In this document: positions 1 through 64,000 of the stretch, piece after piece
Layout: each line of letters starts with the position of its first letter
Position numbering within the stretch: position 1 is the stretch's first letter
Assembly: GCA_030390025.1 (NCBI GenBank)
Contig: CM059431.1
Coordinates: 143,904,001 to 143,968,000 of the forward strand
Direction: 5' to 3'
Source: Squalus acanthias
Lineage: Eukaryota
DNA: 64,000 bases
Made by a program: the position numbers and the translations under genes
The notes under the pieces: generated by a model
What the model was told of the DNA's origin: nothing
Database searches by the model: none
What the model saw: only the letters and a program-made list of their open reading frames with translations

Positions 1-434
1 GCAGAAGTCCAAGCGGCCCAAGAACGGATTGTCCCCATTCCTGAAGCCTCCACAGAAAACATCACAAACCTGCAAACGTATGTGACTTACTTTGGATATA
101 AAATTCCCCCTCTCCCCGAACATCTTACCATCCTACTTAAAGCTGTAGAGATTTCACAAAAACATTTCTACACCCTGGAACAGAAAACAGTTGAAATAGG
201 GGCAGAGATTTTGGATATAGTAGTTCCACCCTGGTGGGATATTTTCGAGAATATAGAGGTGCCTTCCTGGATCAGGATGGCTTCCCATCTTTTGGTGGTC
301 TGACAGCTCGGGATAGTTCTCTCCTGCTGTGTACAAAGTGCAGGAGAAGGGACGGGGAGCTCCGCTCCAGACACGAAGGGTCTTGGGAAGTGCATCAAAA
401 TAAAGGCTATGGCCAGGGATGGAACGAACCTTGA
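1..434 (+). pseudogene. env: C-terminal fragment of env of provirus copy 1 (membrane-proximal region, TM, tail); disrupted
   Basis: Frame 1 reads AEVQAAQERIVPIPE...PPWWDIFENIEVPSWIRMASHLLVV*, nearly identical to the reverse complement of 14995-15446. TGA at 301-303 replaces TGC of copy 2; a 1-nt deletion follows; an 18-nt in-frame deletion lies near 50. Confidence 0.9.
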
Positions 435-714
435 ATTTTGTCTTTTAATAAAAAAATGTGTATGTGTGTTGTGTTATTTTATGATGTGTATGGTGTGTTT
501 TTCCAAGCTGTGCAGGGGTGTCAGACCCTCTCCATGCTTGGATGTGAAATAAAGATTGATTCTTACCTGTATGTACCTGAAACAGCACTTTCAAAAGGGG
601 AATGTATTTTTGGGTTTTTAGTTAAGGTAATACATGGGAAGGTTGGTTTTCAGGGATCGGAAATTTTGCTCACCTGTTAATGATACTAATTCAGTTTTAG
701 TATCAAAATGGGAA

Positions 715-1972
715 TGTAGGCTTTGCAAAATCCCCCAGAAACTCGAACAGAGCCCTAAAGGGAATGATTTTTGGACCTTTCATACAAACTTGGGATGATG
801 GGACCTAAGTGAAGTGATTTGATGTAAAAACCTCAGTTTTGGAAAGATCAGGGAAGAAAAACCCTGAGGAAACTGACTTTTGAATCTTACTGTTGGGAGA
901 GACACCTTTCACAGACACAAGACAAGCTGCGGAGGGGAGTGGCCAGGCAGTGAACAGATTTGGGTATTGGGACCCAATCAAGCTGTCTGGGAATTGTTTA
1001 CACTGCAAATCCTACCAAGGTGGAAGAGACAAATCAAAAACTCACACACACATCGAAATATGAATAATCCAAGACCCCCTTTCGAAATTCCCAGGCCCAA
1101 ACAGGATACCAGAAGCCTGAAATCAATAAAACATTTAGTACTTCATCAAAAAACAATCAACCAGGTATCCACAGAACAGAATTAAAAGCCCGCCAAAAGA
1201 CCGAGGAAAATAGGGTTGAGATTTGGCGCGTAGATAAGGCTGTGTTTAAATCGGAAAACAATCACGAATTGTTTAACACTGAGCTAAAGCCATCGGAACT
1301 GGCAAGCTCGCCAAAACTAAACAATGGACTAAGCAAGGTTCATTTGCAACCTAAAGGAATCCGTTTTAGTAAGGGGATTTATGGGCGCGAAAAAGAAACA
1401 GTATAATTGAAAGCCTGTCACATAACTTCTCTCTCTTTCGGACTCGCTGACTACGCTGACACAGCTCTCTCCCTGCTCCAGCGAAAACCACCACAAGCCA
1501 CGAGGAGGAAGGCCAGAAAACAGACTAGCACGCAAGAAGAAACCAGAGCGACTGCCTCAGTGATCATTGGACACCTCGCAGCAACAAGGGCCTTACGGAG
1601 TCTTTTAAACAAAAGACTCTAAAATCCTGTCAAGGCTTCGTTGGTGAGCATCATCCCTGATCTCCTGAAACCAAAAACCTAGCTAGATAGTGGAATCTTT
1701 GGGAGGGTTAAGGTTTTGTTTGATATGTTGTCTTTCTCCCTCGCTTGTATCGTGTGCTCACCAATCTGTGTTTAAGTAATAAGTGTGTTTCAAGTTTGTT
1801 ACCTTTTTCTTTTAATAAAGTAAAAATATTTCATCAGAACCTGTCGTCTACTGCAATTTTGTTCACAACCCCTAAATAAGTCCAAAGTCTAGGAACCAGA
1901 TGGGTGTGGGAGCGATTCGAACCGCTCACTGAGTCAGAAAGTGAAGGCTGGCCCCATTACCACCCCCCTACA
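715..1972 (+). mobile_element. 3' LTR of provirus copy 1 (lokiretrovirus-like family)
   Basis: Starts TGTAGG after purine tract aaaatgggaa and ends CCTACA; homologous along its length to the reverse complement of 23647-24844; AATAAA at 1814-1819. Confidence 0.9.
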
Positions 1973-2500
1973 TGCTGTACCTGAGCTGGGACTGTTTGAT
2001 GGCCCGGTGTAGGGGTAGTTTCACTCTGTATGTACCCAATGCTGTACCTGAGCTGGGAGTTTTTGATGGCCCTGTGTTGGTGTAGTTTTACGCTGTATGT
2101 ACCCCATGCTGTACCTGAGCTGGTAATGTTTGATGTGCCGGTGTAGGGTTAGTTTTACTCTGTATGTACCCCATGCTGTACCTGAGCTGGGAGTGTTTGA
2201 TGGACCGGTGTAGGGGTTGTTTTACGCTGTATGTACCCCATTCTGTACCTGAGCTGGGAGTGTTTGATGGGGCGGTGTAGAGGTAGTTTTACACTGTATG
2301 CACCCCATGCTGCACCTGAGGTGGAAGTATTTGATTGGGCGGTGTAGGGTTAGTTTTACACTGTCTGTACCCCATGCTGTACATGACCTGGGAGCGGTTG
2401 ATGGCCGGTGTAGGGGTAGTTTTACTCTGTATGTACCCCATGCTGTACCTGAGCTGAGAATGTTTGATGGGACGGTGTAGAGGTAGTTTTACTCTCCATG
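1973..2500. repeat. 67-bp minisatellite, ~8 copies
   Basis: Unit tgctgtacctgagctgggagtgtttgatgg...gtgtaggggtagttttactctgtatgtacccca recurs at 1973, 2040, 2107 and onward. Confidence 0.95.
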
Positions 2501-2519
2501 TATATTTTGCCTTTCAGCA

Positions 2520-5118
2520 GCAGAAGCAGTAACCTTGTCACGAGCCAATTGCTGAAGGGCCAGAGATTGTCACAAGGGCCTGTCACTTGGCCTGAGAGGC
2601 TCCGGTCACGGGGAAGTGGAAAGCGCAGGAGACAGTAGGTGCCACCCTTTACACAATTCACCTCCTTCGACCCTGAGGCACAGATGCGAGGGGCATATCT
2701 GTCAATTTTTTTAATTTGCTATTATTTAAATGCTAGCGTTGTGTTATTTTGTGAAATTTCTATTTGTGACTCATAGTGTATTTAACCATTTCGTTTTATA
2801 TGTAAAGCCACCAGTCACATTATTTATTTTCTCAACTTTTTTTATTAACAATCAATTGAACATTACAACTGTTTAAAACATTAGAAAATAGCTAGTTTTC
2901 ATCTTGAATGAAAAGTCTTTATTGCACTAAGAAAGCCAAAATGTCACATTAAAATGTTTACATTTTTTATCAACCAATTGATCTTTGCAAATGTTTACAA
3001 AGTATAAAATAGCTAGCTAACAATTTGTATTTAAAGACGAAGAACATCAAAACAGTATAACAAAAGTTTTTGATGCTGCAATTAACGTTCACTGTTTCAC
3101 TTTAAATTGTGTCTGTTCTTTTCTCTGCCTTGCTGGGGGAGGGGTAGGTAGGAGGCGACACTAACATCACCTCGTAAACGTGTTGGCTACTAGCAGTTCC
3201 CGAGCAGCTTTGCTTTCGGCAGCAATTAGCTCCTCCTCATCAGGCCTGGCCACATGGACATTGACATCATCCATGTCCTCCATTTCAGCAGCAAGCTCCT
3301 CTGCAGGGTTAAGGGTCCGTCCTTCCCGCAGGGCAAAGTTGTGCAAAGTGCAATAGGCCATCACAATCCGTGACACTTTCAGAGGAGAATACTGCAAACT
3401 CCCAGCCCCGCCCCCCCCCCCACAACCCCCCGTCCTGTCCAGGCACCGGTAGCGTGATTTCAGAAGCCCGATTGTCCTCTCCACCACTTGCCATGTGGAC
3501 ATGTGTGCCCGGTTGTATCTCTCCTGAGCCTCATTATTGGTCCTGCGGTATGGTGTCATCAGCCACGGTTTTAGCATTAGCCCTTGTCGCCCAATATCCA
3601 TGCGGATCCTGGAGGCAATGTGCTGCAGGCAATATAAGTCCGAGTGACGGAGGACAAAGGATTCATGAGCACTTCGCTGGTGATCTGTATTCACAGTTAG
3701 GATCCTGAGTTGCGCATCACAGACGATCATAACATTTAATAAATGAAACCCCTTCCTGTTGTTGTATGTCACAGGTGCATCAATTGATGCCTTCAATGCA
3801 ACATGGGTTCCATCGACGGCCCCAATCACGTTGGGGAAGCCAGCAATCCTATCAAATAAAAGGGCCTCTCCTTTTGCTGACTAGTGGACAAGTCGAAGTC
3901 TATGAACTCAGAAGCCCTGTGGAATATTGCCTCTGCGACCTGGTGAATGCAGGTCCTCGAGCACTCTGGGAGATGTTTGAAATGTCACCGGTGCCTAACT
4001 GAACTGAGCCGCATGCAAAGAAGTTCAGCGCTGTGGCTACCTTCATGGACACTGACAAGGCAGTGAGGGTCTTCGAGCGTGTTTGAAGGCCGTCCTTTAA
4101 CATGTCACATAGTCGACCGATTGCCTCTTTACAAAAGCGCAGCCTGCTCACACACAACTCCTCTGACATCATCTCAGAAGACAGCCTCTCCCTGTACCCT
4201 CTCTGGGTGGGTAGTAGTTCCTCCTGATCAGGTGGCGGTCATGGTTCCTCAGTCTTCATTGTTGTTCCCTGGCGTTTTCGATTCTATGGGCCAGAATCAC
4301 ACAAAAGATTTGGGCAAATTCCTCATGAGGCATGATTCTCCCTCACAGGCTTCCTCTTTAAATAGATCCAGTAACTGTTGAGAAGAAATGGAAAGAGTTG
4401 TAAACGTCATATTAATAAAGTGAGTGGTTAGAAATTCACAGCGGGCGGTGGCGGGAAACGGGCGGTATCGGATCGGCCGCCCGTCAGACCCGCCTGATCA
4501 ATATCACCGCCTGAGAACAATTTCTAAGACTTTTAAAACATTTTACAAAGTCATACATTAATTTGTAAACAGCATAAAAAAATTAACATTTAAAACATTC
4601 ATATATTTTGTCATAATTTTAAACATGAGTAAATGTGACCAAAATCATTTTTAAACAGTCATTTTCAAGTTTAAAAAAAGAAATCTATTTGAATAGAATG
4701 CTCACCTTGTCCACAGCGAAAGTTCCTCTTCTAATCACCGACACTCCTCAGAACTAGATCCAAAACCAATGAAATATTTAACAAATTAAAGTTGTTGCAA
4801 ACTTAAATCAGGCTTTGTATCAAGAATCTTGTTAACTTTAAAAGCTAAAACAGTCCGGTTTCCAGCCCCCTGACTTCCACGTCTTCTTCCTGCTTCTTCT
4901 TTAGATAGAATGCTGGCTGTCCGCCTGCTTTATTTCTGTCGTTGCAGTTTCGTCAGTAACTGCTGGCCAGTAGTTGGACAAATAGCGCAAATCTGCGCCA
5001 AATCGCAATTTCTAATTTTTTAGGGCATGCGCTTCGCATGACTAAACCCGGAACTTGCGCGGCCCCTACGGAGTCTTGCGCACGTCGTACGAACCCGTAG
5101 GGTCGCAAAATACGGCCC
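2520..5118 (-). mobile_element. Partial Harbinger DNA transposon
   Basis: Contains the transposase relic; right end ...ggtcgcaaaatacggccc resembles a GGGCC-type terminal repeat; the left end is not identifiable. Confidence 0.55.
3167..4200 (-). pseudogene. PIF/Harbinger (HARBI1-like) DDE transposase, frameshifted
   Basis: ORF pieces 3900-4172 (RLRFCKEAI...ALNFFACGS) and 3167-3829 (IGAVDGTHV, YNNRKGFH, VVERTIGLLKSRYRCLD, LQYSPLKV...CTLHNFAL) carry Harbinger transposase motifs; the GDKG motif is broken by a frameshift. Confidence 0.9.
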
Positions 5119-5434
5119 GTGTAAACCACTGAAACTATTGTATTGTAGCTTGCTTCAGCACCAGATGTTCCATTACCTTTTTCATGTTAACAATCCTATG
5201 ACAAACATAAAAAGGGCACAGGAATATCAGGGACCTGAATATGTGCGAGACACTGCTCTTTATCCACCAGGTAATGTGGACCATGACGAGCTGTTTCACC
5301 GTGTCCAGAACTGTAAAACCAGAGGGCATGGCCTGAGATTGGTGTGGGTAAATTCAAAACTAATTTCTGGAACCGTTATTTCAATGAGCGACGGTCTATC
5401 TATGGAACAGACTTTCTCCTAATCTTTCGAATGA

Positions 5435-5980
5435 AAACTAGAGGACAGGGGAATTCAGCGAAACACGAGAAGCATAAATAGAAATAGAATGAAGGAGAAT
5501 TGAGGGGAACACTGTAAATGTTTAATTAGAAATGGAGAACAGGAAAATTAAGTGGAATCAACGAACTGTTAATTAGAAATATAATAACGGAATATAGGGG
5601 AACACAGTAATTGCTTATTTAGAAATAGAGGGCAGGGGAATACGGCAACTGATATTAGAAATAGGGACCGGCGGAACACAATAACCCTTCATTAAGAATT
5701 AGGGGACAGGGGAAGACAGCAACTGTTCAATTAGAAATAGAGACAAGGACATTCAGGGGAGTAAACTAACTGTCTAATTAGCAATAGAATAAAAAGAGAC
5801 ATGGGGTAACACAGTAAATAACTGTTTATTTAAAAGTAGAGGACTGGGGAGGCAGTAACTGTTTATTTAGAAATAGAGGAGACGGGAATGTCAGGGAAAC
5901 ACAGTAACTGTTTAATTAGAAATAGAGAAACACAAGGGAATACAACAACTGGTTAATTAGAAACAGGGGACGGGGAATCA
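5435..5980. repeat. Degenerate purine-rich tandem repeat (~50-60 bp)
   Basis: Recurrent acagtaactgtttaattagaaatagaggacagggg motif. Confidence 0.75.
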
Positions 5981-7199
5981 CAACCACGTCAGATTGAATG
6001 TGGCCCGGTAATGTAATGGTTAATTATTCATGCCTATGCTTTCTATTTTGCCTGTGGACTTTGGATGATGTGGTTGATTGCAGGCCGCCTTCTCAGGATT
6101 GTAGCTGGGTGCAGAACATCGCTGACTGATGGAACTAAAACCTCTGCCGGCTGCCTGACTCGGGCCTTCAATATTGCTGGTTGACCGCATCCAGGTAAAT
6201 GAGAATGTGGCTCTTACACAAAACCACCCGCAACTAATCACCACTTCCTCCAGAAGCTGGACGCCAGCCGGATTGGCAGATCCCGGGCCCCACAGGGCCC
6301 TGCAAACAAGAGGATTTTGGTTTTGGAGAACGTCTGGGTCAAGTGGAACGTTAAAGAGTGACGGGTAAAGCGGGCTCTTAATCACAGTTAGTAAATGAAG
6401 CCCATTCACAATTAAAGTACAAAGGCTATTGTCAACATAAGCGTTTTAATAATGTTCTTGAACATTGGCGTGAGGTGCCATAGGTTTATTAAGCACATAA
6501 TACATGCAATAGTCTTACACACACAGTTTAAAGGTAGGAATTAGAACCACACCTGATGATGTTGGTGTGGAGACCCAAACATGTCACAGTCCTGAGCTCA
6601 GTATCTTAGACCTTTACCAAACCGAATACTCATTCGAAACTGTAGCTTTTTATTCATTTTTCTCACTCGCTGTACTCGATATGTTCACAATTCTGCATTA
6701 CCCATTTATATCAAAGTTAAAATAAAACTCCACGTAAGAATAATTTAATTGATTTATCTGATCGATAGTTTCACTCTTGACCCATATAATTGCAATTGTA
6801 CCAAGTGAAACCTTTAACAGTAAGACTGTCTGTTTCTGTATCTATTGTACTAATTGAAAATGATGATGTATGCCCAGATGTTTTCCTTTGCAGAACTAAC
6901 TCTATTCCCAAACTGTTACCAAATGATTAAAGTTCCCTGAAATTGATGAATCTGTTTGCAATGTCATGAGTTTCATTAAATCGCTTATTACTTCATCCTG
7001 AAACTGACCATTATTGCAGGTTCAGCCCTGGCCCAATAGCCCAGTGGTACTTTAAACAGACCAGTGCTTCCCTGCTTAACAGGAAAAGGCTAAAGGTTAA
7101 CATTGCTACAATAGAAAGAGAAACCAATACAGTTTCACATTAGCAGACTTTAGATAATTCTGATTAGCGGGGAATGATTATATTGACCCAGAGTAAAAG

Positions 7200-7482
7200 A
7201 AAGAAAAGGAAAGATTTATATTTATATAGCTCCAGTCACGACCACCGTCCCTTTGGAGCCAATGAAGTACTTTTTGAGGTGTAACCACTGTTCTAATGTA
7301 GGAAACACGGCAGCCAATTTACACACAGCAAGCTCCCACAAACAGCAATGTAATAATGACCAGATAATTTGTTTTTTAGTGCTGTTGTTTGAGGGATAAA
7401 TATTGGCTGGGACACCCCGGATTACTCCCTGCTCCTCTTCGAGATAGTGCAAAGGATCGTTTACGTCCACCTGAGAGGGCAG
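7200..7482 (-). mobile_element. Deu-domain SINE (SacSINE1/AmnSINE-like), 3' part
   Basis: gcagccaatttacacacagcaagctcccacaaacagcaatg is the reverse complement of the Deu domain as I recall it; a second copy is at 40670-41500. Confidence 0.75.
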
Positions 7483-7538
7483 CCATTCTAAAATGAAACA
7501 CGGGCTGTAATTTTACTCTAGTTAAAGGAAGCTTTAGT

Positions 7539-8444
7539 TTAGTTTTTCATTTTTTTAACCAATATCAGAATCAATATCCAAGGAGATTTCACCACCTTCT
7601 TCAGCTCTTCCCTGAATTTAGTTTGTGTAGCTGCATAAATGCAAGTGTTTGTACAGGAACTCAAATACATGAGCATAGATCCGGTTAGAGTGGCGATCAA
7701 TGCAGGAGATGTATAATCGGGTCGGTGATGCACGGCCAGGTTGATAACTATAGAATTCACGGCAGATGTCAGCCACTACAATACAAAACTGCCCGATAGT
7801 GAACAGTAAAATTATGGATTTCCTTCTGTTTTCCTTCTCTGGATCGCTCTGATTCTCACTACTGTGACCCCGGAGTCCCCTGCGGGCTCTACTGGCAACT
7901 AAAATACGTTTGACTGTCAAACAATTAAACAGTAATATCAAAACAAAAGGAAGACATGGGTTTAAAATACTTTGTAAGCGGTTGTAAGCTACACCTGCAG
8001 GCGATGTATAAAAGGCCGCAATGGGGCGGAATCCCCAGGGAACATTGTTGCTTATTTGTTTGCGTTGAAAGGCAAACCAAAATGGGATGTTCTCTAAATA
8101 AACCAGGACAGAGACCGTTGTTATAACCGAGGCCGCAGTTCTCACTGTGCAATACTTCGTTTTAAACTTCTGACAACATATAGCTACAAATCGGTCAAAT
8201 GTGAAGGAGACGGTAAACTACACCGACATATCCAGGTTGGTACAAGACATGTACATCATGAACTTACAAACGGCAGTGTAGGACAGGAATGAATATGGGA
8301 AGTGATGACTCAAAATGTGATATACGATTACATTGATGATCATGACCAGTAGATCTGCTGTTGCCATGGCCACCATGTAGAGAGAGATACATTTGGAAAT
8401 TCCGCATTTTCCTCTGGAGAGTATCACCATTGTCAACAGGTTCG
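7539..8444 (-). pseudogene. GPR139-like class A GPCR, exon 2; disabled
   Basis: ANLLTMVILSRGKCGISKCISLYMVAMATADLLV...FTFDRFVAIC...SSCTNTCIYAATQTKFREEL. TAG at 8218-8220 where W is expected, plus a frameshift near 7795. Acceptor ttcttacAG ends at 8445. Confidence 0.9.
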
Positions 8445-8934
8445 CTGTAAGAAAGAGGGACAAGAGTAAGTAATGGGGACACGTGAATAAATCTTACAGC
8501 GTATTGTGGGGAGATGAGGCGATGCGTTCCTATTGAGGGTTATGCACACGGTTTCTCTGTATAATATAGACGAGCGTTGACGATATATTTTTCAAACGGA
8601 AGTAATAATTAAACACCCAATATCGAGGGACTGAAAGTAATCATTAAACACCCAATATCGAGGAACTGAGAATGTCCATCCTTCCAGCACACTTCAGTCA
8701 GACTGTGTCAAGGTGGTGGGTGGGGTTGGGTGTTGGGAGGGTCGCTCGTATTCAGTATTGGCAATGGTAACGGATAGCGGCCCCAACACCACCGACAGAC
8801 AGACACTGATGGCTCAATGGAGGAGAATTTTGACTTTGGGCGACAGTGTAAAACGGGCGACATCGGCTCAGCCGTCCATGATCCATCTCTTCCGGCTGAA
8901 ACTCCATCGGTATCGCCACTGATACTGTATTCAT

Positions 8935-9035
8935 GCATAAAAACAGAAAATGCTGGAAATACTCAGCAGGACCAGCATCATCTGTGGAGAGGGAAACAAA
9001 GTTAACGTGTCATGTCGATGTCTTTCGTCAGAAAT
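8935..9035 (-). mobile_element. Short Penelope-like repeat fragment with degenerate hammerhead core
   Basis: Reverse complement of the 41305-41400 sequence; core reads CTGACGA...GACAC instead of GAAAC. Confidence 0.65.
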
Positions 9036-9997
9036 CCATTGAGGGTCCATTCACACTTTAACGGTGCGGTCCAGGCCAAGCCGCAGTACCTCGCAGGGAC
9101 GGTACAGTTACAGATTAAAGTCCATTAAAGGGCAACCTTGGATGGTTCGATAACTTGTTAATTTTCACAGTCAATAAAGAATCGGATTGCCTTATATACA
9201 CCCAAACACACATGTCATTGCAGTGTGGAGCGCTGAAACCATCCCGCCATGAGGCTGGGACCATGTGCTGCACCGAGCCAATTTGATGAGTTACTACAGC
9301 GGCCCCAGGGAGCAATCGATGGAATTTTACATTTAATCTCATCGGTTTAATTGGCGAGGGGGATCTCGGGAGCGGCATCCGATGTCAGCTGTATTCAATA
9401 TAATTTACAAACAATTACTGGAAAGAAATGAATTTAAATAATGCATTCAGCTGTGCCACAAACATTCGATGTAGATCGAAACTCTGCGCTTTTTCTATTT
9501 CTAATGGCTCCGAGGAAGCTGCTCGGTAACAGGACGGGAGCTGGTGGAGCCGCGAAGGTTCTTTGCAGCCGAGGGGAGGTGAGCAGCTCCCTGAGCGGAA
9601 ATTATTGATCAAAATATCTTTCACAGTCCTCTGATGAGTGGAGTTGGCTGCAGTGCAAGGAATTATAAACTTAATGTACACAGGGAACAACGGTACAGAT
9701 GCAATGATGACCATGGATACTAAGCAACACATTCTTTAATGATCTATGTACTGTTGGAGGGGTCGGGGAATCAGTCTCGCTCTCCCTCAGTATGCGTAGC
9801 AAAGTTGAGCTTCAGGTGGCCACGATCGAGCGACCAGAACAGCGCCTCAGCGGCCGCGCGCACTCATAGATTTCCCGCTGATATTCACCGACTGATCCCG
9901 GCGGATTAATGACTCTGCAATGAGGACATTCTCGGAATCTGTTACATTAACACTGAGATAGTCAACAGCTATTAGACAACAGCATACATTGACTTAC

Positions 9998-10067
9998 CGG
10001 AAGCCCCAAAGGTTGCGAGAACTGGGTAGTAAATTTGCTTTATCTGTAGAATTGTTGGCAGTTCCAT
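9998..10067 (-). pseudogene. GPR139-like GPCR, exon 1
   Basis: MELPTILQIKQIYYPVLATFGAS then G|GTAAGT donor; phase 1 joins exon 2 (G+CG = Ala) in frame. Confidence 0.85.
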
Positions 10068-10439
10068 TTTTAAAAAAACTGTGCGAAACCTGTGCAGCTT
10101 TACGATTCGGACTGGAGTGTATCTGATTTCGGTAAATACACCCCATTTATAGAACAATGGGAGCCCCGGTCAGCAAAACAGTTTACAAAATAAGTGGCGT
10201 TAGTTACAGTCACGTAACAAACAAGCGGCGATTTTCCGCTTCAGTGCGCCGGGCCGCCAGTGGGGAAATTGTACGGAAAGTAATCCCAGAGAGAATGTGC
10301 CCTGCGCATGGTCCCTGAACGCTGAATGGAACATCTCTCCTGGACTCTGCGTTAGGCTCTTGAGGTCTCAAATTACTTCGGTGAAAACTTCACTCATCCA
10401 TTGCATAACCTAATTTTGTCTTTTTACTGTGATGATACC

Positions 10440-12540
10440 TAGTGATGAGTCTACTCTAATATTACTGGCAATGATTCATCGCTAACATTACTAGTGATGA
10501 CTCCTCTCTAACATTGCTGGCGGTGCCCTACTCTAATATTAATGTTGATGACGCTACGCTGACATTAACGGTGGTGATACTGTTCTACCGTTACTGTTGG
10601 TGATTATACTCTAACAGTACCGCTGGTAACTCAACCCAAGAAACACTGGAGACGGCTCACTCTAACATTATTGCTTGTAATCTTAATCTAATATTACTGG
10701 TGGTGACCCTACTCTAATATTTCAGGTGGTGACTCTATTACCACCTTACTGGTGTTGACCCTACTCTAACATTACTGGTGGTGAGTCTACTCTAACATTA
10801 CTGTTGGTAACTCTACTCTAACATTAATGATGGTGGCTCTACTCTAACATTACTGTTGGTAACTCAACTCTAACATTACTGTTGGTGACTCTACTCTAAC
10901 ATTACTGTTGGTGACCCTGCGCTAACATTGCTGGTGGGGAACCAACTCTAACATTACTGCTGGTGAGCGTACATTAACTTTACTGGCAGTGACTCTAATG
11001 TAATATTACTACTGGTGACTGTACTCTAATTATAGGGGTGATGACTATACTCTAACATAATTGTGGTGACCTTACTCAAACATTACTGGTGGTGACCCTA
11101 CTCTAACATTACTGGCGGTGACTATACTCTAAGATTACTGGTGGTGACCCTACTCTAACATTACTGGCGGTGGCCACACCCTCATATTAATAGTGGTGAC
11201 TCTACTCTAACATAACTGGTGGTGACCCTACTCTAACATTAATGGTGGTGACTCTACTCTAACATTACTGGTGGTGACCCTGCTCTAACATTAATAGTGG
11301 TGACTCTACTCTAACATTACTGGTGGTGACCCTAATCTAACATTACTAATGGTTACCCTACTCTAACATTAATGGTGGTGACTCTACTCTAACCTTAATG
11401 GTGGTGAATCTACCCTAACATTACCGGTAGCGACTCGGCTCGAACATTACTGGTGGTGACTGTACTCTAACATTACTGGTGGTGACCCTACTCTAACATT
11501 AATGGTGGTGACTCTACTCTAACCTTAATGGTGGTGAATCTACTCTAACATTACCGGTAGTGACACGGCTCGAACATTACTGGTGATGACTGTACTCTAA
11601 CATTACTGGTGGTGACTCTACTCTAACATTACTGGTGATGACCCAACTCTAACATTACTGGTTGTGACCCTACTCTAACATTATTGTTGGTGACCGTACT
11701 TTAACATTACTAGTGGTGACCCTACTCTATCATTACTGGAGGTGACTCTACTCTAACATTACTGGTTGTGTTTCTACTCTAACATTACTGGTGAGGACTC
11801 TACTCTAACATTACTGGTGGTGACCCTACTCTTACATTAATGTTGGTGGATCTGCTCTAACATTACTGGTGGTGACCCTAATCTAACATTAATGGTGGTG
11901 ACTCTACTCTGACATTACTGGTGGTGACCCTTCTCTTACATTAATGTTGGTGACACTACTCTAACATTACTGGTGGTGACCCTGCTCTAACTTTACTGGT
12001 AGTGAACCAACTGTAACAGTACTGGTGGTGACCGTACACTAACTTTACTGGTAGTGGCTCTACTGTAGCATTACTGGTTGTGGCTGTACTGTAACATTAC
12101 TGCAGTGACCCTACTCTAACTTTACTGGAGGTGAACCAATTATAACATTACTGTTGGTGACGCTACTCTAACATTACTGGCGGTGACCCTACTCTAACCT
12201 AACTGGAGGTGAACTAACACTAACATTACTGGCGTTGACCGTACATTAACTTTACTGGTAGTGACCCCACTGTAACATTACTGGTGATGACTCTACTCTA
12301 AAATGACTGCTGGTGACTCTACTCTAACATTACTGGCAGTGACCCTACTCTAACATTGCTTCTGGTGACTATATTCTCATGTCATTGGTGATGACCTTAA
12401 TCTAGCATTACTTGTGGTGACCGAACAGTAACATTACCGATGGCGAGTCTACACTATCAGTACTGGTGTTCAGTCAACACTAACATTTTTGGTGGTAACC
12501 CTATTCTATCATTATTCTTGATGACTATACACTAACATTA
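10440..12540. repeat. 26-bp minisatellite
   Basis: Unit ctactctaacattactggtggtgacy repeated over ~2.1 kb; more degenerate at the edges. Confidence 0.95.
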
Positions 12541-12574
12541 GAGGTAAAAACGTCACTTTAATATTTCCCTACTC

Positions 12575-12762
12575 TACATAAGATCATAAGAATTAGAAAC
12601 AGGAGTCAAAGAGTCATAGAGTCATATTCATAGTCCCTTACGGTACAGATGGATGCCATTCGGCCCATCGAGTCTGTGCCTGTCTCTCTGCAGAGCAATT
12701 CAGTCAGTACGATTCCCCCGCTCTATCCTCGTAGCCCTGCAAGTTTATTTTCCTCAAGTTTA
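12575..12762 (-). mobile_element. CR1 LINE 3' tail/UTR (left half of the LINE split by the provirus)
   Basis: agagtcatagagtcat tail and gccattcggcccatcgag 3' UTR motif; the sequence resumes at 24845. Confidence 0.8.
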
Positions 12763-14712
12763 TGTAAGGAGTATCTTAAGTGGGGTCAGCCTCCAGTTTC
12801 TGACACAGTGAGCGGTTCGAATCACTGCAACACCCCTCCGGTTCCTAGACTTTGGGCTTATTTAGGGGTTGTGAACAAAATTGCAGTAAACAGGTTCTGA
12901 TGAAAGAAATTTACTTTATTAAAAGAAAAAAAAGGTAACAAACTTGAAACACACTTATTACTTAAACACAGATTCGGGAAACACACGGTACAAGCGAGGG
13001 AAATGACAATATATCAAACAAAACCTTATCCCTCCCAAAGATCCCACTATCTGGCTAGGTTTTTGGTTTCAGGATATCAGGGATAATGCTCACCAACGAA
13101 TCCTTGACAGGATATTAGAGTCTTTTGTTTGAAAGGACTCCGTCAGGCCCTTGGTGCTGCGAGGTGTCTGATGGCCACTGCGGCAGTCGCCCTGGTTCCT
13201 TCTTGCTTTGGCCTTCTTCCTCGTGGCTTGGGTAAGTTTTGCTGGAGCAGGGAGAGAGCTCTGTCCGCATCGCCAGTCAGTCCAAAAAGAGAGAGCGAGA
13301 TTATGGCACAGGCTTTCAAATTATACCATTTCTTTTTCGCGCTCAAAAACCCCTTACTAAAACGAATTCCTTTTTGAATGTAAATGACTTTTGCTTCGTC
13401 CAATTGTCTAGTTTTAGGCGGGCTTGCCAGTTCCGATGGTTTTTGCTTAGTGTTAATCGCTTTCCGATTTAAACACCGCCTTATCTACGCGCCAAATCTC
13501 CACCTATTGTTCTTCTGTTGGCGGGCTTTTAAATCTGTTCTCTGGTAACCTGGTTGATTGTTTTTTTTGATTGGATAATGGCTATGAAACTGTGTGATCG
13601 AAGTTATAATGGCCCAGAAATTAAACAGTGAGTGTTCCCGCGGGGGTAAGGATTCCCCACGATATCGCACTCCGCAGCCTACCTTTTTGCTCCGGGCCCA
13701 CACGGACTTTAGTTTGAAAGGCTCCCTCTCTTGGAACCGTGCAGTGCTTGCGTGATCCAGAGACGCAATTAGTTCGTGCGAGCTCTGGGATCACGTGATT
13801 CAGTTAGAGCCAATGGCAGCACACCATCTTTCAGTCATAGATTTGACAGGAAGACCTGTCAAAGCTATGAATACTACACGCCCCCAAAAGAACAGCTAAA
13901 CCTCAATTACATTTTTTAAAAAAGCCATCACATTAATAAAATAAGTATAGTTAAATAAATTAACCACTTTAAACAAAAAATTTAATTTTTGAAAAAATTT
14001 AAAATTCTTTTTAAAAGTTATAAAAATAAACTTACCTTTCTTTAAAGTCTCTAAAAAAGATAAAACTGTTGAAAAAAATTTAAAATAACACTTAATTAAA
14101 TACTTACCTTGTTAAAAGGGGGTCCTACGCCTGCTTTCTTTATGTGTAAAATCTTCACCACTTACCTGCGCGTTCAAAGCTGAAAAAATAACTAAGTGCA
14201 CAGCCTGTAGCGCGCATGCGGTTCACTTAGGAACCACCCTCTTTTGAATTCACGAAGTGCCGGTTTCCCGCGCATGCGCAGTGCATGCAGGAAACCGGCA
14301 ATTGGAGACCTAATACGCGAGAGTACACATTGCGTATTCTCGCGTATTAGGTCTAATTTTCGGGCCATTGTCATTGAATCGTTTTTAGATTTCCAGCATC
14401 TTGTTTGCCCCTGGGGATCCATTATTGAATGTGTTTGTGAGTTTTGCTATTGTTTCAAACAATTCCCAGACAGCTTGATCTGTTCACTGACCGGCCACGC
14501 CCATCGCAACTTGAGTCTGTGAAAAAAATGTCTCTCCCAACAATAAGATTAAAAAAAAATCAGTTTCCTCAGGTTTTCTTCTTGTGATCTTTCTGTTTTT
14601 ACATCAAATCTCTTCACCTGAGGTCCCATCATCCCAAGTTTGTATGAAAAGTCCAAAAATCACTCCCTTTAGGGCTCTGTTCGAGTTTCTGGGGGATTTT
14701 GCGAAGCCTACA
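12763..14712 (-). mobile_element. 3' LTR of provirus copy 2 (with 756-bp insertion)
   Basis: Near-identical to 23647-24844 apart from the insertion at 13611-14366; preceded on the minus strand by PPT aaagtgggaa (14713-14722). Confidence 0.95.
13611..14366. mobile_element. Non-autonomous TIR element (MITE, probably Harbinger-type) inside the 3' LTR
   Basis: Termini ggcccagaaatta...taattttcgggcc; flanked by AAT/ATT; absent from the 5' LTR (empty site gttatattgtca, ~24495-24506). Confidence 0.85.
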
Positions 14713-14994
14713 TTCCCACTTTGATACTAACACTGAATTAGTATCATTAACAGGTGAGCAAAATTTCCGATCCCCGAAAACCAACTTTCCCCTGCATTAC
14801 CTAAACTAAAAACCCAACCATTCATTCCTCTTTTGAAAGTGGTGTTTCAGGTACATACATGTAAGAATCAATCTTTATTTCACACCAAGCACGGAGAGGG
14901 TCCGACACCCCTGCACAGCTTGGAAAAAACACATCATACACATCATAAAAATGACACAACACACATACAATTTTTTTTTATTAAAAGACAAAAT

Positions 14995-17346
14995 TCAAGG
15001 TTCGTTCCATCCCTGGCCATAGCCTTTATTTTGATGCACTTCCCAAGTCCCTTCGTGTCTGGAGCGGAGCTCCCCGTCCCTTCCCCTGCACTTTGTACAC
15101 AGCAGGTAGAGAACTATCCCGAGCTGGCAGACCACCAAAAGATGGGAAGCCATCCTGATCCAGGACGGCACCTCTATATTCTCGAAAATATCCCACCAGG
15201 GTGGAACTACTATATCCAAAATCTCTGCCCCTATTTCAACTGTTTTCTGTTCCAGGGTGTAGAAATGGTTTCGTGAAATCTCTACAGCTTTAAGTAGGAT
15301 GGTAAGATGTTCGGGTAGAGGGGGAATTTTATATCCAAAGTAAGTCACATACTTTTGCAGGTTGGTGATGTTTTCTGTTACAGTGAGGTGAACAGTGGAG
15401 TGTTCAGGAATGGGGACAATCCGTTCCTGGGCCACTTGAACTTCTGCCTTGGGTTTAAAGCAGAAACTGCTGTCACTTACCAGACACCAGAAGTGTCCAT
15501 GCTGGTAGTGGGACGCACCTGTGGTGACACAATATGTCCCACCCCCTATATATGCTACCTATGGGGAAACATGGCCGTCTGCCATCACCTCCATGGTACA
15601 ATTGAAAGGTCGTGCGCCAGCAGCTTTAAACCCGCACTGTGGTTTGGAATAGGCGTTCAAGTGCTGGGGACACAGTATTATGTGTGAACCGCGGCTCCGG
15701 CACCGGAGAGGTCAGTACCTGTCATGGCGTGCTCCCACTTGATGACAAAAGGTGGGACCGCTGTAAAACGGATGTGTGCACCCCCTTGAATGACTTCAAT
15801 GTTCTCCACCCTGTATACCGGTACGGGTCGGGCTGTCCCACTCATAACCGGCTTTCTCACTACTATCCCCATGATAGTGTGATTTGAACGCCCACAATCT
15901 ATTGGGACAGGGTAGGCTTCAGAGGCTAGACGAAATTGGCATGGGCTCAGCGAAGTACTAATCGGGTGGAGGGCTGCAAGGTGCTTGTTGCTGATCCAGG
16001 AGGGGACTAAACCTTGCTTTAAATCCTCCAGGTTGCTACGGCCCTCGCCCAGCAAGCATGCCCCGTACAGCACACACACCTCATTCTGTGCAGCCTGATC
16101 CGATGCATTCCTATCCTCCTGTATGGGTGCATTTACTGTTTTGGCATGCCTTTCCAATTCTGCAATACTTTCCTTTAAATGAACCGTCATAGCTTGGTCC
16201 TCATGTAGCTCTGAGCCTACCACTGTGTTCCATCCTTCAGCTTCTTTCTTAACTGGGTTTTTAAACCATTTATCTGTGTCTGTAATTCCATGTCATCCAG
16301 GCTCTTTATTACAGAGGACCCTGCACTATAGGCAGTGAAGACATCATTCCAGGCTCCCCTTCTTTGTCTACCCGTGCCCATAGGGTTCTCAGGGTGTATT
16401 CTGTATAGCTCTACTTTGTCTATATTGGCAAAATCAAATTCGTAAAATTCCCTAAACATTTCCTTTAGCAGGGCCTGGTACAGCTGCTCCGTTTCCTTAG
16501 GACACCACTCAGGTAAGTATACCTCGGTAAGGTTTAATATTACTGAAGCTACTGCATAGTGTACCCCCTGGTATAGTAGCTTTTCGGTTGGTACTCGGAC
16601 TAACCCATTCCCTGGACCATTGGTGCTGGTAGGGCACTTTTCTTCCAGGGTTTTCGCTACCTGGGTCGTGGGTAGGGGCTTTCGAGTGTGTGCCACGAGT
16701 TCAGAGGCATTAACTGGGACCGGAATGTGTGGGACCACGCACCCATGCAGGCTAGAATCCCACCCTATCCCCTCCCCGGCATCTTGCCATTGGCTGGAGA
16801 AGATGATGGATACCCCTGTGGGGCAGGCTTCCTCTGATCCCCACATACAAACATAGACTCCCTGTTCCGACTCCCACCACTTATTCCAGCAAACACTAAC
16901 TCCTCCTTGGGTCCCTGTGATTGTCCGGTTGGTGTCGTTCCCTAATCTTTCCCAGTCGGCTGTATGGTCCCCTGCGTCCCTGCTCAGCTTCCTGAGCCAA
17001 CACCACCTATTCAAGGGAATTCGTCCCTTACAGGTAAGGCACACACGCTTCCCCTCGGTGACACTGACCCTTGTGGCAACGACCTGTATTCTGGGGCATG
17101 GGAGGGAGGCCTTCCCGTACGTGAACCCGGGCTGGTTGTAGTATTTAGTAGAGTTGGACCCCAGCCACCCTGGCCACCTTCCCTCGTGGAAGTAGATGGC
17201 GAGCTCCTTCACTCCCCGCTCGCCACCCCTGCGTTGACGACTGGTGCTCTCACTCCTGAGCACCCATAGATGTGGGAGTCCTCCACGTCACCTCGGTCAC
17301 CGATGCTCACCCCTACCAGGGCGAGCAGGAGCAGAAACCTTGTCAT
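14995..17346 (-). pseudogene. env: env glycoprotein (signal peptide, Ig-like module, furin site, heptad repeat, Cys-rich region, TM); frameshifted
   Basis: ATG at 17346 gives MTRFLLLLALVGVSIG. ORF pieces 16217-17263, 15678-16223 and 14995-15435. RQRR|GAWNDVFTAYSAGSSV at 16358-16369; DLSGC..ILCPQ..CGF..NCTMEV..YCVTT..FCF; PPWWDIF followed by a hydrophobic TM. Confidence 0.85.
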
Positions 17347-17359
17347 CCCGAAGTCGTTT

Positions 17360-17382
17360 CTGTAGGGGCACACACAAAACAT
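17360..17382 (-). promoter_or_regulatory. Putative env splice acceptor
   Basis: Minus strand gttttgtgtgtgcccctacAG lies 13 nt upstream of the signal-peptide ATG. Confidence 0.6.
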
Positions 17383-17919
17383 ATATCCACTTCCCAGAAA
17401 GGTTCTCTGGCTGGATAATTAATCAAGCCCTTCAACTTAAAAAAAAAACTCTACAAACAACTAAACTAATGATAACCATAACCACCAAAACTGCAATTAC
17501 TTAAAACCGGAAATTCTGTACATTTGCCCCCCGTCTCCGGACGGCCAGGTTAAATCCTGTTTAGTCTCTGCCTTATGTGGCCTCTGGATGGCTTGTACAC
17601 CTGGGTGTAGTGCGGCCTGTACCGCCGGACCCAGAAGGCCTTCCTCAAAACCGCTGGGGGTATCTTAACATCCCAGCTGCGTCCTGTACTGCAGCACACT
17701 ACCCCCTTTTGTGTGGCTGCAGCACCCTCGTTCATATCTGTGGGCTCCTCCCAGCCTGAGGCTGCAGGCGGGGGACACTTCTCTCTCTCTTCTTCCAGTA
17801 CTACCTCTCCTATGAAAACCTCACTGCTGGAGACTATAGGCTGGGAATCCCCAACTTTAGAACGCTCCCTGCTCTTGGGCGCTCTTTTTCGGGTTGTAAC
17901 CCTCTTTGGGTGGGACCCT

Positions 17920-20900
17920 CTAAACAGATACACCTGTGGCCACAGTAGCCTTTGCTGTGGTGTGCGGGGAGACCTTCTTAGGGCTCTGGCCACTGGGGGT
18001 GTGCTTGAGTCCCACATAATCGGTGGAGTGACCTCTCCTGTGAGACAACACACTGCCCTCTCGCTGCAGCTTGTACGTCTGCCACAGCTGCGGCTGGCTG
18101 CGGATTTCTATCTTGGGGCCATTCAGCTTTGGCGGTTGTTCCCTTTTAGGTTTAAATAGTTTGCATTGGTTGATGTGAAACCACTTTGTACGGCGGGGCA
18201 TCTTTATGGCATAGACCATGGGGCTTGCCTTGTCTACAATGTTGTAGGGCCCCATGTACAATGGTTCGAAACTCCCTACCCGGGCAAAATTTCTCACCAT
18301 GACCTGATCTCCAACCTCCCACTCGTGGTGCTTGCGGGTTTCCAGCAGCAATGGCTTACCCCGATGCTGTTTTCCCATGTTACTCGCAGCCTGCCAGTGG
18401 ACCTGTTTAAGGTGGTCCAACAGATTGCTGACGAATCTGTCCCGGTTCAACTCCCTGAGCTGCCCTTCCGTGAGCACCGGGGCTAGCACATGGGTGGGGT
18501 CCGCATAATCCTGCCAGTCATGAGCTGGTGTGGGGAATACCCCGTGCTTTTTCACTGGCTGGCCCGGATCCCCATTAGAACCAACGGTAAGGCTTCTATC
18601 CACTTTTTGGGTGAGTTTCCCATCTCCTTTCGCAGCCTTTCCTTGATGGTACGGTTTAAACGCTCCACAATCCCTGATGACTGTGGGTTGTGGGCGACGT
18701 GCCATTTCCCTTCTATGCCGAGTACCCTGAGGGTCTCTTGCATGACCTGCCCAGTAAAGTGACTCCCCTGGTCTGACTCCACATACTGTGGAAGCCCCCA
18801 CCGTGAGAACACTACCCTGACCAGAATCCTGGCTGTACCCAAAGCGGTAGCTGTTCGACATGGAAAAGCTTCCACCCACTTTGAGAACACATCCACCAGG
18901 ACTAGGCAGTATTTGTAGCCTCGCTGAGCGGTGGGTAGGGGCCCGATGTAGTCGACCTGGATCGACTGCCATGGTCCCTCTACCCTCCTGATGTGTCCCA
19001 TATATACCTTCCTTTTCTGGGGGTCAGGGTTGTTGGCAGCACACACCAGACAGCCTGCACAGAACTCGCGGACATCCTCCCTCAGTCCTGGCCACCATCC
19101 TGCCTGTTCCACCCGCTGCCAGGTGGTCTCAGGCCCGGGATGCCCCGCTCCTGGTCCCGCATGGGCCAGTTGGAGGAATTCCCTTCGGTGCTGCTGCGGC
19201 ACTACCTATTGTTCCCCCCTGAATAGCGTGCCTTCTTTGTGGGTGATGGCTGCTGCGCCGTATGGGCCCTCTACCTTCTCTCCTCTAGCCAGCGTTTCCA
19301 GGACAGTTTTTAGGATGGGATCCTGTGCCTGGACCGTCTTTAGGTCCGGGGTCAATGCTACCCCTGCACTCCGTTGGGTCCCTCCTCTACCTCTGATTGC
19401 TGCACCGGGTTTGATCCATATGGATCCCACAACGTGCCTGTACTGGCGCCCTCTTTGGCCAGAATGTCGGCTTGGTGATTGCCCTCTGCGCGGGGCTCTA
19501 ACTTGGAATGTGCCTTCACCTTTTGGATGTAGACCCTACCTTCCTCCCTGACTGCCCTCATGATTTTCTCCAACAGAGGCTTGATGGCCAGGCGTCTCCC
19601 ATCAGCGGAGGTGTATCCACGACGGGACCAGATGGCCAGGTACTCTGTACACGAATTGCATGTGAACACGCTGTCGGAGCAAATAATGTATGGGGTAGGG
19701 AATTCCTCGGGGTGTGTGACTACATACACCACCGCAGACAGTTCAGCCTGCTGGGCACTCATGGTGCTGGGGAGCTTGATTGCCAGAGCAATGCCTGTCT
19801 CTGGGTCATAAATCCCACACCCTGTGAGTCGTTTTCCAGCTGATGCTGTGCTTGAACCGTCCACATATATTTCGCGGCCTGTGGGGTGTATCCCACCTCG
19901 CAAACCTATGTTGACTTCCCATACACCTTCAACCGAACACCGGTGGGCTGTCCCTGAGTAAATCATGTTAGCTGCGAGCTTTGGCTCGCAGAGACCTTTT
20001 ACCCTCAGATCCATTTGTGAGAGAAGCAGGGTCCAGCGAGCAATGCGGGCATTGCTCACTGTCCCATCATTAATTCTCCCATCCAAGAGCATCTGGGTGG
20101 GCGTGTGGTGAGTGAGGAGTGTGATGGGAGAGGTGCCTGTGAAGACCAATGATCTTTTCACAGCCCAGTGAGTGGCTAGGAGGTGCCTCTCACAGTTGGA
20201 GTAGCTCCTCTCCACATCAGTGAGTATTCTGGAGGAGTAAACAGCTGGTCTCAGCTTGCCATGCCTCTCTTGGAGCAGTACTGCACTCAGACTGTCCCCA
20301 CTGGCTGCTACCTCCAGAAAAAAACTCTTTCCCTCCATCAATGGCCCCTAGAGCCGGAGCGGTCTGCAGATCTCTCTTGAGTTTCACAAAGGCAGCCTCG
20401 CAACCCTCATCCAAAACCCACTCCCCTCCCTTGTGTAGGAGTCGGAGCAGAGGGGCTGCTGTGGCTGCGTAATCCTCAATGAAATCTCTGCAGTACCCAG
20501 TTAGCCCTAGAAAAGACCTTACTCCTGTAACTTTGTTGGGGGCTGGTAACTCCTGAACTGCTTCCCTTCTAGCTTTGTCAATGGTCCTCTCCCCTGCTCG
20601 CACAGCCAGGCCCAGGAATTTAACATCCCGCTGGCCAATCTGTGCCTTCTTGGGGTTTACTTTAAAGCCTTCTTGCTTGAGCAGTTCCAGCAGTTCTGCC
20701 AGAAGGGGACCATGTTCCTCTCCCTCATCGGTAAAGAGGAGTAGGTCGTCCACATACTGGACCAGCTGATGGGGCCTGCTGAAGCCCATCAAGCAATTCG
20801 CCATACATTGGTGAAAAATGCTTGGGCTGTTGTGGAAATCCTGGGGCAGACAGTTCCATGTGTACTGTGGGCCTTTAAATGTAAAGGCGAACTTGTACTG

Positions 20901-21820
20901 ATCCTCTCTCCTTAGAGGGATGGACCAGAACCAGTTGGAAATATCCAGCACTGTAAAGATATTCGCAGATGCTGGGATACTTCCAATGAGGTCGGCTACG
21001 GCTGCAACCGTGGGGGCACAGGCGGGGATGTTTCGGTTGAGTACTCGATAGTCCACTGTGGCCGTCCAGGAGTTGTCTGGTTTTCTAACCGGCCACAGTG
21101 GGGAGTTCACGTGGGTGACTATAGGTCTCAATACCCCCTGCTTGAGTAAAGAAGTCAAAGCCGTTTCCAAGTCTGTCTCAGCTTCCCTGGGGAAGTTATA
21201 CTGCTTTTGTGGGCGGTTCATGGGGTCCCCACTTACACTAACCTCGACCCCGGTTACCCTCCCACAGTCGTGCTTGTGAGTGGCAAATGCTGCGAGGTTT
21301 TCCTGCACAAATTCCTGGTACTCCATTGGAGTGTTACTGACCATGAGTTCGAGGTCGTAACCCTCCTTTGGTTTTACTTTGCACAAGGTCCCCTTGCCTT
21401 GTGCCTCCGGGATGACTGCTACATCAGTACCTTTTGGGTACATGCTCCCCATAGACAGTGGTTCCTTAAATCCACTAAAATCCTGTGGCCTGTGATAAAA
21501 TCGGCCCCCAGGATCCCCTGCCCTTCTTGCTCCCACTTCATTAGGACACAGGTCCACTTGGTGTGGAGCGTTCCCAAATGAATGGAAAGCGGGATGGAGA
21601 ATGAGCCAGCCTGCTCGTTACCTGTGAATCCCACTAGGCTGTACGGGACCCCGTTAGACAGAGGTGAAGTGGCTGCGTTATCTGAATAAATGAGGGTGCT
21701 CGAAGCTCCTGTGTCTAACAGATAGGTCCCTTCTACCTTTTCTACCTCCATCTTAACATGCGGTCTCTTCCAGGCATCATACTCGACGGGACACAGGTAG
21801 ACCGGCTGTGCTAGCTCCAG
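17920..21820 (-). pseudogene. pol: pol: protease, RT, degenerate RNase H (tether), RNase H, integrase; frameshifted
   Basis: PR LLDTGAS...GILGADF; RT WPVRK, VLDISN, LPQDFHNSP, YVDDLL; tether LEVAAS/CERHLLA/THH; RH YVDGSS/AELSAV/CSDS/NHQAD; IN H-H-C-C, VDYIGP, SDQG, GIVER, GPY. Confidence 0.92.
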
Positions 21821-23644
21821 TCATGCCTCTGGGTTGGGTGGGGCAGATGGGATCAGAGAGCCAGTGGCTGTAGCCACCTTCCCTGGGCCATCAAACAGGT
21901 CTATGCTGGCCGCTACTATTGTGTCCAGTGTGGGGGAACAGGTCGGTGCCTCAACTTTTGGGGCAGGAGTTGGTGACGTCTTTGCTAGGCTATCCTTCCA
22001 GGGATTCCTACTGTCCTTTCTCCAGTGCCCAGTCTTCCCGCACCCGAAGCAGCTACGCTTCGTGTCGGAAGGTTTACCACCTTCCTGGTGCCACTCCTTC
22101 TTATCCTGGCTGGGCTTTATCTCATGCACCTTCCCTTTCGGTGGGGTGTCTTCTGCTCCCCTACCGTTCCGGTAGGGTAGTGTCAGTTGCCTGACCACTG
22201 CCTCCTCGGTGACCCGGGGATCTCTTGTGTCAAACCAAAGCTCAGACTTGGCTTTTACTCGTGGCAAGCTGTTTGCCACTAGGCTACGGACCAAGTGGGC
22301 CAGCTCGTCCCTGTTCAGGTTAGCCCGGTCGAGAGCCCCATTACAAGCACCCCTGTACACCGGCCACAGCCTGTCTGCGAAAGCCTGTGGCATCTCCCCT
22401 GCGAGCTGCACTGTTTTCTCCACCCGGGAGAAAGGACTTCCCTCATTCATTCCCATGGCCTCTAATACTTCCTCCCTTACGGCAGCATACCCGGTCTGTC
22501 CTCTCTTGCTCTCAGCAGAGAGTGTCTGGTAGAAATTGCCATCTCATGAGAACAGGAGCAATTTTGCCATTTCGGCATCGTCACAATCGTTTATGGCTGC
22601 TGATTGTTCCACCTCCATGAAGTGGACTGAGGGGTCTTCCTTTTGGGTAAGTTTACTCAGGTGGCTTACCATAGCTCTAAGCTGTTGTGTACCGTGGGGA
22701 GCCAAGAACTGACTTTCAAGGGGTCCCTGACCTCCACCACCGGCGGGCGGGCCGAATTTTTGCTGTCGTGCTGGGCACATTCGTCCTGGCTCCGACTTCT
22801 CCTGCATCGGTTCGCCCCCCTCTCCCTGCTGCCAGACCGAGTCAAAACTCGGCGCCACAGGTGCTGGTGTGCACTCCCTGTCAGCCTCACAGATTGTCTG
22901 CACCTCCTGCTGCCTAACCAAGCTTCTCCTTGGCGCCACAGGTGGTGTTCTAACAGTCTCCCCCTGCTCTTCCAGGTCTGCCTGGGCCGCACCCGGACTT
23001 ATCCGGCACAGCATGCCTTTCGTCTTGGACAGAGCAAGGTTCAGACTCTCAATCTGCTTCTGACAGGGGCCGTGGTCCCCTACCTCAAACGCCGTTGTAC
23101 TGGCTACTCTATAGGCTGCCTGAACATCGTTTAACTTCTCTCTGAGTTCCCGTAATTGCTTTGCAAGGCGGGTGTTCTCTTCCCGCAATGCCAGTTCACT
23201 ACTTTTGGCCTCGGTGGCCTGACACTCGAGGTATCACTTACTGGCACGGTGTTCCTCCAGCATCTGTGACTGTTCCTGATCTTTTGTGCCGAGCTCTGCT
23301 AACAACCTATCCCCTGCTATAGCACTGGCACGGGACAGTTGGCTTTCTTCCGTTAGCTCTTCTGTGAGAGCATGAATGAGCTTCCCCATAAGCTGCATTT
23401 GTTTCTGGGAGCAGACCAACCATATGGCTTTCTCCACAGACTTATTGTATTCCTTGCTCTCAGTCCATGCAGCTGCAGCGTCCATAGGACGTTCAGCATG
23501 CAACAGCCTGAGGACCCATTTCTTGGTGTTATTTACTTTTTTATATACATAGGATGACATCCTCTCTTCCATTTTTGTTCTCTCCTCAAAACCAGCATTT
23601 ACTGCTTCACAACCCTTTCGCCAAAGTCCTGCCGCGGTCGCCAT
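21821..23644 (-). pseudogene. gag: gag: N-terminal coiled coil, capsid-like region, zinc knuckle; two internal TGA stops
   Basis: ORFs 23234-23644, 22544-23188 and 21821-22456 share one frame; heptad-rich REENTRLAKQLRELREKL; knuckle CFGCGKTGHWRKDS with the last Cys replaced by Ser. Confidence 0.88.
23626..23643 (-). promoter_or_regulatory. Primer-binding site complementary to tRNA-Arg(TCG)
   Basis: Plus strand gtcctgccgcggtcgcca equals the 3' 18 nt (with CCA) of vertebrate tRNA-Arg-TCG as I recall it; 3 nt from the 5' LTR. Confidence 0.85.
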
Positions 23645-23646
23645 TC

Positions 23647-24844
23647 TGTAAGGAGTATCTTAAGTGGGGTCAGCCTTCGCTTTCTGACACAGTGAGGGGT
23701 TCGAATCACTTCAACACCCCTCCGGTTCCTAGACTTTGGGCTTATTTAGGAGTTGTGAACAAAATTGCAGTAAACAGGTTCTGATGAAAGAAATTTACTT
23801 TATTAAAAGAAAAAAAAGGTAACAAACTTGAAACACACTTATTACTTAAACACAGATTCGGGAAACACACGGTACAAGCGAGAGAAATGACAATATATCA
23901 AACAAAACCTTATCCCTCCCAAAGATCCCACTATCTGGCTAGGTTTTTGGTTTCAGGATATCAGGGATAATGCTCACCAACGAATCCTTGACAGGATATT
24001 AGAGTCTTTTGTTTAAAAGGACTCCGTCAGGCCCTTGGTGCTGCGAGGTGTCTGATGGCCACTGCGGCAGTCGCTCTGGTTTCTTCTTGCGCGCTGGTCT
24101 TCTGGCCTTCTTCCTTGTGGCTTGGGTAAGTTTTGCTGGAGCAGGGACAGAGCTGTGTCCGCGTCGCCAGTCAGTCCGAAAAGAGAGAGAGATTATGGCA
24201 CAGGCTTTCAAATTATACCGTTTCTTTTTCGCGCTCAAAAACCCCTTACTAAAACGAATTCCTTTTTGAATGTAAATGACCCTTGCTTCGTCCAATTGTC
24301 TAGTTTTAGGCGGGCTTGCCAGTTCCGATGGTTTTTGCTTAGTGTTAATCGCTTTCCGATTTAAACACCGCCTTATCTACGCGCCAAATCTCCACCTATT
24401 GTTCTTCTGTTGGCGGGCTTTTAAATCTGTTCTCTGGTAACCTGGTTGATTGGTTTTTTTGATTGGATAATGGCTATGAAACTGTGTGATCGAAGTTATA
24501 TTGTCATTGAATCGTTTTTAGATTTCCAGCATCTTGTTTGCCACTGGGGATCCATATTTGAATGTGTTTGTGAGTTTTGCTATTGTCTCAAACAATTCCC
24601 AGACAGCTTGATCTGTTCACTGACCGGCCACGCCCCTCGCAGCTTGTGTCTGTGAAAAAAATGTCTCTCCCAACAATAAGATTAAAAAAAAATCAGTTTC
24701 CTCAGGATTTCTACTTGTGATCTTTAGGTTTTTACATCAAATCACTTCACTGAGGTCCCATCAACCCAAGGTTGTATGAAAAGTCCAAAAATCACTCCCT
24801 TTAGGGCTCTGTTCGAGTTTCTGGAGGATTTTGAGAAGCCTACA
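23647..24844 (-). mobile_element. 5' LTR of provirus copy 2 (1198 bp)
   Basis: TGTA...TACA termini; direct repeat of 12763-14712. Confidence 0.95.
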
Positions 24845-26405
24845 GTGTCTATCCGGTCTCCCCTTGAAAACATTGAGTGTGTCCGCTTCCACCACTTCCG
24901 TCGGCAGCGAGTTCCAGGTCATCACCACTCGCAGCGTATAAAGTTTTTCCTCACGTCCCCCCTGCATATCTTGCCCAAAACCTTAAATCTGTGTCCCCTA
25001 GTCTTTGTACCACCAATTAGTGGGAACAGCCTTTCTCCATCTAGCCTGTCCAAACACTTCGTAATCTTGTACACTTCTATCAAATCACCCCTCAACCTTC
25101 TTTGCTCTAATGAAAACAAGCACAGGTTCTCCAACCTTTCCTTGTAGCTAAGATCCCCCATCCCAGGAACCATTCTTGTAAATCTCCTCTGCACCCTCTC
25201 AAGGGCCTTTACATCCTTCCTAAAATGTGGTGATCAGAACTGGACGCAATACTCCAGTTGTGGCCTAACCAGCGCTTTATAAAGGTTCAGCATAACTTCT
25301 CTACTTGTGTACTCAATACCTCTATTTATGAAGCATAAGATTCCATATGCTTTGCTCACCACTCTCGCAATAAGTTCTTCCACCTTCAGGGATCTATGCA
25401 CATTAACTCCCAGGTCCCTCTGTCCCTGCACACTCTTCAAAACTGTGCCATTAAGTGTATATTGCTTCTCCTTATTCCTTCTGCCAAAATGCATCACCTA
25501 CACTTCTCTGAATCAAATTCTATCTTCCACTTGTCTGCCCATACTGCCAGCCTTTCTATGTCCTTTTGCAGTCGATTGGTATCATCCTCAATGTTAGCCA
25601 CACCACCAAGTTTGGTGTCATCGGCAAATTTAGAAACTCAACTCTGTATTCCAATATCCAAGTCATTTTTTTATATCAAAAAGCAGTGGCTCCGGCACCG
25701 ACACTTGGAGAACACCACTGTCTAACATACTGCAGTCTGAAAAACAGGCAGTCACCAAAACTCGCTGTTTTATGTCCTTAAGCCAATTCATTATCCAAGC
25801 TGCCACTGACACACCTATTCCATGAACCTCAATTTTGTTAACCAGCCTTCGAAGTGGTACTTTGTCAAACGCCTTCCGAAAATACATGTAGAAAACATCT
25901 ATTGCATTCCCTTCATCAATCCTCCCTGTTACTTCATCACAACTTTTAGATAGATTTATCAAACACGATCTGCCTTTTACAAATCCGTGTGGTTCTCCTT
26001 AATGAGCTTAAACCTCTCTAAGTGCTCGATAATTTTTTCCTTGATTATTGTTTGTAAAACTTTCCCCACCACCGATGATAAACTGGCTGGCTTTAGTAAC
26101 AAGGATTATCCTTACACCCTTTCTTGAACAATGGTATCACATTTGCCAAATTTCAATCCTCAGGCATCTCCCAGGCATCTAGGGAAGATTGCAAAAATAT
26201 GGCAAGCCCGCCTGCTATCTCCTCCCCCAATTCCCTTAGCAACCTGCGATGCAAGTCATCAGAACTAGGCGACTTGTCCACTCTAAGCATAACCAGCCTT
26301 TCTAGTGCATCCTGACTATCAATTTTCAAACCCTTCATTCATTCTACCTTTTCCACTTCTACCGATATATTATCAGCATCCACCTCCTTAGTAAACACCG
26401 ACACA
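24845..26405 (-). mobile_element. CR1 LINE, 5'-truncated ORF2 (RT) remnant
   Basis: DKSP..D.LH.R.L.EL, YMYFRKAFDKVP, LVRPQLEYCVQF, TRGHRFK; many stops. Confidence 0.9.
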
Positions 26406-26496
26406 AAGTCATAGAGTCATAACGGCACAAAATAAGGCTATTCGGCCCATGGAGTACGTGCCGGCTCACTGTAGAGCAATGCAGTCAGTCCCATTC

Positions 26497-29400
26497 ATAG
26501 AGTCATAGATTTATACAGCACAGAAAGAGGTCCTTCCGCCCATCGTGTCCGCGACGGCCATCAAGCTCTATCTATTCTAATCCCATTTTCCAGCACTTGG
26601 TCCGTAGTCTTGTATGCTATGACGTTTGAAGTGTTCATCTAAATGCTTCTTGAATGTTGTGAGGCTTCCTGCCTCTATCACCCTTTCAGGCAGTGAGTTC
26701 CAGATTTCAACCACCGTCTGGGTGAAAAAGTGTTTCCTTAAATCCCCTCAAAACCTCCTGCCCATGACCTTGAAACTATGCCCCCTGGTTATTGACCCCT
26801 CCATTAAGGGGAAAAGTTCATTTCTATCTAACCTATTTATGCGACTCATAATTTTGTACACCTCCATCAGGTCCCCTCTCAGCCTTCTCTGCTCTAAGGA
26901 AAACAACCCCAGCCTGTTCAGTCTCTCTTCATAGCTGAAGCGCTCCAGCCCAGGTAACATCCTGGTGAATCTCCTCTGCACCCTCTCCAAAGCAATCACA
27001 TCCTTCCTATAGGGTGGCGACCAGAACTGCACACAGTATTCCAGCTTTGGCCTAAGTAACGTTTTGTACAGCTACATCAAAAGCTCTCTGCTCTTATATT
27101 ATATGCCTCGGCTAATGAAGGCAAGTATCCCATATGCCCTTTTAACCACCTTATCTACCTGTCCTGCTGCCTTCAGGGATCTATGTACATGCACACCAAG
27201 GTCCCTCTGATCCTCTGTCCTTCCTAGGGTCCTACCATTCATTGTGTATTCCCTTGCCATGTTAGTCCTCCCAAAATGCATCACCTCACACTTTTCAGGC
27301 TTAAATTCCATTTGCCACTGTTCTGCCCATCTGACTATATCGTCCTGTAGCCCGAGGCTTCCCTCCTCGCTACTTACCACTCCACCAATTCTTGTGTCAT
27401 CTGCGAACTTACTGATCATACCTCCTACATTCATATCTACACTACAAACAGCAAAGGACCAAGCACCGATCCCTGCGGTACACCACTGGACACAGGCTTC
27501 CAGTCACAAAAACAACCTTCGACCATCATCCTCTGCCTCCTGCCACTAAGCCAATTGTGGATCCAATGTGCCAAATAGCCGTGGATCCCATGGGCTCTTA
27601 CCTTCTTGACCAGTCTCCCATGCGGGACTTTGTCAAAAGCCTTACTGAAGTCCATGTATACTGCATCAACTGCACTACCCTCATCCACACACCTAGTCAC
27701 CCCCTCGAAAAATTCAATGAAACTAGTGAGACATGATCTCCCCCTGACAAAGCCATGCTGACTATCCTTGATTAATCCTTGCCTCTCCAATTGGAGACTA
27801 TTTCTGTCCCTCAGAATTTTTCCAATTATTTCCCTACCACTGATGATAGGCTCACTCGCCTGTAATTCCCTGGATTATCCCTAGTACCCTTCTTGAATAA
27901 TGGTACTACGTTAGCTGTCCCCCAGTCCTCTGGCACCTCCCCTGTGGCCAGAGAGGTTCTTAAAATTTGTGTCAGAGCCCCTGCAATCTCCTCCCTTGCC
28001 TCACACAGCAGCCTGGGATACATCTCGTCTGTGCCTGGGGACTTGTCCCATTTGAAGCCCACTAAAACCGCTTGTAGCTCCTCCCTCTCAATGCTAATTT
28101 GTTCAAGTATATCACAATCCCCCTGCCTGATTTATATGCCTACATCATCCTTCTCCATAGTGAACACAGACGCAAAATATTCAATTAAAACCTCACCCAC
28201 ATCTTCCCGCTCTACACACAGATTGCCACTTTGGTCCCTAATGGGCCCTACTCTTCCCCTGTATATCCTCTTACCCGTAATATACTTATAAAGCACCTTG
28301 GGATTTTCCTTTATTTTGCATGCCAGTGTGTTTTCATGCCCCCTCTTCGCTCTCCTAATTCCTTTTTTAAGTACCCCCATGCACTTTCTATTCTCCTCTA
28401 GGGCTTCCACTGTTTTGAGTCATTTGTATCTGCCAGAAGCCTACCTTCTTTTCCTAACCCATTCTTTTATATCCCTTGACATCCAGGGTTCGCTGGGCTT
28501 GTTGGTCCCACCCTTGACATTTACGGGAACATGTTGGCATTGTACTCTCTCTATTTCCTTTCTGAAAGACTCCCTCTGCTCTGATTTGGATTTTCCTACA
28601 AGTAGCTGATCCCAATCCACTTTGGCCAGATCCTGCCTTAACATATTAAAATAGGCCTTCCCCCAATTTAGAACCTTTATTTCCGGTCCATCTTTGTCCT
28701 TTTCCATGACTACCTTAAATCTCACCGAATTATGGTCACTGTCGCCAACATGCTCTCCTATTGACAGTCCTACCACTTGCCTGGCTACATTCCCTAGAAT
28801 TAGGTCGAGTACCGCCCCCTCTCTTGTACGACTTTCTACATGCTGGCTCAAAAAGCTCTCCTGGATGCACTTTATGAATTCTGCACCCTCTAAGCCTTTC
28901 AGTCTCTGTCTATCCCATTTAGTATTGGGGAAAATGAAATCCCCTATTTTATAACCCTATTATTTCTACAGTTCTCTGAGATGTGCCTACATATCTGTTC
29001 CTCTATCTCCCCCTGACGGCTTGGGGGCCTATATTACACTCCCAGCCAAGTGCTTGCCCCCTTTTTGTTTTTAAGTTCTACACATATGGCCTCATTAGAG
29101 GAAGCTGCTGAGATATCATCCCTCCTTATAGCTGTAATTGTCTCCTTGATTAATATTGCGACACCCCCTCCTCTTTTACACCCCCATCTGTCTCGCCTGA
29201 AGATACTATACCCCGAAATATTGAGCTGCCAATCCTGCCCCTCCCTCAACCATGTCTCTGTGATAGCAACAATATCATACTCCCATGTGTTTATCAACAG
29301 CTTCAATTCATCTGGCTTACTCGCAAGAATCCTTGCATTAAAATAAGTGCCATCCAGCCTTGCAATATTCCCTTGTGCCGTTTCATACTTGCACTGCCTT

Positions 29401-29874
29401 CCAGGCTTACTTGATTTTTCCTCTATATTTGGCTGTGCATCACCCCCTACTATAGCTCCAATCCGTATCCCATCCCCCTGCCAAGTTAGTTTAACCCCCT
29501 CCCCACCCCCCCAACAGTACTAGCAAACCTTTCCGCAAGGATGTTGGTCCTGTTCCTGTTCAGGTGCAACCCGTTCAACTTGTACAGGTCCCACCTTCCC
29601 CCGAAGCAGCCGCAGTGATCCAGGAAACTAAAGCCCTCCCTCCTGCTCCAGCTCATTAGCCACGCATTCATCTGCTCTATCCCCCTATTGCTGTACTCAC
29701 TAGCACGTGGCACCGGGAGTAATCCCGAGATTACAACATTTGAGGTCCTGCTTTTTAATCTGCTACCTACCTCCCTAAATTCTTGTTGCAGGACCTCATC
29801 CCGCTTTCTACCCATGTCGTTGATACAAATGTAACCACGACCTCTGAGTGTTCGCCCTCCCCCTTCAGAATGCC
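26497..29874 (-). mobile_element. CR1 LINE: partial ORF1 (SGNH/esterase-like) plus ORF2 (EN+RT) and 3' tail; decayed
   Basis: ORF1 VVISGLLPVPRA...GLHLNR; EN DIVAITETW, LDLIL, SDHN; RT QHGFVRGRSC, GVPQGSVLGP, KFADD; tail at ~26497. A second short CR1 tail lies at 26406-26496. Confidence 0.92.
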
Positions 29875-32800
29875 TGACATGAATCGTGTCATTCATGTGT
29901 AAATGACTTATGAAATAATGCTGGGCGGCCTGCTGGTGGTGCTGTCCAGGGAGAGTATAAATACTCGGGCATGGGGCCAGCTTGCTCAGGACATTCTTTA
30001 ACAGGAACTAGTGAAGGACACAACTAGATCTCCATGTTGAAAAACAGTTGATTAGAGCCTTGTTTAATACTCAGACCAAGTGCCGAGTAGTTTTCTTACG
30101 TCAATTTAATCAACTGAACCTGCTCCACGCTCTGAGTGATTTAGGGAACACACAGCTAGGACTCAAACTGTAGAAGGGAACCAGATGTAGTAATCAATCC
30201 ATCATGTAGACACTACTCAGACCCGCCCGTCTTGACCTGGACCCGAATTCACCTACAGCTGCTAAGGTATGGAAACACTGGTATCGTACCTTCAGCAACT
30301 TCCTCAAGGAGTGTGGTGAGAATGTTCCTAATGAGTTACGAATGCTTGCCAATTATGTATCCCCTCATTTGTTTGACTATATCGAAGACTGTGTAGACTA
30401 TGATTCTGCTATCCAAACACTACAGCAACTATATGCTAAGGCCCCAAACGAAATTTTTGCTCGTCACCTACTGGCCACAACTCGACAACAACCCACGGTA
30501 TCACTTGACGAATTCCTTCAAGAGCTTCGCAGGCTCAGCAAAGGTTGTAACCTCAAAGCTGTCTCAGCTGAGCAGTACCGGGAGGAATTAATTCGTGACG
30601 CTTTTGTTAATGGAATTGCTTCTCCCCTCAGACACCAGCGTCTGTTGGAGAATAAAACCCTCGGGTTACAAGCTGCCTATAACCAGGCATATTCTCCGGA
30701 CATAGCTCAAGAAAACTCAGATGCCTATTTTTTAACACGTGCACGGGCTGCTGCGACCACTTTTAGTGACTCCTCAGGTAAGCCTCAGGCGGAAGCACTC
30801 ACTGATGACGACCCTACCCTAGTGGCATCTTGGCAATCTAAAACAAAGTGTTTCTTCTGTGGAGGTGCATTCCACTATAGGAAATTTTGTCCTGCTCATA
30901 ATGCAACCTGCAATCATTGCAGTAAGAAAGGTCACCTTTCTAAGGTCTGCCGGTCAGGAGCCTCGATTAGTGTTGCAGCTGCTTTCTATAAAACTGCTCC
31001 TCCTCCCATCACAGCTGTTTTTCCCCAAAGCCTGTCCCATGCAGCCACGAGGGTTTCGGTGAATGTACACATTTTGAGTGCATTAATCGACTCATGTAGC
31101 TCTGAAAGCTTCATTAGTGAGCGGCGGTCAGTAAGTTAAAACTGCGTATTTACCTCTCGGACAGGGAAATTGCAATGGCTCTGATGACACTGACCAACAA
31201 CTCTTCCGGCTTTTGTCTTGTCAACCATATTCTCAATGATCGCACATATTTCTCCACCCGGCTCGGGATGCTCAAAGACCTATGCAGTGATGTGCTCCTG
31301 GGACAGGATTTCCAGAAACAACACACAAGACTCACTTTCGAGTTTGGAGGGTCAAAGCCAGAGCTCACTATTTCCAAAGTACTGTTTTGTGTGCTTTCGG
31401 CAGCTTCGCTCGATGAGCCCTCCTTGTTTGCTAATCTTTACCCCTGATGTAAGCCCATAGTCACTAAATCACGACGTTTCAGCCAAGATGAACTATCCTT
31501 TATCGAGGCAGAGATCGTTCGCCTTCTAGCTGACGGTATCATTGAGCCATGTTCATCTCCCTGGCGGGCTCAAGTCGTCGTTGTTAAAAATCCTCTGAAG
31601 CAACACATGAAAAGTCTTTGCATCGATTACTCGCAAACTATTAACCAGTATACCGAGCTGGATGCCTACCCACTACCACGCATCGATGACATGGTCAATC
31701 ACCTTGCCAACTACAGGGTATTTTCAACTTTTGACTTGAAGAGCGCATACCATCAAGTACCGTTAAATGATCTGACAAAAAGTATACGGCTTTTGAGGCT
31801 TTACCAGTTTTGTCGCCTTCCATTTGGGGTCACCAATGGGGTGGCTGTCTTCCAACGGGCAATGGATAGCCTAGTCAAACAGGAGAACTTATACGGACAC
31901 TTTTCCATATCTGGATAATATTACCATTGCTGGTCATGACCAGAAGGAGCACGATGCCAACCTCCAGAAATGTCTTGACGTTCTCTAATCGTCACAACTT
32001 AACCTTAACCTTAACCGCCTGTTATGCGAAGTGGATACTACACTTTTCCGACAAGATCCAGCCCCTGCTTCACGCAAAGTAATTTCCGTTGGAGGCAATG
32101 GCTATTTCAGCTTTTGACCTCCTCAAGCAACAACTGGAAAAAGCCACGCTTCATTCCATCAATGAAAACCTTCCTTTCGTGGTCGAGTGCAATGCATCGG
32201 AGGTGGCGATCTCGGCTAGCTTGAATCAAGGCGGTCGACCCGTTGCATTTCTGTCCAGAACCTTGCAGGGTAGCGAGATCCATTATCGTCCTGTCGAGAA
32301 TGAGGCTATGGCTATCATCGAAGCATTATGTAAATGGAGTCATTTTCTCACTCGTCGCCATTTCATGCTCAGTGCTCTGTGGCCGTTATGCTCGATAAAC
32401 GGAAACGCACAAAGGTCAAGAATAACAAAATACAGCTCTGGAGGATGGAATTGGCCGCCTTTGGCTACACCATAAATTATCGACCCGGCAAAGAGAATGT
32501 GGCCCTGGATACACTGACTCGTGCATTCTGCTCTTCCATGTCAACTTCGACTCTTGCAGATCATCATACTGACTTGTGCCATCCTGGCGTTATCCGTATG
32601 TTGCACTTTGTGTGATCTAAAAATCTCCCATTTTCTACAGAAGACGTGAAAAGAACATGCTCCACTTGTAGAATTTGCTCCGAATTAAAACTGCAATTCT
32701 TCCAAACGTCGGCTGGCTCACTCATACACGCTACACAGCCTATGCAGTGACTCAGCATTTACTTTAAAGGGCCATTGCCTTCCTCAACGCGAAACACCTA

Positions 32801-34085
32801 CTTGCTTACTATGGTGGACGAATATTCACACTTTCCCTTTGCTTTCCCCTGTCCCAATATGTTTACTTCCACAGTGATCAAATGCCTCGATCAGGTCTTT
32901 TCCCTTTGCGGTATGGCCAATTTCATCCACTCTTATCCGGGTCCCTCCTTCATGTCAAGCGAAATCAAAAGTTATCTTTCCCAACGGGGAATCGCCAAAA
33001 GTAAAATGACACCGTATCATCATATTGGAAACGGACAGGTTGAGAGATACAACGCTATCATTTGGAACACTGTTCGTCTTGCACTGAGGTTACACAATCT
33101 ACCAGACCAGCAGTGGGAAACTCTGCTCTCTGACGCGATGCATTCCAACAGGTCTCTTCTTTCTACATCCACCAATGTTACTCCTTATGAAGGATTCTTC
33201 GGGTTCCAGCATCGCTCCACTTATGGGACGTCCCTACCATCATGGTTGGCCGCTCCTGGCTCCGTGCTGCTCTGAAGATTCGGACGATCCTCCAAGAGTG
33301 ATCCCCTCGTCGACAAGGTGGAAGTAACGGATGTCAATCCTACTGACGCGTACGTGCGGTACCCTGATGGCCGGGAGTCCACAGTTTCACTGCGGGATCT
33401 GGCTCCCTGCCCAACCGGTCCCACGGACCCAATCGATAGAAAGATCTGTATTAATGACGCCGATACTCCGCGCTCCTCCGAGGATGACGCCCTACCCAGG
33501 ACATCAAGGGATCTGCCAGCTACTCCACCGGATCAACCCGGGGAACAGAGCACTCCCCGCCGGATGGCCACCCGAAGCCAGGACGCTGGTCAATCACCGT
33601 CTACAGAGCAGGATGAAGCCAGCTCTGCAGCTGTGGTGGCCTGCACCCGGAGACACGATCTCCCCAGTCCCCCTCAGGTCTATCCATGCGACACGAGCTC
33701 TGCCAGTCCGCCGGTACGAACCAAGCGTCCCAGGGACCAAGACACGGCCTGAGGAGACGTGTTTTCCAGCCACAAACGGAGATCAAAACGACTGCGGCTA
33801 TTCTTAGTCCGATTAATCCGATAGAAGGAAGTCGCCGGACTTCCAATCTTTCAGGCGGGAAGAATGACATGAATCTTGTCATTCATGTGGAAATGACTTA
33901 TGAAATAATACTGGGCTGGTGGCGCTGTCCAGGGAGAGTATAAATACTCGGGCACGTGCCCAGCTTGCGCGGGACATTCTTAACAGGCACTAAAAAAGGA
34001 CACAACTAGACCTCCATGTTGTAAAACAGTTGATTAAAGCCTTGTTTAACGCTTAGACCAAGTGCCTAGTAGTTTTCTTACGTCA
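29875..34085 (+). mobile_element. Small Ty3/Gypsy LTR retrotransposon (Mag-like); decayed
   Basis: LTRs 29875-30103 and 33865-34085 (TGAC...GTCA, TATAAA inside); PPT aggcgggaagaa; gag from 30204 with two knuckles; PR LIDSCSS; RT FDLKSAYHQ and YLDN; RH; IN after RH. Confidence 0.92.
30204..33752 (+). pseudogene. Gypsy gag-pol polyprotein remnant
   Basis: ORF pieces 30342-31139, 31175-31447, 31607-31918, 32089-32475, 32334-32615, 32775-33275 and 33318-33752. Confidence 0.88.
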
Positions 34086-35877
34086 AAGGGCTAGAGGATA
34101 ACCCGGGAAAATGTAGGGCCCATTAGGGATCAAAGTGGCAAACTGTGTGTAGAGCCGGAAGATGTAGGTGAGGTTTTAAATGAATATTTTTCATCTGTGT
34201 TCACTATGGAGAAGGACGATGTAGGCATATAAATCAGGCAGTGGGATTGTGATATACTTGAACAAATTAGTATTGAGAGGGAAGTGGTACTAGCGGTTTT
34301 AGCGGACTTAAAAGTGGATAAATCCCCAGGCCCTGACGAGATGTATCCCACGCTGCTGTGTGAGGCAAGGGAGGAGATTTCTGGGGTTCTGACACAATTT
34401 TTTAGAAACTCTCTGACCACAGGGTAGGTGCCAGGGAATTGGAGGACAGCTAACGCATTACCATTATTCAAGAAGGGTAGTAGGGATAAACCAGGGAATT
34501 ACAGGCCAGTGAGCCTAACATCAGTGGTAGGGAAATTATTGGAAACAATTCTGAGGGACAGAACTAGTCTCCACTTGGAGAGGCAAGGATTAATCAAGGA
34601 TAGTCAGCATGGCTTTGTCAGGGGGAGATCATGTCTCACCAATTTGATAGAACTTTTCGAGGGGGTGACTAGGTGTGTGGATGTTGGTAGTGCAGTTGAT
34701 TTAGTCTATATGGACTTCAGTAAGGCTTTTGACAAAGTCCCATATGGGAGACTGGTAAAGAAGGTAAGAGCTCATGGGATCCAGGGCAATTTGGCACATT
34801 GGATCCAAAATTAGCTTAGTGGCAGGAGGCAGAGGGTGATGGTCGATGGTTGTTTTTGTGACTGGAAGCCTGTGTCCAGTGGTGTACGGCAGGGATCTGT
34901 GCTGGATCCTTTGCTGTTTGTAGTGTACATTAATGATTTAGATTTGAATGTAGGAGGTATGATCAGTAAGTTCGCAGATGACACGAACATTGGTGGAGTG
35001 GTAAATAGCGAGGAGGGAATCCTCAGGCTACAGGACGATACATACCGGTTTATTAGCTGGGCAGAACAGTGGCAAATGGAATTTAACCCTGTAAAGTGTC
35101 AGGTGATGCATTTTGGGAGGACCAACAAGGCAAGGGAATACGCAATGAATGGTAGGACTCTAGGAAGGACAGAGGATCAGAGGGAACTTGTTGTGCATGT
35201 ACATAGACACCTGAAGGCAGCAGAACATGTAGAGAAGGTGGTTAAAAAGGCATATGGGATACTTGCCTTCATTGGACGAGGCATAGAATATAAGAGCAGT
35301 ACAAAACGCTAATTAGGCCACAGCTGGAATATTGTGTGCAGTTCTGGTCGCCACACTATAGGAGTGATGTGCTTGCATTGGAGAGGGTGCAGAGGAGATT
35401 CACCAGGTTATTACCTGGGCTGGAGCGTTTCAGCTATGAAGAGAGACTGGACAGTCTGTGGTTATTTTCCATCGAGCAGAGAAGTCTGAGGAGGGACCTG
35501 ATTGAGCTGTACAAAATTATGAGGGTTATGATAGGGTAGAAAGAAAGGAACTTTTCCCCTTAGTAGACGGGTCAATAACCAGGGGTCATAGATTCAAGAT
35601 AAGGGGCAGGTGGTATAAAGGGGTTTTGAGGAAAAACTTTTTCATCCAGATGGTGGTTGTAATCTGGAACGTACTGGCTGAAAGAGTGGTAGAGGCAGGA
35701 ACCCTCACAACATTCAAGAAGCATTTAGATGAGCACTTGAAACACCATAGCATACAAGGCTAAGGACCAAGTGCTGGAAAATCGGATTAGAATAGACAGG
35801 GCTTGATGGCCGGCGCGGACACGATGGGCCGAAGGGCCCCTTTCTGTGCTGTATAACTCTATGACTCTATGACTCTA
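34086..35877 (+). mobile_element. CR1 LINE ORF2 3' half with (atgactct)n tail
   Basis: NYRPVSLTSVVGK, QHGFVRGRSC, KFADD; tail ctctatgactctatgactct; same subfamily as 26497-28280 in inverted orientation. Confidence 0.92.
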
Positions 35878-38800
35878 AATGTAACTGTGGAAAGTCAGTA
35901 CTCATTACCCCAGTAGCTCAGGCGATTGATGCTCAGGGATAGTTTAAATCGGCATTTAAATTGTTAATGTCCTAACATACAGAAACAGCCTCCTCTGAGC
36001 TCACTGACGAGATACTGGCTCGGGGACCATGGGCTCAAAGCGCAAATATCAGTAAATCAATGGAACTTTTATCAAACAATATCCCAGATGGAAATGTAAC
36101 AATTTCTATCTAACCATGTGTCTGTTTTACTGAACTTCCCTGTAACAAGAAGAGATAAAATTGTATAACTAACTTTTTTCACAGTTGAAGCGGCAGCGCA
36201 TTGTCAAACCGGTTGGATTTGATTTGACCAGTGAGGTCGCTCCCTGTTCTGACGCCAATGAGGAATGTTTGAGCTGAAATCCAACCTGAGGGCGGGCAGC
36301 AGCTTTCGCACAGGGGGTGGAGCTCTGAGTCTCACAGAACAAGGATCAGATCAAATTCACAATTTGTGACTTGCTCAAATCAAACAAGGAACTTCTGCAT
36401 GATCGGCTCTCGTGAAATAACAAGGATGTAACTCCGAAAATCTACACGGAAATAAAGAGACAGAAAATCCTTGCGGGATCAAGGTAAGGTTAATGTAGCT
36501 TCTACGCTAATTTCTGTGTTTTATTCCTCCATTTCTCCCTTTACTCTTCCACTCTAAAGCATATTACCCGCGGTTTGTTATGTTCTCCAGCACCGGGGTT
36601 GCGGCTATTCTGTGAATGTGGGCTCAGACTGTGAATGTGGACAGTCCATTTTATTCCGGGGATTTCAGGGTTAATATCATTCCTGGTCTCCACCAGTCTC
36701 CCCACAGACACATTTTAAAGGGGTTGCGGGACAGAAAGGAGGAACACGAACTCTGGGGATTTAACCCAGCCAAGTCCAGCGGCGCCTCCTTCCCATGTTA
36801 GAATTTGCAGTTCAGTAAACACGGCTTGGAACCTGGTCCTGGGAACTCACTGCGGACTTTTACTCACTGAACCGTTTGGTGTGCAGCATAGTTTTATTTA
36901 TCTGATCAAAGGCGGGACCAGCAGTTCAGACCCAACACACAGTTCAGCTCAGTAAAGGATTAACACATTCGCACTGGCCGATTATCGATCTGTGCCGAGC
37001 ACCGGGAAAATCAGACTCTGGTTACCTGAGGCCGGACTGAAGGCGACCCCGTCACTCGATCGGAGTAACTTTGGAGAAAAATCTAGTCGCCGATTAATTA
37101 TAATAATGAAATGCTGCATAACCGAGAAATCACTGTTTAACTCAGTCAGGAACGCCTGTGAATTAGGTGAGAGAATGGAGCAGGGACTTGTGTTTTTGTT
37201 GAAATAAATTCATGTTAATGACACGGTTATTGTCAAACTGGCCGAAAAATCAGACAGAATAATCCCTTTAGACAGAAAATTACTTCAGGAATGTTTCAGA
37301 CGGAACCGGTTTCAGGCTGAAACCACTTTCAGCACAGACAGGAGGAATTCAATTAATGATCTTTGTAGTAAAAGTAATCACTCAAATTACCATAAGGTGG
37401 GAGGGACCCGGGACTTTTAGCAAATCTCTGTTTTACTTAACTTCCCTGGAACAAGAGATGAAGTAAATTTTATAAGTAACTTGGTTCACGTTTGAAGCGG
37501 CAGAGAATCGTCAAACCGGTTGGATTTGATTTGACCAGAAAGGCCGCTCCCTGTTTTGACGCCAATGAGGATTGTTTGAGTTGAAATCCATCGCGCGGGG
37601 TGGCAGCAGCTTTCACACAGAGGGCGGAGCTCTGAGTCTCACAGAACAAGGATCAGATCAATTCACAATTCGTGACTTGCTCAAATCAAACAACAAACTT
37701 CTGCATGATCGGTTCTAGTGAAATAACAAGGATGTAACTCGCAAAATCTACACGGAAATAAAGAGGCAGAAAATCCTTGCGGGATCAAGGTAAGGTTAAT
37801 GTAGCTTCTAAGCTTCATTTCTGTGTTTTATTCTTTCATTTCACCCTTTAATATTCCTCTCTAAAGCTTATTACCCGCGGTTTGATCAGTTCTCCAGCAC
37901 CGGGGTTGCGCCTTTTCTGTGAGTGTGGGCTCAGACTGTGACTGAGGAAAGTCCATTTTACACCGGGGATTTCAGGGTTAATCTCACTCCTGGTCTCCAC
38001 CAGTCTCCCCACAGACATATTTTAAAGGGATTGCGGGACACAAAGCAGGAAGACCAACTCTGGGAATTTAATCCAGCTAAGTCCAGCGGTTCCTCCTTCC
38101 CATGTTAGAATTTGCAGTTCAGTAAACAGGGCTGGGAACCTGGTCATTGGAACTCAGTGCGGACTTTTACTCACTGAACCGTTTGGTGTCCAGCACAGTT
38201 TTATTTAACTGATCAAATGCGGGTCCAGCAGTTCAGACCCAACACACAGTTCGGCTCAGTAAAGGTTTAACACATTCGCGCTGGCCGATTATCGCTCTGT
38301 GCCGAGCACCTGGAAAATCAGCCATGGTTACCTGAGGCCGATCTGAAGGCGACCCCATCAGGGGATCGGGGCAACGTCGGAGATAAAGCTAGTCCCCGAT
38401 TAATTATAATAATGAAATGCTGCATAACCGAGAAATCACTGCTTAAATCAGTCAGGTACGCATGTGAATTAGGTGAGAGAATGGAGCAGGGAGTTTGGTT
38501 TTTCCTGAAATAAATTCATGTTAATGAGGCGGTTATTGACAAACTGGCCGAAAAATTAGACAGGCTGATCCCTTGAGATAGAAAAAAACTTCAGGAATGT
38601 TTTAGACGGAAATCGGTTTCAGGTTGAAACCACCTTTCACACAGACAGGAGAAAACGAATTAATGATCTTTATATTAAAAGTAATTACACAAATTATTAA
38701 GAGGATGGCAGGGCCCCGGGACTTTTAGCAAATCTCTGTTTTACTGAACTTCCCTGGAAGAAGAGATGAAGTAAATTTTATAAATAACTCTGTGCACAGT

Positions 38801-40976
38801 TGGAGCGGCAGCGCATTGTCAAACCGGTTAGATTCGATTTGACCAGAATGACCGCTCCCTGTTCTGACGCCAATGAGGAATGTTTGAGTTGAGATCCATT
38901 CCGCGGACGGTCAGCAGCTTTCACACAGAGGGCGGAGCTCTGAGTCTCACAGAAGAAAGATCAGATCAAATTCACAATTTGTGACTTGCTCAAATCAAAC
39001 AAGGAACTTCTGCATGATCGGTTCCAGTGAAATAACAAGGAAAGAACTCGCAAAATCTACACGGAAATAAAGAGACCGAAAATCCTTGCGGGATCATGAT
39101 AAGATTAATGTAGCTTCTAAGCTTCATTTCTGTGTTTTATTCTTCCTTTTCACCCTTTACTCTTCCTCTCTAAAGCTTATTACCCGCTGTTTGATATGTT
39201 CTCCAGCACCGGGGTTGCGGCTATTCTGTGAGTGAGGGCTCAGACTGTGACTGAGGGCGGTCCATTTTACACCGGGGATTTCAGGGATAATCTCACTCTC
39301 GATCTCCACCAGTCTCCCCACAGACACATTTAAAAGCATTTGTGGGACAGAAAGCAGGAACACGAACTCTGGAGATTTAACCCAGCCATGTCCAGCGGTT
39401 CCTCCTTCCCATGTTAGAATTTGCAGTTTAGTAAACAGGGCTGGGAACCTGGTCCTTGGAACTCAGTGCGGACTTTTACTCACTGAACCGTTTGGTGTGC
39501 AGCATAGTTTTATTTATCTGATCAAAGGCGGGACCAGCAGTTCAGACCCAACACACAGTTCAGCTCAGTAAAGGGTTAACACATTCGCACTGGCCGATTA
39601 GCGCTCTGTCCCGAGCACTTGGAAAATCAGACTCTGGTTACCTGAGGCCGGTCTGAACACGATCCCGTCACTCGTCGGGAGGAAAGTCGGAGATAAAACT
39701 AATCCCCGATTAATTTTAATAATGAAATGCTGCATAACCAATAAATCACTGTTTAAATCAGTTAGGAACGCATGTGAATTAGGTGAGAGAATGGAGCAGG
39801 GACTTGTGTTTTTTTCTGAAATCAATTCATGTTAATGAGACGCTTATTGGCAAACTTGCCGAAAAATCAGAGACTGATCCCTTTAGAGAGAAACAAACTT
39901 CAGGAATGTTTCAGACGGAAACCGGTTTCAGGCTGAAACCACTTTTCACACAGACAGGAGAAAACCAATTAATGATCTTTATAGTAAAAGTAATTACTCA
40001 AATTCCCATAAGGTGGGAGGGCCCTGAGAATTTTATAGCAAATCTCTGTTTTACTTAACTTCCCTGGAACAAGAGATGAAGTAAATTTTAATACTAACTT
40101 CGTTCACAGTTGGAGCGGCAGCGAATCGTCAAACCGGTTGGATTTGATTTGATCAGTGAGGCCGCTCCCTGTTCAGACGCCAATGAGGAATGTTTGAGTT
40201 GAAAACCATCCTGAGGGCGAGCAGCAGCTTTCACACAGAGGGCGGAGCTCTGAGTCTCACAGAACAAGGATTAGATCAAATTCACAATTTCTGACTTGCT
40301 CAAATCAAACAAGGAACTTCTGCATGATCGGTTCTAGTGAAATAACAAGGATGTAACTCGCAAAATCTACACGTAAATAAAGAGACAGAAAATCCTTGCG
40401 GTATCAAGGTAAGATTAATGTAGCTTCTAAGCTTCATTTCTGTGTTTTATTCTTCCTTTTCTCACTTTACTCTTCCTCTCTAAAGCCTATTTCCCGCGGT
40501 CTGATATGTTCTCCAGCACCGGGGTTGCGGCTATTCTGTGAGTGTGGGCTCAGAATGTGACTGAGGACAGTCCATTTTACACCGGGGATTTCAGGGTTAA
40601 ACCCACTCCTGGTCTCCACCGTCTCCCCACAGACACATTTTAAAGCGGTTGCGGGACAGAAAGCCGGAAAGAAAGAAGAAAGAAAGACTTGCAATTTTAT
40701 GCAGCGCTTTTCACGACCACCGGACGTCTCAAAGCGCTTTACAGCCAATGAAGTCCTTTTTTGAAGTGAAGTCACGTTTGTGATGTGGGAAACGCGGCAG
40801 CCGTAATGCTCACAGCAAGCTCCCACAAACAGCAATGTGATAATGACCAGATAAATTGTTTTTTTTATGTTGATTGAGAGATAAATATTGGCCAGGACAC
40901 TGGGGATAACTCCCCTGCTCTTCTTCGAAATAGTGCCATGGGATCTTTTACGTCCACCTGGGAGTTCAGACGGGGC

Positions 40977-41444
40977 ACGCTACAGCCCTCTGGACTCAAT
41001 ATCGAGTTCAACAATTTTAGATCATAACCTCAGCTCCAATCACATTTATATTTTATTTTATCCACCCTTTTATTTGTCCCCCCCCCACCTTTTTTTCCCT
41101 CCTAGAAGTTGGCAGCTGTCCTTCATTCTGCCAGTGGATTTCACACTTCATTCAGCCTTAATCTGTCACATTAACACCACCTCTAGCCTTGCATATCTCT
41201 TAATGTCTCTTAATGTCTCTTCATCTCCCTCTTTGTTCCTTTATCCCCTCCCCCTTTTCCCAGCTTTACCCTGGCCTTAAATCTATTTGATTTCCGGCTC
41301 TTCCCAGTTCTGATGAAAGGTCATCGACCTGAAACGTTAACTCTCTTTCTCTCTCCACGGATGCTGCCTGGCCTGCTGAGTTTTTCCAGCGTTTTCTGTT
41401 GTTATTTCGGATTTCCAGCATCCGCAGTATTTTGCTATCGTATC
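40977..41444 (+). mobile_element. Penelope-like element 3' fragment (ORF end plus pseudo-LTR)
   Basis: Encodes LQPSGLNIEFNNFRS*, typical of the Penelope GIY-YIG C-terminus; 14-bp TSD agttcagacggggc at 40963-40976 and 41445-41458. Confidence 0.8.
41306..41342 (+). ncRNA. Minimal type I hammerhead ribozyme motif (Penelope-associated)
   Basis: AGTT-CTGATGA-A-AGGTC-atc-GACCT-GAAA-CGTT-AACT: core boxes, 5-bp helix II, 4-bp helix I, palindromic helix III. Confidence 0.7.
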
Positions 41445-41679
41445 AGTTCAGACGGGGCCTCGGGTTAACGTCTCATCCGAAAGATGGCACCTTCCGACAA
41501 TACAGACCAACTCTGGGGCTTTATCCATTGTGGTCCTGCGGCGCTTCCTCCCTATTGTAGAATTTGCTGTTCAGTCAGACAGGGGTGAGAAAGTGATCCT
41601 TTCTCAATCCGTATGCTTTTATTTTTTTACAGTAAGGCGCGTTGTTTTCACTCACTGAACCGTTTGGTTCCCAATACTG

Positions 41680-42772
41680 ACTTGAATAGAGAACTGGTTG
41701 GCAGACAGGAAGCAAAGACTTGGAATAAACGGTTCATTTTCCGAGTGGCAGGCAGTGACTAGTGGGGTTCCGCAGGGATCGGTCCGAGAACCCCAGCTCT
41801 TCAATAAATATATTAATGATCTAGACGAGGGAACTAGATATAATATCTCAAAGTTTGCAGCTGGGTGGGCGTCTGTGCTACGAGGAGGATGCAGAGAAAC
41901 TCCAGTATGATTTGGACAGGTTGGGTGATTGCACAGAAGCATGGCAGATGCAGTATAATGTGGATAAATGCGAGGTTATCCACTTTGGTGGCAAATCAGA
42001 AAGGCAGCTTATTATCTGAACGGCAATAGATTGGCAGAAGGGGAAGTGCAACGAGACCTGGGTGTCCTTGTGCACCAGTCGCTGAAGATAAGCAAGCAGG
42101 TACAACAGGCGGTTGAGCAGGCAAATGGTATGTTGGCCTTCGTAGCGAAAAGGTTTGAGTACAGGAACAAAGATGTCTTGCTGCAGCTGTACAGGGCCTT
42201 TGAGAGACCACACCTTGAGTATTGTGTGCAGTTTTGGTCGCCTTATCTGAGGAAGGATGTTCTTGCCATGGAGGGTGTGCAGCGAAGATTCAGCAGACTG
42301 AAAGCTGGGATGGCAGGAATGACGTACGAGGAGAGATTTGGTCGATTGGGCTTATACTCGTTGGCGTTTAGAAGAATGAGAGGAGATCTCACTGAAACTT
42401 ATAAAATTCTAACAGGGCTCTACAGACTGGATGCAGGAAGGATGTTCCCAATGGCGGGTGAGTCCAGAACCAGAGGTCACAGTCTAAAGATAAGGGGTAA
42501 GCCATTTAGGACAGAGAAGAGGAGGAATTTCTTCACGCAGTGAGTGGCGAACCTGTAGAATTCTCTACCACAGAAGGCAGTTGAGGCCAAGTCAGTAAAT
42601 ATATTCAAGAAGGAGTTAGATATATTTCTTAATGCTAACGTTATCAAGGGATATGGGAAGAAGGCAGGGACAGGGTACTGAGTGTAGATGATCAGCCATG
42701 ATCTCATCGAATGGCGGAGCAGGCTCGAGGGGCCGAAAGGCCTAATCCTGCTCCTATCTTCTATGTTTCTAC
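41680..42772 (+). mobile_element. CR1 LINE 3' fragment
   Basis: [35 protein letters not shown]; tail ctatgtttcta. Confidence 0.9.
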
Positions 42773-42774
42773 AT

Positions 42775-43730
42775 ATGGGGCTTGGTCAGTGGGGTGTGGG
42801 GCTGCGTTAGAGGGGTGTGGGGCTGTGTCAGTGTGGTATGGGGCTGGGTCAGTGGGGTGTGGGGCTGGGTTAGCGGGGTGTGGGGCTGTGTCAGTGGGGT
42901 TTGGGGCTGGGTCAGTGGGGTGTGGGGCTGGGTTAGAGTGGTGTGGGGCTTTGTCAGTGGGGTGTGGGGCTGGGTCTGTGTGGTGTGTGGCTTGGCCAGT
43001 GGGGTGTGGAGCTGCGCTATTGGTGTATGGGGCTGAGTCAGTCTGGTGTGGGGCTGTGTACAGTGGGTTGTGGTGCTGGGTCAGTGGTATGTCGGGCTGG
43101 GTTAGTGGGGTGTCGATGTGGAGCTCTGTCAGTGGTGTTTGAGGCTGGGTCAGTGTAGTTTTGGTGCAGTGTTTTTTCAGTTTTGCGAGGGTATGTGTCA
43201 GTCTGGTGAGGGGCTCGTTCGGTGTGATGTGGAGATGGGTCAATGGTGTCTGGGGCTGTGTCAGTGGGCTGTTGTGTGGGTCAGTGGGCTGTGGGGCTGG
43301 GCCAGTGGGGTGTTTGGCTGTGTCAGTGGGGTGTGGGGCTGGATCAGTAGGAATTTGGGCTGGGGCATTCGGTTGCGGGTGTGGGCCTGTTCAGTTGCGT
43401 TTTGGGCTATTTCATTGGGGTATACTTTTGGGGCTTTTTCGGTGGGGTGTGCGTGTGGGGCTGGGCCATTGGGATATGGCTGAAGGGCTGTGTCAGTGGG
43501 TTGCGGGGCTGGGTCATTGGGGTATGGGGCTGGGTTCGTGGATTGCAGGCCTGGGTCAGTATGGTTTCGGTGTGGGGCTGGGTCAGATGGGTTTCAGTGT
43601 AGGCCTGACACAATGGTGTGTGGAGCTAGGAGATGTGGAGTCTAGGTGTAGGGCTGGTCAGTGGGATGTGAGGCGGGATCAGTGAGGTGTTGGTGTAGGG
43701 CTGTGTCACTGGGGTGCGGTGTGGGGCTGT
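42775..43730. repeat. 21-bp G/T-rich minisatellite (left block)
   Basis: Unit gggctgggtcagtggggtgtg. Confidence 0.92.
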
Positions 43731-43731
43731 T

Positions 43732-45425
43732 CTTATTTTATTCGTTTATGGGATGTGGGCGTCGCTTGCAAGTACAGCCTTTATTGCCCATCCCTAATTG
43801 CCCTTTAGATAGAGGTGGTGAGCTGTTTTCTTGAACCGCTGCAGTCCCTTTGATGTAGGTAACCACACCGTGCATTTAGGGAGCGAGTTCCAGGATTTTT
43901 ACCCAGTGACGATGAAGGATCTTCGATATACTTCTAAGTCAGGATGGTGTGTGAATTGAAGGGGAACGTGGAGGTGATGGTGTTCCCATGCGCCTGCTGC
44001 CCTTGTCTTTCTAGGTGGAAGAGGGCGCGGGTTTGGGAGGTGCTTTCGAAGAAGCCTTAGCGAGTTGCAGCAATGCCTCTTGTAGATGGTAAACAATGCA
44101 CCCACGGTACGCTGGTGGTGGAGGGATTGAATGTTTATGGTGGTAGATGGGTTGCCAATCAAGCGGGTTGCATTGACCTGGATGGGGTCGAGCTTCTTGA
44201 GTGTTTTTGGAGCTGCACTCATTCAGGCAAGTAGAGAGTATTCCTTCACAATCCTTATTTGTGGCTTGTAGATGGTGGAAAGGCTTTGGGGAGTCAGAAG
44301 GTGAGACACTCGTCACGGAATACCTAGCCTGTGACCTGCTCTTTTTGCCACAATATTTATGTGGATGGTCCAGTTAAGTTTCTTGTCAATGGTAATCCTC
44401 AGGATGTTGATGGTGGGTGATTCATCAAGGGAAATGCCGTTGAATGTCAGGGGGCGGTGGTTAGACTCTCGCGTGTTGGAGATAGTCATTGCCTGCGTCC
44501 AGCTCTTGTTGCATGCGGGCATGGACTGCTTCATTACCTGAGGATTGTAAATGGCACTGAACACTGTGCAGTCATCAGCGAACATCTCCAATTCTGACCT
44601 TATGTTGGAGGGAAGTTCATTGATGATGCAGCTGAAGATGGTTGGACCTAGGCCACTGCCATGAGGATTTCCTGCAGCGATGTCCAGGGGCTGTTTGACC
44701 TCCAACCACCACAACCATCTTCCCTTGTGCGAGGTATGACTCCAGCCTTTGGAGGGTGTTACCCCCCCGCACTCCCCCCCCCCGCGGTTCCCATTGACTT
44801 CAGTTTTACTCGGGGACCTGGATGCCACATTCGGTCAAATGCAGCCTTTGTGTCAAGGGCAGTCACTCTCACCTCACCTCTGGAATTCAGCTCCTTTGTC
44901 CATGTTTGGACCAGGCTCTAATGAGGTCGGGAGACGAGCGGTCTTGGTGGAATCCAAACAGGGCATCAGCGAGCAGATTATTGGTGAGTAAGCGCCGCTT
45001 GATATCACTGTCGATGACACCTTCCATCACGTTGCTGATGATTGATAGTAGACTGATGGGGCGGTAATTGGCTGGATTGGATTTGGCCTGCATTTTGTGG
45101 ACAGGACATACCTGGGTAGTTTTCCAAATTGTCAGGTACATGCCAGTGTTGTAGCTGTACTGGAACAGCTTGGCTAGAGGAGCCGCAAGTTCTGGAGCAC
45201 AAGTCTTCAGCACGAAAGCCGTGAGATTGTTGGGGCCCTCTGCTATATCAAGTGCGCTCAGTCGTTTCTTGATATCACGTGAAGTATATCGAATTGGCTG
45301 AAGATTGGCTTCTGTGATGGTTGGGACCTGAGCAGTAGGCCTATATGAATCATCCACTCGGCAAATCTGGCTGAAGATTATTGCAAAGGATCAGCCTAGT
45401 GTTTTGCACTCACGTGCTGGTCATT
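43732..45425 (-). mobile_element. Non-CR1 LINE (RTEX/Jockey-like) RT remnant inserted in the minisatellite
   Basis: LKTCAPELAAPLAKLFQYSYNTG...NPANYRPISLLS, GS.LGPTIF...FADD; 3' end near 43735. Clade assignment is tentative. Confidence 0.8.
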
Positions 45426-45429
45426 GGGG

Positions 45430-46425
45430 AGTGGGCTATGTCAGTGGGGTGTCATTGTGGGTTCGGTCAGTGAGGTGTGGGGCTGGGTCAGTGGGGTTTT
45501 GAGCTGGGTCAGTGGGGTGTCTGTGTGGGCCTTGGTCAGTGGTGTGTGGAGCTGGGCCATTGGGATGTCGGTCTAGGGCTGGATCAGTGGGGTGTGGGGC
45601 TGCGTCAGTGGGGTTTTGAGCTGGGTCAGTGGGGTGTCTGTGTGGGCCTTGGTCAGTGGTGTGTGGAGCTGGGCCATTGGGATGTCGGTCTAGGGCTGGA
45701 TCAGTGGGGTGTGGGGCTGCGTCAGTGGGGGGCGGGGCTGGGTCAATTGGGTGCGGGGCTGGTTCAGTGGGGTGCGGGGCTGGGTCAGTGGGCTGCGGGG
45801 CTTGGTCAGTGGGGTGTGGGGCTGGGTCAGTGGGGTGTGGGACTGGGTCAGTGGGTTGCGGGACTGGGCCAGTGGTGTGTGGGGCTGGATCAGTGGGGTG
45901 AGGGAATGGGTCAGTGTGATGAGGGGCTTGGTCAGTGGGGTGTGGAACTTGGTCAGTGGGGTGTGGGGCTTGGTCAGTAGGGTGAGGGTCTGGGTCAGTG
46001 GGGTGTGGGACTGGTTCAGTGGGGTGTGGGACTGGGTCAGTGGGGTGTGGGGCTGGGTCAGTGGGGTGTAGGACCATGTCAGTGGGGTGTGGATCTGGGT
46101 CAGTGGGGCGAGGGCCTTGGTCAGTGGGGTGAGGTGCTTAGTCAGTGGGGTGAGGGGCTGTGTCAGTGGGTTGAGGGGCTGTGTCAGTTGGGTACAGGGC
46201 TTGGTCAGTGGGGTGCGGGGCTGGGTCAGTGGGGTGCGGGACTGGTTCAGTGGAGTGTTGGGCTGAGTCGGTGAGGTGTGGGGCTGGGCCAGTGTGGTGC
46301 GAGGCTGGGTCAGTGGTGTGTGGGGCTGGGTCAGTGGGCTCTGGGCTGGGTTAGTGTGCTGTTGGGCTGGGTCAGTGGAATGCGGGGCTGGTCCATTGGG
46401 GTGCTTGTCTGGGACAGTGGGGTGT
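45430..46425. repeat. 21-bp G/T-rich minisatellite (right block)
   Basis: Same unit as 42775-43730; includes an internal ~120-bp duplication within 45485-45725. Confidence 0.92.
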
Positions 46426-46429
46426 CAAC

Positions 46430-46875
46430 GAGCATCAGATCTCTGCTGCCCGATCATCCCTTTCCTTGCGAGTCTACTTTGGCAGCCAGTCCCCGAGCGT
46501 CTCCAATTTATACTGCCATCGTCATTTAATCTCTTCATGGTCATGTCCCTTCCTGTCTCTGTAACCTCCTCCAGCCCTACAATTCCCCATCACCAAGATC
46601 TCTCTATTCCTGTGAATCTGGCCTCTTGTGGCATTTCACCCTCTCCTCCCTCCAGCTATGGCGGTTGTGCCTTCGGCTGCCCCGGCTCAATGCTCATCAA
46701 TTCCCCACCTAAACCTCTCCAGCTCCCTCCTCCTTTAGAACACTCCGAAACTCACTGCTGTGACCAACATTCTGACCACGCCTCCTTCGACCCCCGTTAG
46801 TCTGAGCCCATCGTTTTTCGCACTTGGCTTCTGTGAAACACCTTGCGATGTGTTTCAATGGACAAGTTGTTGTAG
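46430..46875 (+). mobile_element. L2-type LINE 3' remnant
   Basis: ctctgtaacctcctccagccctaca...ggcggttgtgccttcggctg...tgtgaaacaccttg; homologous to 51420-51740. Confidence 0.65.
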
Positions 46876-47998
46876 CTGTGTGTTTATTGTACCAGTGTCA
46901 GCGTGAGTGACACAGCAGATAACTGAATCTGACAAGATCTCAAACTTGGTTATAAATTAATGCCGGAGAATAAGTTCAACTACAGTTTGGAGGAAGTAAT
47001 GATCCGATACTGAATCACTTTTACATTTCCCCAGTTGGGAAATGAAAGGACGCTGACTGAGAGTTTGATTGGACGCACGTGCGTGGACACACACACAGCG
47101 AGACACGCGCACAAGTGGAGAATATTCACTGTAAAACAGCAGGCAAGTCTACCACTTGTATATTTATGGTCATTTCTGAGATTGAAAAGACCTGTGAAAA
47201 TATTCCACAAATCAATGCTGTGCATCACCTCACTGATTAAAGTGACATGATTCATAACATTATACATTAGTGTTAATATTAGTGGAACAGCGGTAAATGT
47301 CCTCACCTCCTGCAGTGCTCATTAGTCAGGTACTGACACCATGAGAGATATGGTCAATATATTCAAATAGAAGCACCAACCAGGACACATCTCCATGAAC
47401 ACACGGACAATGTCACTGTCCATATAGACCAAAGGATCACACCCAGCTGTATATTGTGTATGTGGATAGATATAATTTTCATAAAGTACCGGAATTTAAC
47501 ATCAATACTCAATCAAAAACATTCCGCACAAATCTGTGAATAAAATATTCCAATACCGCCAGATTGCTTAAAACCGAGTGGTAGATCATTCAGTTCATCA
47601 ATGATCACCCGGCTCAATATTTCCCTGCAGAATATTCTCTACCTCAGGAATAAGGCTGGTTTTGGCCTGCACTGTGTGAGTAAATCTCACCAATGGGCGC
47701 TCCCAGTGCGGAGTCTCGGTCGACGGGAGCCCGTCTGGAACTCGGTTGTGGCGATCAGCGGGATTCACTGGATTTCACTGGGCAGCTGTCTGTGTCACAC
47801 CTGATGTTGAGAGTTGATCGTTACACTCGGTAAATGCTCGATCACAGAGCTTACAGCTGTTCTACTGATGGGGAGGAGGGACTTGATATCATGTTTAACA
47901 AGGCAACGTTCACCTTCACTTTAATATTTCCGTCTAACCCTCCTATTAAGATTATACATATAACACAGCATCAGAATCTGGGAACGCCTGTCATCAAC

Positions 47999-48062
47999 AT
48001 GGCTGATGGTCCAACCAGGGGAGAAGATCCAACATCTTCAAAAAGAATGAGAATGGACACTG
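47999..48062 (+). CDS. NLR-type (CARD-NACHT-LRR-like) gene, first coding exon
   Basis: aacATGG context; MADGPTRGEDPTSSKRMRMDT then G|GTAGG (phase 1); acceptors at ~47968/47974. Confidence 0.7.
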
Positions 48063-48423
48063 GTAGGTTCACAAAATACGTTAAAATATAATTTCTGTTC
48101 TGACAAAGGGTCCAGATCTCCTGCAAGAACCTGCAGCTCACACAGGAAGAGGGAACAGGATAGAGCTGATTAGAAAGAGGGAAGTGAGTGACCAATTAGA
48201 GAGGCGCCGCAGTCAGAGGTGGAAGGAGCCCCCGAATACTGGAACTGTCCAATAGATACCTGGTATTGGGGACTGTAAGGTGGATAGAATCAGTTACTCA
48301 GTGGACGGTCTTTCTGAGCATCTGTGTGACATCAGGGAACCACCCCGAGTGGGGCGGGGGTGAGAGGCAGGTGGGGCAGAGGAATAGGATGGCGATAAAC
48401 TTCTCTGACGTGTAGAGTTTCAA

Positions 48424-49010
48424 CTATTTTAGTCTATCTTGATAACTGAGATGCGTTAGACTGTGAATTAGTCTAGTGGCCCTCCTCTGCACCCTTTCCA
48501 AGGCCTCAATTTCGCCCACCATTTGAGGAGACCAAACTGGACAGAGTGTTCCAAGTGAGGCCTGACCATGGTCTTGCACAAGGATAAAATACTGTTCCTC
48601 GTCTGATAAAAAATTGTCCAATGAATGCACCCAAAATCCTGTTTGCTCGAGCCTTCACTTCACGGTATTGCTCATGTACTTTTAGACATGTATGCACTAG
48701 AGAGCCCAGATCTTTCTTTCTCCACCTTCTTTAATGTTTTTCCCTGAAGGGTGTATGAATGTTGAGCATTCGCCCTGCCCACATGCAGAACACTCCACTT
48801 ATACAACTTAAACATCATTCGCCAGTCATGAGCCTAATCACCCAACACATGAAGATGCGGTTTTGTTGAGATGTGACTATACAGGTCAAAGGAATGTCGT
48901 ACATGCGGTGTATGTGTGTTATCAGAGGGTGTTTGATAATGTGGTTCACAGGAGCCTTCAGCCGTTTGGTAAAATAAGAAATGTAGCCGCCTGGGTAGAA
49001 AGTGGTAATG
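48424..49010. mobile_element. Old CR1-like fragments (minus-strand 3' piece; plus-strand RT piece) in the intron
   Basis: Minus: VWSP...ALERVQRRATRLI...LSYQDRLK. Plus: AVYVCYQRVFDNVVH, resembling VYLDFQKAFDKVPH. Confidence 0.7.
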
Positions 49011-49039
49011 TGTTTAGTTTTCTCCATTTGTGTCCACAG

Positions 49040-49206
49040 ATCCGAACTCCACAATCACTGAGTTCTTGGCAAAGTGCGACGGATACCGGCTGTTCCAGTT
49101 CACGAAATTCTACCGGGACAGACTGGAACAGGCGATTGAAGGAGGGGTGGACGGAGTCAGCTCGTTGTTAACAAACGAGATGCATTTCAGTGGAGAAGAA
49201 CATCGG
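49040..49206 (+). CDS. NLR-type gene exon 2 (first half of CARD-like domain)
   Basis: ccacAG acceptor; DPNSTITEFLAKCDGYRLFQFTKFYRDRLEQAIEGGVDGVSSLLTNEMHFSGEEHR|GTAAGT; phases 1 and 0 match the neighbouring exons. Confidence 0.85.
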
Positions 49207-49934
49207 GTAAGTGGCAGGGACACAGAATGAATTTGGGTATTCAAACATCACAGAACTGACAGGATCTTAGAAAGTTACTGAAGTGAAACAGGCCAAATAG
49301 GAAAGAAATGGATAAAACTGAAAATATTGTGAATTGAAACAATGATATAAAGATGTCAAAATACCCAAGGGATCCGTCAGTATCTGTACAAAGGACAAGG
49401 GAACGGTTCCGGTATAAGTCATGTTTGGACTGAAAGCAAAGGGAAACAATTTGAGTGGGACTGGGAAAAGGAGAGACCAGAGGCAGCAGACAGGGGTTAG
49501 AGGGAAGGTCATGAGTTGACTGACCTGCAAACTACTTAAAGAAAATTAAGGAACTGAGAGATGACAAAAAATCATCTGCAGATAAAAGAGAGGCATTTGA
49601 AGAACAAAAACAAGAATGTTAAAATGTATGAAACCTCAACAGGGAAACTAACCCCAAAACTGTGGGGATTGAAAGACCGAGGCCGTGCAGGGTTTATTTT
49701 CTCCTCCATACTTCACAGGGGGTCAATTTCAAATTTGGCGGAGGCGCGATACGGGCAGTGGAACCTGTCGTGGAGCGTCACTCCCTAGAGAGCACTTCAG
49801 GAAATTACAGCAAGCAGCCTGTAATGTTCTGTCAGTTACCTAATGGAATAGAACTAACTGGACATGATAATCGAGCAGGGTGTATAAAGATCGGTCTATC
49901 AGCTACCAGCCGTAGCCGTCAAGTTGAAAATGTA

Positions 49935-50688
49935 GGCAACCCAGTCTAATCCCAACCTTCTGCTCCCCGTTCATTACTGTTAATATCCAACCTAGTCTAA
50001 TCCTAACCTCCTGCTCATTACCCATTACTGTTAATATCCCACCTAGACTAATCCCAACCTCCTGCTCACTACCCATTACTGTTAATATCCCACCTAGTCT
50101 AATCCTAACCACCTGCTCATTACCCATTACTGTTAATATCCCACCTAGACTAATCCCAACCTCCTGCTCACTACCTATTACCGCTAATATCGCACCTAGT
50201 CTAATCCCAAACACCTGCTTACTGACTATTACTGTTATTATCCCACCTAGTCTAAACCTAACCGCCTGTTCACTACCCATTACTGTTAATATCCCACCTA
50301 GTCTAATCCTAACCGCCTGCTCACTACCCATTCCTGTTAATATCCCACCTAGTCTGATCCTAACCTCCTGCTCACTACCCATTACTGTTAATATCCCACC
50401 TAGTCTAATCCTAACCTCCTGCTCATTACGCATTACTGTTAATATCCCACATCGTCTAATCCCAATCTCCTGCTCACTGTCCATTACTGTTAATATCCCA
50501 CCTAGTCTAATCCTAACTGCCTGCTCACTACCCATTCTCGTTATTATCCCACCTAGTCTAATCCCAATCTCCTGCTCTTTAGCTATTAACGCTAATATCC
50601 CGCCTAATCTAATCCCAACCTCCTGCTCATTACCCATTACCGTTAATATCCCACCTAGTCTAGTCCCAACCTCCTGTTCATTCCTCAT
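49935..50688. repeat. 51-bp minisatellite, ~14-15 copies
   Basis: Unit ccacctagtctaatcctaacctcctgctcactacccattactgttaatatc. Confidence 0.95.
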
Positions 50689-51039
50689 ACTCTATATTTC
50701 CTTTTATCCACGGTAAAACAGAATCATCCAGTATCAAAAATTGTCGACTTACTTCCACAATAGTTGTGTGAGTGAATTATGCTTTCTAACCACCTCGTGC
50801 ATAATAGAGCTAAATGTTCTGCGCCTGAGATCTTGATGTGGAACGTCACTCCACAGGGGAACCTCAGGAAATTGAGCGTATTCAGTCTGTAATTTCCTGT
50901 CTGCTAACTTTAATGAATGAATTTCTACTTCATTTTGGGTACGGAGAGCAAGGCTGGATCTGAAATATTAAGAGTTGCATATTTTTATATTGTTTCACTG
51001 TTTAGAATATTTTTAAGAGATCCTGTCATTTATTTAATT

Positions 51040-51740
51040 TGAATTTTCCTGCAGTTAAATATTTGGAAGATTGAAGCATTGTATTCCACCCCCACCACAA
51101 ACACCGTCTCGACGCTTAATTTCATCTCCCTCCCCGGCCACTCTCTGAGGCTGGACCTGACGGTTCTCAAACTCGGCGTCGTAAATGCTCTCGAACTGAG
51201 CTTGAAACGCCATATCCTCTTCATGTCAAATACATCGTACTTCCACCTCCATAACATTACCATCCTCCACCCCTATCTCACCACATCTGCTGCTGAAAAC
51301 CACATACCTGCCTTTATCCCCTTTATACTTGATTATTCCAAAGCTCCCCTGGCCGGCCTCCCTTCCTCCGCCCACAGTAAACTTCAGCTCATCTAAAACT
51401 CTGCTGCCTGTACCCTGTCCTGCCCAGGGCCCACTCAGCTATCGCTCGTGTTCTCACTCACCTATTGTGGCTACTGGTCCTCAAATGCCTCTAATTTAAA
51501 ATTCCCAATCTCCTGTTCAAATCCCCTCATGGCCTCTCCCTTCCCTATCTCTGTAACCTCCTGCAGGCCGACAGGAGTCCCGCAACTCTAGAATTACCTG
51601 TTCCTCTAACTCTGGCACATCCTCCCCGCCTCCACCGGTGTTGACCGAGCATTTAGTTGCATAAGGCCCCATGCTCTGAAATTCACTCCTTAAAGCCCTC
51701 CACCTCTCCGCCTTCAACTCCTCCTTAAAACTTACCACTT
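51040..51740 (+). mobile_element. L2 LINE 3' remnant
   Basis: YFHLHNI...LDYSKAPLAGLP...KLQLI resembles the L2 ORF2 C-terminus. Confidence 0.8.
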
Positions 51741-52003
51741 TTTTGTTTCTTTAACTAAAATCATTAATATCTCATCCTTCTTGTTTTAGTTTCATCATAT
51801 TTATTTCCCATCATTGCTTTAATTCAAGATGTTTTGCAGAATATTCTGCCCATGTTCAGAACGGATCAGCCCACGGCCCAGTGACTGCTTTCTGTGCTCA
51901 AAACAATTAGGGAGATCCCATCACTGAGCAGATCCTTTCCTTCTCATTCTCAGTGTTTCTCTTTCACTCCGCTCCTCAATATATTCATTATTATTCTTTA
52001 CAG

Positions 52004-52175
52004 AAAGTCACTGAGCTCGCGGAGAATGGAAACCGGGCGGGAAGTTCCAAACTTCTCCTAAATCTGGTGATGGAGAAAGGCTCTCGGACCCGAAGGGTCA
52101 TGTGGGAATCCTTTGTGAAAATGCGCCATGGGGTGCCAAAGTTAGACAAAATACTGAAAGAAATGCAGGAATATG
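52004..52175 (+). CDS. NLR-type gene exon 3 (second half of CARD-like domain)
   Basis: tttacAG acceptor; KVTELAENGNRAGSSKLLLNLVMEKGSRTRRVMWESFVKMRHGVPKLDKILKEMQEY then G|GTAAA. Confidence 0.85.
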
Positions 52176-52280
52176 GTAAAGTTAAATAATACACTTTATT
52201 CAATTTCAGATTCAAACACTGCAGAATTTACTATAATATTACACAGGTATGATTACATGACAGTTAATTGATTTAAACAG

Positions 52281-52346
52281 GTTCTGATCCAGATAATTAC
52301 ATGAACATCGGAAGAGGTTTATCTGAACTCTCCAGTCAAGTGAAAG
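52281..52346 (+). CDS. NLR-type gene exon 4 (linker)
   Basis: aaacAG acceptor; GSDPDNYMNIGRGLSELSSQVK then G|GTAAGT; phase 1/1. No NACHT exon is visible in the window. Confidence 0.75.
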
Positions 52347-52609
52347 GTAAGTCATGAAATGGAAATTTCAAACCTTTTATTTCCCTTCAGATAATCAGAA
52401 TGATTGAATGTAACCGTTTGTTTAGAGGTTGTCAGTTTCTGGGAAACAGACGTCCAAAGTCTGAGGAAGATGAATTAATATTTATTTAGATTTTTCAATC
52501 TTATAATCTTCTGGGTAAATTGCAGTTACTATTCGCTTAGATTAGTGAATTATATGTCAATTTGCAGATTTTCTATTACTCCAGTTAATCCAGGTGCAGA
52601 ATGCTATCA

Positions 52610-55600
52610 GTTGTGAAACCCATATATATCTGGCAGGATCCTGATACGCTGTGAAACCCCATACACACCTGGCAGGATCCTGACACACTGAAACCCCATA
52701 CACACCTGGCAGGATCCTGATACACTGTGAAACCCCAATACACACCTGGCTGGATCCTGATACACGGGGAAACCCCATACACACCTGGCAGGCTCCTGAT
52801 ACACTGTGAAACCACGTACACTCCTGGCAGGATCCTGATACACTGTGAAACCCCATACACAACTGGCAGGATCCTGATACACTGTGAAACCCCATACACA
52901 CCTGGCAGTTCTGATTCCAGTGAACCACTCTGGCAGGAACTTCCCATTAGACCACCTTGGCATGATCCTGTTACACCTGTGAAACCACGTTACACACCTG
53001 GCAGGATCCTGATCACACTGGAAACCTCATACACACCATGGCAGGATCGCTGATTCCCCGTGAAGACCCCAGACACACTCTTCCCAGTGAAAACCCAAAG
53101 ACACCTGGCAGGATCCTGATACACTGAGAAACCCCATACAAGCCTGGCAGGATCCTGATACACTGAGAAACCCCATACAAACCTGGCAGGATTCTGATAT
53201 TCTGTGAAATCCCATACACACCTGGCATGCTCCTGATATTCTGTGTAAACCCATACACACATGGCATGATCCTGAAAAAGTGTGGCACCCCATACACACC
53301 TGGCAGGAACCTGATACACTGAGAAACCCCATAAACACCTGCCAGGATCCGTATACACTGCGAAACCCCATACAAACCTGGCAGGATTCTGACACACAGT
53401 GAAACCCCATACACACCTGGCAGAATCCCGATAAACTGTGAAACCCCGTACACACCTGGCAGAGTCCCGATACACTGTGAACCCCCATACACACCTGGCA
53501 GGATCCTGATTACAGTGAAACGCCATACACACCTGGCAGGATCCTGATATACTGTGAAACACCATACAAACCTGGCATGATCCAGATACACTGTGGAACA
53601 GCTTACACACTTGGCAGCATCATGATACACTGTGAATCCCCATATACAACTGGCAGGATCCTGATACACTGTGAATCCCCATACACACCTGCCAGGTTCC
53701 TGATACACTGAGAAACACCATACAAACCTGGCATGATTAAGATACACTGTGGAACAGCTTACATACTTGGCAGCATCCTGATACATTGTGAAACCCCATA
53801 CACACCTGACAGCATTTTTATATGCTGTGAAACCCCTAATACAGCTGGCAACATCCTGCTACACTGTGAAACACCATACACACCTGACAGCATCACGATA
53901 CACTGTAAAATCCCATACACACCTGGCAGGTTCCTGATTCACTTTGAAACCTCATACACATCTGGCAAGATCCTGATACAGTATGATATGCATACACATC
54001 TCTCAGAATCCTGATACAAGGTGAAATCCCATCCACACCTGGCAGGATCCTTATACACTGCGAAAAACCGTTCACACCTGGCACGCTCCTGAGACACAAT
54101 TAAACCCCCGACATACATGACAGCATCCTGATACACTTTGAAACCCCATTACACAGCTGGCAGGAACCAGATACACTGTGCAACGCCATACAGAATTGGC
54201 AGGCTCCTGATACACTGTGAAACACCATACACACCTGGCAGGTTGCTGATACACTGTGAAACCCCTCACACGCCTGGCAGGATCATGATGCATTTTGAAA
54301 CCTCAGAAAAACCTGATGGCATTCCGATGCACTGTTAAATCACATACACACCTGGCAGTTTCCTGATTATTTATGAAACCCCATACAAATCTGGCAGGTT
54401 CCTGATACACTGTGAAACCCCATACACACGTGAAAGATTCCTGATGCACTGCTTAACCTCATACACACCTGGAAGAATCCCGATACACTGTGAAACCCCA
54501 TACACACCTGACCGCTTTCTAATACACTGTGAAACCCCACACACACCTGGCAGAATCCCGATACACTGTGAAACCCCATACGCACCTGGCAGGATCCTGA
54601 TACACTGAGAAACCCCATACACACCTGGCCGGATCCTGATACACTGTGAAACTCCATACACACCTGGCAGGAACCTGATACACGGTGAAACTATCATAAA
54701 CACCTGTCACGTTTCTGATAGACTCTGAAAACCCATACACACCTGGCAGGATCCTGATACACTACGAAGCCCCATACACAACTGACAGGATCCTTATGCA
54801 CTGAGAAACCCCATACACACCTGGCAGGATCCTGCTACAATTTGGAACCCCATACACATCTGGCAGAATCCTTATAAACTGTGATCAGATACACACCTCA
54901 CAGGTTCCTGATACATTGTGAAAGCCCAGACAGTCCAGACAAATTCCTGATGCACTGTGAAATCCCATACACACCAGACAGCATTAAGATACACTGGCAA
55001 AGCCCATACACACCTGGCAAAATCTTTATACACGGTGATACCCCATGCACATCTCGCAGGATCCTGATATACTGTGAAACCCCATACACACCTGGCAAGA
55101 TTCTGATACACTGTGATACCCAATGCACATCTCGAAGGATCCGGATACACTGTGAAAACCCATATACATCTGGCAGGACCTTGATGCACTGAGAAACCCA
55201 TAAGCACCTGGCAGTTTCGTGATACACTTGAAACCCCATACACATCTGGCAGAATCATGATAAACTATGAAATCCCATACACACCTGGAAGTTTCCTGAT
55301 ACACTTTGAAAACCCATACACATCTGGCAGGTCATTGATGCACTGTGAAACCCCATGCAAACCTGGCAAGATCCTAATACATTGTGAAATCCCATACATA
55401 TCTGGCAGAAACCTGATACACTCGGAAATCCCATACACAACTGGAAGATTACTGATGCAACCCCATACACACCTGGCAGGGTCCAGATACAATGTGAAAC
55501 ACCATACACGCCTGGCAGGATCCTGCTACACTGTGAAACCCCATACAACCCTGGCAGGTTCATGATAAATTCTGAAGGATGATACAGACCTGACGGCATC

Positions 55601-58600
55601 CCGATTCATTCTGAAATCCGATACACACCTGACATGTTCATGACGCACTGTGAAACCCCATACACATCTGGCAGAATCCCGATATACTGTGAAACCCACA
55701 CACACCTGGTAGGTTCCTGATACAATGTCAAACCGCATACAAACCTGGCAGGATCCTGATACATTTTGAAACCCCATACACATCTGGCAGGATCCTGATA
55801 GACTGTGAAAACACAAACACATCTGGCAGGATCCTGTTAATTTGTGAAAGGCCAGACACACCAGGCAGTATCCTGATACACTTTGAAATCCTTTACTTAC
55901 CTGCCAGGTTCCTGATGCACTGTGAAAGCCCATACACACCTGGCAGGAACCTGATCCACTGTGAAACCCCATACACACCTGGGAGGGTCCTGATAAACTG
56001 TGATACACCATAAACATCTGGCAGGTTCCTGATACACTCTGAAATCCCATACACACCCGTAGGTTTGCTGATACACTGTGAAACCCCTTACACACCTGGC
56101 AGAATCCTGATACAGTGTGAAACTCCTTACACACCTGACAGGATTCTGATACACAGTGAAACTCCTTACACGCCTGACAGTATTCTGATACATTGTGGAA
56201 TCCCATAAACACCAGGCAGGATCCAGATACACTGTGAAACAGCATACACATTTGGCAGGATCCTGAAACACTGAGAAACCCCATACACACCTGGCAGGAT
56301 CCTGATATATTGTGCAACCCCATGCACACCTGTCAGGATCCTGATAAAATGTGAAATAACAGACACACCTTCAGGATCCTGATACACTTTGAAATCCCAT
56401 AAACAATTCTCAGGATCCTGACACTGTGAAACCCCATGCACACCTGGCAGGATCCTGTGTACTGTGAAACCCCACAAACATCTGTCAGGATCCTGTAACA
56501 ATGTGAAATCCCATCTATACCTGGCAGGTTCCTGATACACAGAAAAAAAAACATACACACCTGACAGCACCCTGATACACTGTGAAACCCTATACATAGC
56601 TGGCAGGATCCTGATACACTGTAAAACCGCATACACCGCTGGCAAGATCCTGATAAATTGTGAAACCCGATACACACCTGGCAGGATTATGATACACTGT
56701 GAAACCCCATACACAGCTGGCAGGATCGTGATACACTGTGATACCCCATATACATCTGGCAGGATCCTGATGCACTGTGAAACCTCTTGAACATCTGGCA
56801 GGATCCTGATGCACTGTGAAACACCATACACACCTGTAAGTTTCCTGATACACTGTGAAATCCCATACACATCTGGCAGTATCCTGATACACTATGAAAT
56901 CCCATACACAACTGGAAGATTCCTGATGCACTGTGAATCCCCATACACACCTGGCAGAATCCCGATACACTGTGAAACCCCATTCACACCTGGCAGTTTA
57001 CGGATACAATGTGAAACCCCATATACACCAGGCAGGTTCTTGATAGACTGAAACCCCAAACACCTGGCAGGATCCTGATAAACTGAAATTCCATACACAC
57101 CTGGCAGGATCCTGATACACTGTCAAACTCCATACGCAATTTGCAGTTTCCTGATACACTTTGAAACCGCATAACACCTGGCAGGATCTCGATACACTGA
57201 AACCCCATACACACCTGGCATGATTCCGATACACTATGCAATCCCATTCACAACTGCAAGATTCCTGATGCTAAGTGAAACCCCATACACACCTGGTAGG
57301 TTCCTGATACAATGTGAAACCCCATACACACCCGGTAGGTTCCTGATACAATGTGAAACCCCATACACACCTGGTAGGTTCCTGATACAATGTGAAACCA
57401 CATAGTCAACTGGCAGGTTCCTGCTACACTTTGAAACCCCGTACACATCTGGCAGGATCCTTAAACACTGTGAAATCAGATACATACCTGAGAGTTTCCT
57501 GATACACTGTGAAATCCCAGACACACCTGGCAGTACCCTGATACACGGTGAAACCCCATAAAGACGTGGCAGAAGCTTGATAAAATGTGATACCCCAAAC
57601 ACGTCTAGCAGGTTCCTGATAGACTTTGAAACCCCATACACACTTGTAAGTTTGCTGATACACTGTCAAACCCCATACACAGCTGGCAGGATCCAGATAA
57701 ACTAGGAAATCCCATACAGAACTGGAAGATTCCAGAAGCACTGTGAATCCCCGTACACACCTGGCAGAATCCTGAAACATTGTGAAACTCCATGCATACC
57801 AGGTAGGATCCAGGTACACTGTGAAACCCCATACACACCTAGCAGGATTCTGATACACTGTGAAGCTCCATTCACACCTGGCAGGATCCTGATACGCTGT
57901 GAAACCCCATACACACTTGGCAGGATTCTGATACACTTTGAAACCTCATACACACCTGTCAGGATCCTGATACACTGTGAAACCCCATACACACCTGGCA
58001 AGATCCTGATACACTGTGAAACCCCATATAGAGCTGGCAGAATCCTGATACACTATGAAACCCCATACACACCTGGCAGGATTCTGATACAATGTGAAGC
58101 TCCATTCACACCTGGGAGGATCCTGATATACTGTAAAACCCCATACACACCTGTCAGGACCGTGATATTCTGTGAAGCCCCATACACATCTGGCAGGATC
58201 CTGATGCACTGTGAAACCCCATAAACATCTGGCAGGATCCTGAAGCACTGTGAAACAACATACACACCTGGTAGTTTCCTGATACACTGTGAAACCCCAT
58301 ACACATCTGGCAGTATCCTGATACACTATGAAATCCCATACACAACTGGAAAATTCCTGATGCACTGTGAATCCCCATACACACCTGGCAGAATCCCGAT
58401 ACACTGTGAAACCCCATTCACACCTGGCAGGTTCCTGATAAAATGTGAAACTCCATATACCCAAGACAGGTTCCTCATACACTGAAACCCCAAACACCTG
58501 GCAGGACCTTGATAAACTGAAACCCCATACACACCTGGCATGATCCTGATGCACTGTGAAACTCCATACACACCTGGCAGGATCTTGATACACTGTGAGA

Positions 58601-60779
58601 CCCCATACGCTCATGGCAGGATCCTGATACTCTGAGAAACCCCATACACACCTGGCAGGATCCCAATACACTGTGAAACACCATACACACCTGGCATGAT
58701 CCTGATACACCATGCAATCCCATACACAACTGCAAGATTCCTGATGCACTGTGAAACCCCAAACGCACATTGCAGAATCCTGATACAATTTGAAATCCCA
58801 AATAAACCTGGCAGGTTCCTGATACACTGTGAAACCCCATACACACCTGGCAGGTTCCTGATAAACTGTCAAGCCCCATACACAGCTGGCAGGATCCTGA
58901 TACACTGTGAATCCCATACACACCTGGCAGAATCCCGATACACTGTGAAACCCCATACACACCTGGTAGGTTCCTGATACCATGTGAAACCACATATTCA
59001 ACTGGTAGCTTACTGCAACGCTTTGAAACGACGTACACATCTGGCAGGATCCTTAACCACTGTGAAATAAGTAAATACCTCAGAGTTTCCTGATAGACTG
59101 TGAAAGACCAGACCCAACAGGCCTGATCCTGATAAACTGTGATACCCCATACACATCTGGCAGGTTCCTCAAACACTGAGAAAATCCATACACTCCTGGC
59201 AGGATCCTGATACATTGTGAAACCCCATACACACCTGGCAGGATCCTGATGCACTGTGAAACCCCTTACACACCGGCAGAATCCTGATACACTGTGAAAC
59301 CCCATACACAGCTGGCAGCATCTTGATACACTGTGAAACCCCATACACACTTCGCAGCATCCGGATGCACTGTGAAACCCCACACACATCTGGCAGGATC
59401 CTGATACAATGTGAAACCCCATACACGTCTGGCAGGATCCTGATACATTGTGAAACCCCATACACAGCTGGCAGGATCCAGGTACACTGTGAAACCGCAT
59501 ACACAGCTGGCAGGATCCTGATACACTGTGAAACCCCATACACATCTGGCAGGTTAATGATACACTGTGAAACCACGTTAACACTTCGCAGGATCCAGAT
59601 ACGCTGTGAAACCCCACACACATCTGGCAGGATCCAGATACACTGTCAAACCGCATACACAGCTGGCAGCATCCTGATATACGGTGAAACCCCATACACT
59701 CCTAGCAGGTTCATGATACATTGTGAAACACCATACAGACCTGACGGCATCCCGATACACTCTGAAATCCGATACATACCTGGCAGGATCCTGATACTCT
59801 GTGAAACTACATACATATCTGGCAAAATCCCGATGCACTGTGAAAACCCATACACACCTGGTGGGTTCCAGATTCAATGTGAAAACCCATACTCAGCTGG
59901 CAGGATCCTGATAGACTGTGAAAGGACATACACACTTGGCAGGATTCGGATGAACTGTGAAAGCCCGTACCGACCTGTCAGGTTCCTGATACACTGTCAA
60001 ACCCCATACACACCTGTCAGGATCCTGATACACTGTGAAACCCCACACACACCTGGCAGTGTTCTGATAAACTGTGATACCCCATACACATCTGGCAAGT
60101 TCCTGATACACTGTGAAACCCCATGCACACCCGTAAGTTTGCTGATACACTGTGAAACCCCTTACACACCTGGCAGAATCCTGATAGACTGTGAAACTCC
60201 TTACAAACCTGACAGGATTCTGATACACAGTGAAACTCCTTACACACCTGACAGAAATCTGATAAACTGTGGAATCCCATACACAACATGCAGGATCCAG
60301 ATAAACTGTGAAAGAGCTTACACACTTGGCAGGATCCTGATATACTTTGAAACCTCATTCACAACTGGCATGATCCTGGGAACTGTGAAATCCAATAAAC
60401 ATCTGGCAGGATCCATATAAAATGTGAAACCCCATACATAGCTCGAAATTTCCTGAGACAATGTGAAAACCCATCCACACTGGTAGGATCCTGATAAATG
60501 GCGAATAACCCATTCATACCTGGCAGGTTACTGATACATTGCAAAACCCCTAACACAGCAGGCAGCATCCTGCTACACTGTGAAATCCCATTCGTACCTG
60601 ACAGCATCCTGATACACTGTGAAACCCGATACACAGCAGGCAGGATCTTGATACACTTTCAAACCCCATACACAGCTGGAAGGATCCTGATACACGGTGA
60701 AACCCCTTACAGTCCTTGCAGGATCCTGTGGACTGTGAAACCCCACAAATCTCTGTCAGGATCCCGATACAATGTAAAA
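52610..60779. repeat. 39-bp satellite array
   Basis: Unit actgtgaaaccccatacacacctggcaggatcctgatac over ~8 kb. Confidence 0.97.
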
Positions 60780-62088
60780 GATGTATCGGCAGAGAACTAG
60801 GAAAACAGGTAAATCATGCTTGACTAATCTACTGGAATTTTTTGAGTATGTAACTGGTAGAATAGATAAGGGAGAACCAGTGGATGTGGTGCATTTGGAC
60901 TTTCAGAAGGCTTTCGATAAGGTCCCACATAAGAGATTAGCGTGCAAAGTTAAAGCACACGGGATTGGGGGTAATGTATTGTCTTGGATAGAGAACAGGT
61001 TTGCAGACAGGAAGCAAAGAGTTGGAATAAAGGTCTTTTTACCGAGTGGCAGGAAGTGACTAGTGGAATACCGAAGGGATCGGTGCTAGTACCCCAGATA
61101 TTCACAATATATATAAATGATCTAGACGAGGGAACTAGATGTAATATCTCCAAGTTTGCAGATGCCACAAAGCTGAGTGGGAGTGTGTGCTGTGAGGAGA
61201 TTGCAGATAAACTCCAGTATGATTTGGACAGGTTGGGTGATTGAGCAGATGCATGGCAGATGCAGTACAATGTGGATAAATGCGAGGTTATTCACTTCGG
61301 TGGCAAAAACAGGAAGACATATTATTACCTGAATGGCAATAGATTGGGAAAAGGGGAAGTGCAACGAGACGTGGGTGTCCTTGTTCACCAGTCGCTGAAG
61401 GTAAACATGCAAGTGCAGCAGGTGGTTAAGAAGGCAAAATGAATGTTGGCCTTCAAAGCAAGAGGATTCGAGTACAGGAGCAAGGATGCCTTGCGGCAGT
61501 TGTACAGGGCCTTGGTGACACCACACCTTGAATATTGTGTGCAGTTTTAGTCACCTTATCTGAGGAATGATGTTCTTGACATGGAGAGAGTGCAGCGAAG
61601 ATTCACCAGACTGATACCTGGGATTGCAGGAATGAAGTATGAGTAGAGATTGGGCCGATTAGGCTTATATTCGCGAGAGTTCTGAAGAATGAGAGGAGAT
61701 CTCATTGAAACTTATAAAATTCTAACAGGACTAGACAGACTAGATGAAGGCAGGGTGTTCCCGATGGCGTGGAGTCCAGAACTAGGGGTCACAGTCTAAT
61801 GATAAAGGGTAAGCCATTTAGGACTGAGATGAGGAGGAATTTCTTCACCCAGAGAGTGGTGAACCTGTGGAATTCTGTACCACACAAGGCAGTTGAGGCC
61901 AATTCATTAAATATATTCAAGAAGGAGTTAGATATATTTCTTAAGGCTGAAGGGATGAAGGGATATGGGGAGAAAGCAGCGACAGGGAACTGAATTTGGA
62001 TGATCAGCAATGATCTCATTAAATGGTGGAAATGGCTGGCGGGGCCGAATGGCCTACTCCTGCTCCTATCTTAGATGTTTCTATGTTT
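60780..62088 (+). mobile_element. 5'-truncated CR1 LINE inserted in the satellite
   Basis: GKSCLTNLLEFF...DFQKAFDKVPH...KFAD; tail atgtttctatgttt; candidate TSD caatgtaaaa at 60770-60779 and 62089-62098. Confidence 0.92.
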
Positions 62089-63378
62089 CAATGTAAAACG
62101 CCATACACATCTCGCAGGATCCTGAAACAACGTGAAATCCCATCCACAACTGCCAGGTTCCCGAAACACTGAAACCCCATACACCCATGACAGAATCCTG
62201 ATACACTGTGAAAGCCCATTAACACCTGGCAGGATCCAGGTACACTGTCAAATCGCATACACAGCTGATAGGATCCTGATACACTGTGAAACCCACTCAC
62301 ACCTGGCAGGTTCATGATATATATGGGAAACACCATACAGACCTGACGGCATCCCGACATGCTCTGAAATCTGATACATACCTGACAGGATTCTGATACA
62401 CTCTTAAAACCAATACATATCTGGCAGAAACCCGATACACTGTGAAAACCTATACACACCTGGTAGGTTCCAGATTCAATGTGAAAACCCATACTCAGCT
62501 GGCAGGATCCTGAAACACTGAAACCCCATACACATCTGACAGCCTCCGGATAAACTGTGAAAGCCCGTACCTACCTTATAGGTTCCTGATACACTGTCAA
62601 AGCCCATACACACCTGGCAGGATCCTGATACACTGTGAAACCCTATACACACCTGGCAGGGTTCTGATAAACTGTGATACCCCATACACATAAGGCAAGT
62701 TCCTGATACACTGTGAAACCCCATGCACACCCGTAACTTTGCTGATACACTGTGAAATCCCTTACACACCTGGCAGAATCCTGATACACTGTGAAACTCC
62801 TTACACACCTGACAGGATTCTGATACACAGTGAAACTCCTTACACACCTGACAGGAACTGATAAACTGTGGCATCCCATAAACAATATGCAGGTTCCAGA
62901 TGAACTGTGAAAGAGCTTACACACTTGGCAGGATCCTGATACACTGAGAACCCCCATGCACAACTGGCATGATCCTGTGAACTGTGAAATCCAATAAACA
63001 TCTGGCAGGATCCATATAAAATGTGAAACCCCATACACAGCTCGAAATTTCCTGAGACAATGTGAAAACCCATCCACACTGGCAGGATCCTGATACACTG
63101 CGATAATCCATTCATACCTGGCAGGTTCCTGATACATTGTGAAACCCCTAACACAGCAGGCAGGATCCTGCTACACTGCGAAACCCCATACACAGCTGAC
63201 AGCATCCTGATACACTGTCAAACCCGATACACAGCAGGCAGGATCTGTTTAAACTGTCAAACCCCATATACAGCTGGCAGGATCCTGATACACTGTGAAA
63301 CCCCTTACAGTCCTTGCAGGATCCTGTGGACTGTGAAACCCCACAAATATCTGTCTGGATCCCGATACAATTTAAAAG
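62089..63378. repeat. 39-bp satellite array (continued)
   Basis: Same unit as 52610-60779. Confidence 0.95.
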
Positions 63379-64000
63379 ATATATCAACAGAGAACTTGGA
63401 AAACAGGTAAATCATGCTTGACTAATCTACTGGAATTTTTTGAGGATGTAACTGGTAGAATAGATAAGGGAGAACAAGTGGATATGGAGTATTTGGACTT
63501 TCAGAAGGCTTTCGATAATGCCCCGCATAAGAGATTAGCGTGCAAAGTTAAATCACACGGGATTGGGGGTAAGGTATTGTCTTGGATACAGAACAGGTTT
63601 GCAGACAGGAAGCAAAGAGTTGGAATAACCGATCTTTTTCCCGAGTGGCAGGAAGTGACTAGTGGGGTACCGAAAGGATCGGTGCTAGGACCTCAGCTAT
63701 TCACAATATATATAAATGATCTAGATGAGGCAACTAGATATAATATCTTCAAGTTTGAAGACGACACAAAGCTGGGTGGGAGTGTATGCTGTGAGGAGGA
63801 TGCAGACAAACTCCAGCATGATTTAGAGAGTTTGAATGATTGAGCAGAGGCATGGAAAATGCAGTATAATGAGGATAAATGCGAGGTTATCCACTTCGGT
63901 GGCAAAAAGAGGAGGAGAGATTATAATCTGAATGTCAACAGATTGGGAAAAGGGGAAGTGCAACGAGACCTGGGTGTTCTTGTGCACCAGTCGCTGAAGG
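63379..64000 (+). mobile_element. Second CR1 copy with the same 5' truncation; runs off the window
   Basis: Starts gatatatcaacagagaacttggaaaacaggtaaatcatgc, compared with gatgtatcggcagagaactaggaaaacaggtaaatcatgc at 60780. Confidence 0.9.

Follow-up and report, generated by a model that had tools for sequence, protein, structure and literature searches.

Structure of the provirus

The window, that is, the whole stretch of 64,000 nucleotides analysed here (Squalus acanthias, assembly GCA_030390025.1, contig CM059431.1, positions 143,904,001 to 143,968,000), carries at 12763-24844, on the minus strand, a complete but defective provirus, in which gag, an in-frame TGA, a pol region in the order PR-RT-tether-RNase H-IN and a separate env lie between paired LTRs. 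The features are listed below, beginning at the element's 5' end.

23647..24844, minus: 5' LTR, 1198 bp, TGTAGG...CCTTACA (blastn of both ends, end motifs located)
23626..23643, minus: primer-binding site TGGCGACCGCGGCAGGAC, 3 nt past the LTR, pairing with the 3' end of tRNA-Arg(TCG) plus CCA
21821..23590, minus: gag frame, ending at TGA 21821-21823, with pol continuing in the same frame
21419..21820, minus: protease, DTGAS at 21701-21715 (Pfam gag-asp_proteas 5.6e-07, RVP 2e-04)
20217..21617, minus: reverse transcriptase frame, YVDD at 20745-20756 (Pfam RVT_1 8.1e-29, PDB phmmer, RT trees)
19358..20347, minus: tether (degenerate Ty3-type RNase H), then complete RNase H (Pfam, translation)
17920..19205, minus: integrase in two overlapping frames, with HHCC zinc domain, DDE core and SH3-like C-terminal domain (frame map)
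17550..18107, minus: C-terminal extension of the pol frame, no recognised domain, matching residues 1253-1419 of the pol frame of a related copy
14995..17412, minus: env in three or four frames (tblastn with the 832-aa env frame of a related copy, 61-94% identity in 4 pieces)
16358-16369, minus: furin-type site RQRR, following the env leader/SU part (located in the env sequence)
16337-16357, minus: start of the env fusion subunit (located in the env sequence)
15097-15153, minus: env membrane anchor (located in the env sequence)
14713..14722, minus: polypurine tract AAAGTGGGAA, abutting the 3' LTR on its upstream side
12763..14712, minus: 3' LTR, 1.2 kb, split by a later 758-bp insertion
13609..14366, no strand assigned: the insertion, a MITE (non-autonomous, DNA-transposon-like, 758 bp), without counterpart in the 5' LTR

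The LTRs match each other in blastn at 96.3% over 859 and 95.1% over 346 positions, and 37 differences in 1191 aligned columns give a K2P distance of 0.032. No target-site duplication was found at the ends of the provirus. The MITE that enlarges the 3' LTR has imperfect terminal inverted repeats (GGCCCAGAAATTA and TAATTTTCGGGCC), and scoring of 40 of 4030 first-look candidates in the same genome gave 42 near-full-length matches at 92-100% identity, the window's own included, or 81 rows altogether with the short secondary matches. The primer-binding site is complementary at 18 of 18 positions to the tRNA-Arg(TCG) of the shark's own genome, where the 3' part of this tRNA has 433 exact matches and ARAGORN called tRNA-Arg(tcg) at both loci scanned.

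The true start of gag is uncertain because its first ATG overlaps the primer-binding site. The frame is damaged by a frame change near 23386 and by in-frame TGA codons at 23234-23236 and 22544-22546, and contains at 22010-22051 a CCHC-like knuckle with Ser at the last Cys position; beyond the corresponding zf-CCHC match, which is below the cut-off (E 0.0088), gag gave no Pfam or PDB sequence match. Protease lies immediately behind the stop codon of gag with no change of frame, that is, in a read-through layout. Pfam matched the tether to RT_RNaseH (6.6e-19, aa 7-111) and the following domain to RNase_H (4.9e-20, aa 159-301); the Asp residues that mark the Ty3-type RNase H motifs are missing from the tether, and the second RNase H retains D-E-D-D at what we take to be the motif positions. 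Integrase downstream was matched to Integrase_H2C2 (1.5e-18), rve (3.4e-16) and SH3_Tf2-1 (1e-04).

Altogether about nine frame changes and two premature stops are present, and the copy has long been dead. The homology evidence for Pol and Env comes partly from two related copies, L023 and L019, rather than from the broken window copy alone; pieces of the window are 83-98% identical to them, except one env leader piece (61%). The earlier note, made from the sequence alone, had described a complete provirus with 1.2-kb paired LTRs, a tRNA primer site, a YVDD reverse transcriptase, a dead and a live RNase H in tandem, an integrase after them and a separate env unlike gamma and beta types, and each of these was located; the coordinates it gave for the whole provirus are exact. 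Its coiled-coil gag was not confirmed: in a crude heptad test 12 of 200 shuffles reached an equally high score, which is not significant.

Env and its fold

Env contains neither CX6CC nor LQNRR, both of which are found in a gamma-type control of MLV size, and it has no direct Pfam match to PF00523 or PF03408. An AF2 model predicted from an alignment of 30 natural relatives (pLDDT 70.8) gave hPIV3 F as the top match in Foldseek (E 2.2e-10; 225 matches at E<=1e-3), all F proteins among the matches listed, and in VIA-align was superposed on Nipah post-fusion F with Z 12.0 and rmsd 4.9 A over 292 residues, the best 50 rows being all F proteins. By hhalign the Env family was matched to Env of lokiretroviruses at 97.6% (E 3e-12, 262 columns), to foamy Env at 93.5% (E 2e-7, 210 columns) and to a gamma-type Env control at 3.6%. 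As judged from the predicted model and these profiles, Env is a fusion protein like paramyxovirus F and, by profile, a homologue of the Env of lokiretroviruses, in agreement with the Mononegavirales-F-like env proposed earlier. A furin site is common to the two and the fusion peptide/heptad region can be aligned by profile. However, the N-terminal surface part is much larger in the window family, about 370 aa versus about 110 aa, and the Loki reference Envs, unlike that of the window family, match PF00523 directly (E 1.2e-5 and 2.2e-3).

In a profile search of the PDB the top match of Env was foamy virus gp130 (8rm1_D, E 0.0053). The portion of Fernandez et al. (2024, PMC11468914; PDB 8RM0/8RM1) available describes gp130 as having an F-like core of class Ib, with a large insertion for receptor binding placed upstream of its furin site; Env of the window family is like it in both, and the Cys-rich domains of the two fusion subunits show remote sequence homology. 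These matches favour reading the element as a genuine virus of the foamy-like kind, namely an ordinary FLERV that is either sister to Spumaretrovirinae or nested within it; this reading is conceivable but rather unlikely. Unlike gp130, Env lacks a PF03408 match, and the Foldseek and VIA matches listed are all to paramyxovirus or pneumovirus F. Neither Gag_spuma nor Foamy_virus_ENV was matched in Pfam, although both are found in all five foamy references checked, and only about 280 nt separate env from the 3' LTR, which leaves no room for genes of the bel/tas type. The layouts of gag and pol expression also differ: gag of the window family has a CCHC-like knuckle and pol lies in frame behind the gag stop codon, whereas foamy viruses have, to our knowledge, no Cys-His boxes, and their Pol is expressed from its own mRNA.

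Phylogeny of the reverse transcriptase

A careful ML tree of RT (58 rows, 325 columns) was made with exogenous retroviruses, Ty3/Gypsy and three natural, closely related lokiretroviruses; the diverse published Loki elements, Odin, CmiFLERV, XtrFLERV and ERV-Spuma.0-Sca lie outside the tree and were compared by eye at most. The Loki references were retrieved via the Loki motif, have Pol with dual RNase H and an Env whose text is almost the same as a stretch of a published Loki Env, and are genuine. Gypsy (100/100) and Loki (100/99) were recovered, and the window RT fell into the canonical retrovirus clade of 43 rows (100/100), within a clade of 9 rows (91/92) including two close copies, one further record, Xenopus, three other frogs and Latimeria. 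Supports at the base of the canonical clade are below 80, leaving a polytomy from which foamy viruses and snakehead retrovirus (SnRV) also branch; therefore no "basal" placement is drawn. In AU tests, union of the window clade with Loki was rejected (dlnL 29.07, p 0.0026) and union with foamy viruses was marginally not rejected (p-AU 0.073). The latter speaks for the foamy-like reading, as do published trees, in the part of Aiewsakun and Katzourakis (2017, PMC5512871) available, that put elements of sharks and frogs among the foamy-like ERVs; against this, the ML tree leaves the two unjoined. Of the grouping inside spuma or epsilon retroviruses, which the earlier note had named as contrary evidence, the position among canonical retroviruses was found and a placement within either clade was not obtained.

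The RT motifs agree with this position. The window has LPQDFHNSP and its related copies LPQGFHNSP, and the family shares with frog and coelacanth proteins LPQG[FL]HNSP...QYVDDLLL, versus PFGY...YVDDI[LM] in the Loki rows from teleost, frog, coelacanth and lamprey in the alignment of Wang and Han (2020, PMC7947760), where, as far as the consulted part goes, lokiretroviruses are defined by RT phylogeny. The earlier note had taken the provirus for a lokiretrovirus; judged by its RT the window family is not one, since at the Loki/retrovirus split it falls on the side of the canonical Retroviridae. That it should nevertheless belong to the lokiretroviruses proper, and so add chondrichthyans as a new host class, is very improbable, even though the order LTR-gag-pol-env, the tether with RNase H, the gag stop followed by pol in frame (as in Loki element L084), an F-like Env that fits Loki Env better than foamy Env, and an integrase and tether scoring highest to Loki among outside references all resemble that group. 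Apart from the tree, the AU test, the motifs and the size of the Env surface part, the 9 nearest Pol matches in a word search all have canonical motifs, and no smc-like gene was seen, unlike in lokiretroviruses. Furthermore, Env relatives are found in both Chiloscyllium punctatum and Rhincodon typus, species scored Loki-negative in the screen of Wang and Han, in which, in the part available, none of three Orectolobiformes was positive (PMC7947760).

Integrase, tether and the mosaic question

The domains of Pol are uneven in raw similarity. RT lies at much the same distance from every group, but integrase points towards Loki with 264 bits, against 95-148 for foamy and gamma and 95-184 for other outside references, and so does the tether with 64-66 bits, foamy giving no score; the Loki integrase likewise has H2C2, rve and an SH3-like C-terminus. 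Three features of the family are Loki-like: its Env is F-type, its integrase is of the Loki/NYNRIN kind, and its tether is weakly degraded. The uneven scores would fit an old recombination in which a canonical class III-type RT lineage took integrase, tether and/or env from a Loki-like element, and RNase H and integrase were repeatedly replaced in retroviruses according to the part of Wang and Han (PMC7947760) available; such a mosaic is nonetheless improbable. The pattern is shared by frog, coelacanth and shark members, and a quick IN tree with Gypsy as root, which has SH-aLRT support only, gives Loki first, then a frog/coelacanth/shark ladder, then foamy viruses, SnRV and others (split 97). 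The ML resolution of the RT tree, itself weakly supported, has the same order; therefore both are explained by a single vertical history of slow change.

Abundance and relatives of the family

First-look searches of the shark's own genome gave 19,585 RT and 8,227 env candidates, and all of those scored were strongly matched (RT 91/91, env 114/114). Among 49 Env relatives found, 17 have names, 14 being elasmobranch proteins (sharks and a skate) and 3 frog proteins, and the elasmobranch host supposed earlier is supported by these nearest relatives. The window copy is, with good confidence, a defective endogenous provirus within a very abundant elasmobranch ERV family that combines a canonical-side RT with an F-type Env. 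The family is probably the group earlier described from pol alone as shark/frog "foamy-like" or class III ERVs, being likened by description, in the parts of the sources available, to CmiFLERV/XtrFLERV, ERV-Spuma.0-Sca of catshark (PMC10699275) and clade III ERVs (PMC11089739). According to the portion of Aiewsakun and Katzourakis (2017, PMC5512871) consulted, FLERVs of sharks and frogs form a cluster, and pol was the only part detected in them; the host pairing is the same for the nearest Pol and Env relatives of the window family, and gag and env are likewise without recognisable domains. High copy number, mostly of clade III, is described for ERVs of cartilaginous fish in the accessible part of PMC11089739, and is shared. 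Unlike CmiFLERV/XtrFLERV as described by Aiewsakun and Katzourakis from pol only, the window family shows its complete genome layout, and the F-type nature of its Env is visible.

An intact member would presumably follow the usual retroviral route. Reverse transcription would be primed by tRNA-Arg(TCG), Gag-Pol would be made via read-through of the in-frame TGA, and Pol would supply protease, RT, the dead tether RNase H, the live RNase H and integrase. Env would be expressed separately and cleaved by furin at RQRR, with fusion machinery of the paramyxovirus/pneumovirus F fold (class Ib). By its RT the family groups with ERVs of frogs and coelacanth, in a clade that lies near the polytomy at the base of the canonical clade. 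The large N-terminal surface part of Env may hold an Ig-like domain.

Env of SnRV showed no significant similarity to that of the window family. SnRV, recognised as L024 by RT words printed in the alignment of the Loki paper, does not group with the family in the tree and reaches only 142-143 bits in IN, but both branch from the canonical-clade polytomy, its RT score (204 bits) is the highest among exogenous viruses, and the two share the motif LDISNGFWSI..QY.FAFTF..LPQGFH.SP.IFHQ.

Structure and Decay of the Provirus

The element at window positions 12763-24844 belongs to an abundant ERV family of elasmobranchs, referred to here as the window family; it is a complete provirus, though dead. 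An earlier note had read a complete provirus with paired LTRs of about 1.2 kb and a tRNA primer-binding site (PBS) at these coordinates; the coordinates proved exact, the provirus is real and complete, and its minus-strand orientation is established here. Direct-repeat blastn gives the LTRs at both ends in two blocks, 12760-13608 matching 23644-24500 (96.3% over 859) and 14367-14712 matching 24500-24844 (95.1% over 346).

Features of the provirus (window coordinates)
23647-24844, minus strand: 5' LTR, direct repeat with TGTAGG...CCTTACA ends
23626-23643, minus strand: PBS, TGGCGACCGCGGCAGGAC, 3 bases past the 5' LTR; its complement is the tRNA 3' end plus CCA
21821-21823, minus strand: gag terminator TGA, with protease next in the same frame
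Adjoining the 3' LTR, minus strand: purine tract, sequence AAAGTGGGAA
12763-14712, minus strand: 3' LTR, direct repeat with TGTAGG...CCTTACA ends, split by a 758-bp insertion
13609-14366, 758 bp: insertion in the 3' LTR, with short imperfect terminal inverted repeats

The 758-bp insertion belongs to a high-copy family with 4030 first-look candidates in the genome, and the 40 candidates scored gave 42 near-full-length matches at 92-100% identity, the window's own included. With the insertion set aside, the LTR pair shows 37 differences in 1191 aligned columns (K2P 0.032). A rate of 1e-9 per site per year turns this into roughly 16 My, and the slow shark rate assumed by Han (PMC4422223) into about 72 My, an equally rough figure. 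No target-site duplication was found, the flanks being GACAC and TAAAC.

The PBS is complementary to the 3' end of tRNA-Arg(TCG) plus CCA. The genomic part of this tRNA end, taken as a 20-nt pattern, has 433 exact matches genome-wide, many of them in 1.6-kb tandem arrays, and ARAGORN reported tRNA-Arg(TCG) at both loci scanned (2/2). Long tandem arrays of this tRNA gene with a period of about 1.6 kb lie on contig C26 of the same genome at about 38.99-41.88 Mb (L091-L093), and a tRNA-Ser(GCT) is found within the same unit.

Measured against the open frames of related copies, the reading frame of the window copy shifts once in gag, five times in pol and three times in env, and gag is also interrupted by two in-frame TGA stops; this provirus is dead. 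The family itself is very abundant, with 19,585 RT and 8,227 env first-look candidates in the genome, and all 91 RT and all 114 env candidates that were scored are strong matches (best rows 76-100% identical). The named close relatives of the window-family proteins, at 56-82% identity, are all from sharks or a skate.

The gag and pol Genes

The only Pfam signal in the gag frame is a sub-threshold CCHC knuckle, and a comparison of gag with the PDB gave no match. In Atlas features, Ty3-type gag and foamy Gag clusters appear at 0.85-0.86, all leads lying below 0.9. The coiled coil previously ascribed to gag was not confirmed; the heptad test was not significant. The layout in which gag, a stop and protease share one frame is also present in a related copy.

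After protease, pol runs in the order RVT_1 (8e-29), RT_RNaseH (the tether), RNase_H, Integrase_H2C2 and rve with an SH3-like end, followed by a C-terminal extension without a domain and, downstream, by a separate env. The tandem RNase H, with the tether first, and the integrase located past it, both of which had been read from the sequence alone, are borne out by Pfam. A tether plus a second RNase H is common to lokiretroviruses (Loki), to the Retroviridae proper (called canonical here) and to the window family. All the hallmarks of Retroviridae are present, namely LTRs, a tRNA PBS, a PPT, gag-pro-pol-env, dual RNase H and an RT in the retrovirus clade.

Membership of the foamy viruses was considered through their other genes. 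The window family gives no Gag_spuma or PF03408 Pfam match, while both are found in all five foamy references checked; foamy Gag is without a Cys-His box, whereas window gag has a CCHC-like knuckle; and no ORF that would fit tas/bel-type accessory genes lies between the end of env (about 14995) and the start of the LTR (14712). The Env proteins of the two share remote homology only.

Phylogeny of the Reverse Transcriptase

Lokiretroviruses are defined by RT phylogeny as lying outside, and sister to, all known retroviruses (PMC7947760). The canonical references were isolate retrovirus genomes from IMG/VR, found by degenerate RT-motif patterns and labelled by Pfam on gag and env. They include five foamy viruses (Gag_spuma, Foamy_virus_ENV), four gammaretroviruses (Gag_p30, TLV_coat), deltaretroviruses, betaretroviruses, one alpharetrovirus, lentiviruses, a 12,708-nt genome of epsilon size and snakehead retrovirus (SnRV), the last recognised through RT words in the printed alignment of the Loki paper. 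For the Loki references, the RT motif printed in the supplement was back-translated and metagenome contigs were scanned, which yielded three contigs. In two of them, Pol comprises RVT_1, tether, RNase_H and integrase, Env matches PF00523 (E 1.2e-5 and 2.2e-3), and the Env text is nearly identical to a published Loki Env stretch; these two metagenome elements are therefore taken as natural lokiretroviruses. All three contigs (L083, L084 and L085) carry natural lokiretrovirus copies inside metagenome assemblies, and in L084 the frames of gag, pol (1745 aa) and env are all uninterrupted, its Env matching PF00523.

The RT region was cut by motif anchors, and the maximum-likelihood tree (LG+C20+F+G4, 58 rows, 325 columns) has the published backbone, with Gypsy at 100/100 (12 rows), Loki at 100/99 and the canonical clade at 100/100 (43 rows). 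The window RT falls within the canonical clade, away from Loki, in a group of nine (91/92) made up of the window RT with two close copies, Latimeria, Xenopus tropicalis and three further frogs (proteins named "NYNRIN-like"), and one unnamed record. The base of the canonical clade is a polytomy; the ML order is window group, foamy viruses, SnRV, with supports of only 50-76. Forcing the window group into a clade with Loki, represented by three closely related elements, lowers lnL by 29.07, and the AU test rejects it (p-AU 0.0026). Forcing it together with the foamy viruses costs 4.51 lnL and is not rejected (p-AU 0.073), and the ML tree, from a reference set without foamy-like ERVs (FLERVs), keeps the two apart.

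The lokiretrovirus identity that the earlier note had proposed thus fails in the phylogeny, and RT motifs agree with this placement. The window family has LPQ(G/D)FHNSP and QYVDDLLL, and its frog and coelacanth relatives share LPQG[FL]HNSP...QYVDDLLL; the published Loki RT rows examined, from teleosts, frogs, coelacanth and lampreys, have PFGY...YVDDI[LM]. As for the RT described as Gypsy-like with YVDD, the motif is there, in the form QYVDDLLL, but the RT lies outside the Gypsy clade. Published Loki, FLERV, Odin and ERV-Spuma sequences were compared with the window family by motifs only, and the supplements of PMC5512871 contained no RT sequence matching window-family words.

Two further assignments were rejected. 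Membership of gamma/epsilon or alpha/beta/delta/lenti retroviruses is contradicted by an RT outside the clade that unites them (24 rows, 99/97) and by an Env that has neither CX6CC nor LQNRR and does not resemble gamma-type Env in profile comparison. Ty3/Gypsy, env-bearing errantiviruses included, is contradicted by the RT position outside the 100/100 Gypsy clade and by dual, not single, RNase H.

The screen of Wang and Han covered Callorhinchus, two Chiloscyllium and Rhincodon, and none of the three Orectolobiformes was Loki-positive (0/3; PMC7947760 supplement). Env relatives of the window family are nevertheless present in C. punctatum and R. typus, which fits a family that is not counted as Loki by the RT criterion. 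Lokiretroviruses are also not reported in sharks in the available part of PMC11089739. The label "lokiretrovirus in sharks" is tempting but wrong by the group's own criterion: the RT on which the group is defined places the window family outside it, in a class III-like lineage on the canonical side that is shared with frogs and coelacanth.

Integrase and Tether

The integrase and the tether have Loki-like traits. In phmmer, the integrase of a related copy scores 282-329 bits with frog proteins, 264 with Loki, 182-184 with Astyanax and Latimeria, 125-148 with gammaretroviruses and 95-129 with foamy viruses, and the tether scores 64-66 bits with Loki, at most 49 with Gypsy, 12 with one gammaretrovirus and none with foamy viruses. 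The Loki integrase is known to group with CGIN1/NYNRIN (Wang and Han, PMC7947760), and mammalian NYNRIN scores 169 bits with the window-family integrase. In a wider set of dual-RNase-H Pol proteins, among them those of teleosts, frogs and one bird record, the integrases are 37-42% identical and the RT motifs are canonical.

An old domain exchange could conceivably lie behind these traits. In a quick integrase tree (51 rows, 380 columns, SH-aLRT only), a split with a support of 97* separates Gypsy, Loki and the window group from the rest; however, the window family is not sister to Loki. With a Gypsy root, Loki comes off first, then a ladder of frog, coelacanth and shark sequences, then foamy viruses with SnRV and the rest, which is the weakly supported ML order of the RT tree. 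Because the two orders agree, an early branch that changed slowly is enough to account for the data, and no recombination is needed.

The Envelope Protein

Since the window env is broken into pieces, the analysis relied on a related copy whose env frame of 832 aa is uninterrupted; identity between this frame and the window pieces is 83-94%, apart from one leader piece at 61%. The protein begins with a leader and a surface part (about 370 aa), which RQRR separates from a Gly/Ser-rich stretch. This stretch passes into a long heptad helix, after which come a Cys-rich region (about 270 aa), the second heptad and the membrane anchor. As had been noted, env is separate and not of gamma type; it has neither CX6CC nor LQNRR, both of which are found in an MLV-size control. 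Pfam on the 832-aa frame gave only Ig_3 at E 0.085 and no direct PF00523, and phmmer against the PDB returned coiled-coil noise only. The Ig_3 match, a V-set match in a relative (0.045) and one UniRef name are weak hints of a possible Ig-like domain in the surface part.

The fold is more informative. An AF2 monomer model built on an alignment of 30 natural relatives reached pLDDT 70.8 (33.8 in a single-sequence run). Foldseek ranks hPIV3 F first (E 2.2e-10) among 225 matches at E<=1e-3, and every row listed is a paramyxo- or pneumovirus F. VIA-align matched the model to Nipah post-fusion F (Z 12.0, rmsd 4.9 A, 292 residues), and all 50 rows listed are F proteins. Foamy Env chains are not among the rows listed by either program, which is no evidence against relatedness. 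In profile comparison, Env matches Loki Env over 262 columns that reach from the fusion peptide to the Cys-rich domain (97.6%, E 3e-12) and foamy virus Env over 210 columns (93.5%, E 2e-7), against 3.6% for a gamma-type Env control; the Loki and foamy profiles compared directly give 0.1%, the Loki alignment having two rows only. A profile search of the PDB ranks foamy gp130 (8rm1_D) first, at E 0.0053.

Therefore the Mononegavirales-F-like env of the earlier reading, which is a Loki trait, is upheld through fold and Loki Env profile. The monomer model and the sequence show the features of class Ib fusion glycoproteins: an F-type ectodomain, a furin site, a fusion peptide, a long heptad helix, a C-terminal heptad and a membrane anchor. 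The window-family Env is an F-type fusion protein that joins Loki Env and foamy Env by sequence. Foamy Env is F-like with a receptor-binding insertion ahead of the furin site, according to the available part of Fernandez et al. 2024 (PMC11468914), and the window-family Env has the same general plan.

An exhaustive phmmer search of 1.84 billion representatives gave 49 Env relatives. The name look-up covered 21 of these, and 17 are named, 14 from elasmobranchs (Pristiophorus, Rhinoraja, Chiloscyllium, Mustelus, Heterodontus, Scyliorhinus and Rhincodon) and three from frogs (Pelodytes, Mantella and Xenopus). This pairing of shark and frog is the same as that of window-family Pol and, as far as the available part of PMC5512871 describes it, of the published shark/frog FLERV cluster. 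A Heterodontus francisci protein annotated as "fbxo15 isoform X3" (P0158) contains a window-family Env fragment at residues 364-489, the C-terminus of a chimeric gene model, with a weak Baculo_F match (E 0.0011) that may be a further hint of F-type ancestry. Env fragments also occur in other shark gene models (ZFP2-like, Niban-like and cadherin-related). In addition, some items in one passage of the accessible text of PMC11089739 could be F-type retroviral env genes.

Origin of Retroviral Envelopes

For the origin of retroviral envelope genes, Wang and Han 2020 (PMC7947760) set out, in the part available, four scenarios because no similarity between Loki and retroviral Envs had been found, and the main text of Fernandez et al. 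is, as far as available, without any mention of lokiretroviruses. In the literature searched and the passages of it that were read, no statement connects Loki Env with foamy Env, and no ERV of sharks or frogs is described as having an F-type Env.

The shark/frog/coelacanth lineage could be the first to branch off on the canonical side and to have evolved slowly since, linking Loki Env and foamy Env by sequence, although we consider this less likely than not. If it were so, the common ancestor of Loki and Retroviridae would already have carried a class Ib (F-type) Env, together with an integrase of Loki/NYNRIN type and a tether that was hardly degraded, and Envs of gamma type and HIV type (class Ia) would have come later as replacements. 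Since a canonical-side ERV has an Env with the F fold that matches both Loki and foamy profiles, "one ancestral F-type Env" becomes directly testable, and the sequences for this already exist in shark and frog genomes. Moreover, a genome plan (gag, env, PBS and read-through) is now given for the abundant class III-like ERVs of cartilaginous fish, which, in the available parts of PMC5512871 and PMC11089739, are known mainly from pol.

Neighbouring Sequence in the Window

The window also contains other repeats. A 26-bp satellite of 79 copies at 10482-12540 ends about 220 bp from the 3' LTR of the provirus, 39-bp satellite arrays occupy 52612-60779 (210 copies) and 62092-63369 (33 copies), and in other arrays the repeat unit measures 21, 51 or 67 bp. 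Retroelement remains unrelated to the provirus, with RVT_1, RT_RNaseH_2 and rve in separate frames, lie at 31448-33275 (plus strand), 34815-35312 and 44313-44834, and a decayed non-LTR retrotransposon with RVT_1, Exo_endo_phos endonuclease and GDSL-lipase-like pieces lies at 27099-30007 (minus strand). An ORF at 3167-3880 (minus strand) has DDE_Tnp_4, a Harbinger/PIF-type transposase (E 1.2e-23). The open frame at 7618-8217 (minus strand) gives a sub-threshold match to rhodopsin-family 7tm_1 (E 2e-05; its 24.6 bits fall short of the 30.5 required) and may be a GPCR exon or pseudogene.

Follow-up and report, generated by a model that had tools for sequence, protein, structure and literature searches.

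Introduction

Immunoglobulin (Ig)-type heads are known from orthoretroviral envelope (Env) proteins. The receptor-binding domain (RBD) of MLV and FeLV Env is a modified IgV domain, a SIRP-derived IgV domain occurs in an alpharetrovirus-like Env, and both RBD transfer and IgV capture are described for orthoretroviral Env in the available text of one preprint (bioRxiv 2024.03.17.585361). In view of these heads, a first-pass annotation of the locus studied here overstated the case when it called an Ig-like domain ahead of the fusion protein unusual for a retroelement envelope. The F protein has likewise been described as a minimal scaffold that accepts receptor-binding modules N-terminally or between subunits (available text of PMC11468914).

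SnRV-like endogenous retroviruses (ERVs) are known from chondrichthyans, for example lineage I of the elephant shark CmiERV (PMC4422223), and a lokiretrovirus survey screened chondrichthyan genomes, with none marked positive in the five rows available (PMC7947760). For SnRV-like Env, neither a structure nor an Ig domain is given in the accessible text of four papers (PMC4422223, PMC6001957, PMC4977317, and PMC12193657). The word "immunoglobulin" has no match in the accessible text of PMC12440569, bioRxiv 2023.10.26.564294, PMC10435555, and PMC4977317, nor, for lokiretrovirus Env, in 300 of 318 supplement pages (PMC7947760). Across the openly accessible papers and preprint texts covered, Ig-type heads were found in print on orthoretroviral Env, and none on F-type or SnRV-like Env.

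Here, we analyzed a 64,000-nucleotide stretch of the Squalus acanthias genome (the window; GenBank assembly GCA_030390025.1, contig CM059431.1). We describe a provirus whose Env carries a predicted Ig domain, and we lean toward reading this domain as an exchangeable receptor-binding head on the predicted F-type Env of a probably SnRV-like ERV.

Results

An abundant, probably SnRV-like retrovirus

The window contains a minus-strand, Retroviridae-like element with the order LTR-gag-pol-env-LTR, the pol domain order protease, reverse transcriptase (RT), tether, RNase H, and integrase, and a tRNA primer site (Table 1). Pfam identified the tether as a degenerate RNase H and the integrase as having a C-terminal SH3-like domain. 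A separate attachment gene is absent from the provirus. In the window copy, gag, pol, and env are all disrupted, and a whole Env cannot be made from it. Its LTRs diverge at about 38 of 1195 aligned sites, a figure to be read with uncertain shark rates, and the 5-bp flanks agree at three of five positions. SnRV is primed by an Arg tRNA, as the window element also shows.

Table 1 Features of the provirus and its env gene in the window.
Feature	Position	Strand	Evidence or remark
5' LTR	23644..24844	-	lacks a ~750-bp segment present in the 3' LTR
Primer-binding site	23624..23642	-	complementary to the 3' end of host tRNA-Arg(UCG)
gag region, in pieces	21821..23622	-	coiled-coil N-terminal part and CCHC zinc knuckle
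pol, in pieces	17920..21820	-	Pfam: protease, RT, tether, RNase H, integrase
Env start codon (ATG 17346) and hydrophobic signal peptide	17299..17346	-	sequence
Conserved segment of about 65 residues, without confident fold	17096..17298	-	alignment, AlphaFold2
Predicted Ig-superfamily-type domain of Env	16790..17095	-	motifs, Pfam, ESM Atlas, AlphaFold2, Foldseek, VIA
Trp/Cys segment, then Pro/Thr-rich linker to fusion core	16637..16789	-	
F2-like core (CP...GP.NGL...LY..V)	16370..16636	-	common to all env lineages examined
Furin-type cleavage site RQRR	16358..16369	-	
F1-like part: putative fusion peptide, heptad repeats, beta domains, TM, tail	14995..16357	-	
3' LTR	12760..14712	-	96.1% identical to the 5' LTR over 862 nt and 95.1% over 346 nt

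The ERV family is abundant in the 3.7-Gb host genome. All 150 scored candidates, out of 5675, matched the Ig piece at 89-100% identity, and a skate query revealed a second subfamily at 75-79% (150 of 5871 candidates scored). Contigs of four sequencing runs, which are not on record as RNA, span env including its Ig part; a look-up of RNA datasets listed none that hold it.

A lokiretrovirus identity, first suggested by the architecture (available text of PMC7947760), was dropped on RT motifs. The nine lokiretrovirus RT rows compared read CPFGY.NSPA.FN (TPFGY in one), whereas the element reads LPQ.FHNSP.IFHQ and lacks the Loki motif VPLSR.PM. It has LDISNxFWS and PTVA, as in the SnRV row, and DISNGFWS occurred in SnRV rows only (3/3). 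By hand count, RT identity was about 64/131 to the SnRV row versus about 49/131 to Loki-Lca. The dual RNase H and F-like Env are present in the element, and neither is exclusive to lokiretroviruses. A scan of viral contigs with RT found no relative. The RT motifs, compared by eye, make it likely that the element is SnRV-like.

Several other features were observed in the window and the genome. Positions 1-1956 hold part of another copy of this element in inverted orientation (the env end and an LTR), with blastn blocks 79-90% identical to 12781-15447 and 23665-24844. The 3' pattern of tRNA-Arg(UCG) has 429 matches genome-wide, two loci being confirmed as tRNA-Arg, and it recurs in extensive tandem arrays whose units measure about 1.62 kb (G000:C26, 39.0-42.2 Mb). 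A GPCR-like reading at 7618-8539 (-), with TM and DRF motifs split over frames, is probably a pseudogene and resembles GPR139-type genes. Tandem arrays of 26-nt, 67-nt, and 39-nt units lie at 10439-12300, 1904-2502, and 52600-64000, and a long inverted repeat pair (25059-28276 and 34088-35872; 88-92% complementary in blocks) possibly represents two copies of another mobile element.

Env layout and the predicted fusion core

Env is arranged as signal peptide, 65-residue segment, Ig domain, Pro/Thr linker, F2-like core, RQRR, F1-like part, and transmembrane helix (TM). The Ig motifs lie in frame 17287-16217 (-), and the TM lies near 15153-15090 (-). In the window copy, a frame break near 17.23 kb falls inside the 65-residue segment, and the signal peptide and the Ig domain are read in different frames; in other natural copies the two share one frame. 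The first-pass annotation had placed the Ig domain between the signal peptide and the F2-like part, and this order holds, but the frames differ and about 65 residues intervene. The F1-like part of the window copy is scattered across several frames, and frame breaks fall near 16.23 kb and near 15.7-15.6 kb. Some natural copies have an open Env of 778-814 residues (eight stretches).

We used one natural copy to model full-length Env (mean pLDDT 56). The best Foldseek matches in the PDB were the F proteins of hPIV3, RSV, and NDV, with E-values from 1.6e-10 (hPIV3) to 6e-9, and PIV5 and henipavirus F were also among the matches. Matches in BFVD were lispivirus G and baculovirus F, with walleye and foamy Env weaker. 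Env had no sequence match to the Pfam F0 family (PF00523). Its signal peptide, furin site, heptad repeats, and TM are class Ib traits. Together with the model, they point to a predicted F-type (class Ib) fusion protein of the paramyxovirus and pneumovirus kind in the remainder of Env.

An Ig fold is predicted for the N-terminal domain

All motifs claimed for the Ig domain were recovered in the Env frame, namely VSVTEGKRVCLTC, WCWLR, VSVCW, and EQGVYVC, as was the 61-residue distance between the B-strand Cys (17032-17030) and the F-strand Cys (16849-16847). With the C-strand Trp at 16999 and D/E-x-G-x-Y-x-C in the F strand, the Ig signature is present at canonical spacing. Additional conserved Cys lie at 17098, 17041, 16891, and 16825. 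The middle Cys of the WCW motif is private to the window copy; at this position, 59 of 60 locus rows carry Trp.

Searches at the sequence level gave Ig matches that were all sub-threshold, which counts against the Ig and receptor-head reading. Ig_3 was the sole Pfam family match of a 118-amino acid piece (E 0.013; 16.4 bits against a cut-off of 30), and across the window piece and related sequences it scored 13.6-18.4 bits. The env-family profile placed mostly Ig chains at the top of its PDB matches, at E 0.017 and weaker. A phmmer search with the window ORF found nothing better than E 0.33 (basigin, Fab), and the long A1 profile gave two ferredoxin matches instead of an Ig match. In the ESM Atlas, V-set/I-set were the best named clusters (0.92-0.93), with unnamed clusters ranking higher (0.93-0.94), and all ten best named matches had one family or clan in common.

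We utilized AlphaFold2 to predict the structure of the Ig region from a shallow alignment of 18 rows. The model is a nine-stranded sandwich of two sheets, and the best of the five models had per-block pLDDT of about 65-84 over residues 51-140 (mean 55.7 across 175 residues). The remaining four models had mean pLDDT of 40-43, so that one in five was moderately confident, and in the full-length Env model the Ig region reached only about 30-57; both results count against the receptor-head reading. Every Foldseek match listed was an Ig-containing entry, including TCR, antibody, NITR, Nav-beta, IgLON, basigin, and CRTAM, with a target TM of about 0.5-0.7 for single-domain chains. VIA gave Z scores of 10.1-8.8 across the 50 rows listed, all Ig-containing and without an outlier (73-102 residues aligned), and superposition gave an rmsd of 2.9 over 91 residues. 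Identity to any cellular Ig domain was about 10-22%. The structure check proposed for the domain thus returned Ig-containing entries throughout the matches listed, and as a prediction the Ig fold has good support.

The Ig domain is conserved and under purifying selection

We compared 60 locus rows, which represent 58 distinct loci including the window and, being all best matches, form a biased sample. The G, both B-strand Cys, the C-strand W, the E-strand Cys/Trp, G-x-Y, and the G-strand Cys were invariant in all 60, and the F-strand Cys was kept in 59. Other copies, from two subfamilies, therefore retain the signature that the first-pass annotation had wanted checked. The closest named env relatives are from skate and sawshark, and their homologues retain the Ig domain at 60-68% identity.

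Between the two subfamilies (5 × 6 copies), the Ig domain had a pN of 0.22 versus a pS of 0.82, the latter saturated, and within them omega was 0.32 and 0.20, demonstrating purifying selection. The Ig domain is nevertheless more variable than the core, with amino acid identity between subfamilies of 63% versus 74-82%. The 65-residue segment is nearly as conserved as the Ig domain (58%), and the Trp/Cys segment with the Pro/Thr linker is the least conserved part of env (51%).

Two side observations concern the ends and the annotation of env. Within one env subfamily, L006 and L037 differ from L012 and L032 in having one of two signal-peptide regions and in their HRB/TM ends, which suggests that both ends of env have recombined. 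The sawshark models P0005, P0006, and P0007 (zinc finger, Niban-like, and cadherin-related) contain env pieces; these models probably reflect fused annotations and possibly ERV pieces that became exonised.

The N-terminal slot of env is exchangeable

Alignments with distant env relatives start at the F2-like core and leave the Ig domain outside. The core motif was present in 42 of 42 host-genome loci examined, behind N-terminal modules of several unlike kinds. Between loci L114 and L107, identity is 92.7% through pol up to a point 425 nt ahead of the core, and 92.9% from 20 nt inside the core onward; in the module of about 445 nt between −425 and +20, no blastn match was found. Near-identical flanks around unrelated modules indicate that the slot was swapped by recombination, demonstrating at the DNA level that non-Ig N-terminal modules are exchanged between lineages. 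This clean swap does not involve the window-type Ig module, which counts against the receptor-head reading.

A tree of the core, which kept 48 of 54 rows (short rows L077, L078, L079, L082, L092, and L095 were dropped), placed three different modules on one tight, well-supported clade. L102 is 87-89% identical to that clade in the core and only 64-73% identical in pol. Most lineages of the branch containing the window element have a Pro/Thr-rich linker at the junction; a second Ig-like clade lacks it.

Pfam found no Ig match in 25 of 29 host-genome N-terminal segments, again counting against the receptor-head reading, and the other modules are Cys-rich, with Pfam Ig matches in 0 of 25. Ig-like N-terminal motifs nevertheless recur outside the window lineage. 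The P0023-type env clade has one and includes a bamboo-shark protein that UniRef names Ig-like; the best match of the P0023 module was VH (E 0.0046, weak), and in the P0023-type profile ZZ zinc fingers outrank Fc receptors. Frog env P0028 has another (best match VH, E 0.0034, also weak). The P0048 module also has an Ig-like motif and gave weak V-set/SLAM/CEACAM matches, with SLAMF5/CEACAM at E 0.34-0.78 behind a non-Ig match, and an ESM search with the P0022 module gave no usable match. In the modules of L100/L110, L098, L102/L104, and L113, V-x-L/I-x-C or V-C-x-x-C is followed by Trp, and these may be further diverged Ig-like domains.

Origin of the Ig module

The first-pass annotation regarded the domain as a captured host IgSF module. 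This is plausible from the canonical Cys-Trp-Cys signature, from which we infer an ultimate origin in a cellular IgSF gene. A search of the host for the donor itself found none, and the nine host V-type domains scored at most 9.3 bits. The best of them was a CADM-type V domain, with a higher score in 0 of 200 shuffles; the others scored 0.8-6.9 bits. Against the PDB, the family profile matched the CRTAM V domain best (full length, E 0.0045, 20.3 bits), and a CADM/CRTAM-type source is a lead. The Foldseek and VIA ranking is flat and singles out no donor. Host loci around C2-set matches (50 loci, 3784 stop-free stretches) yielded nothing below E 0.065, and a direct genome search was swamped by viral copies. 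As a separate observation, L128-L134, L140, and L142 (G000:C1615, C10) form a tandemly repeated cluster of host genes that contains numerous Ig exons of the C1/C2 type, nearly identical to one another. Any capture must be old because the Ig domain is common to skate and sawshark ERVs.

Alternatively, this lineage captured nothing, and the module descends from one ancient Ig-like domain of the env-clade ancestor (or from the Ig-fold domain II of F), with the other modules as its diverged remnants. We consider this possible but the less probable course. The Ig-like N-terminal motifs of the P0023-type clade, P0028, and P0048 are in its favor, as are the agreement of the W-x-x-x-W...G-x-x-x-C spacing between the window module and P0023 and a V/I-C-x-x-C motif common to several other modules. 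Against it, hhalign of the window-type and P0023-type Ig profiles gave a probability of 2.6% (E 0.018), and cross-profile scores between the Ig module and other viral modules reached at most 7.1 bits, under the 20.3 bits of CRTAM. In addition, the core tree splits the window lineage from the other Ig-bearing clade and places it among non-Ig modules, although long branches come together in this tree and the order of its deep forks is unsettled.

A broader scenario, which we put forward tentatively, is that SnRV-like retroviruses of sharks, rays, and frogs share an F-type fusogen whose N-terminal slot took up different host IgSF domains on several independent occasions (a CADM/CRTAM-like one in the window element, a V-J-like one in the frog Env, and a CD2/CEACAM-like one in P0048), as well as non-Ig modules, with entry via host Ig adhesion interactions.

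Discussion

We propose, with modest confidence, that the Ig domain of this Env is an exchangeable receptor-binding head. The proposal rests on the absence of an attachment gene, a position resembling an RBD-linker-core arrangement, and a variable, exchangeable slot. After furin cleavage, the Ig head would remain on the F2-like subunit, and its exposed face would bind a protein on the cell surface, plausibly an adhesion molecule that itself belongs to the IgSF. This contact, alone or together with endosomal acid, would then free the fusion peptide. As no attachment gene stands beside env, the head would take over the job of paramyxovirus H/HN/G. The 65-residue segment ahead of the Ig domain could be the binding part instead.

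Large DNA viruses commonly carry IgSF mimics, and the Ig domain might be an immunomodulatory or decoy mimic of a host IgSF ligand (CADM/CRTAM, nectin, or CD200) displayed on virions or infected cells, with attachment elsewhere in Env. The CRTAM V domain as best match of the family profile and the CADM-type V domain at the top of the nine host domains are compatible with such a mimic. An identity of about 10-22% to cellular Ig domains is too low for close mimicry, however, and the unrelated Cys-rich modules in the same slot of sister lineages fit an attachment slot better. The immune-decoy role suggested in the first-pass annotation thus gained no support, and we regard it as unlikely. Equally improbable in our judgment is a structural cap or chaperone that would help to fold or shield the prefusion trimer without binding any protein of the host. 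Three additional conserved Cys pairs are possible in the domain, which also has many Trp and an N-glycan sequon and is under purifying selection, as a cap might be; but one core operates with unrelated modules that differ in length, and in this lineage a flexible Pro/Thr linker parts the module from the core. Finally, a chance Cys/Trp pattern within a beta-rich viral domain would agree with the lack of any sequence match reaching a curated cut-off, but is highly improbable given that profile, language-model, and structure searches agree on Ig and that the invariant residues are the Ig signature residues.

If the domain is a receptor-binding head, a bare F-type fusogen with no attachment protein at its side would gain cell specificity through an exchangeable N-terminal head; until now, the case for such a layout has come from coronavirus spike and foamy Env. 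The transfer of receptor domains and the capture of IgV domains would then extend from mammalian orthoretroviral Env to a structurally different class of Env, and to cartilaginous fishes. With several heads on cores that are nearly identical, one genome would provide a natural series for studying Env modularity, and the isolated Ig domain would be a ready probe for receptors of SnRV-like viruses.

Compared with known systems, as their accessible text describes them, the window element resembles class Ib fusogens (paramyxovirus and pneumovirus F, foamy Env, and coronavirus spike) in combining an F-like core with an appended receptor-binding module (PMC11468914). The foamy RBD has its own fold and is inserted between subunits, whereas the window Ig domain is N-terminal, a spike-like position; paramyxoviruses, unlike the window element, use a separate attachment protein (PMC11468914). 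With lokiretroviruses the element shares gag-pol-env between LTRs, the tether and RNase H, and an Env with signal peptide, RxKR-type site, coiled coil, TM, and kinship to Mononegavirales F (PMC7947760). It shares RT motifs with SnRV-like ERVs (clade Huo; CmiERV lineage I), and its cytoplasmic tail has about 35 residues versus 136 in SnRV Env.

Env-Dbi and Env-Per, with their "RBD-C SIRP-like" domain, and the RBD-C of MLV, FeLV, and HERV-Pb likewise have an N-terminal IgV-type domain with a canonical B-F disulfide plus an extra one, and their modules have been transferred between env lineages (bioRxiv 2024.03.17.585361). In the portions available, those Env (Hotzel) are of the mammalian gamma/alpha-type SU-TM kind, with a SIRP donor clear by BLAST, whereas the window Env is predicted to be F-type, comes from a cartilaginous fish, and has a donor that was not found. 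CrocERV31 is likewise a case of IgSF sequence within a non-class-I/II ERV, in which the complete nectin3 mRNA, coding for three domains and sharing about 76% identity with the host gene, stands in place of env (available text of PMC4299795). The window element, by contrast, carries a single diverged Ig domain fused inside env.

Follow-up and report, generated by a model that had tools for sequence, protein, structure and literature searches.

The window analysed here, a 64,000-nt stretch of the Squalus acanthias genome, contains a minus-strand provirus with an LTR at each end (12763-24844) that carries an env gene. The order LTR-gag-pro-pol-env-LTR, together with a primer-binding-site-like (PBS-like) sequence, is that of the canonical Retroviridae. 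The features of the provirus are as follows:

23647-24844, minus strand: 5' LTR, TG...CA, 1198 nt
23626-23643, minus strand: PBS-like 18-mer that begins TGG, 3 nt past the 5' LTR
21821-23659, minus strand: gag, with an N-terminal coiled-coil tendency and one zinc knuckle (Pfam; zinc knuckle E 0.009)
18150-21820, minus strand: pro-pol, in several frames, with protease, RT (YVDD), tether, RNase H and integrase (Pfam, tblastn)
14995-17346, minus strand: env of about 780 codons, very probably encoding an F-type (class Ib) fusogen
17296-17346, minus strand: hydrophobic, signal-peptide-like leader (translation)
16847-17095, minus strand: possible Ig-like module in an N-terminal extension of about 220 residues (sub-threshold Pfam, Atlas clusters)
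16370-16630, minus strand: F2-equivalent core, a CP..GP..G strand and then a helix (conserved in the family alignment)
16358-16369, minus strand: furin site RQRR (basic site in the same alignment column of homologues)
16020-16357, minus strand: fusion-peptide-like stretch and long heptad helix, HR-A (helices 33-75 and 82-146 of the P0001 model, mapped by tblastn)
15417-15920, minus strand: Cys-rich beta region, equivalent to F domains III/I/II (strands 179-346 of the P0001 model; beta-only profile)
15216-15315, minus strand: second helix, HR-B (helix 380-413 of the P0001 model, mapped by tblastn)
15097-15198, minus strand: membrane-proximal WWDIF and transmembrane anchor
12763-14712, minus strand: 3' LTR, split by an insertion of about 755 nt

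The PBS-like 18-mer presumably matches tRNA-Arg. The earliest ATG in frame with gag (23642-23644) overlaps its start, and in the SnRV reference gag likewise opens no more than about 10 nt from a PBS-like site. There are two in-frame stops inside gag, which shares its frame with pro across a TGA. The insertion in the 3' LTR (13612-14366) is found in that LTR only and has short terminal inverted repeats; it looks like a non-autonomous DNA transposon, presumably of Harbinger type. The K2P divergence of the LTRs is 0.031. With the shark rate that PMC4422223 assumes, this corresponds to about 70 My, and with the mammalian rate to about 7 My. The date is loose because there is no clean target-site duplication, the sequences at 12757-12762 and 24845-24850 being unmatched. 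Either recombination between two insertions or decay of the flanks may account for this.

The env gene is spread as pieces over three frames: the reading frame is broken near 17.2, 16.2 and 15.7 kb, and a stop codon lies in frame at 15559-15561. An unbroken natural ORF, P0085, is collinear with three of these pieces, which are thus parts of one gene. Contigs of at least 90% identity fill all 30 env and pol bins in each of four sequencing runs, which come from four studies and carry four different organism labels. The element thus belongs to a family, and this particular copy, which is unable to make Env protein, has most likely acquired its breaks through decay. Part of a second copy, comprising the 3' end of env and an LTR, lies on the plus strand at 1-1956, facing the first; it is also broken and has diverged further, with identities to the first of 90% and 79-84%.

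The remainder of the window includes a rhodopsin-family GPCR-like ORF in two pieces (7618-8493, minus strand; 7tm_1 E 2e-5), tandem arrays at 10440-12500, 1900-2500 and from 52600 onward (units of 26, 67 and 39 nt), and inverted copies of LINE-like RT fragments, presumably of CR1 type, at 24900-28300 and 34000-35900. Remnants of the RT and integrase of an unrelated LTR element are found on the plus strand at 31450-33330, 22-30% identical to the pol homologues.

The initial annotation, made from the sequence alone, had proposed that the body of this env has the F1 layout of paramyxo- and pneumovirus F. Its span of 14995-16620 has the right stop, but the gene begins further upstream, at a signal-peptide-like ATG at 17346. 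The RQRR was indeed found about 450 codons before the stop: from 16369-16358 to 14995-14997 there are 1360 nt, or about 453 codons. The annotation had called this far longer than a retroviral TM subunit; the length after the furin site is 196-226 aa in four of five gamma-type Envs, but 415-417 aa in three foamy Envs and 446 aa in one lokiretrovirus (Loki) Env. The fusion-peptide-like stretch that was said to follow is present but moderate, with 36% small and 48% hydrophobic residues compared to 60% and 64% in the Loki Env. A long heptad helix, a beta region and a second helix succeed each other in the model of the homologue P0001, in the order described. The cysteine motifs LCPQ (15675), CGF (15636), NCT (15603), YCV (15534) and FCF (15465) occur in sequence, but DLSGC occurs in no single frame; DLSG alone is in frame (15713), beside a frame break, and the full motif was the annotation's own repair. 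WWDIF (15198) and then a TM helix (15153-15097, Kyte-Doolittle 2.07) complete the arrangement as described. CX6CC and LQNR are absent from every env piece, and the gene lacks the set of features typical of gamma-type orthoretroviral Env (a TM subunit of about 200 aa, an ISD and CX6CC).

The fold of the env family is F-type as judged from a predicted model, and structure searches and profile homology both support the class Ib assignment. The AlphaFold2 model is that of the natural homologue P0001, built from a 22-row alignment, and not of the window copy. It consists of a long helix, a beta region and a helix (pLDDT 65, pTM 0.33). Foldseek with this model gave 32 matches at E<=0.001 (best E 5.6e-7), and all 21 of those listed are either foamy Env or the F proteins of hMPV, RSV, PIV5, measles virus, CDV and hPIV3. 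The F proteins of hMPV and RSV hold the top ranks, and foamy Env follows with an E of 6e-6. TM-scores between the model and F are only 0.15-0.29, at 9-15% identity. A wide search by VIA was filled by coiled coils with Z up to 6.8, foamy Env being tied among them at 6.8. The BFVD matches are mixed, with F proteins and chuvirus-type glycoproteins; SnRV Env was not among the best 50 of them listed. By ESM Atlas features, the top clusters for P0001 are PF00523 and PF12259 at 0.92, and the ten best named matches all belong to one clan.

The best structural neighbour in the ESM Atlas is an unnamed chordate cluster of 874 aa (TM 0.55). By length alone, it resembles ORF3 of bird Ovex1, an untyped env of 873-874 aa beside a pol of SnRV/spuma grade (PMC2717909).

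Sequence profiles give a more specific picture. In Pfam, neither the window pieces nor P0001 nor 25 homologues match PF00523 or PF12259, and the family stays below the gathering cut-off of PF00523; the profile search suggested with the initial annotation therefore gave no direct Fusion_gly or Baculo_F match for the env pieces. PDB sequence searches with the env pieces, P0001 and two profiles gave no F and no Ig match. A run of the family profiles over 34 reference loci, with 374 ORFs in all, placed the two Loki Envs first (E 2e-17 to 1e-15), followed by the WDSV-type Env and foamy Envs (best 3e-5), with gamma-type Envs at E>=0.8. A beta-only profile, from which the helices had been removed, scored 42-43 bits with Loki, 15-19 with foamy, 11.8 with WDSV-type, 3.5 with SnRV and at most 2.1 with gamma-type Envs, against a maximum of 4.2 bits among 600 shuffles. 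In the Loki and foamy matches the cysteines correspond. The similarity to Loki Env exists at the profile level, blastp giving no match between it and the window env. Both Loki Envs in turn match PF00523 (E 1.2e-5 and 2.2e-3), below its cut-off. On sequence grounds, then, a chain leads from the window env through Loki Env to F, and by sequence the window env is closest to Loki Env, not to an F of the Mononegavirales.

The WDSV-type epsilonretrovirus Env (L034:5962-9648) matches the family profiles at E 5e-7 to 3e-4, and the BFVD matches include the Env of WEHV-1 (E 8.5e-3); the Envs of the epsilon group may thus be F-type as well. The Env of SnRV (L012:6131-9535) is F-like in layout: its last furin site is followed by about 510 aa, and CX6CC is absent. 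Its N-terminal stretch is Ig-like by eye, and its support from the env family is marginal.

The window env differs from the Loki Envs in its N-terminal part. From the start Met to the conserved GPxxG strand there are about 243 codons, compared to 24 in two Loki Envs. Pfam Ig_3 is matched below its cut-off in the window env (E 0.1) and in the homologue P0081 (E 0.0027), and the ESM Atlas gives Ig clusters at 0.88 for the extension. Modelling of the N-terminal piece from the window gave a pLDDT of 36, and a profile of the extension had no match in the PDB. By analogy with the scheme of an F scaffold with an added binding module (PMC11468914), the extension is likeliest to be an attachment module.

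A search of 1.84 billion representatives matched 29 env homologues. The closest protein is the sawshark ORF P0001, with 63-69% identity over the F1 part. Among 19 homologues whose hosts were looked up, eight species of cartilaginous fish, sharks and skates, account for 15, and frogs for two. Long unbroken ORFs of the family exist in distant hosts, such as P0060 (Chiloscyllium punctatum), P0070 (Pelodytes ibericus) and P0074. Gene models from the whale shark and another record (P0065, P0084) join the same pol and env pieces, showing that this pairing is not peculiar to the window locus.

The provirus RT shares 42.7% identity with that of SnRV, 35% with that of Loki and 50-54% with proteins of amphibians and the coelacanth that are annotated "NYNRIN-like". 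SnRV is represented here by the reference locus L012, chosen by RT text, and Loki by L030 and L031, chosen by RT signatures. In a tree of 36 rows, the window RT falls inside the canonical (Ortho+Spuma) clade with support of 100/97, leaving Loki outside. It also lies outside the foamy clade (100/100), which, together with the zinc knuckle in gag and the short signal-peptide-like leader, sets the element apart from the Spumaretrovirinae. Grouping the RT with Loki is rejected (p-AU 0.0066), whereas the test does not reject a union of its lineage and SnRV (p 0.20), the base of the tree being a polytomy. At one RT motif site, all 24 published Loki RTs have PFG (supplement of PMC7947760), where the window RT has PQ, as do seven of the nine nearest relatives checked; PFG[YL] occurs in none of the nine. 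Viral contigs scanned with a single RT sequence gave no match. Loki is represented in the trees by two close anchors that are similar to each other, and alpha/beta/delta/lenti, ERV-L and Odin sequences are absent from them; the integrase tree also omits P0015 for short coverage.

The integrase is 45% identical to Loki and 37% to SnRV; its grouping with SnRV is rejected (p 0.014) and that with Loki is not (p 0.44), in a tree without resolution at its base. The tether is likewise nearer to Loki (40%, versus 27% for SnRV), and the RNase H is about even (62 bits for SnRV, 58 and 52 for Loki). The dual RNase H arrangement (tether and RH) is present, a feature common to all retroviruses and therefore not discriminating. 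By its RT sequence, the carrier is not a lokiretrovirus but belongs to a basal lineage of SnRV/spuma grade that also includes the "NYNRIN-like" elements of amphibians and the coelacanth. In its tether, integrase and env, by contrast, the element tends towards Loki.

The interpretation that we prefer, and consider probable, is that this decayed env of an endogenous retrovirus encodes a class Ib fusogen homologous to F and to foamy Env and closest to Loki Env, in a carrier other than a lokiretrovirus. An intact copy would, by analogy with F and foamy Env, be directed into the secretory pathway by its signal peptide and form a trimer. Furin would cut the precursor at RQRR, and the N-terminal subunit would remain interlaced with the beta domains. 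The trigger that then frees the fusion peptide would be either low pH or the binding of a receptor, in which the putative Ig-like arm at the N-terminus may take part. HR-A would extend into a long coiled coil, onto which HR-B would zip back to give a six-helix bundle and merge the membranes.

How a canonical-type RT came to be joined with such an Env can be explained in two ways that we hold to be about equally likely. An F-type Env could be ancestral to retroviruses and lokiretroviruses together, with the gamma- and beta-type Envs as later replacements, a view that we put forward tentatively. The shark and amphibian lineage, the foamy viruses and probably WDSV and SnRV would then, equally tentatively, have kept the F-type Env, each adding its own attachment module. 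It is just as conceivable that a canonical retrovirus of SnRV grade and a lokiretrovirus once swapped modules, giving an element with a canonical RT and with integrase and env from Loki, in which case the fold would be uninformative about the ancestral retroviral Env. The discordance between the RT and integrase signals is in keeping with such recombination, and env swaps are reported to be common in anamniote ERVs, including an SnRV-related pol joined to a gamma-type env (10.1101/2021.11.23.469661); Wang and Han (PMC7947760) also inferred repeated replacement of RH and IN. Any such exchange must be old, however, given that both the RT lineage and the env family have members in amphibians as well as in cartilaginous fishes. 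The window env, moreover, resembles Loki Env only remotely. A single swap from Loki also does not explain why the foamy and WDSV-type Envs match the profile.

Other origins have less to recommend them. A plain cartilaginous-fish lokiretrovirus with an ordinary Loki Env might be argued from the facts that Loki Env is the best sequence relative of env, that tether and integrase are closest to Loki among the named references, and that the gag-pol-env order and dual RNase H are alike. We regard it as very unlikely: Loki is defined by its RT, the window RT lacks the Loki signatures and its monophyly with Loki is rejected, and the RNase H is slightly nearer to SnRV. Furthermore, Loki was reported from none of the six chondrichthyan genomes originally screened (PMC7947760, 2021), two of which belong to species that carry the window env family. 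The converse, a plain SnRV-like element with an SnRV-type env, is weakened by the env profile ranks and by the rejected integrase grouping. Capture of env directly from a paramyxo- or pneumo-like virus, as the initial annotation implied, would fit the top Foldseek ranks of hMPV and RSV F and the top Atlas cluster, PF00523, which consists mostly of negative-strand RNA viruses. Against this, there is no sequence similarity to any F, and Loki and foamy Env are closest; moreover, many structures of F but few of foamy Env are available in the PDB, and by VIA foamy Env ties or leads. Direct capture is thus highly improbable. That the layout is convergent, or that this is a divergent gamma- or beta-type orthoretroviral Env, might be argued from the low TM-scores and the dominance of coiled coils in the wide structural search, but we give this hardly any credence: the beta-only profile still matches Loki and foamy Env far above the shuffles, with matching cysteines, and neither CX6CC nor an ISD nor a gamma-type score above 2.1 bits was found.

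In itself, F-likeness in a retroviral Env is already known in kind. Loki Env was described as resembling PF00523 (PMC7947760), and foamy Env as having an F core of class Ib (PMC11468914, 2024), for which Calcraft 2024 is also cited (in PMC12583693). The contrast drawn in the initial annotation, F rather than retroviral, is therefore a false one, and its proposal that the idea would be refuted by a best match to foamy Env does not hold, since foamy Env, which is among the matches, has an F-like build of its own. F-type Envs are also reported to be widespread among invertebrate gypsy elements (10.1101/2023.10.26.564294). SnRV-like ERVs are described from elephant shark, coelacanth and amphibians (PMC4422223; PMC4977317), and epsilon Env has been called neither gamma nor beta (10.1101/2021.11.23.469661). 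On the origin of Env, Wang and Han set out four scenarios and preferred separate gains by Loki and canonical retroviruses, as the Envs shared no similarity; independent acquisition is the scenario preferred in PMC9040795. In the literature covered, which leaves out most subscription papers and Repbase, so that an earlier description is possible, no non-foamy retrovirus with a canonical RT and a Loki-related F-type env was found. What appears to be new is the combination of a canonical RT, an integrase and env leaning to Loki and an N-terminal arm.

The presence of a canonical-type RT together with an Env clearly homologous to that of Loki, in a family whose profile links the Loki, foamy and WDSV-type Envs by sequence, provides a usable bridge for testing a single class Ib origin across retroviruses and negative-strand RNA viruses. 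An ancestral F-type Env, if true, would overturn the independent acquisition scenario as put forward in PMC9040795. Screens for env built on gamma/beta TM motifs miss this family in at least eight shark and skate species.

Among known systems, Loki Env (PMC7947760) shares with the window env a signal peptide, the GPxxG strand, an RxxR about 450 aa before the end, a long HR-A, a Cys-rich beta region and a TM anchor, with a profile E of about 1e-16, and the lokiretroviral tether and integrase resemble those of the window provirus. The differences are an RT that falls outside Loki, about 220 extra N-terminal residues in Env and the cartilaginous-fish hosts. Foamy Env (PMC11468914; PDB 8RM1) is comparable as an F scaffold within a canonical retrovirus, but has its RBD inserted between the subunits and a leader peptide, whereas the extra module of the window env is N-terminal; foamy virus gag also has no zinc knuckle, where the window gag has one.

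The F proteins of the Paramyxoviridae and Pneumoviridae have the same order of F2 and F1, furin site, HR-A, beta domains, HR-B and TM. The N-terminal subunit of the window env is much longer (about 325 aa), and it is encoded by a provirus without a separate attachment gene. SnRV and the SnRV-like ERVs, which include lineage I of the elephant-shark CmiERV (PMC4422223), provide the best named RT match, in SnRV itself. SnRV is also like the window provirus in that gag opens right at the primer-binding site in frame with pol, and its Env is similar in the long part after the last furin site and the lack of CX6CC. Compared with the env family, however, SnRV Env gives an hhalign E of 2e-4 (probability 45%) and a beta-profile score within the range of the shuffles, and its integrase does not group with that of the window. 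The F-type Envs of errantiviruses and baculoviruses (PF12259) are neighbours of the env family by Atlas features (0.92) and structure (TM 0.58); those of errantiviruses are found with a Ty3/gypsy pol in invertebrates (10.1101/2023.10.26.564294), and the window env has no Pfam match to PF12259.

Follow-up and report, generated by a model that had tools for sequence, protein, structure and literature searches.

Malik and Eickbush are said to have described, in 2001, the tether (or connection domain) of retroviral polymerases as a degenerate Gypsy RNase H. The same description is given in PMC4408406, PMC7947760 and PMC9040795. The MLV (4mh8) and foamy virus (7o0g) enzymes have in common with the element reported here the order RT-tether-RNase H-integrase (IN), a tether that has lost D-E-D-D and a His-containing RNase H of the cellular type. 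Dual RNase H domains with a Ty3-like tether are also found in lokiretroviruses (Loki) and in Odin, with identities to Ty3 RNase H of 32% for a Loki tether and 27% for Odin (Wang and Han; PMC7947760, PMC9040795), and the Loki Pol entries examined lack the same acidic residues. The tandem arrangement itself is already known: retroviruses have been described with it, and little-eroded tethers have been published for Loki and Odin. Plant Tat elements gained a dual RNase H (gRNH-aRNH) independently (Ustyantsev et al., 2015; PMC4408406). Tat resembles the present element in that an acquired RNase H comes after a degenerate one, but differs in its independent origin and in an archaeal-type second domain with Arg, whereas that of the element has His.

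Most RTs of endogenous retroviruses (ERVs) from cartilaginous fishes belong to clade III (PMC11089739). In the elephant shark, CmiERV lineage I clusters with the snakehead retrovirus, SnRV (Han, 2015; PMC4422223), and SnRV has been associated with clade Huo and the class III ERVs (Xu et al., 2018; PMC6001957). By eye, CmiERV lineage I is like the present element in its RT motifs (LDISNGFWSIPL and LPQGFHNSP), in a tether reading LEVAG, CERHLLA and HSPH that is followed by an intact second RNase H, and in its cartilaginous-fish host; the available text of PMC4422223 contains no discussion of the tether. The two differ in their primer-binding sites (PBS) and in env, which by eye is gamma-type in CmiERV lineage I (LQNRMALD, CX6CC) and is long and apparently non-gamma in the element. 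Of 13 viral loci, SnRV matched the RT best (L001, 40%, with RT motifs that match the named SnRV row), and 13 of 18 PBS bases are common to SnRV and the element. However, the SnRV tether is more eroded, its IN does not group with that of the element and its env does not match.

The tandem domains considered here lie in a 64,000-nucleotide stretch of the Squalus acanthias genome (contig CM059431.1), hereafter the window. They are very probably the Pol tether and RNase H of an endogenous retrovirus with a canonical RT, most likely an SnRV-related member of class III (clade Huo), resident in a cartilaginous-fish genome. Both sit inside a 12-kb minus-strand provirus with the layout LTR-PBS-gag-pro-pol-env-LTR, in which env is recognized by anatomy only. 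The 5' LTR (23647-24844, minus strand) has TG...CA ends and is 95–96% identical by blastn to the 3' LTR (12763-14712, minus strand), which is split by a 758-bp insertion at 13609-14366. This insertion carries terminal inverted repeats that begin with GGCCC, shows a nearly perfect duplication of 3 bp, and is presumably a non-autonomous element of the PIF/Harbinger type. No clean target-site duplication was found in the provirus flanks. A tandem array of period 26 at 10482-12540 adjoins the provirus, and a second partial copy in the opposite orientation (plus strand), comprising the env 3' end and an LTR at 79–90% identity, occupies window positions 1-1956.

The PBS (23626-23643, minus strand) lies 3 nt past the 5' LTR, and 13 of its 18 bases match the site of L001. 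The sites of the element and of L001 are taken by us to correspond to tRNA-Arg isoacceptors. The PBS string had no match in the literature searched, nor in the available CmiERV supplement (PMC4422223). The K2P distance between the LTRs is 0.031 over 1191 sites, which corresponds to about 70 million years under the rate that PMC4422223 assumes for sharks and to about 7 million years at a mammalian rate; these ages are so far apart that the insertion is only loosely dated.

Between the LTRs, all on the minus strand, gag (21821-23640) has internal stops, a capsid-like part and one CCHC knuckle (zf-CCHC, E 0.009, below the cut-off), and matches a gammaretroviral gag frame weakly (E 2e-5 within a local set). 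The aspartyl protease with its LLDTGA motif (21419-21820; Pfam gag-asp_proteas, E 5.6e-7) is separated by a frame break from the polymerase and thumb of the RT (20330-21280), which carries QYVDD, matches RVT_1 at E 8e-29 and finds MLV and foamy RT as its best PDB matches. Another frame break, near 20320-20347, lies between RT and tether. The integrase (18080-19205) has an H2C2 motif, a core and an SH3-like C-terminus by Pfam and is interrupted by a stop as well as by frame breaks. With stops and frame breaks in gag, in pol (including the RT/tether junction) and in env, this copy is dead. Parts of the element are present in 20 of the 22 sequencing runs listed, and four runs from four organisms and four studies yielded between 35 and 467 matching contigs each. 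No RNA run was listed among those with a match, which carries no information on expression.

Several other features share the window. A degraded ordinary Gypsy element (29875-34086, plus strand) has a CCHC gag, RT, a single RNase H and integrase between 230-bp LTRs that are 88% alike, and is flanked by 1.8-kb inverted arms (26495-28271 and 34093-35872), also 88% alike. The minus strand further contains a DDE_Tnp_4 transposase fragment (3170-3880, E 1e-23), a rhodopsin-family receptor fragment (7621-8217; 7tm_1, E 2e-5, below the cut-off) and a GDSL/SGNH esterase-like frame (29489-30007, E 8e-6, below the cut-off), which we take to be a possible LINE ORF1 remnant. In addition to the 26-base array, long tandem arrays are found at 52612-60779 and 62092-63369 (both period 39), 42776-46425 (period 21), 49939-50680 (period 51) and 1971-2502 (period 67).

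Both RNase H-like domains are encoded in one stop-free minus-strand frame at 19361-20347 (329 aa). A Pfam scan of this frame detected PF17917 (RT_RNaseH) at aa 7-111 (E 6.6e-19), PF17919 (RT_RNaseH_2) at aa 6-69 (E 2.4e-13) and PF00075 (RNase_H) at aa 159-301 (E 4.9e-20). The tether, a degenerate Gypsy-type RNase H fold, spans 19961-20329 (minus strand), as delimited by the first two matches, a column alignment and the AlphaFold elements at aa 9-129. A linker at 19874-19960 (minus strand; pLDDT about 50 for aa 121-150) joins it to an RNase H of the cellular/retroviral type at 19445-19873 (minus strand), which matches gammaretroviral RNase H and human RNase H1. The preliminary description had read the motifs VAAS, ERHLLA and THH in the first domain and YVDGSS, AEL, SDS and QAD in the second, and this reading is correct. 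Its claim of a Gypsy-type first domain with the catalytic residues lost also stands: where aligned Gypsy domains have D-E-D, this domain has Ala (20306-20308), then His (20183-20185) and again His (20108-20110), and the fourth site is Asn or Met, non-acidic in either case, the alignment being off by one column there. The second domain is intact, as claimed, with D at 19859-19861, E at 19742-19744, D at 19673-19675, H at 19508-19510 and D at 19466-19468.

An AlphaFold model built from a 56-row alignment (pLDDT 86) contains two well-predicted alpha/beta domains and a low-confidence linker. Domain 2 of the model superposes on human RNase H1 with a Z score of 18.8 and an rmsd of 2.5 Å over 146 residues. 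The whole two-domain model matches the foamy connection and RNase H with a Z score of 19.4 over 280 residues, at an rmsd (16.5 Å) that is high because the domain orientation differs. As a single sequence, domain 1 retrieved no Ty3 or retroviral chain from the PDB at E<=1, so that the link to these chains required a profile. A profile of 13 tether-region sequences gave nearly the same score with the MLV connection domain (44.6 bits) as with Ty3 RNase H (43.1 bits). A profile of 23 relatives aligned in one stretch along the RT, connection and RNase H of MLV (positions 48-649) and of foamy virus, and along Ty3 its alignment ended at position 467.

Relatives were taken as the best 150 of 2554 matches from a search of 1.84 billion representatives, and the residue counts that follow refer to the rows covering the tether. 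The 79 two-domain rows among these comprise 64 representatives and 15 close cluster-mates. D-E-D in the first domain was found in none of the 79, as compared with 22 of 31 single-domain rows; 64 of the 79 keep none of the three residues and 15 keep at least one. Seven of the 31 single-domain rows also keep none, and these resemble retroviral or Loki gene models without a detected second domain. A further 21 short rows fall outside both classes, five of them with D-E-D. The second-domain sites are nearly invariant (D 88/88, E 85/88, D 88/88, H 88/88, D 88/88). In three proteins (P0016, P0017 and P0020) the tether is followed by integrase and a second RNase H was not detected, which may reflect either real deletions or errors in the gene models. 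Among named proteins, the nearest (83%) comes from the sevengill shark Heptranchias perlo, which points to a cartilaginous-fish host. Word-based homologue searches returned one match, two matches and five irrelevant long proteins, a single-protein scan of viral contigs found no match, and a metagenome scan found no close relative (best 38%).

The tether is at least as well conserved as the enzymes around it. Its identity to P0002, a separate full-length relative (83%), is 89%, as compared with 81, 77 and 85% for RT, RNase H and IN, and its identity to the frog protein P0005 is 48%, as compared with 50% for RT and 35% for RNase H. This indicates purifying selection and fits a structural role. 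A more specific role, kept or gained, might be proposed for the His that stands in place of the former Glu (CE[RK]HLL), such as a contact with the hybrid or with metal, given that the tether is as conserved as RT, that His occurs in seven of the 64 two-domain representatives among the best 150 of 2554 matches (the named ones including shark-like, frog and Xenopus proteins) and that by eye it is also present in CmiERV lineage I (PMC4422223, available text). However, Ala, Glu, Ser, Gln, Thr or Tyr takes its place in other relatives, the other two sites vary freely, and fold and polymerase contacts would explain the conservation, which makes a dedicated function of this His unlikely.

The 45-row RT tree places the element in a 33-row retrovirus clade (support 100/99), as does a mixture-model quick tree (98), and, more narrowly, in a group of 12 rows (96/91), among them frog, Xenopus, coelacanth and turtle proteins. 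The element belongs neither to the gamma/epsilon clade (99/97) nor to the foamy clade (100/100), and SnRV (L001) is at the base without a supported order. The Loki clade, whose anchors are P0064 (its motifs match those of Loki-Npa) and the Labeo rohita protein P0027, is separate (96/98), and an AU test rejected trees in which it was forced together with the group of the element (p=0.001). By its RT placement, the element belongs to the canonical Retroviridae, outside the lokiretroviruses. Because ERV-L and class II references were missing from the trees (a single class II genome having been left out) and SnRV sits at an unsettled base, membership in class III and the SnRV-related clade Huo is the most likely assignment and not a firm one.

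The element could instead be a lokiretrovirus, or Odin-like, and would then extend that group to cartilaginous fishes. A tether followed by RNase H is a defining Loki feature, and the tether of the element is as Gypsy-like as those of Loki. Other Loki traits are an RT sister to that of canonical retroviruses, an RNase H that groups with the foamy one (group I), an integrase close to CGIN1/NYNRIN and an Env related to F of the Mononegavirales. Its integrase groups weakly (83/87) with Loki-type, frog and coelacanth integrases and not with that of SnRV, in a tree from which NYNRIN was absent; relatives of the element are automatically named NYNRIN-like, as are the Loki-type carp proteins. In layout and cysteine spacing, its env looks by eye like that of Loki, with an extra N-terminal region that has a weak Ig-like match. 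Against this, the RT lies outside the Loki clade, as does the second RNase H, which falls outside a Loki and foamy group recovered at 99/95 in the RNase H tree. The motifs differ as well: the RT reads LPQ.FHNSP and not CPFG or MPFG, and GFHNSP and CERHLL have no match in the available Loki supplement, where CEKALL has 18. A tether tree groups the element with canonical tethers rather than with Loki, though weakly (94). Odin retrotransposons, which were absent from the trees, are described with dual RNase H, no env, an RT sister to Loki and sea-anemone hosts; the element has an env-like gene, and its RT motifs are unlike the Odin rows by eye. Loki membership is thus largely refuted by the RT and RNase H placements, and is very unlikely.

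The env of the canonical-RT element occupies 14995-17346 (minus strand) in several broken pieces and is assigned by anatomy. It comprises a signal peptide (about 17296-17346), a weak Ig-like domain (16847-17095; Ig_3, E 0.045, below the cut-off), an RQRR site (16358-16369) and a membrane helix (15097-15153), all on the minus strand, with an ectodomain of about 400 codons before the helix. CX6CC is absent from the three main env frames, and from its sequence this env is judged not to be gamma-type. By-eye comparison of layout and cysteine spacing with the Loki Env text suggests that it is probably F-like. Pfam, the ESM Atlas, a PDB sequence search and comparison with retroviral genomes assigned neither F nor any other type, and a single-sequence fold model reached a pLDDT of 33; blank searches of this kind are no evidence against an F-type fold. 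The env is probably a more unusual feature of the element than its tandem domains.

How Gypsy-like the tether is was judged from PF17917 scores. The window tether scored 68.5 bits, about half of the 125 and 134 bits of two true Gypsy RNase H domains and 8 bits above a walleye-virus-like Pol (60). Among 30 proteins scanned, from which the following were picked, five Loki-type proteins scored 70–77 and nine named or close relatives 54–82. Two gammaretroviral (MLV-like) Pols gave 47–48 bits, the MLV-like tether used for comparison being at 48, an SnRV-like Pol 46 and two foamy Pols 22–23, and an alpha-type Pol did not match. A ranking by Smith-Waterman and HMM produced the same order, but it is biased towards the window sequence, which had served as query for its 16 Gypsy domains, and the Pfam scores were therefore taken as the independent yardstick. 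By these scores the tether stands at the well-preserved end of a continuum and is more Gypsy-like than gamma, foamy and snakehead tethers. The same degree of preservation is seen, on the same measure, across the frog, coelacanth, turtle and shark lineage and in lokiretroviruses, and is not unique. The term "little-eroded" in the preliminary description holds, then, relative to MLV and foamy tethers; it does not hold against true Gypsy RNase H, and the property is common to the lineage and Loki. When each domain was given its own HMM scan and tree, as had been suggested there, domain 1 came out as Gypsy-type among retroviral and Loki tethers and domain 2 as cellular/retroviral RNase H.

The preliminary description had also called the element an intermediate. 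With a retroviral RT (100/99) and an env present, it is not a transitional LTR retrotransposon, and domain 1 is a tether. Nor does the element show the Ty3/Gypsy arrangement of a single active D-E-D-D RNase H directly after RT. A young intermediate comparable to plant Tat, that is, a Ty3/Gypsy retrotransposon whose second RNase H was a recent, independent acquisition and whose first is being lost, has in its favour that domain 1 aligns clearly with Gypsy RNase H, that some relatives are automatically named "Gypsy retrotransposon integrase-like" and that Tat is a precedent for independent dual RNase H (PMC4408406, available text). It is nonetheless highly improbable, since the RT is retroviral, a quick tether tree splits the tether of the element, along with those of retroviruses and Loki, from 10 Gypsy RNase H domains (99), the losses are common to frog, coelacanth and turtle sequences at 35–50% identity, the Pfam score is half that of true Gypsy RNase H, and no close relative among the best 150 of 2554 matches has a single D-E-D RNase H. 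A recent duplication as the source of the tandem domains is likewise rejected.

The last alternative, random decay of this one copy after insertion, draws on its many breaks and the 3% difference between its LTRs, but is rejected as scarcely credible: P0002 has the same A/H/H, frog and Xenopus proteins have A/H at these sites, D-E-D occurs in none of the 79 two-domain rows, and in the four runs, with all bins covered, none of the 40 best-supported of 268 differences falls in the three tether codons. The losses are thus fixed across relatives, which settles the point on which the preliminary description had made its reading depend.

By analogy with known retroviral RT structures and the papers on them, the polymerase of this retrovirus would copy RNA into DNA, and the second domain, with its D-E-D-H-D residues, would degrade the RNA of the hybrid and remove primers. 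The first domain would be the ancestral Gypsy RNase H, whose metal-binding acids were presumably lost before the lineage diversified. It may have been kept under selection as a spacer that places and orients the hybrid between polymerase and RNase H, as analogy and the available text of PMC4408406 suggest. What was observed directly is the anatomy, the residues, the fixation of the losses, the conservation of the tether and the placement of the RT.

No paper on the tether of this lineage was found by title or abstract opening, in a search to which subscription papers and Repbase were external. Tethers of this lineage align about as well to Ty3 RNase H as to the MLV connection domain, and can thus be used as stepping stones in tether trees. 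The combination in one lineage of a canonical RT, an integrase near that of Loki and a probably F-like env bears on how often retroviral modules are swapped. It is conceivable, although rather doubtful, that shark, frog, coelacanth and turtle elements form a little-described, deep-branching canonical lineage with the most Gypsy-like tether in the Retroviridae, a Loki-like integrase and, in the shark family, an F-type envelope, and that this lineage bridges Loki and Odin to the classical retroviruses. Canonical tethers have been considered too diverged for a direct tether tree (PMC9040795). If such a bridging lineage exists, it would make a single origin of the tether testable by exactly such a tree.
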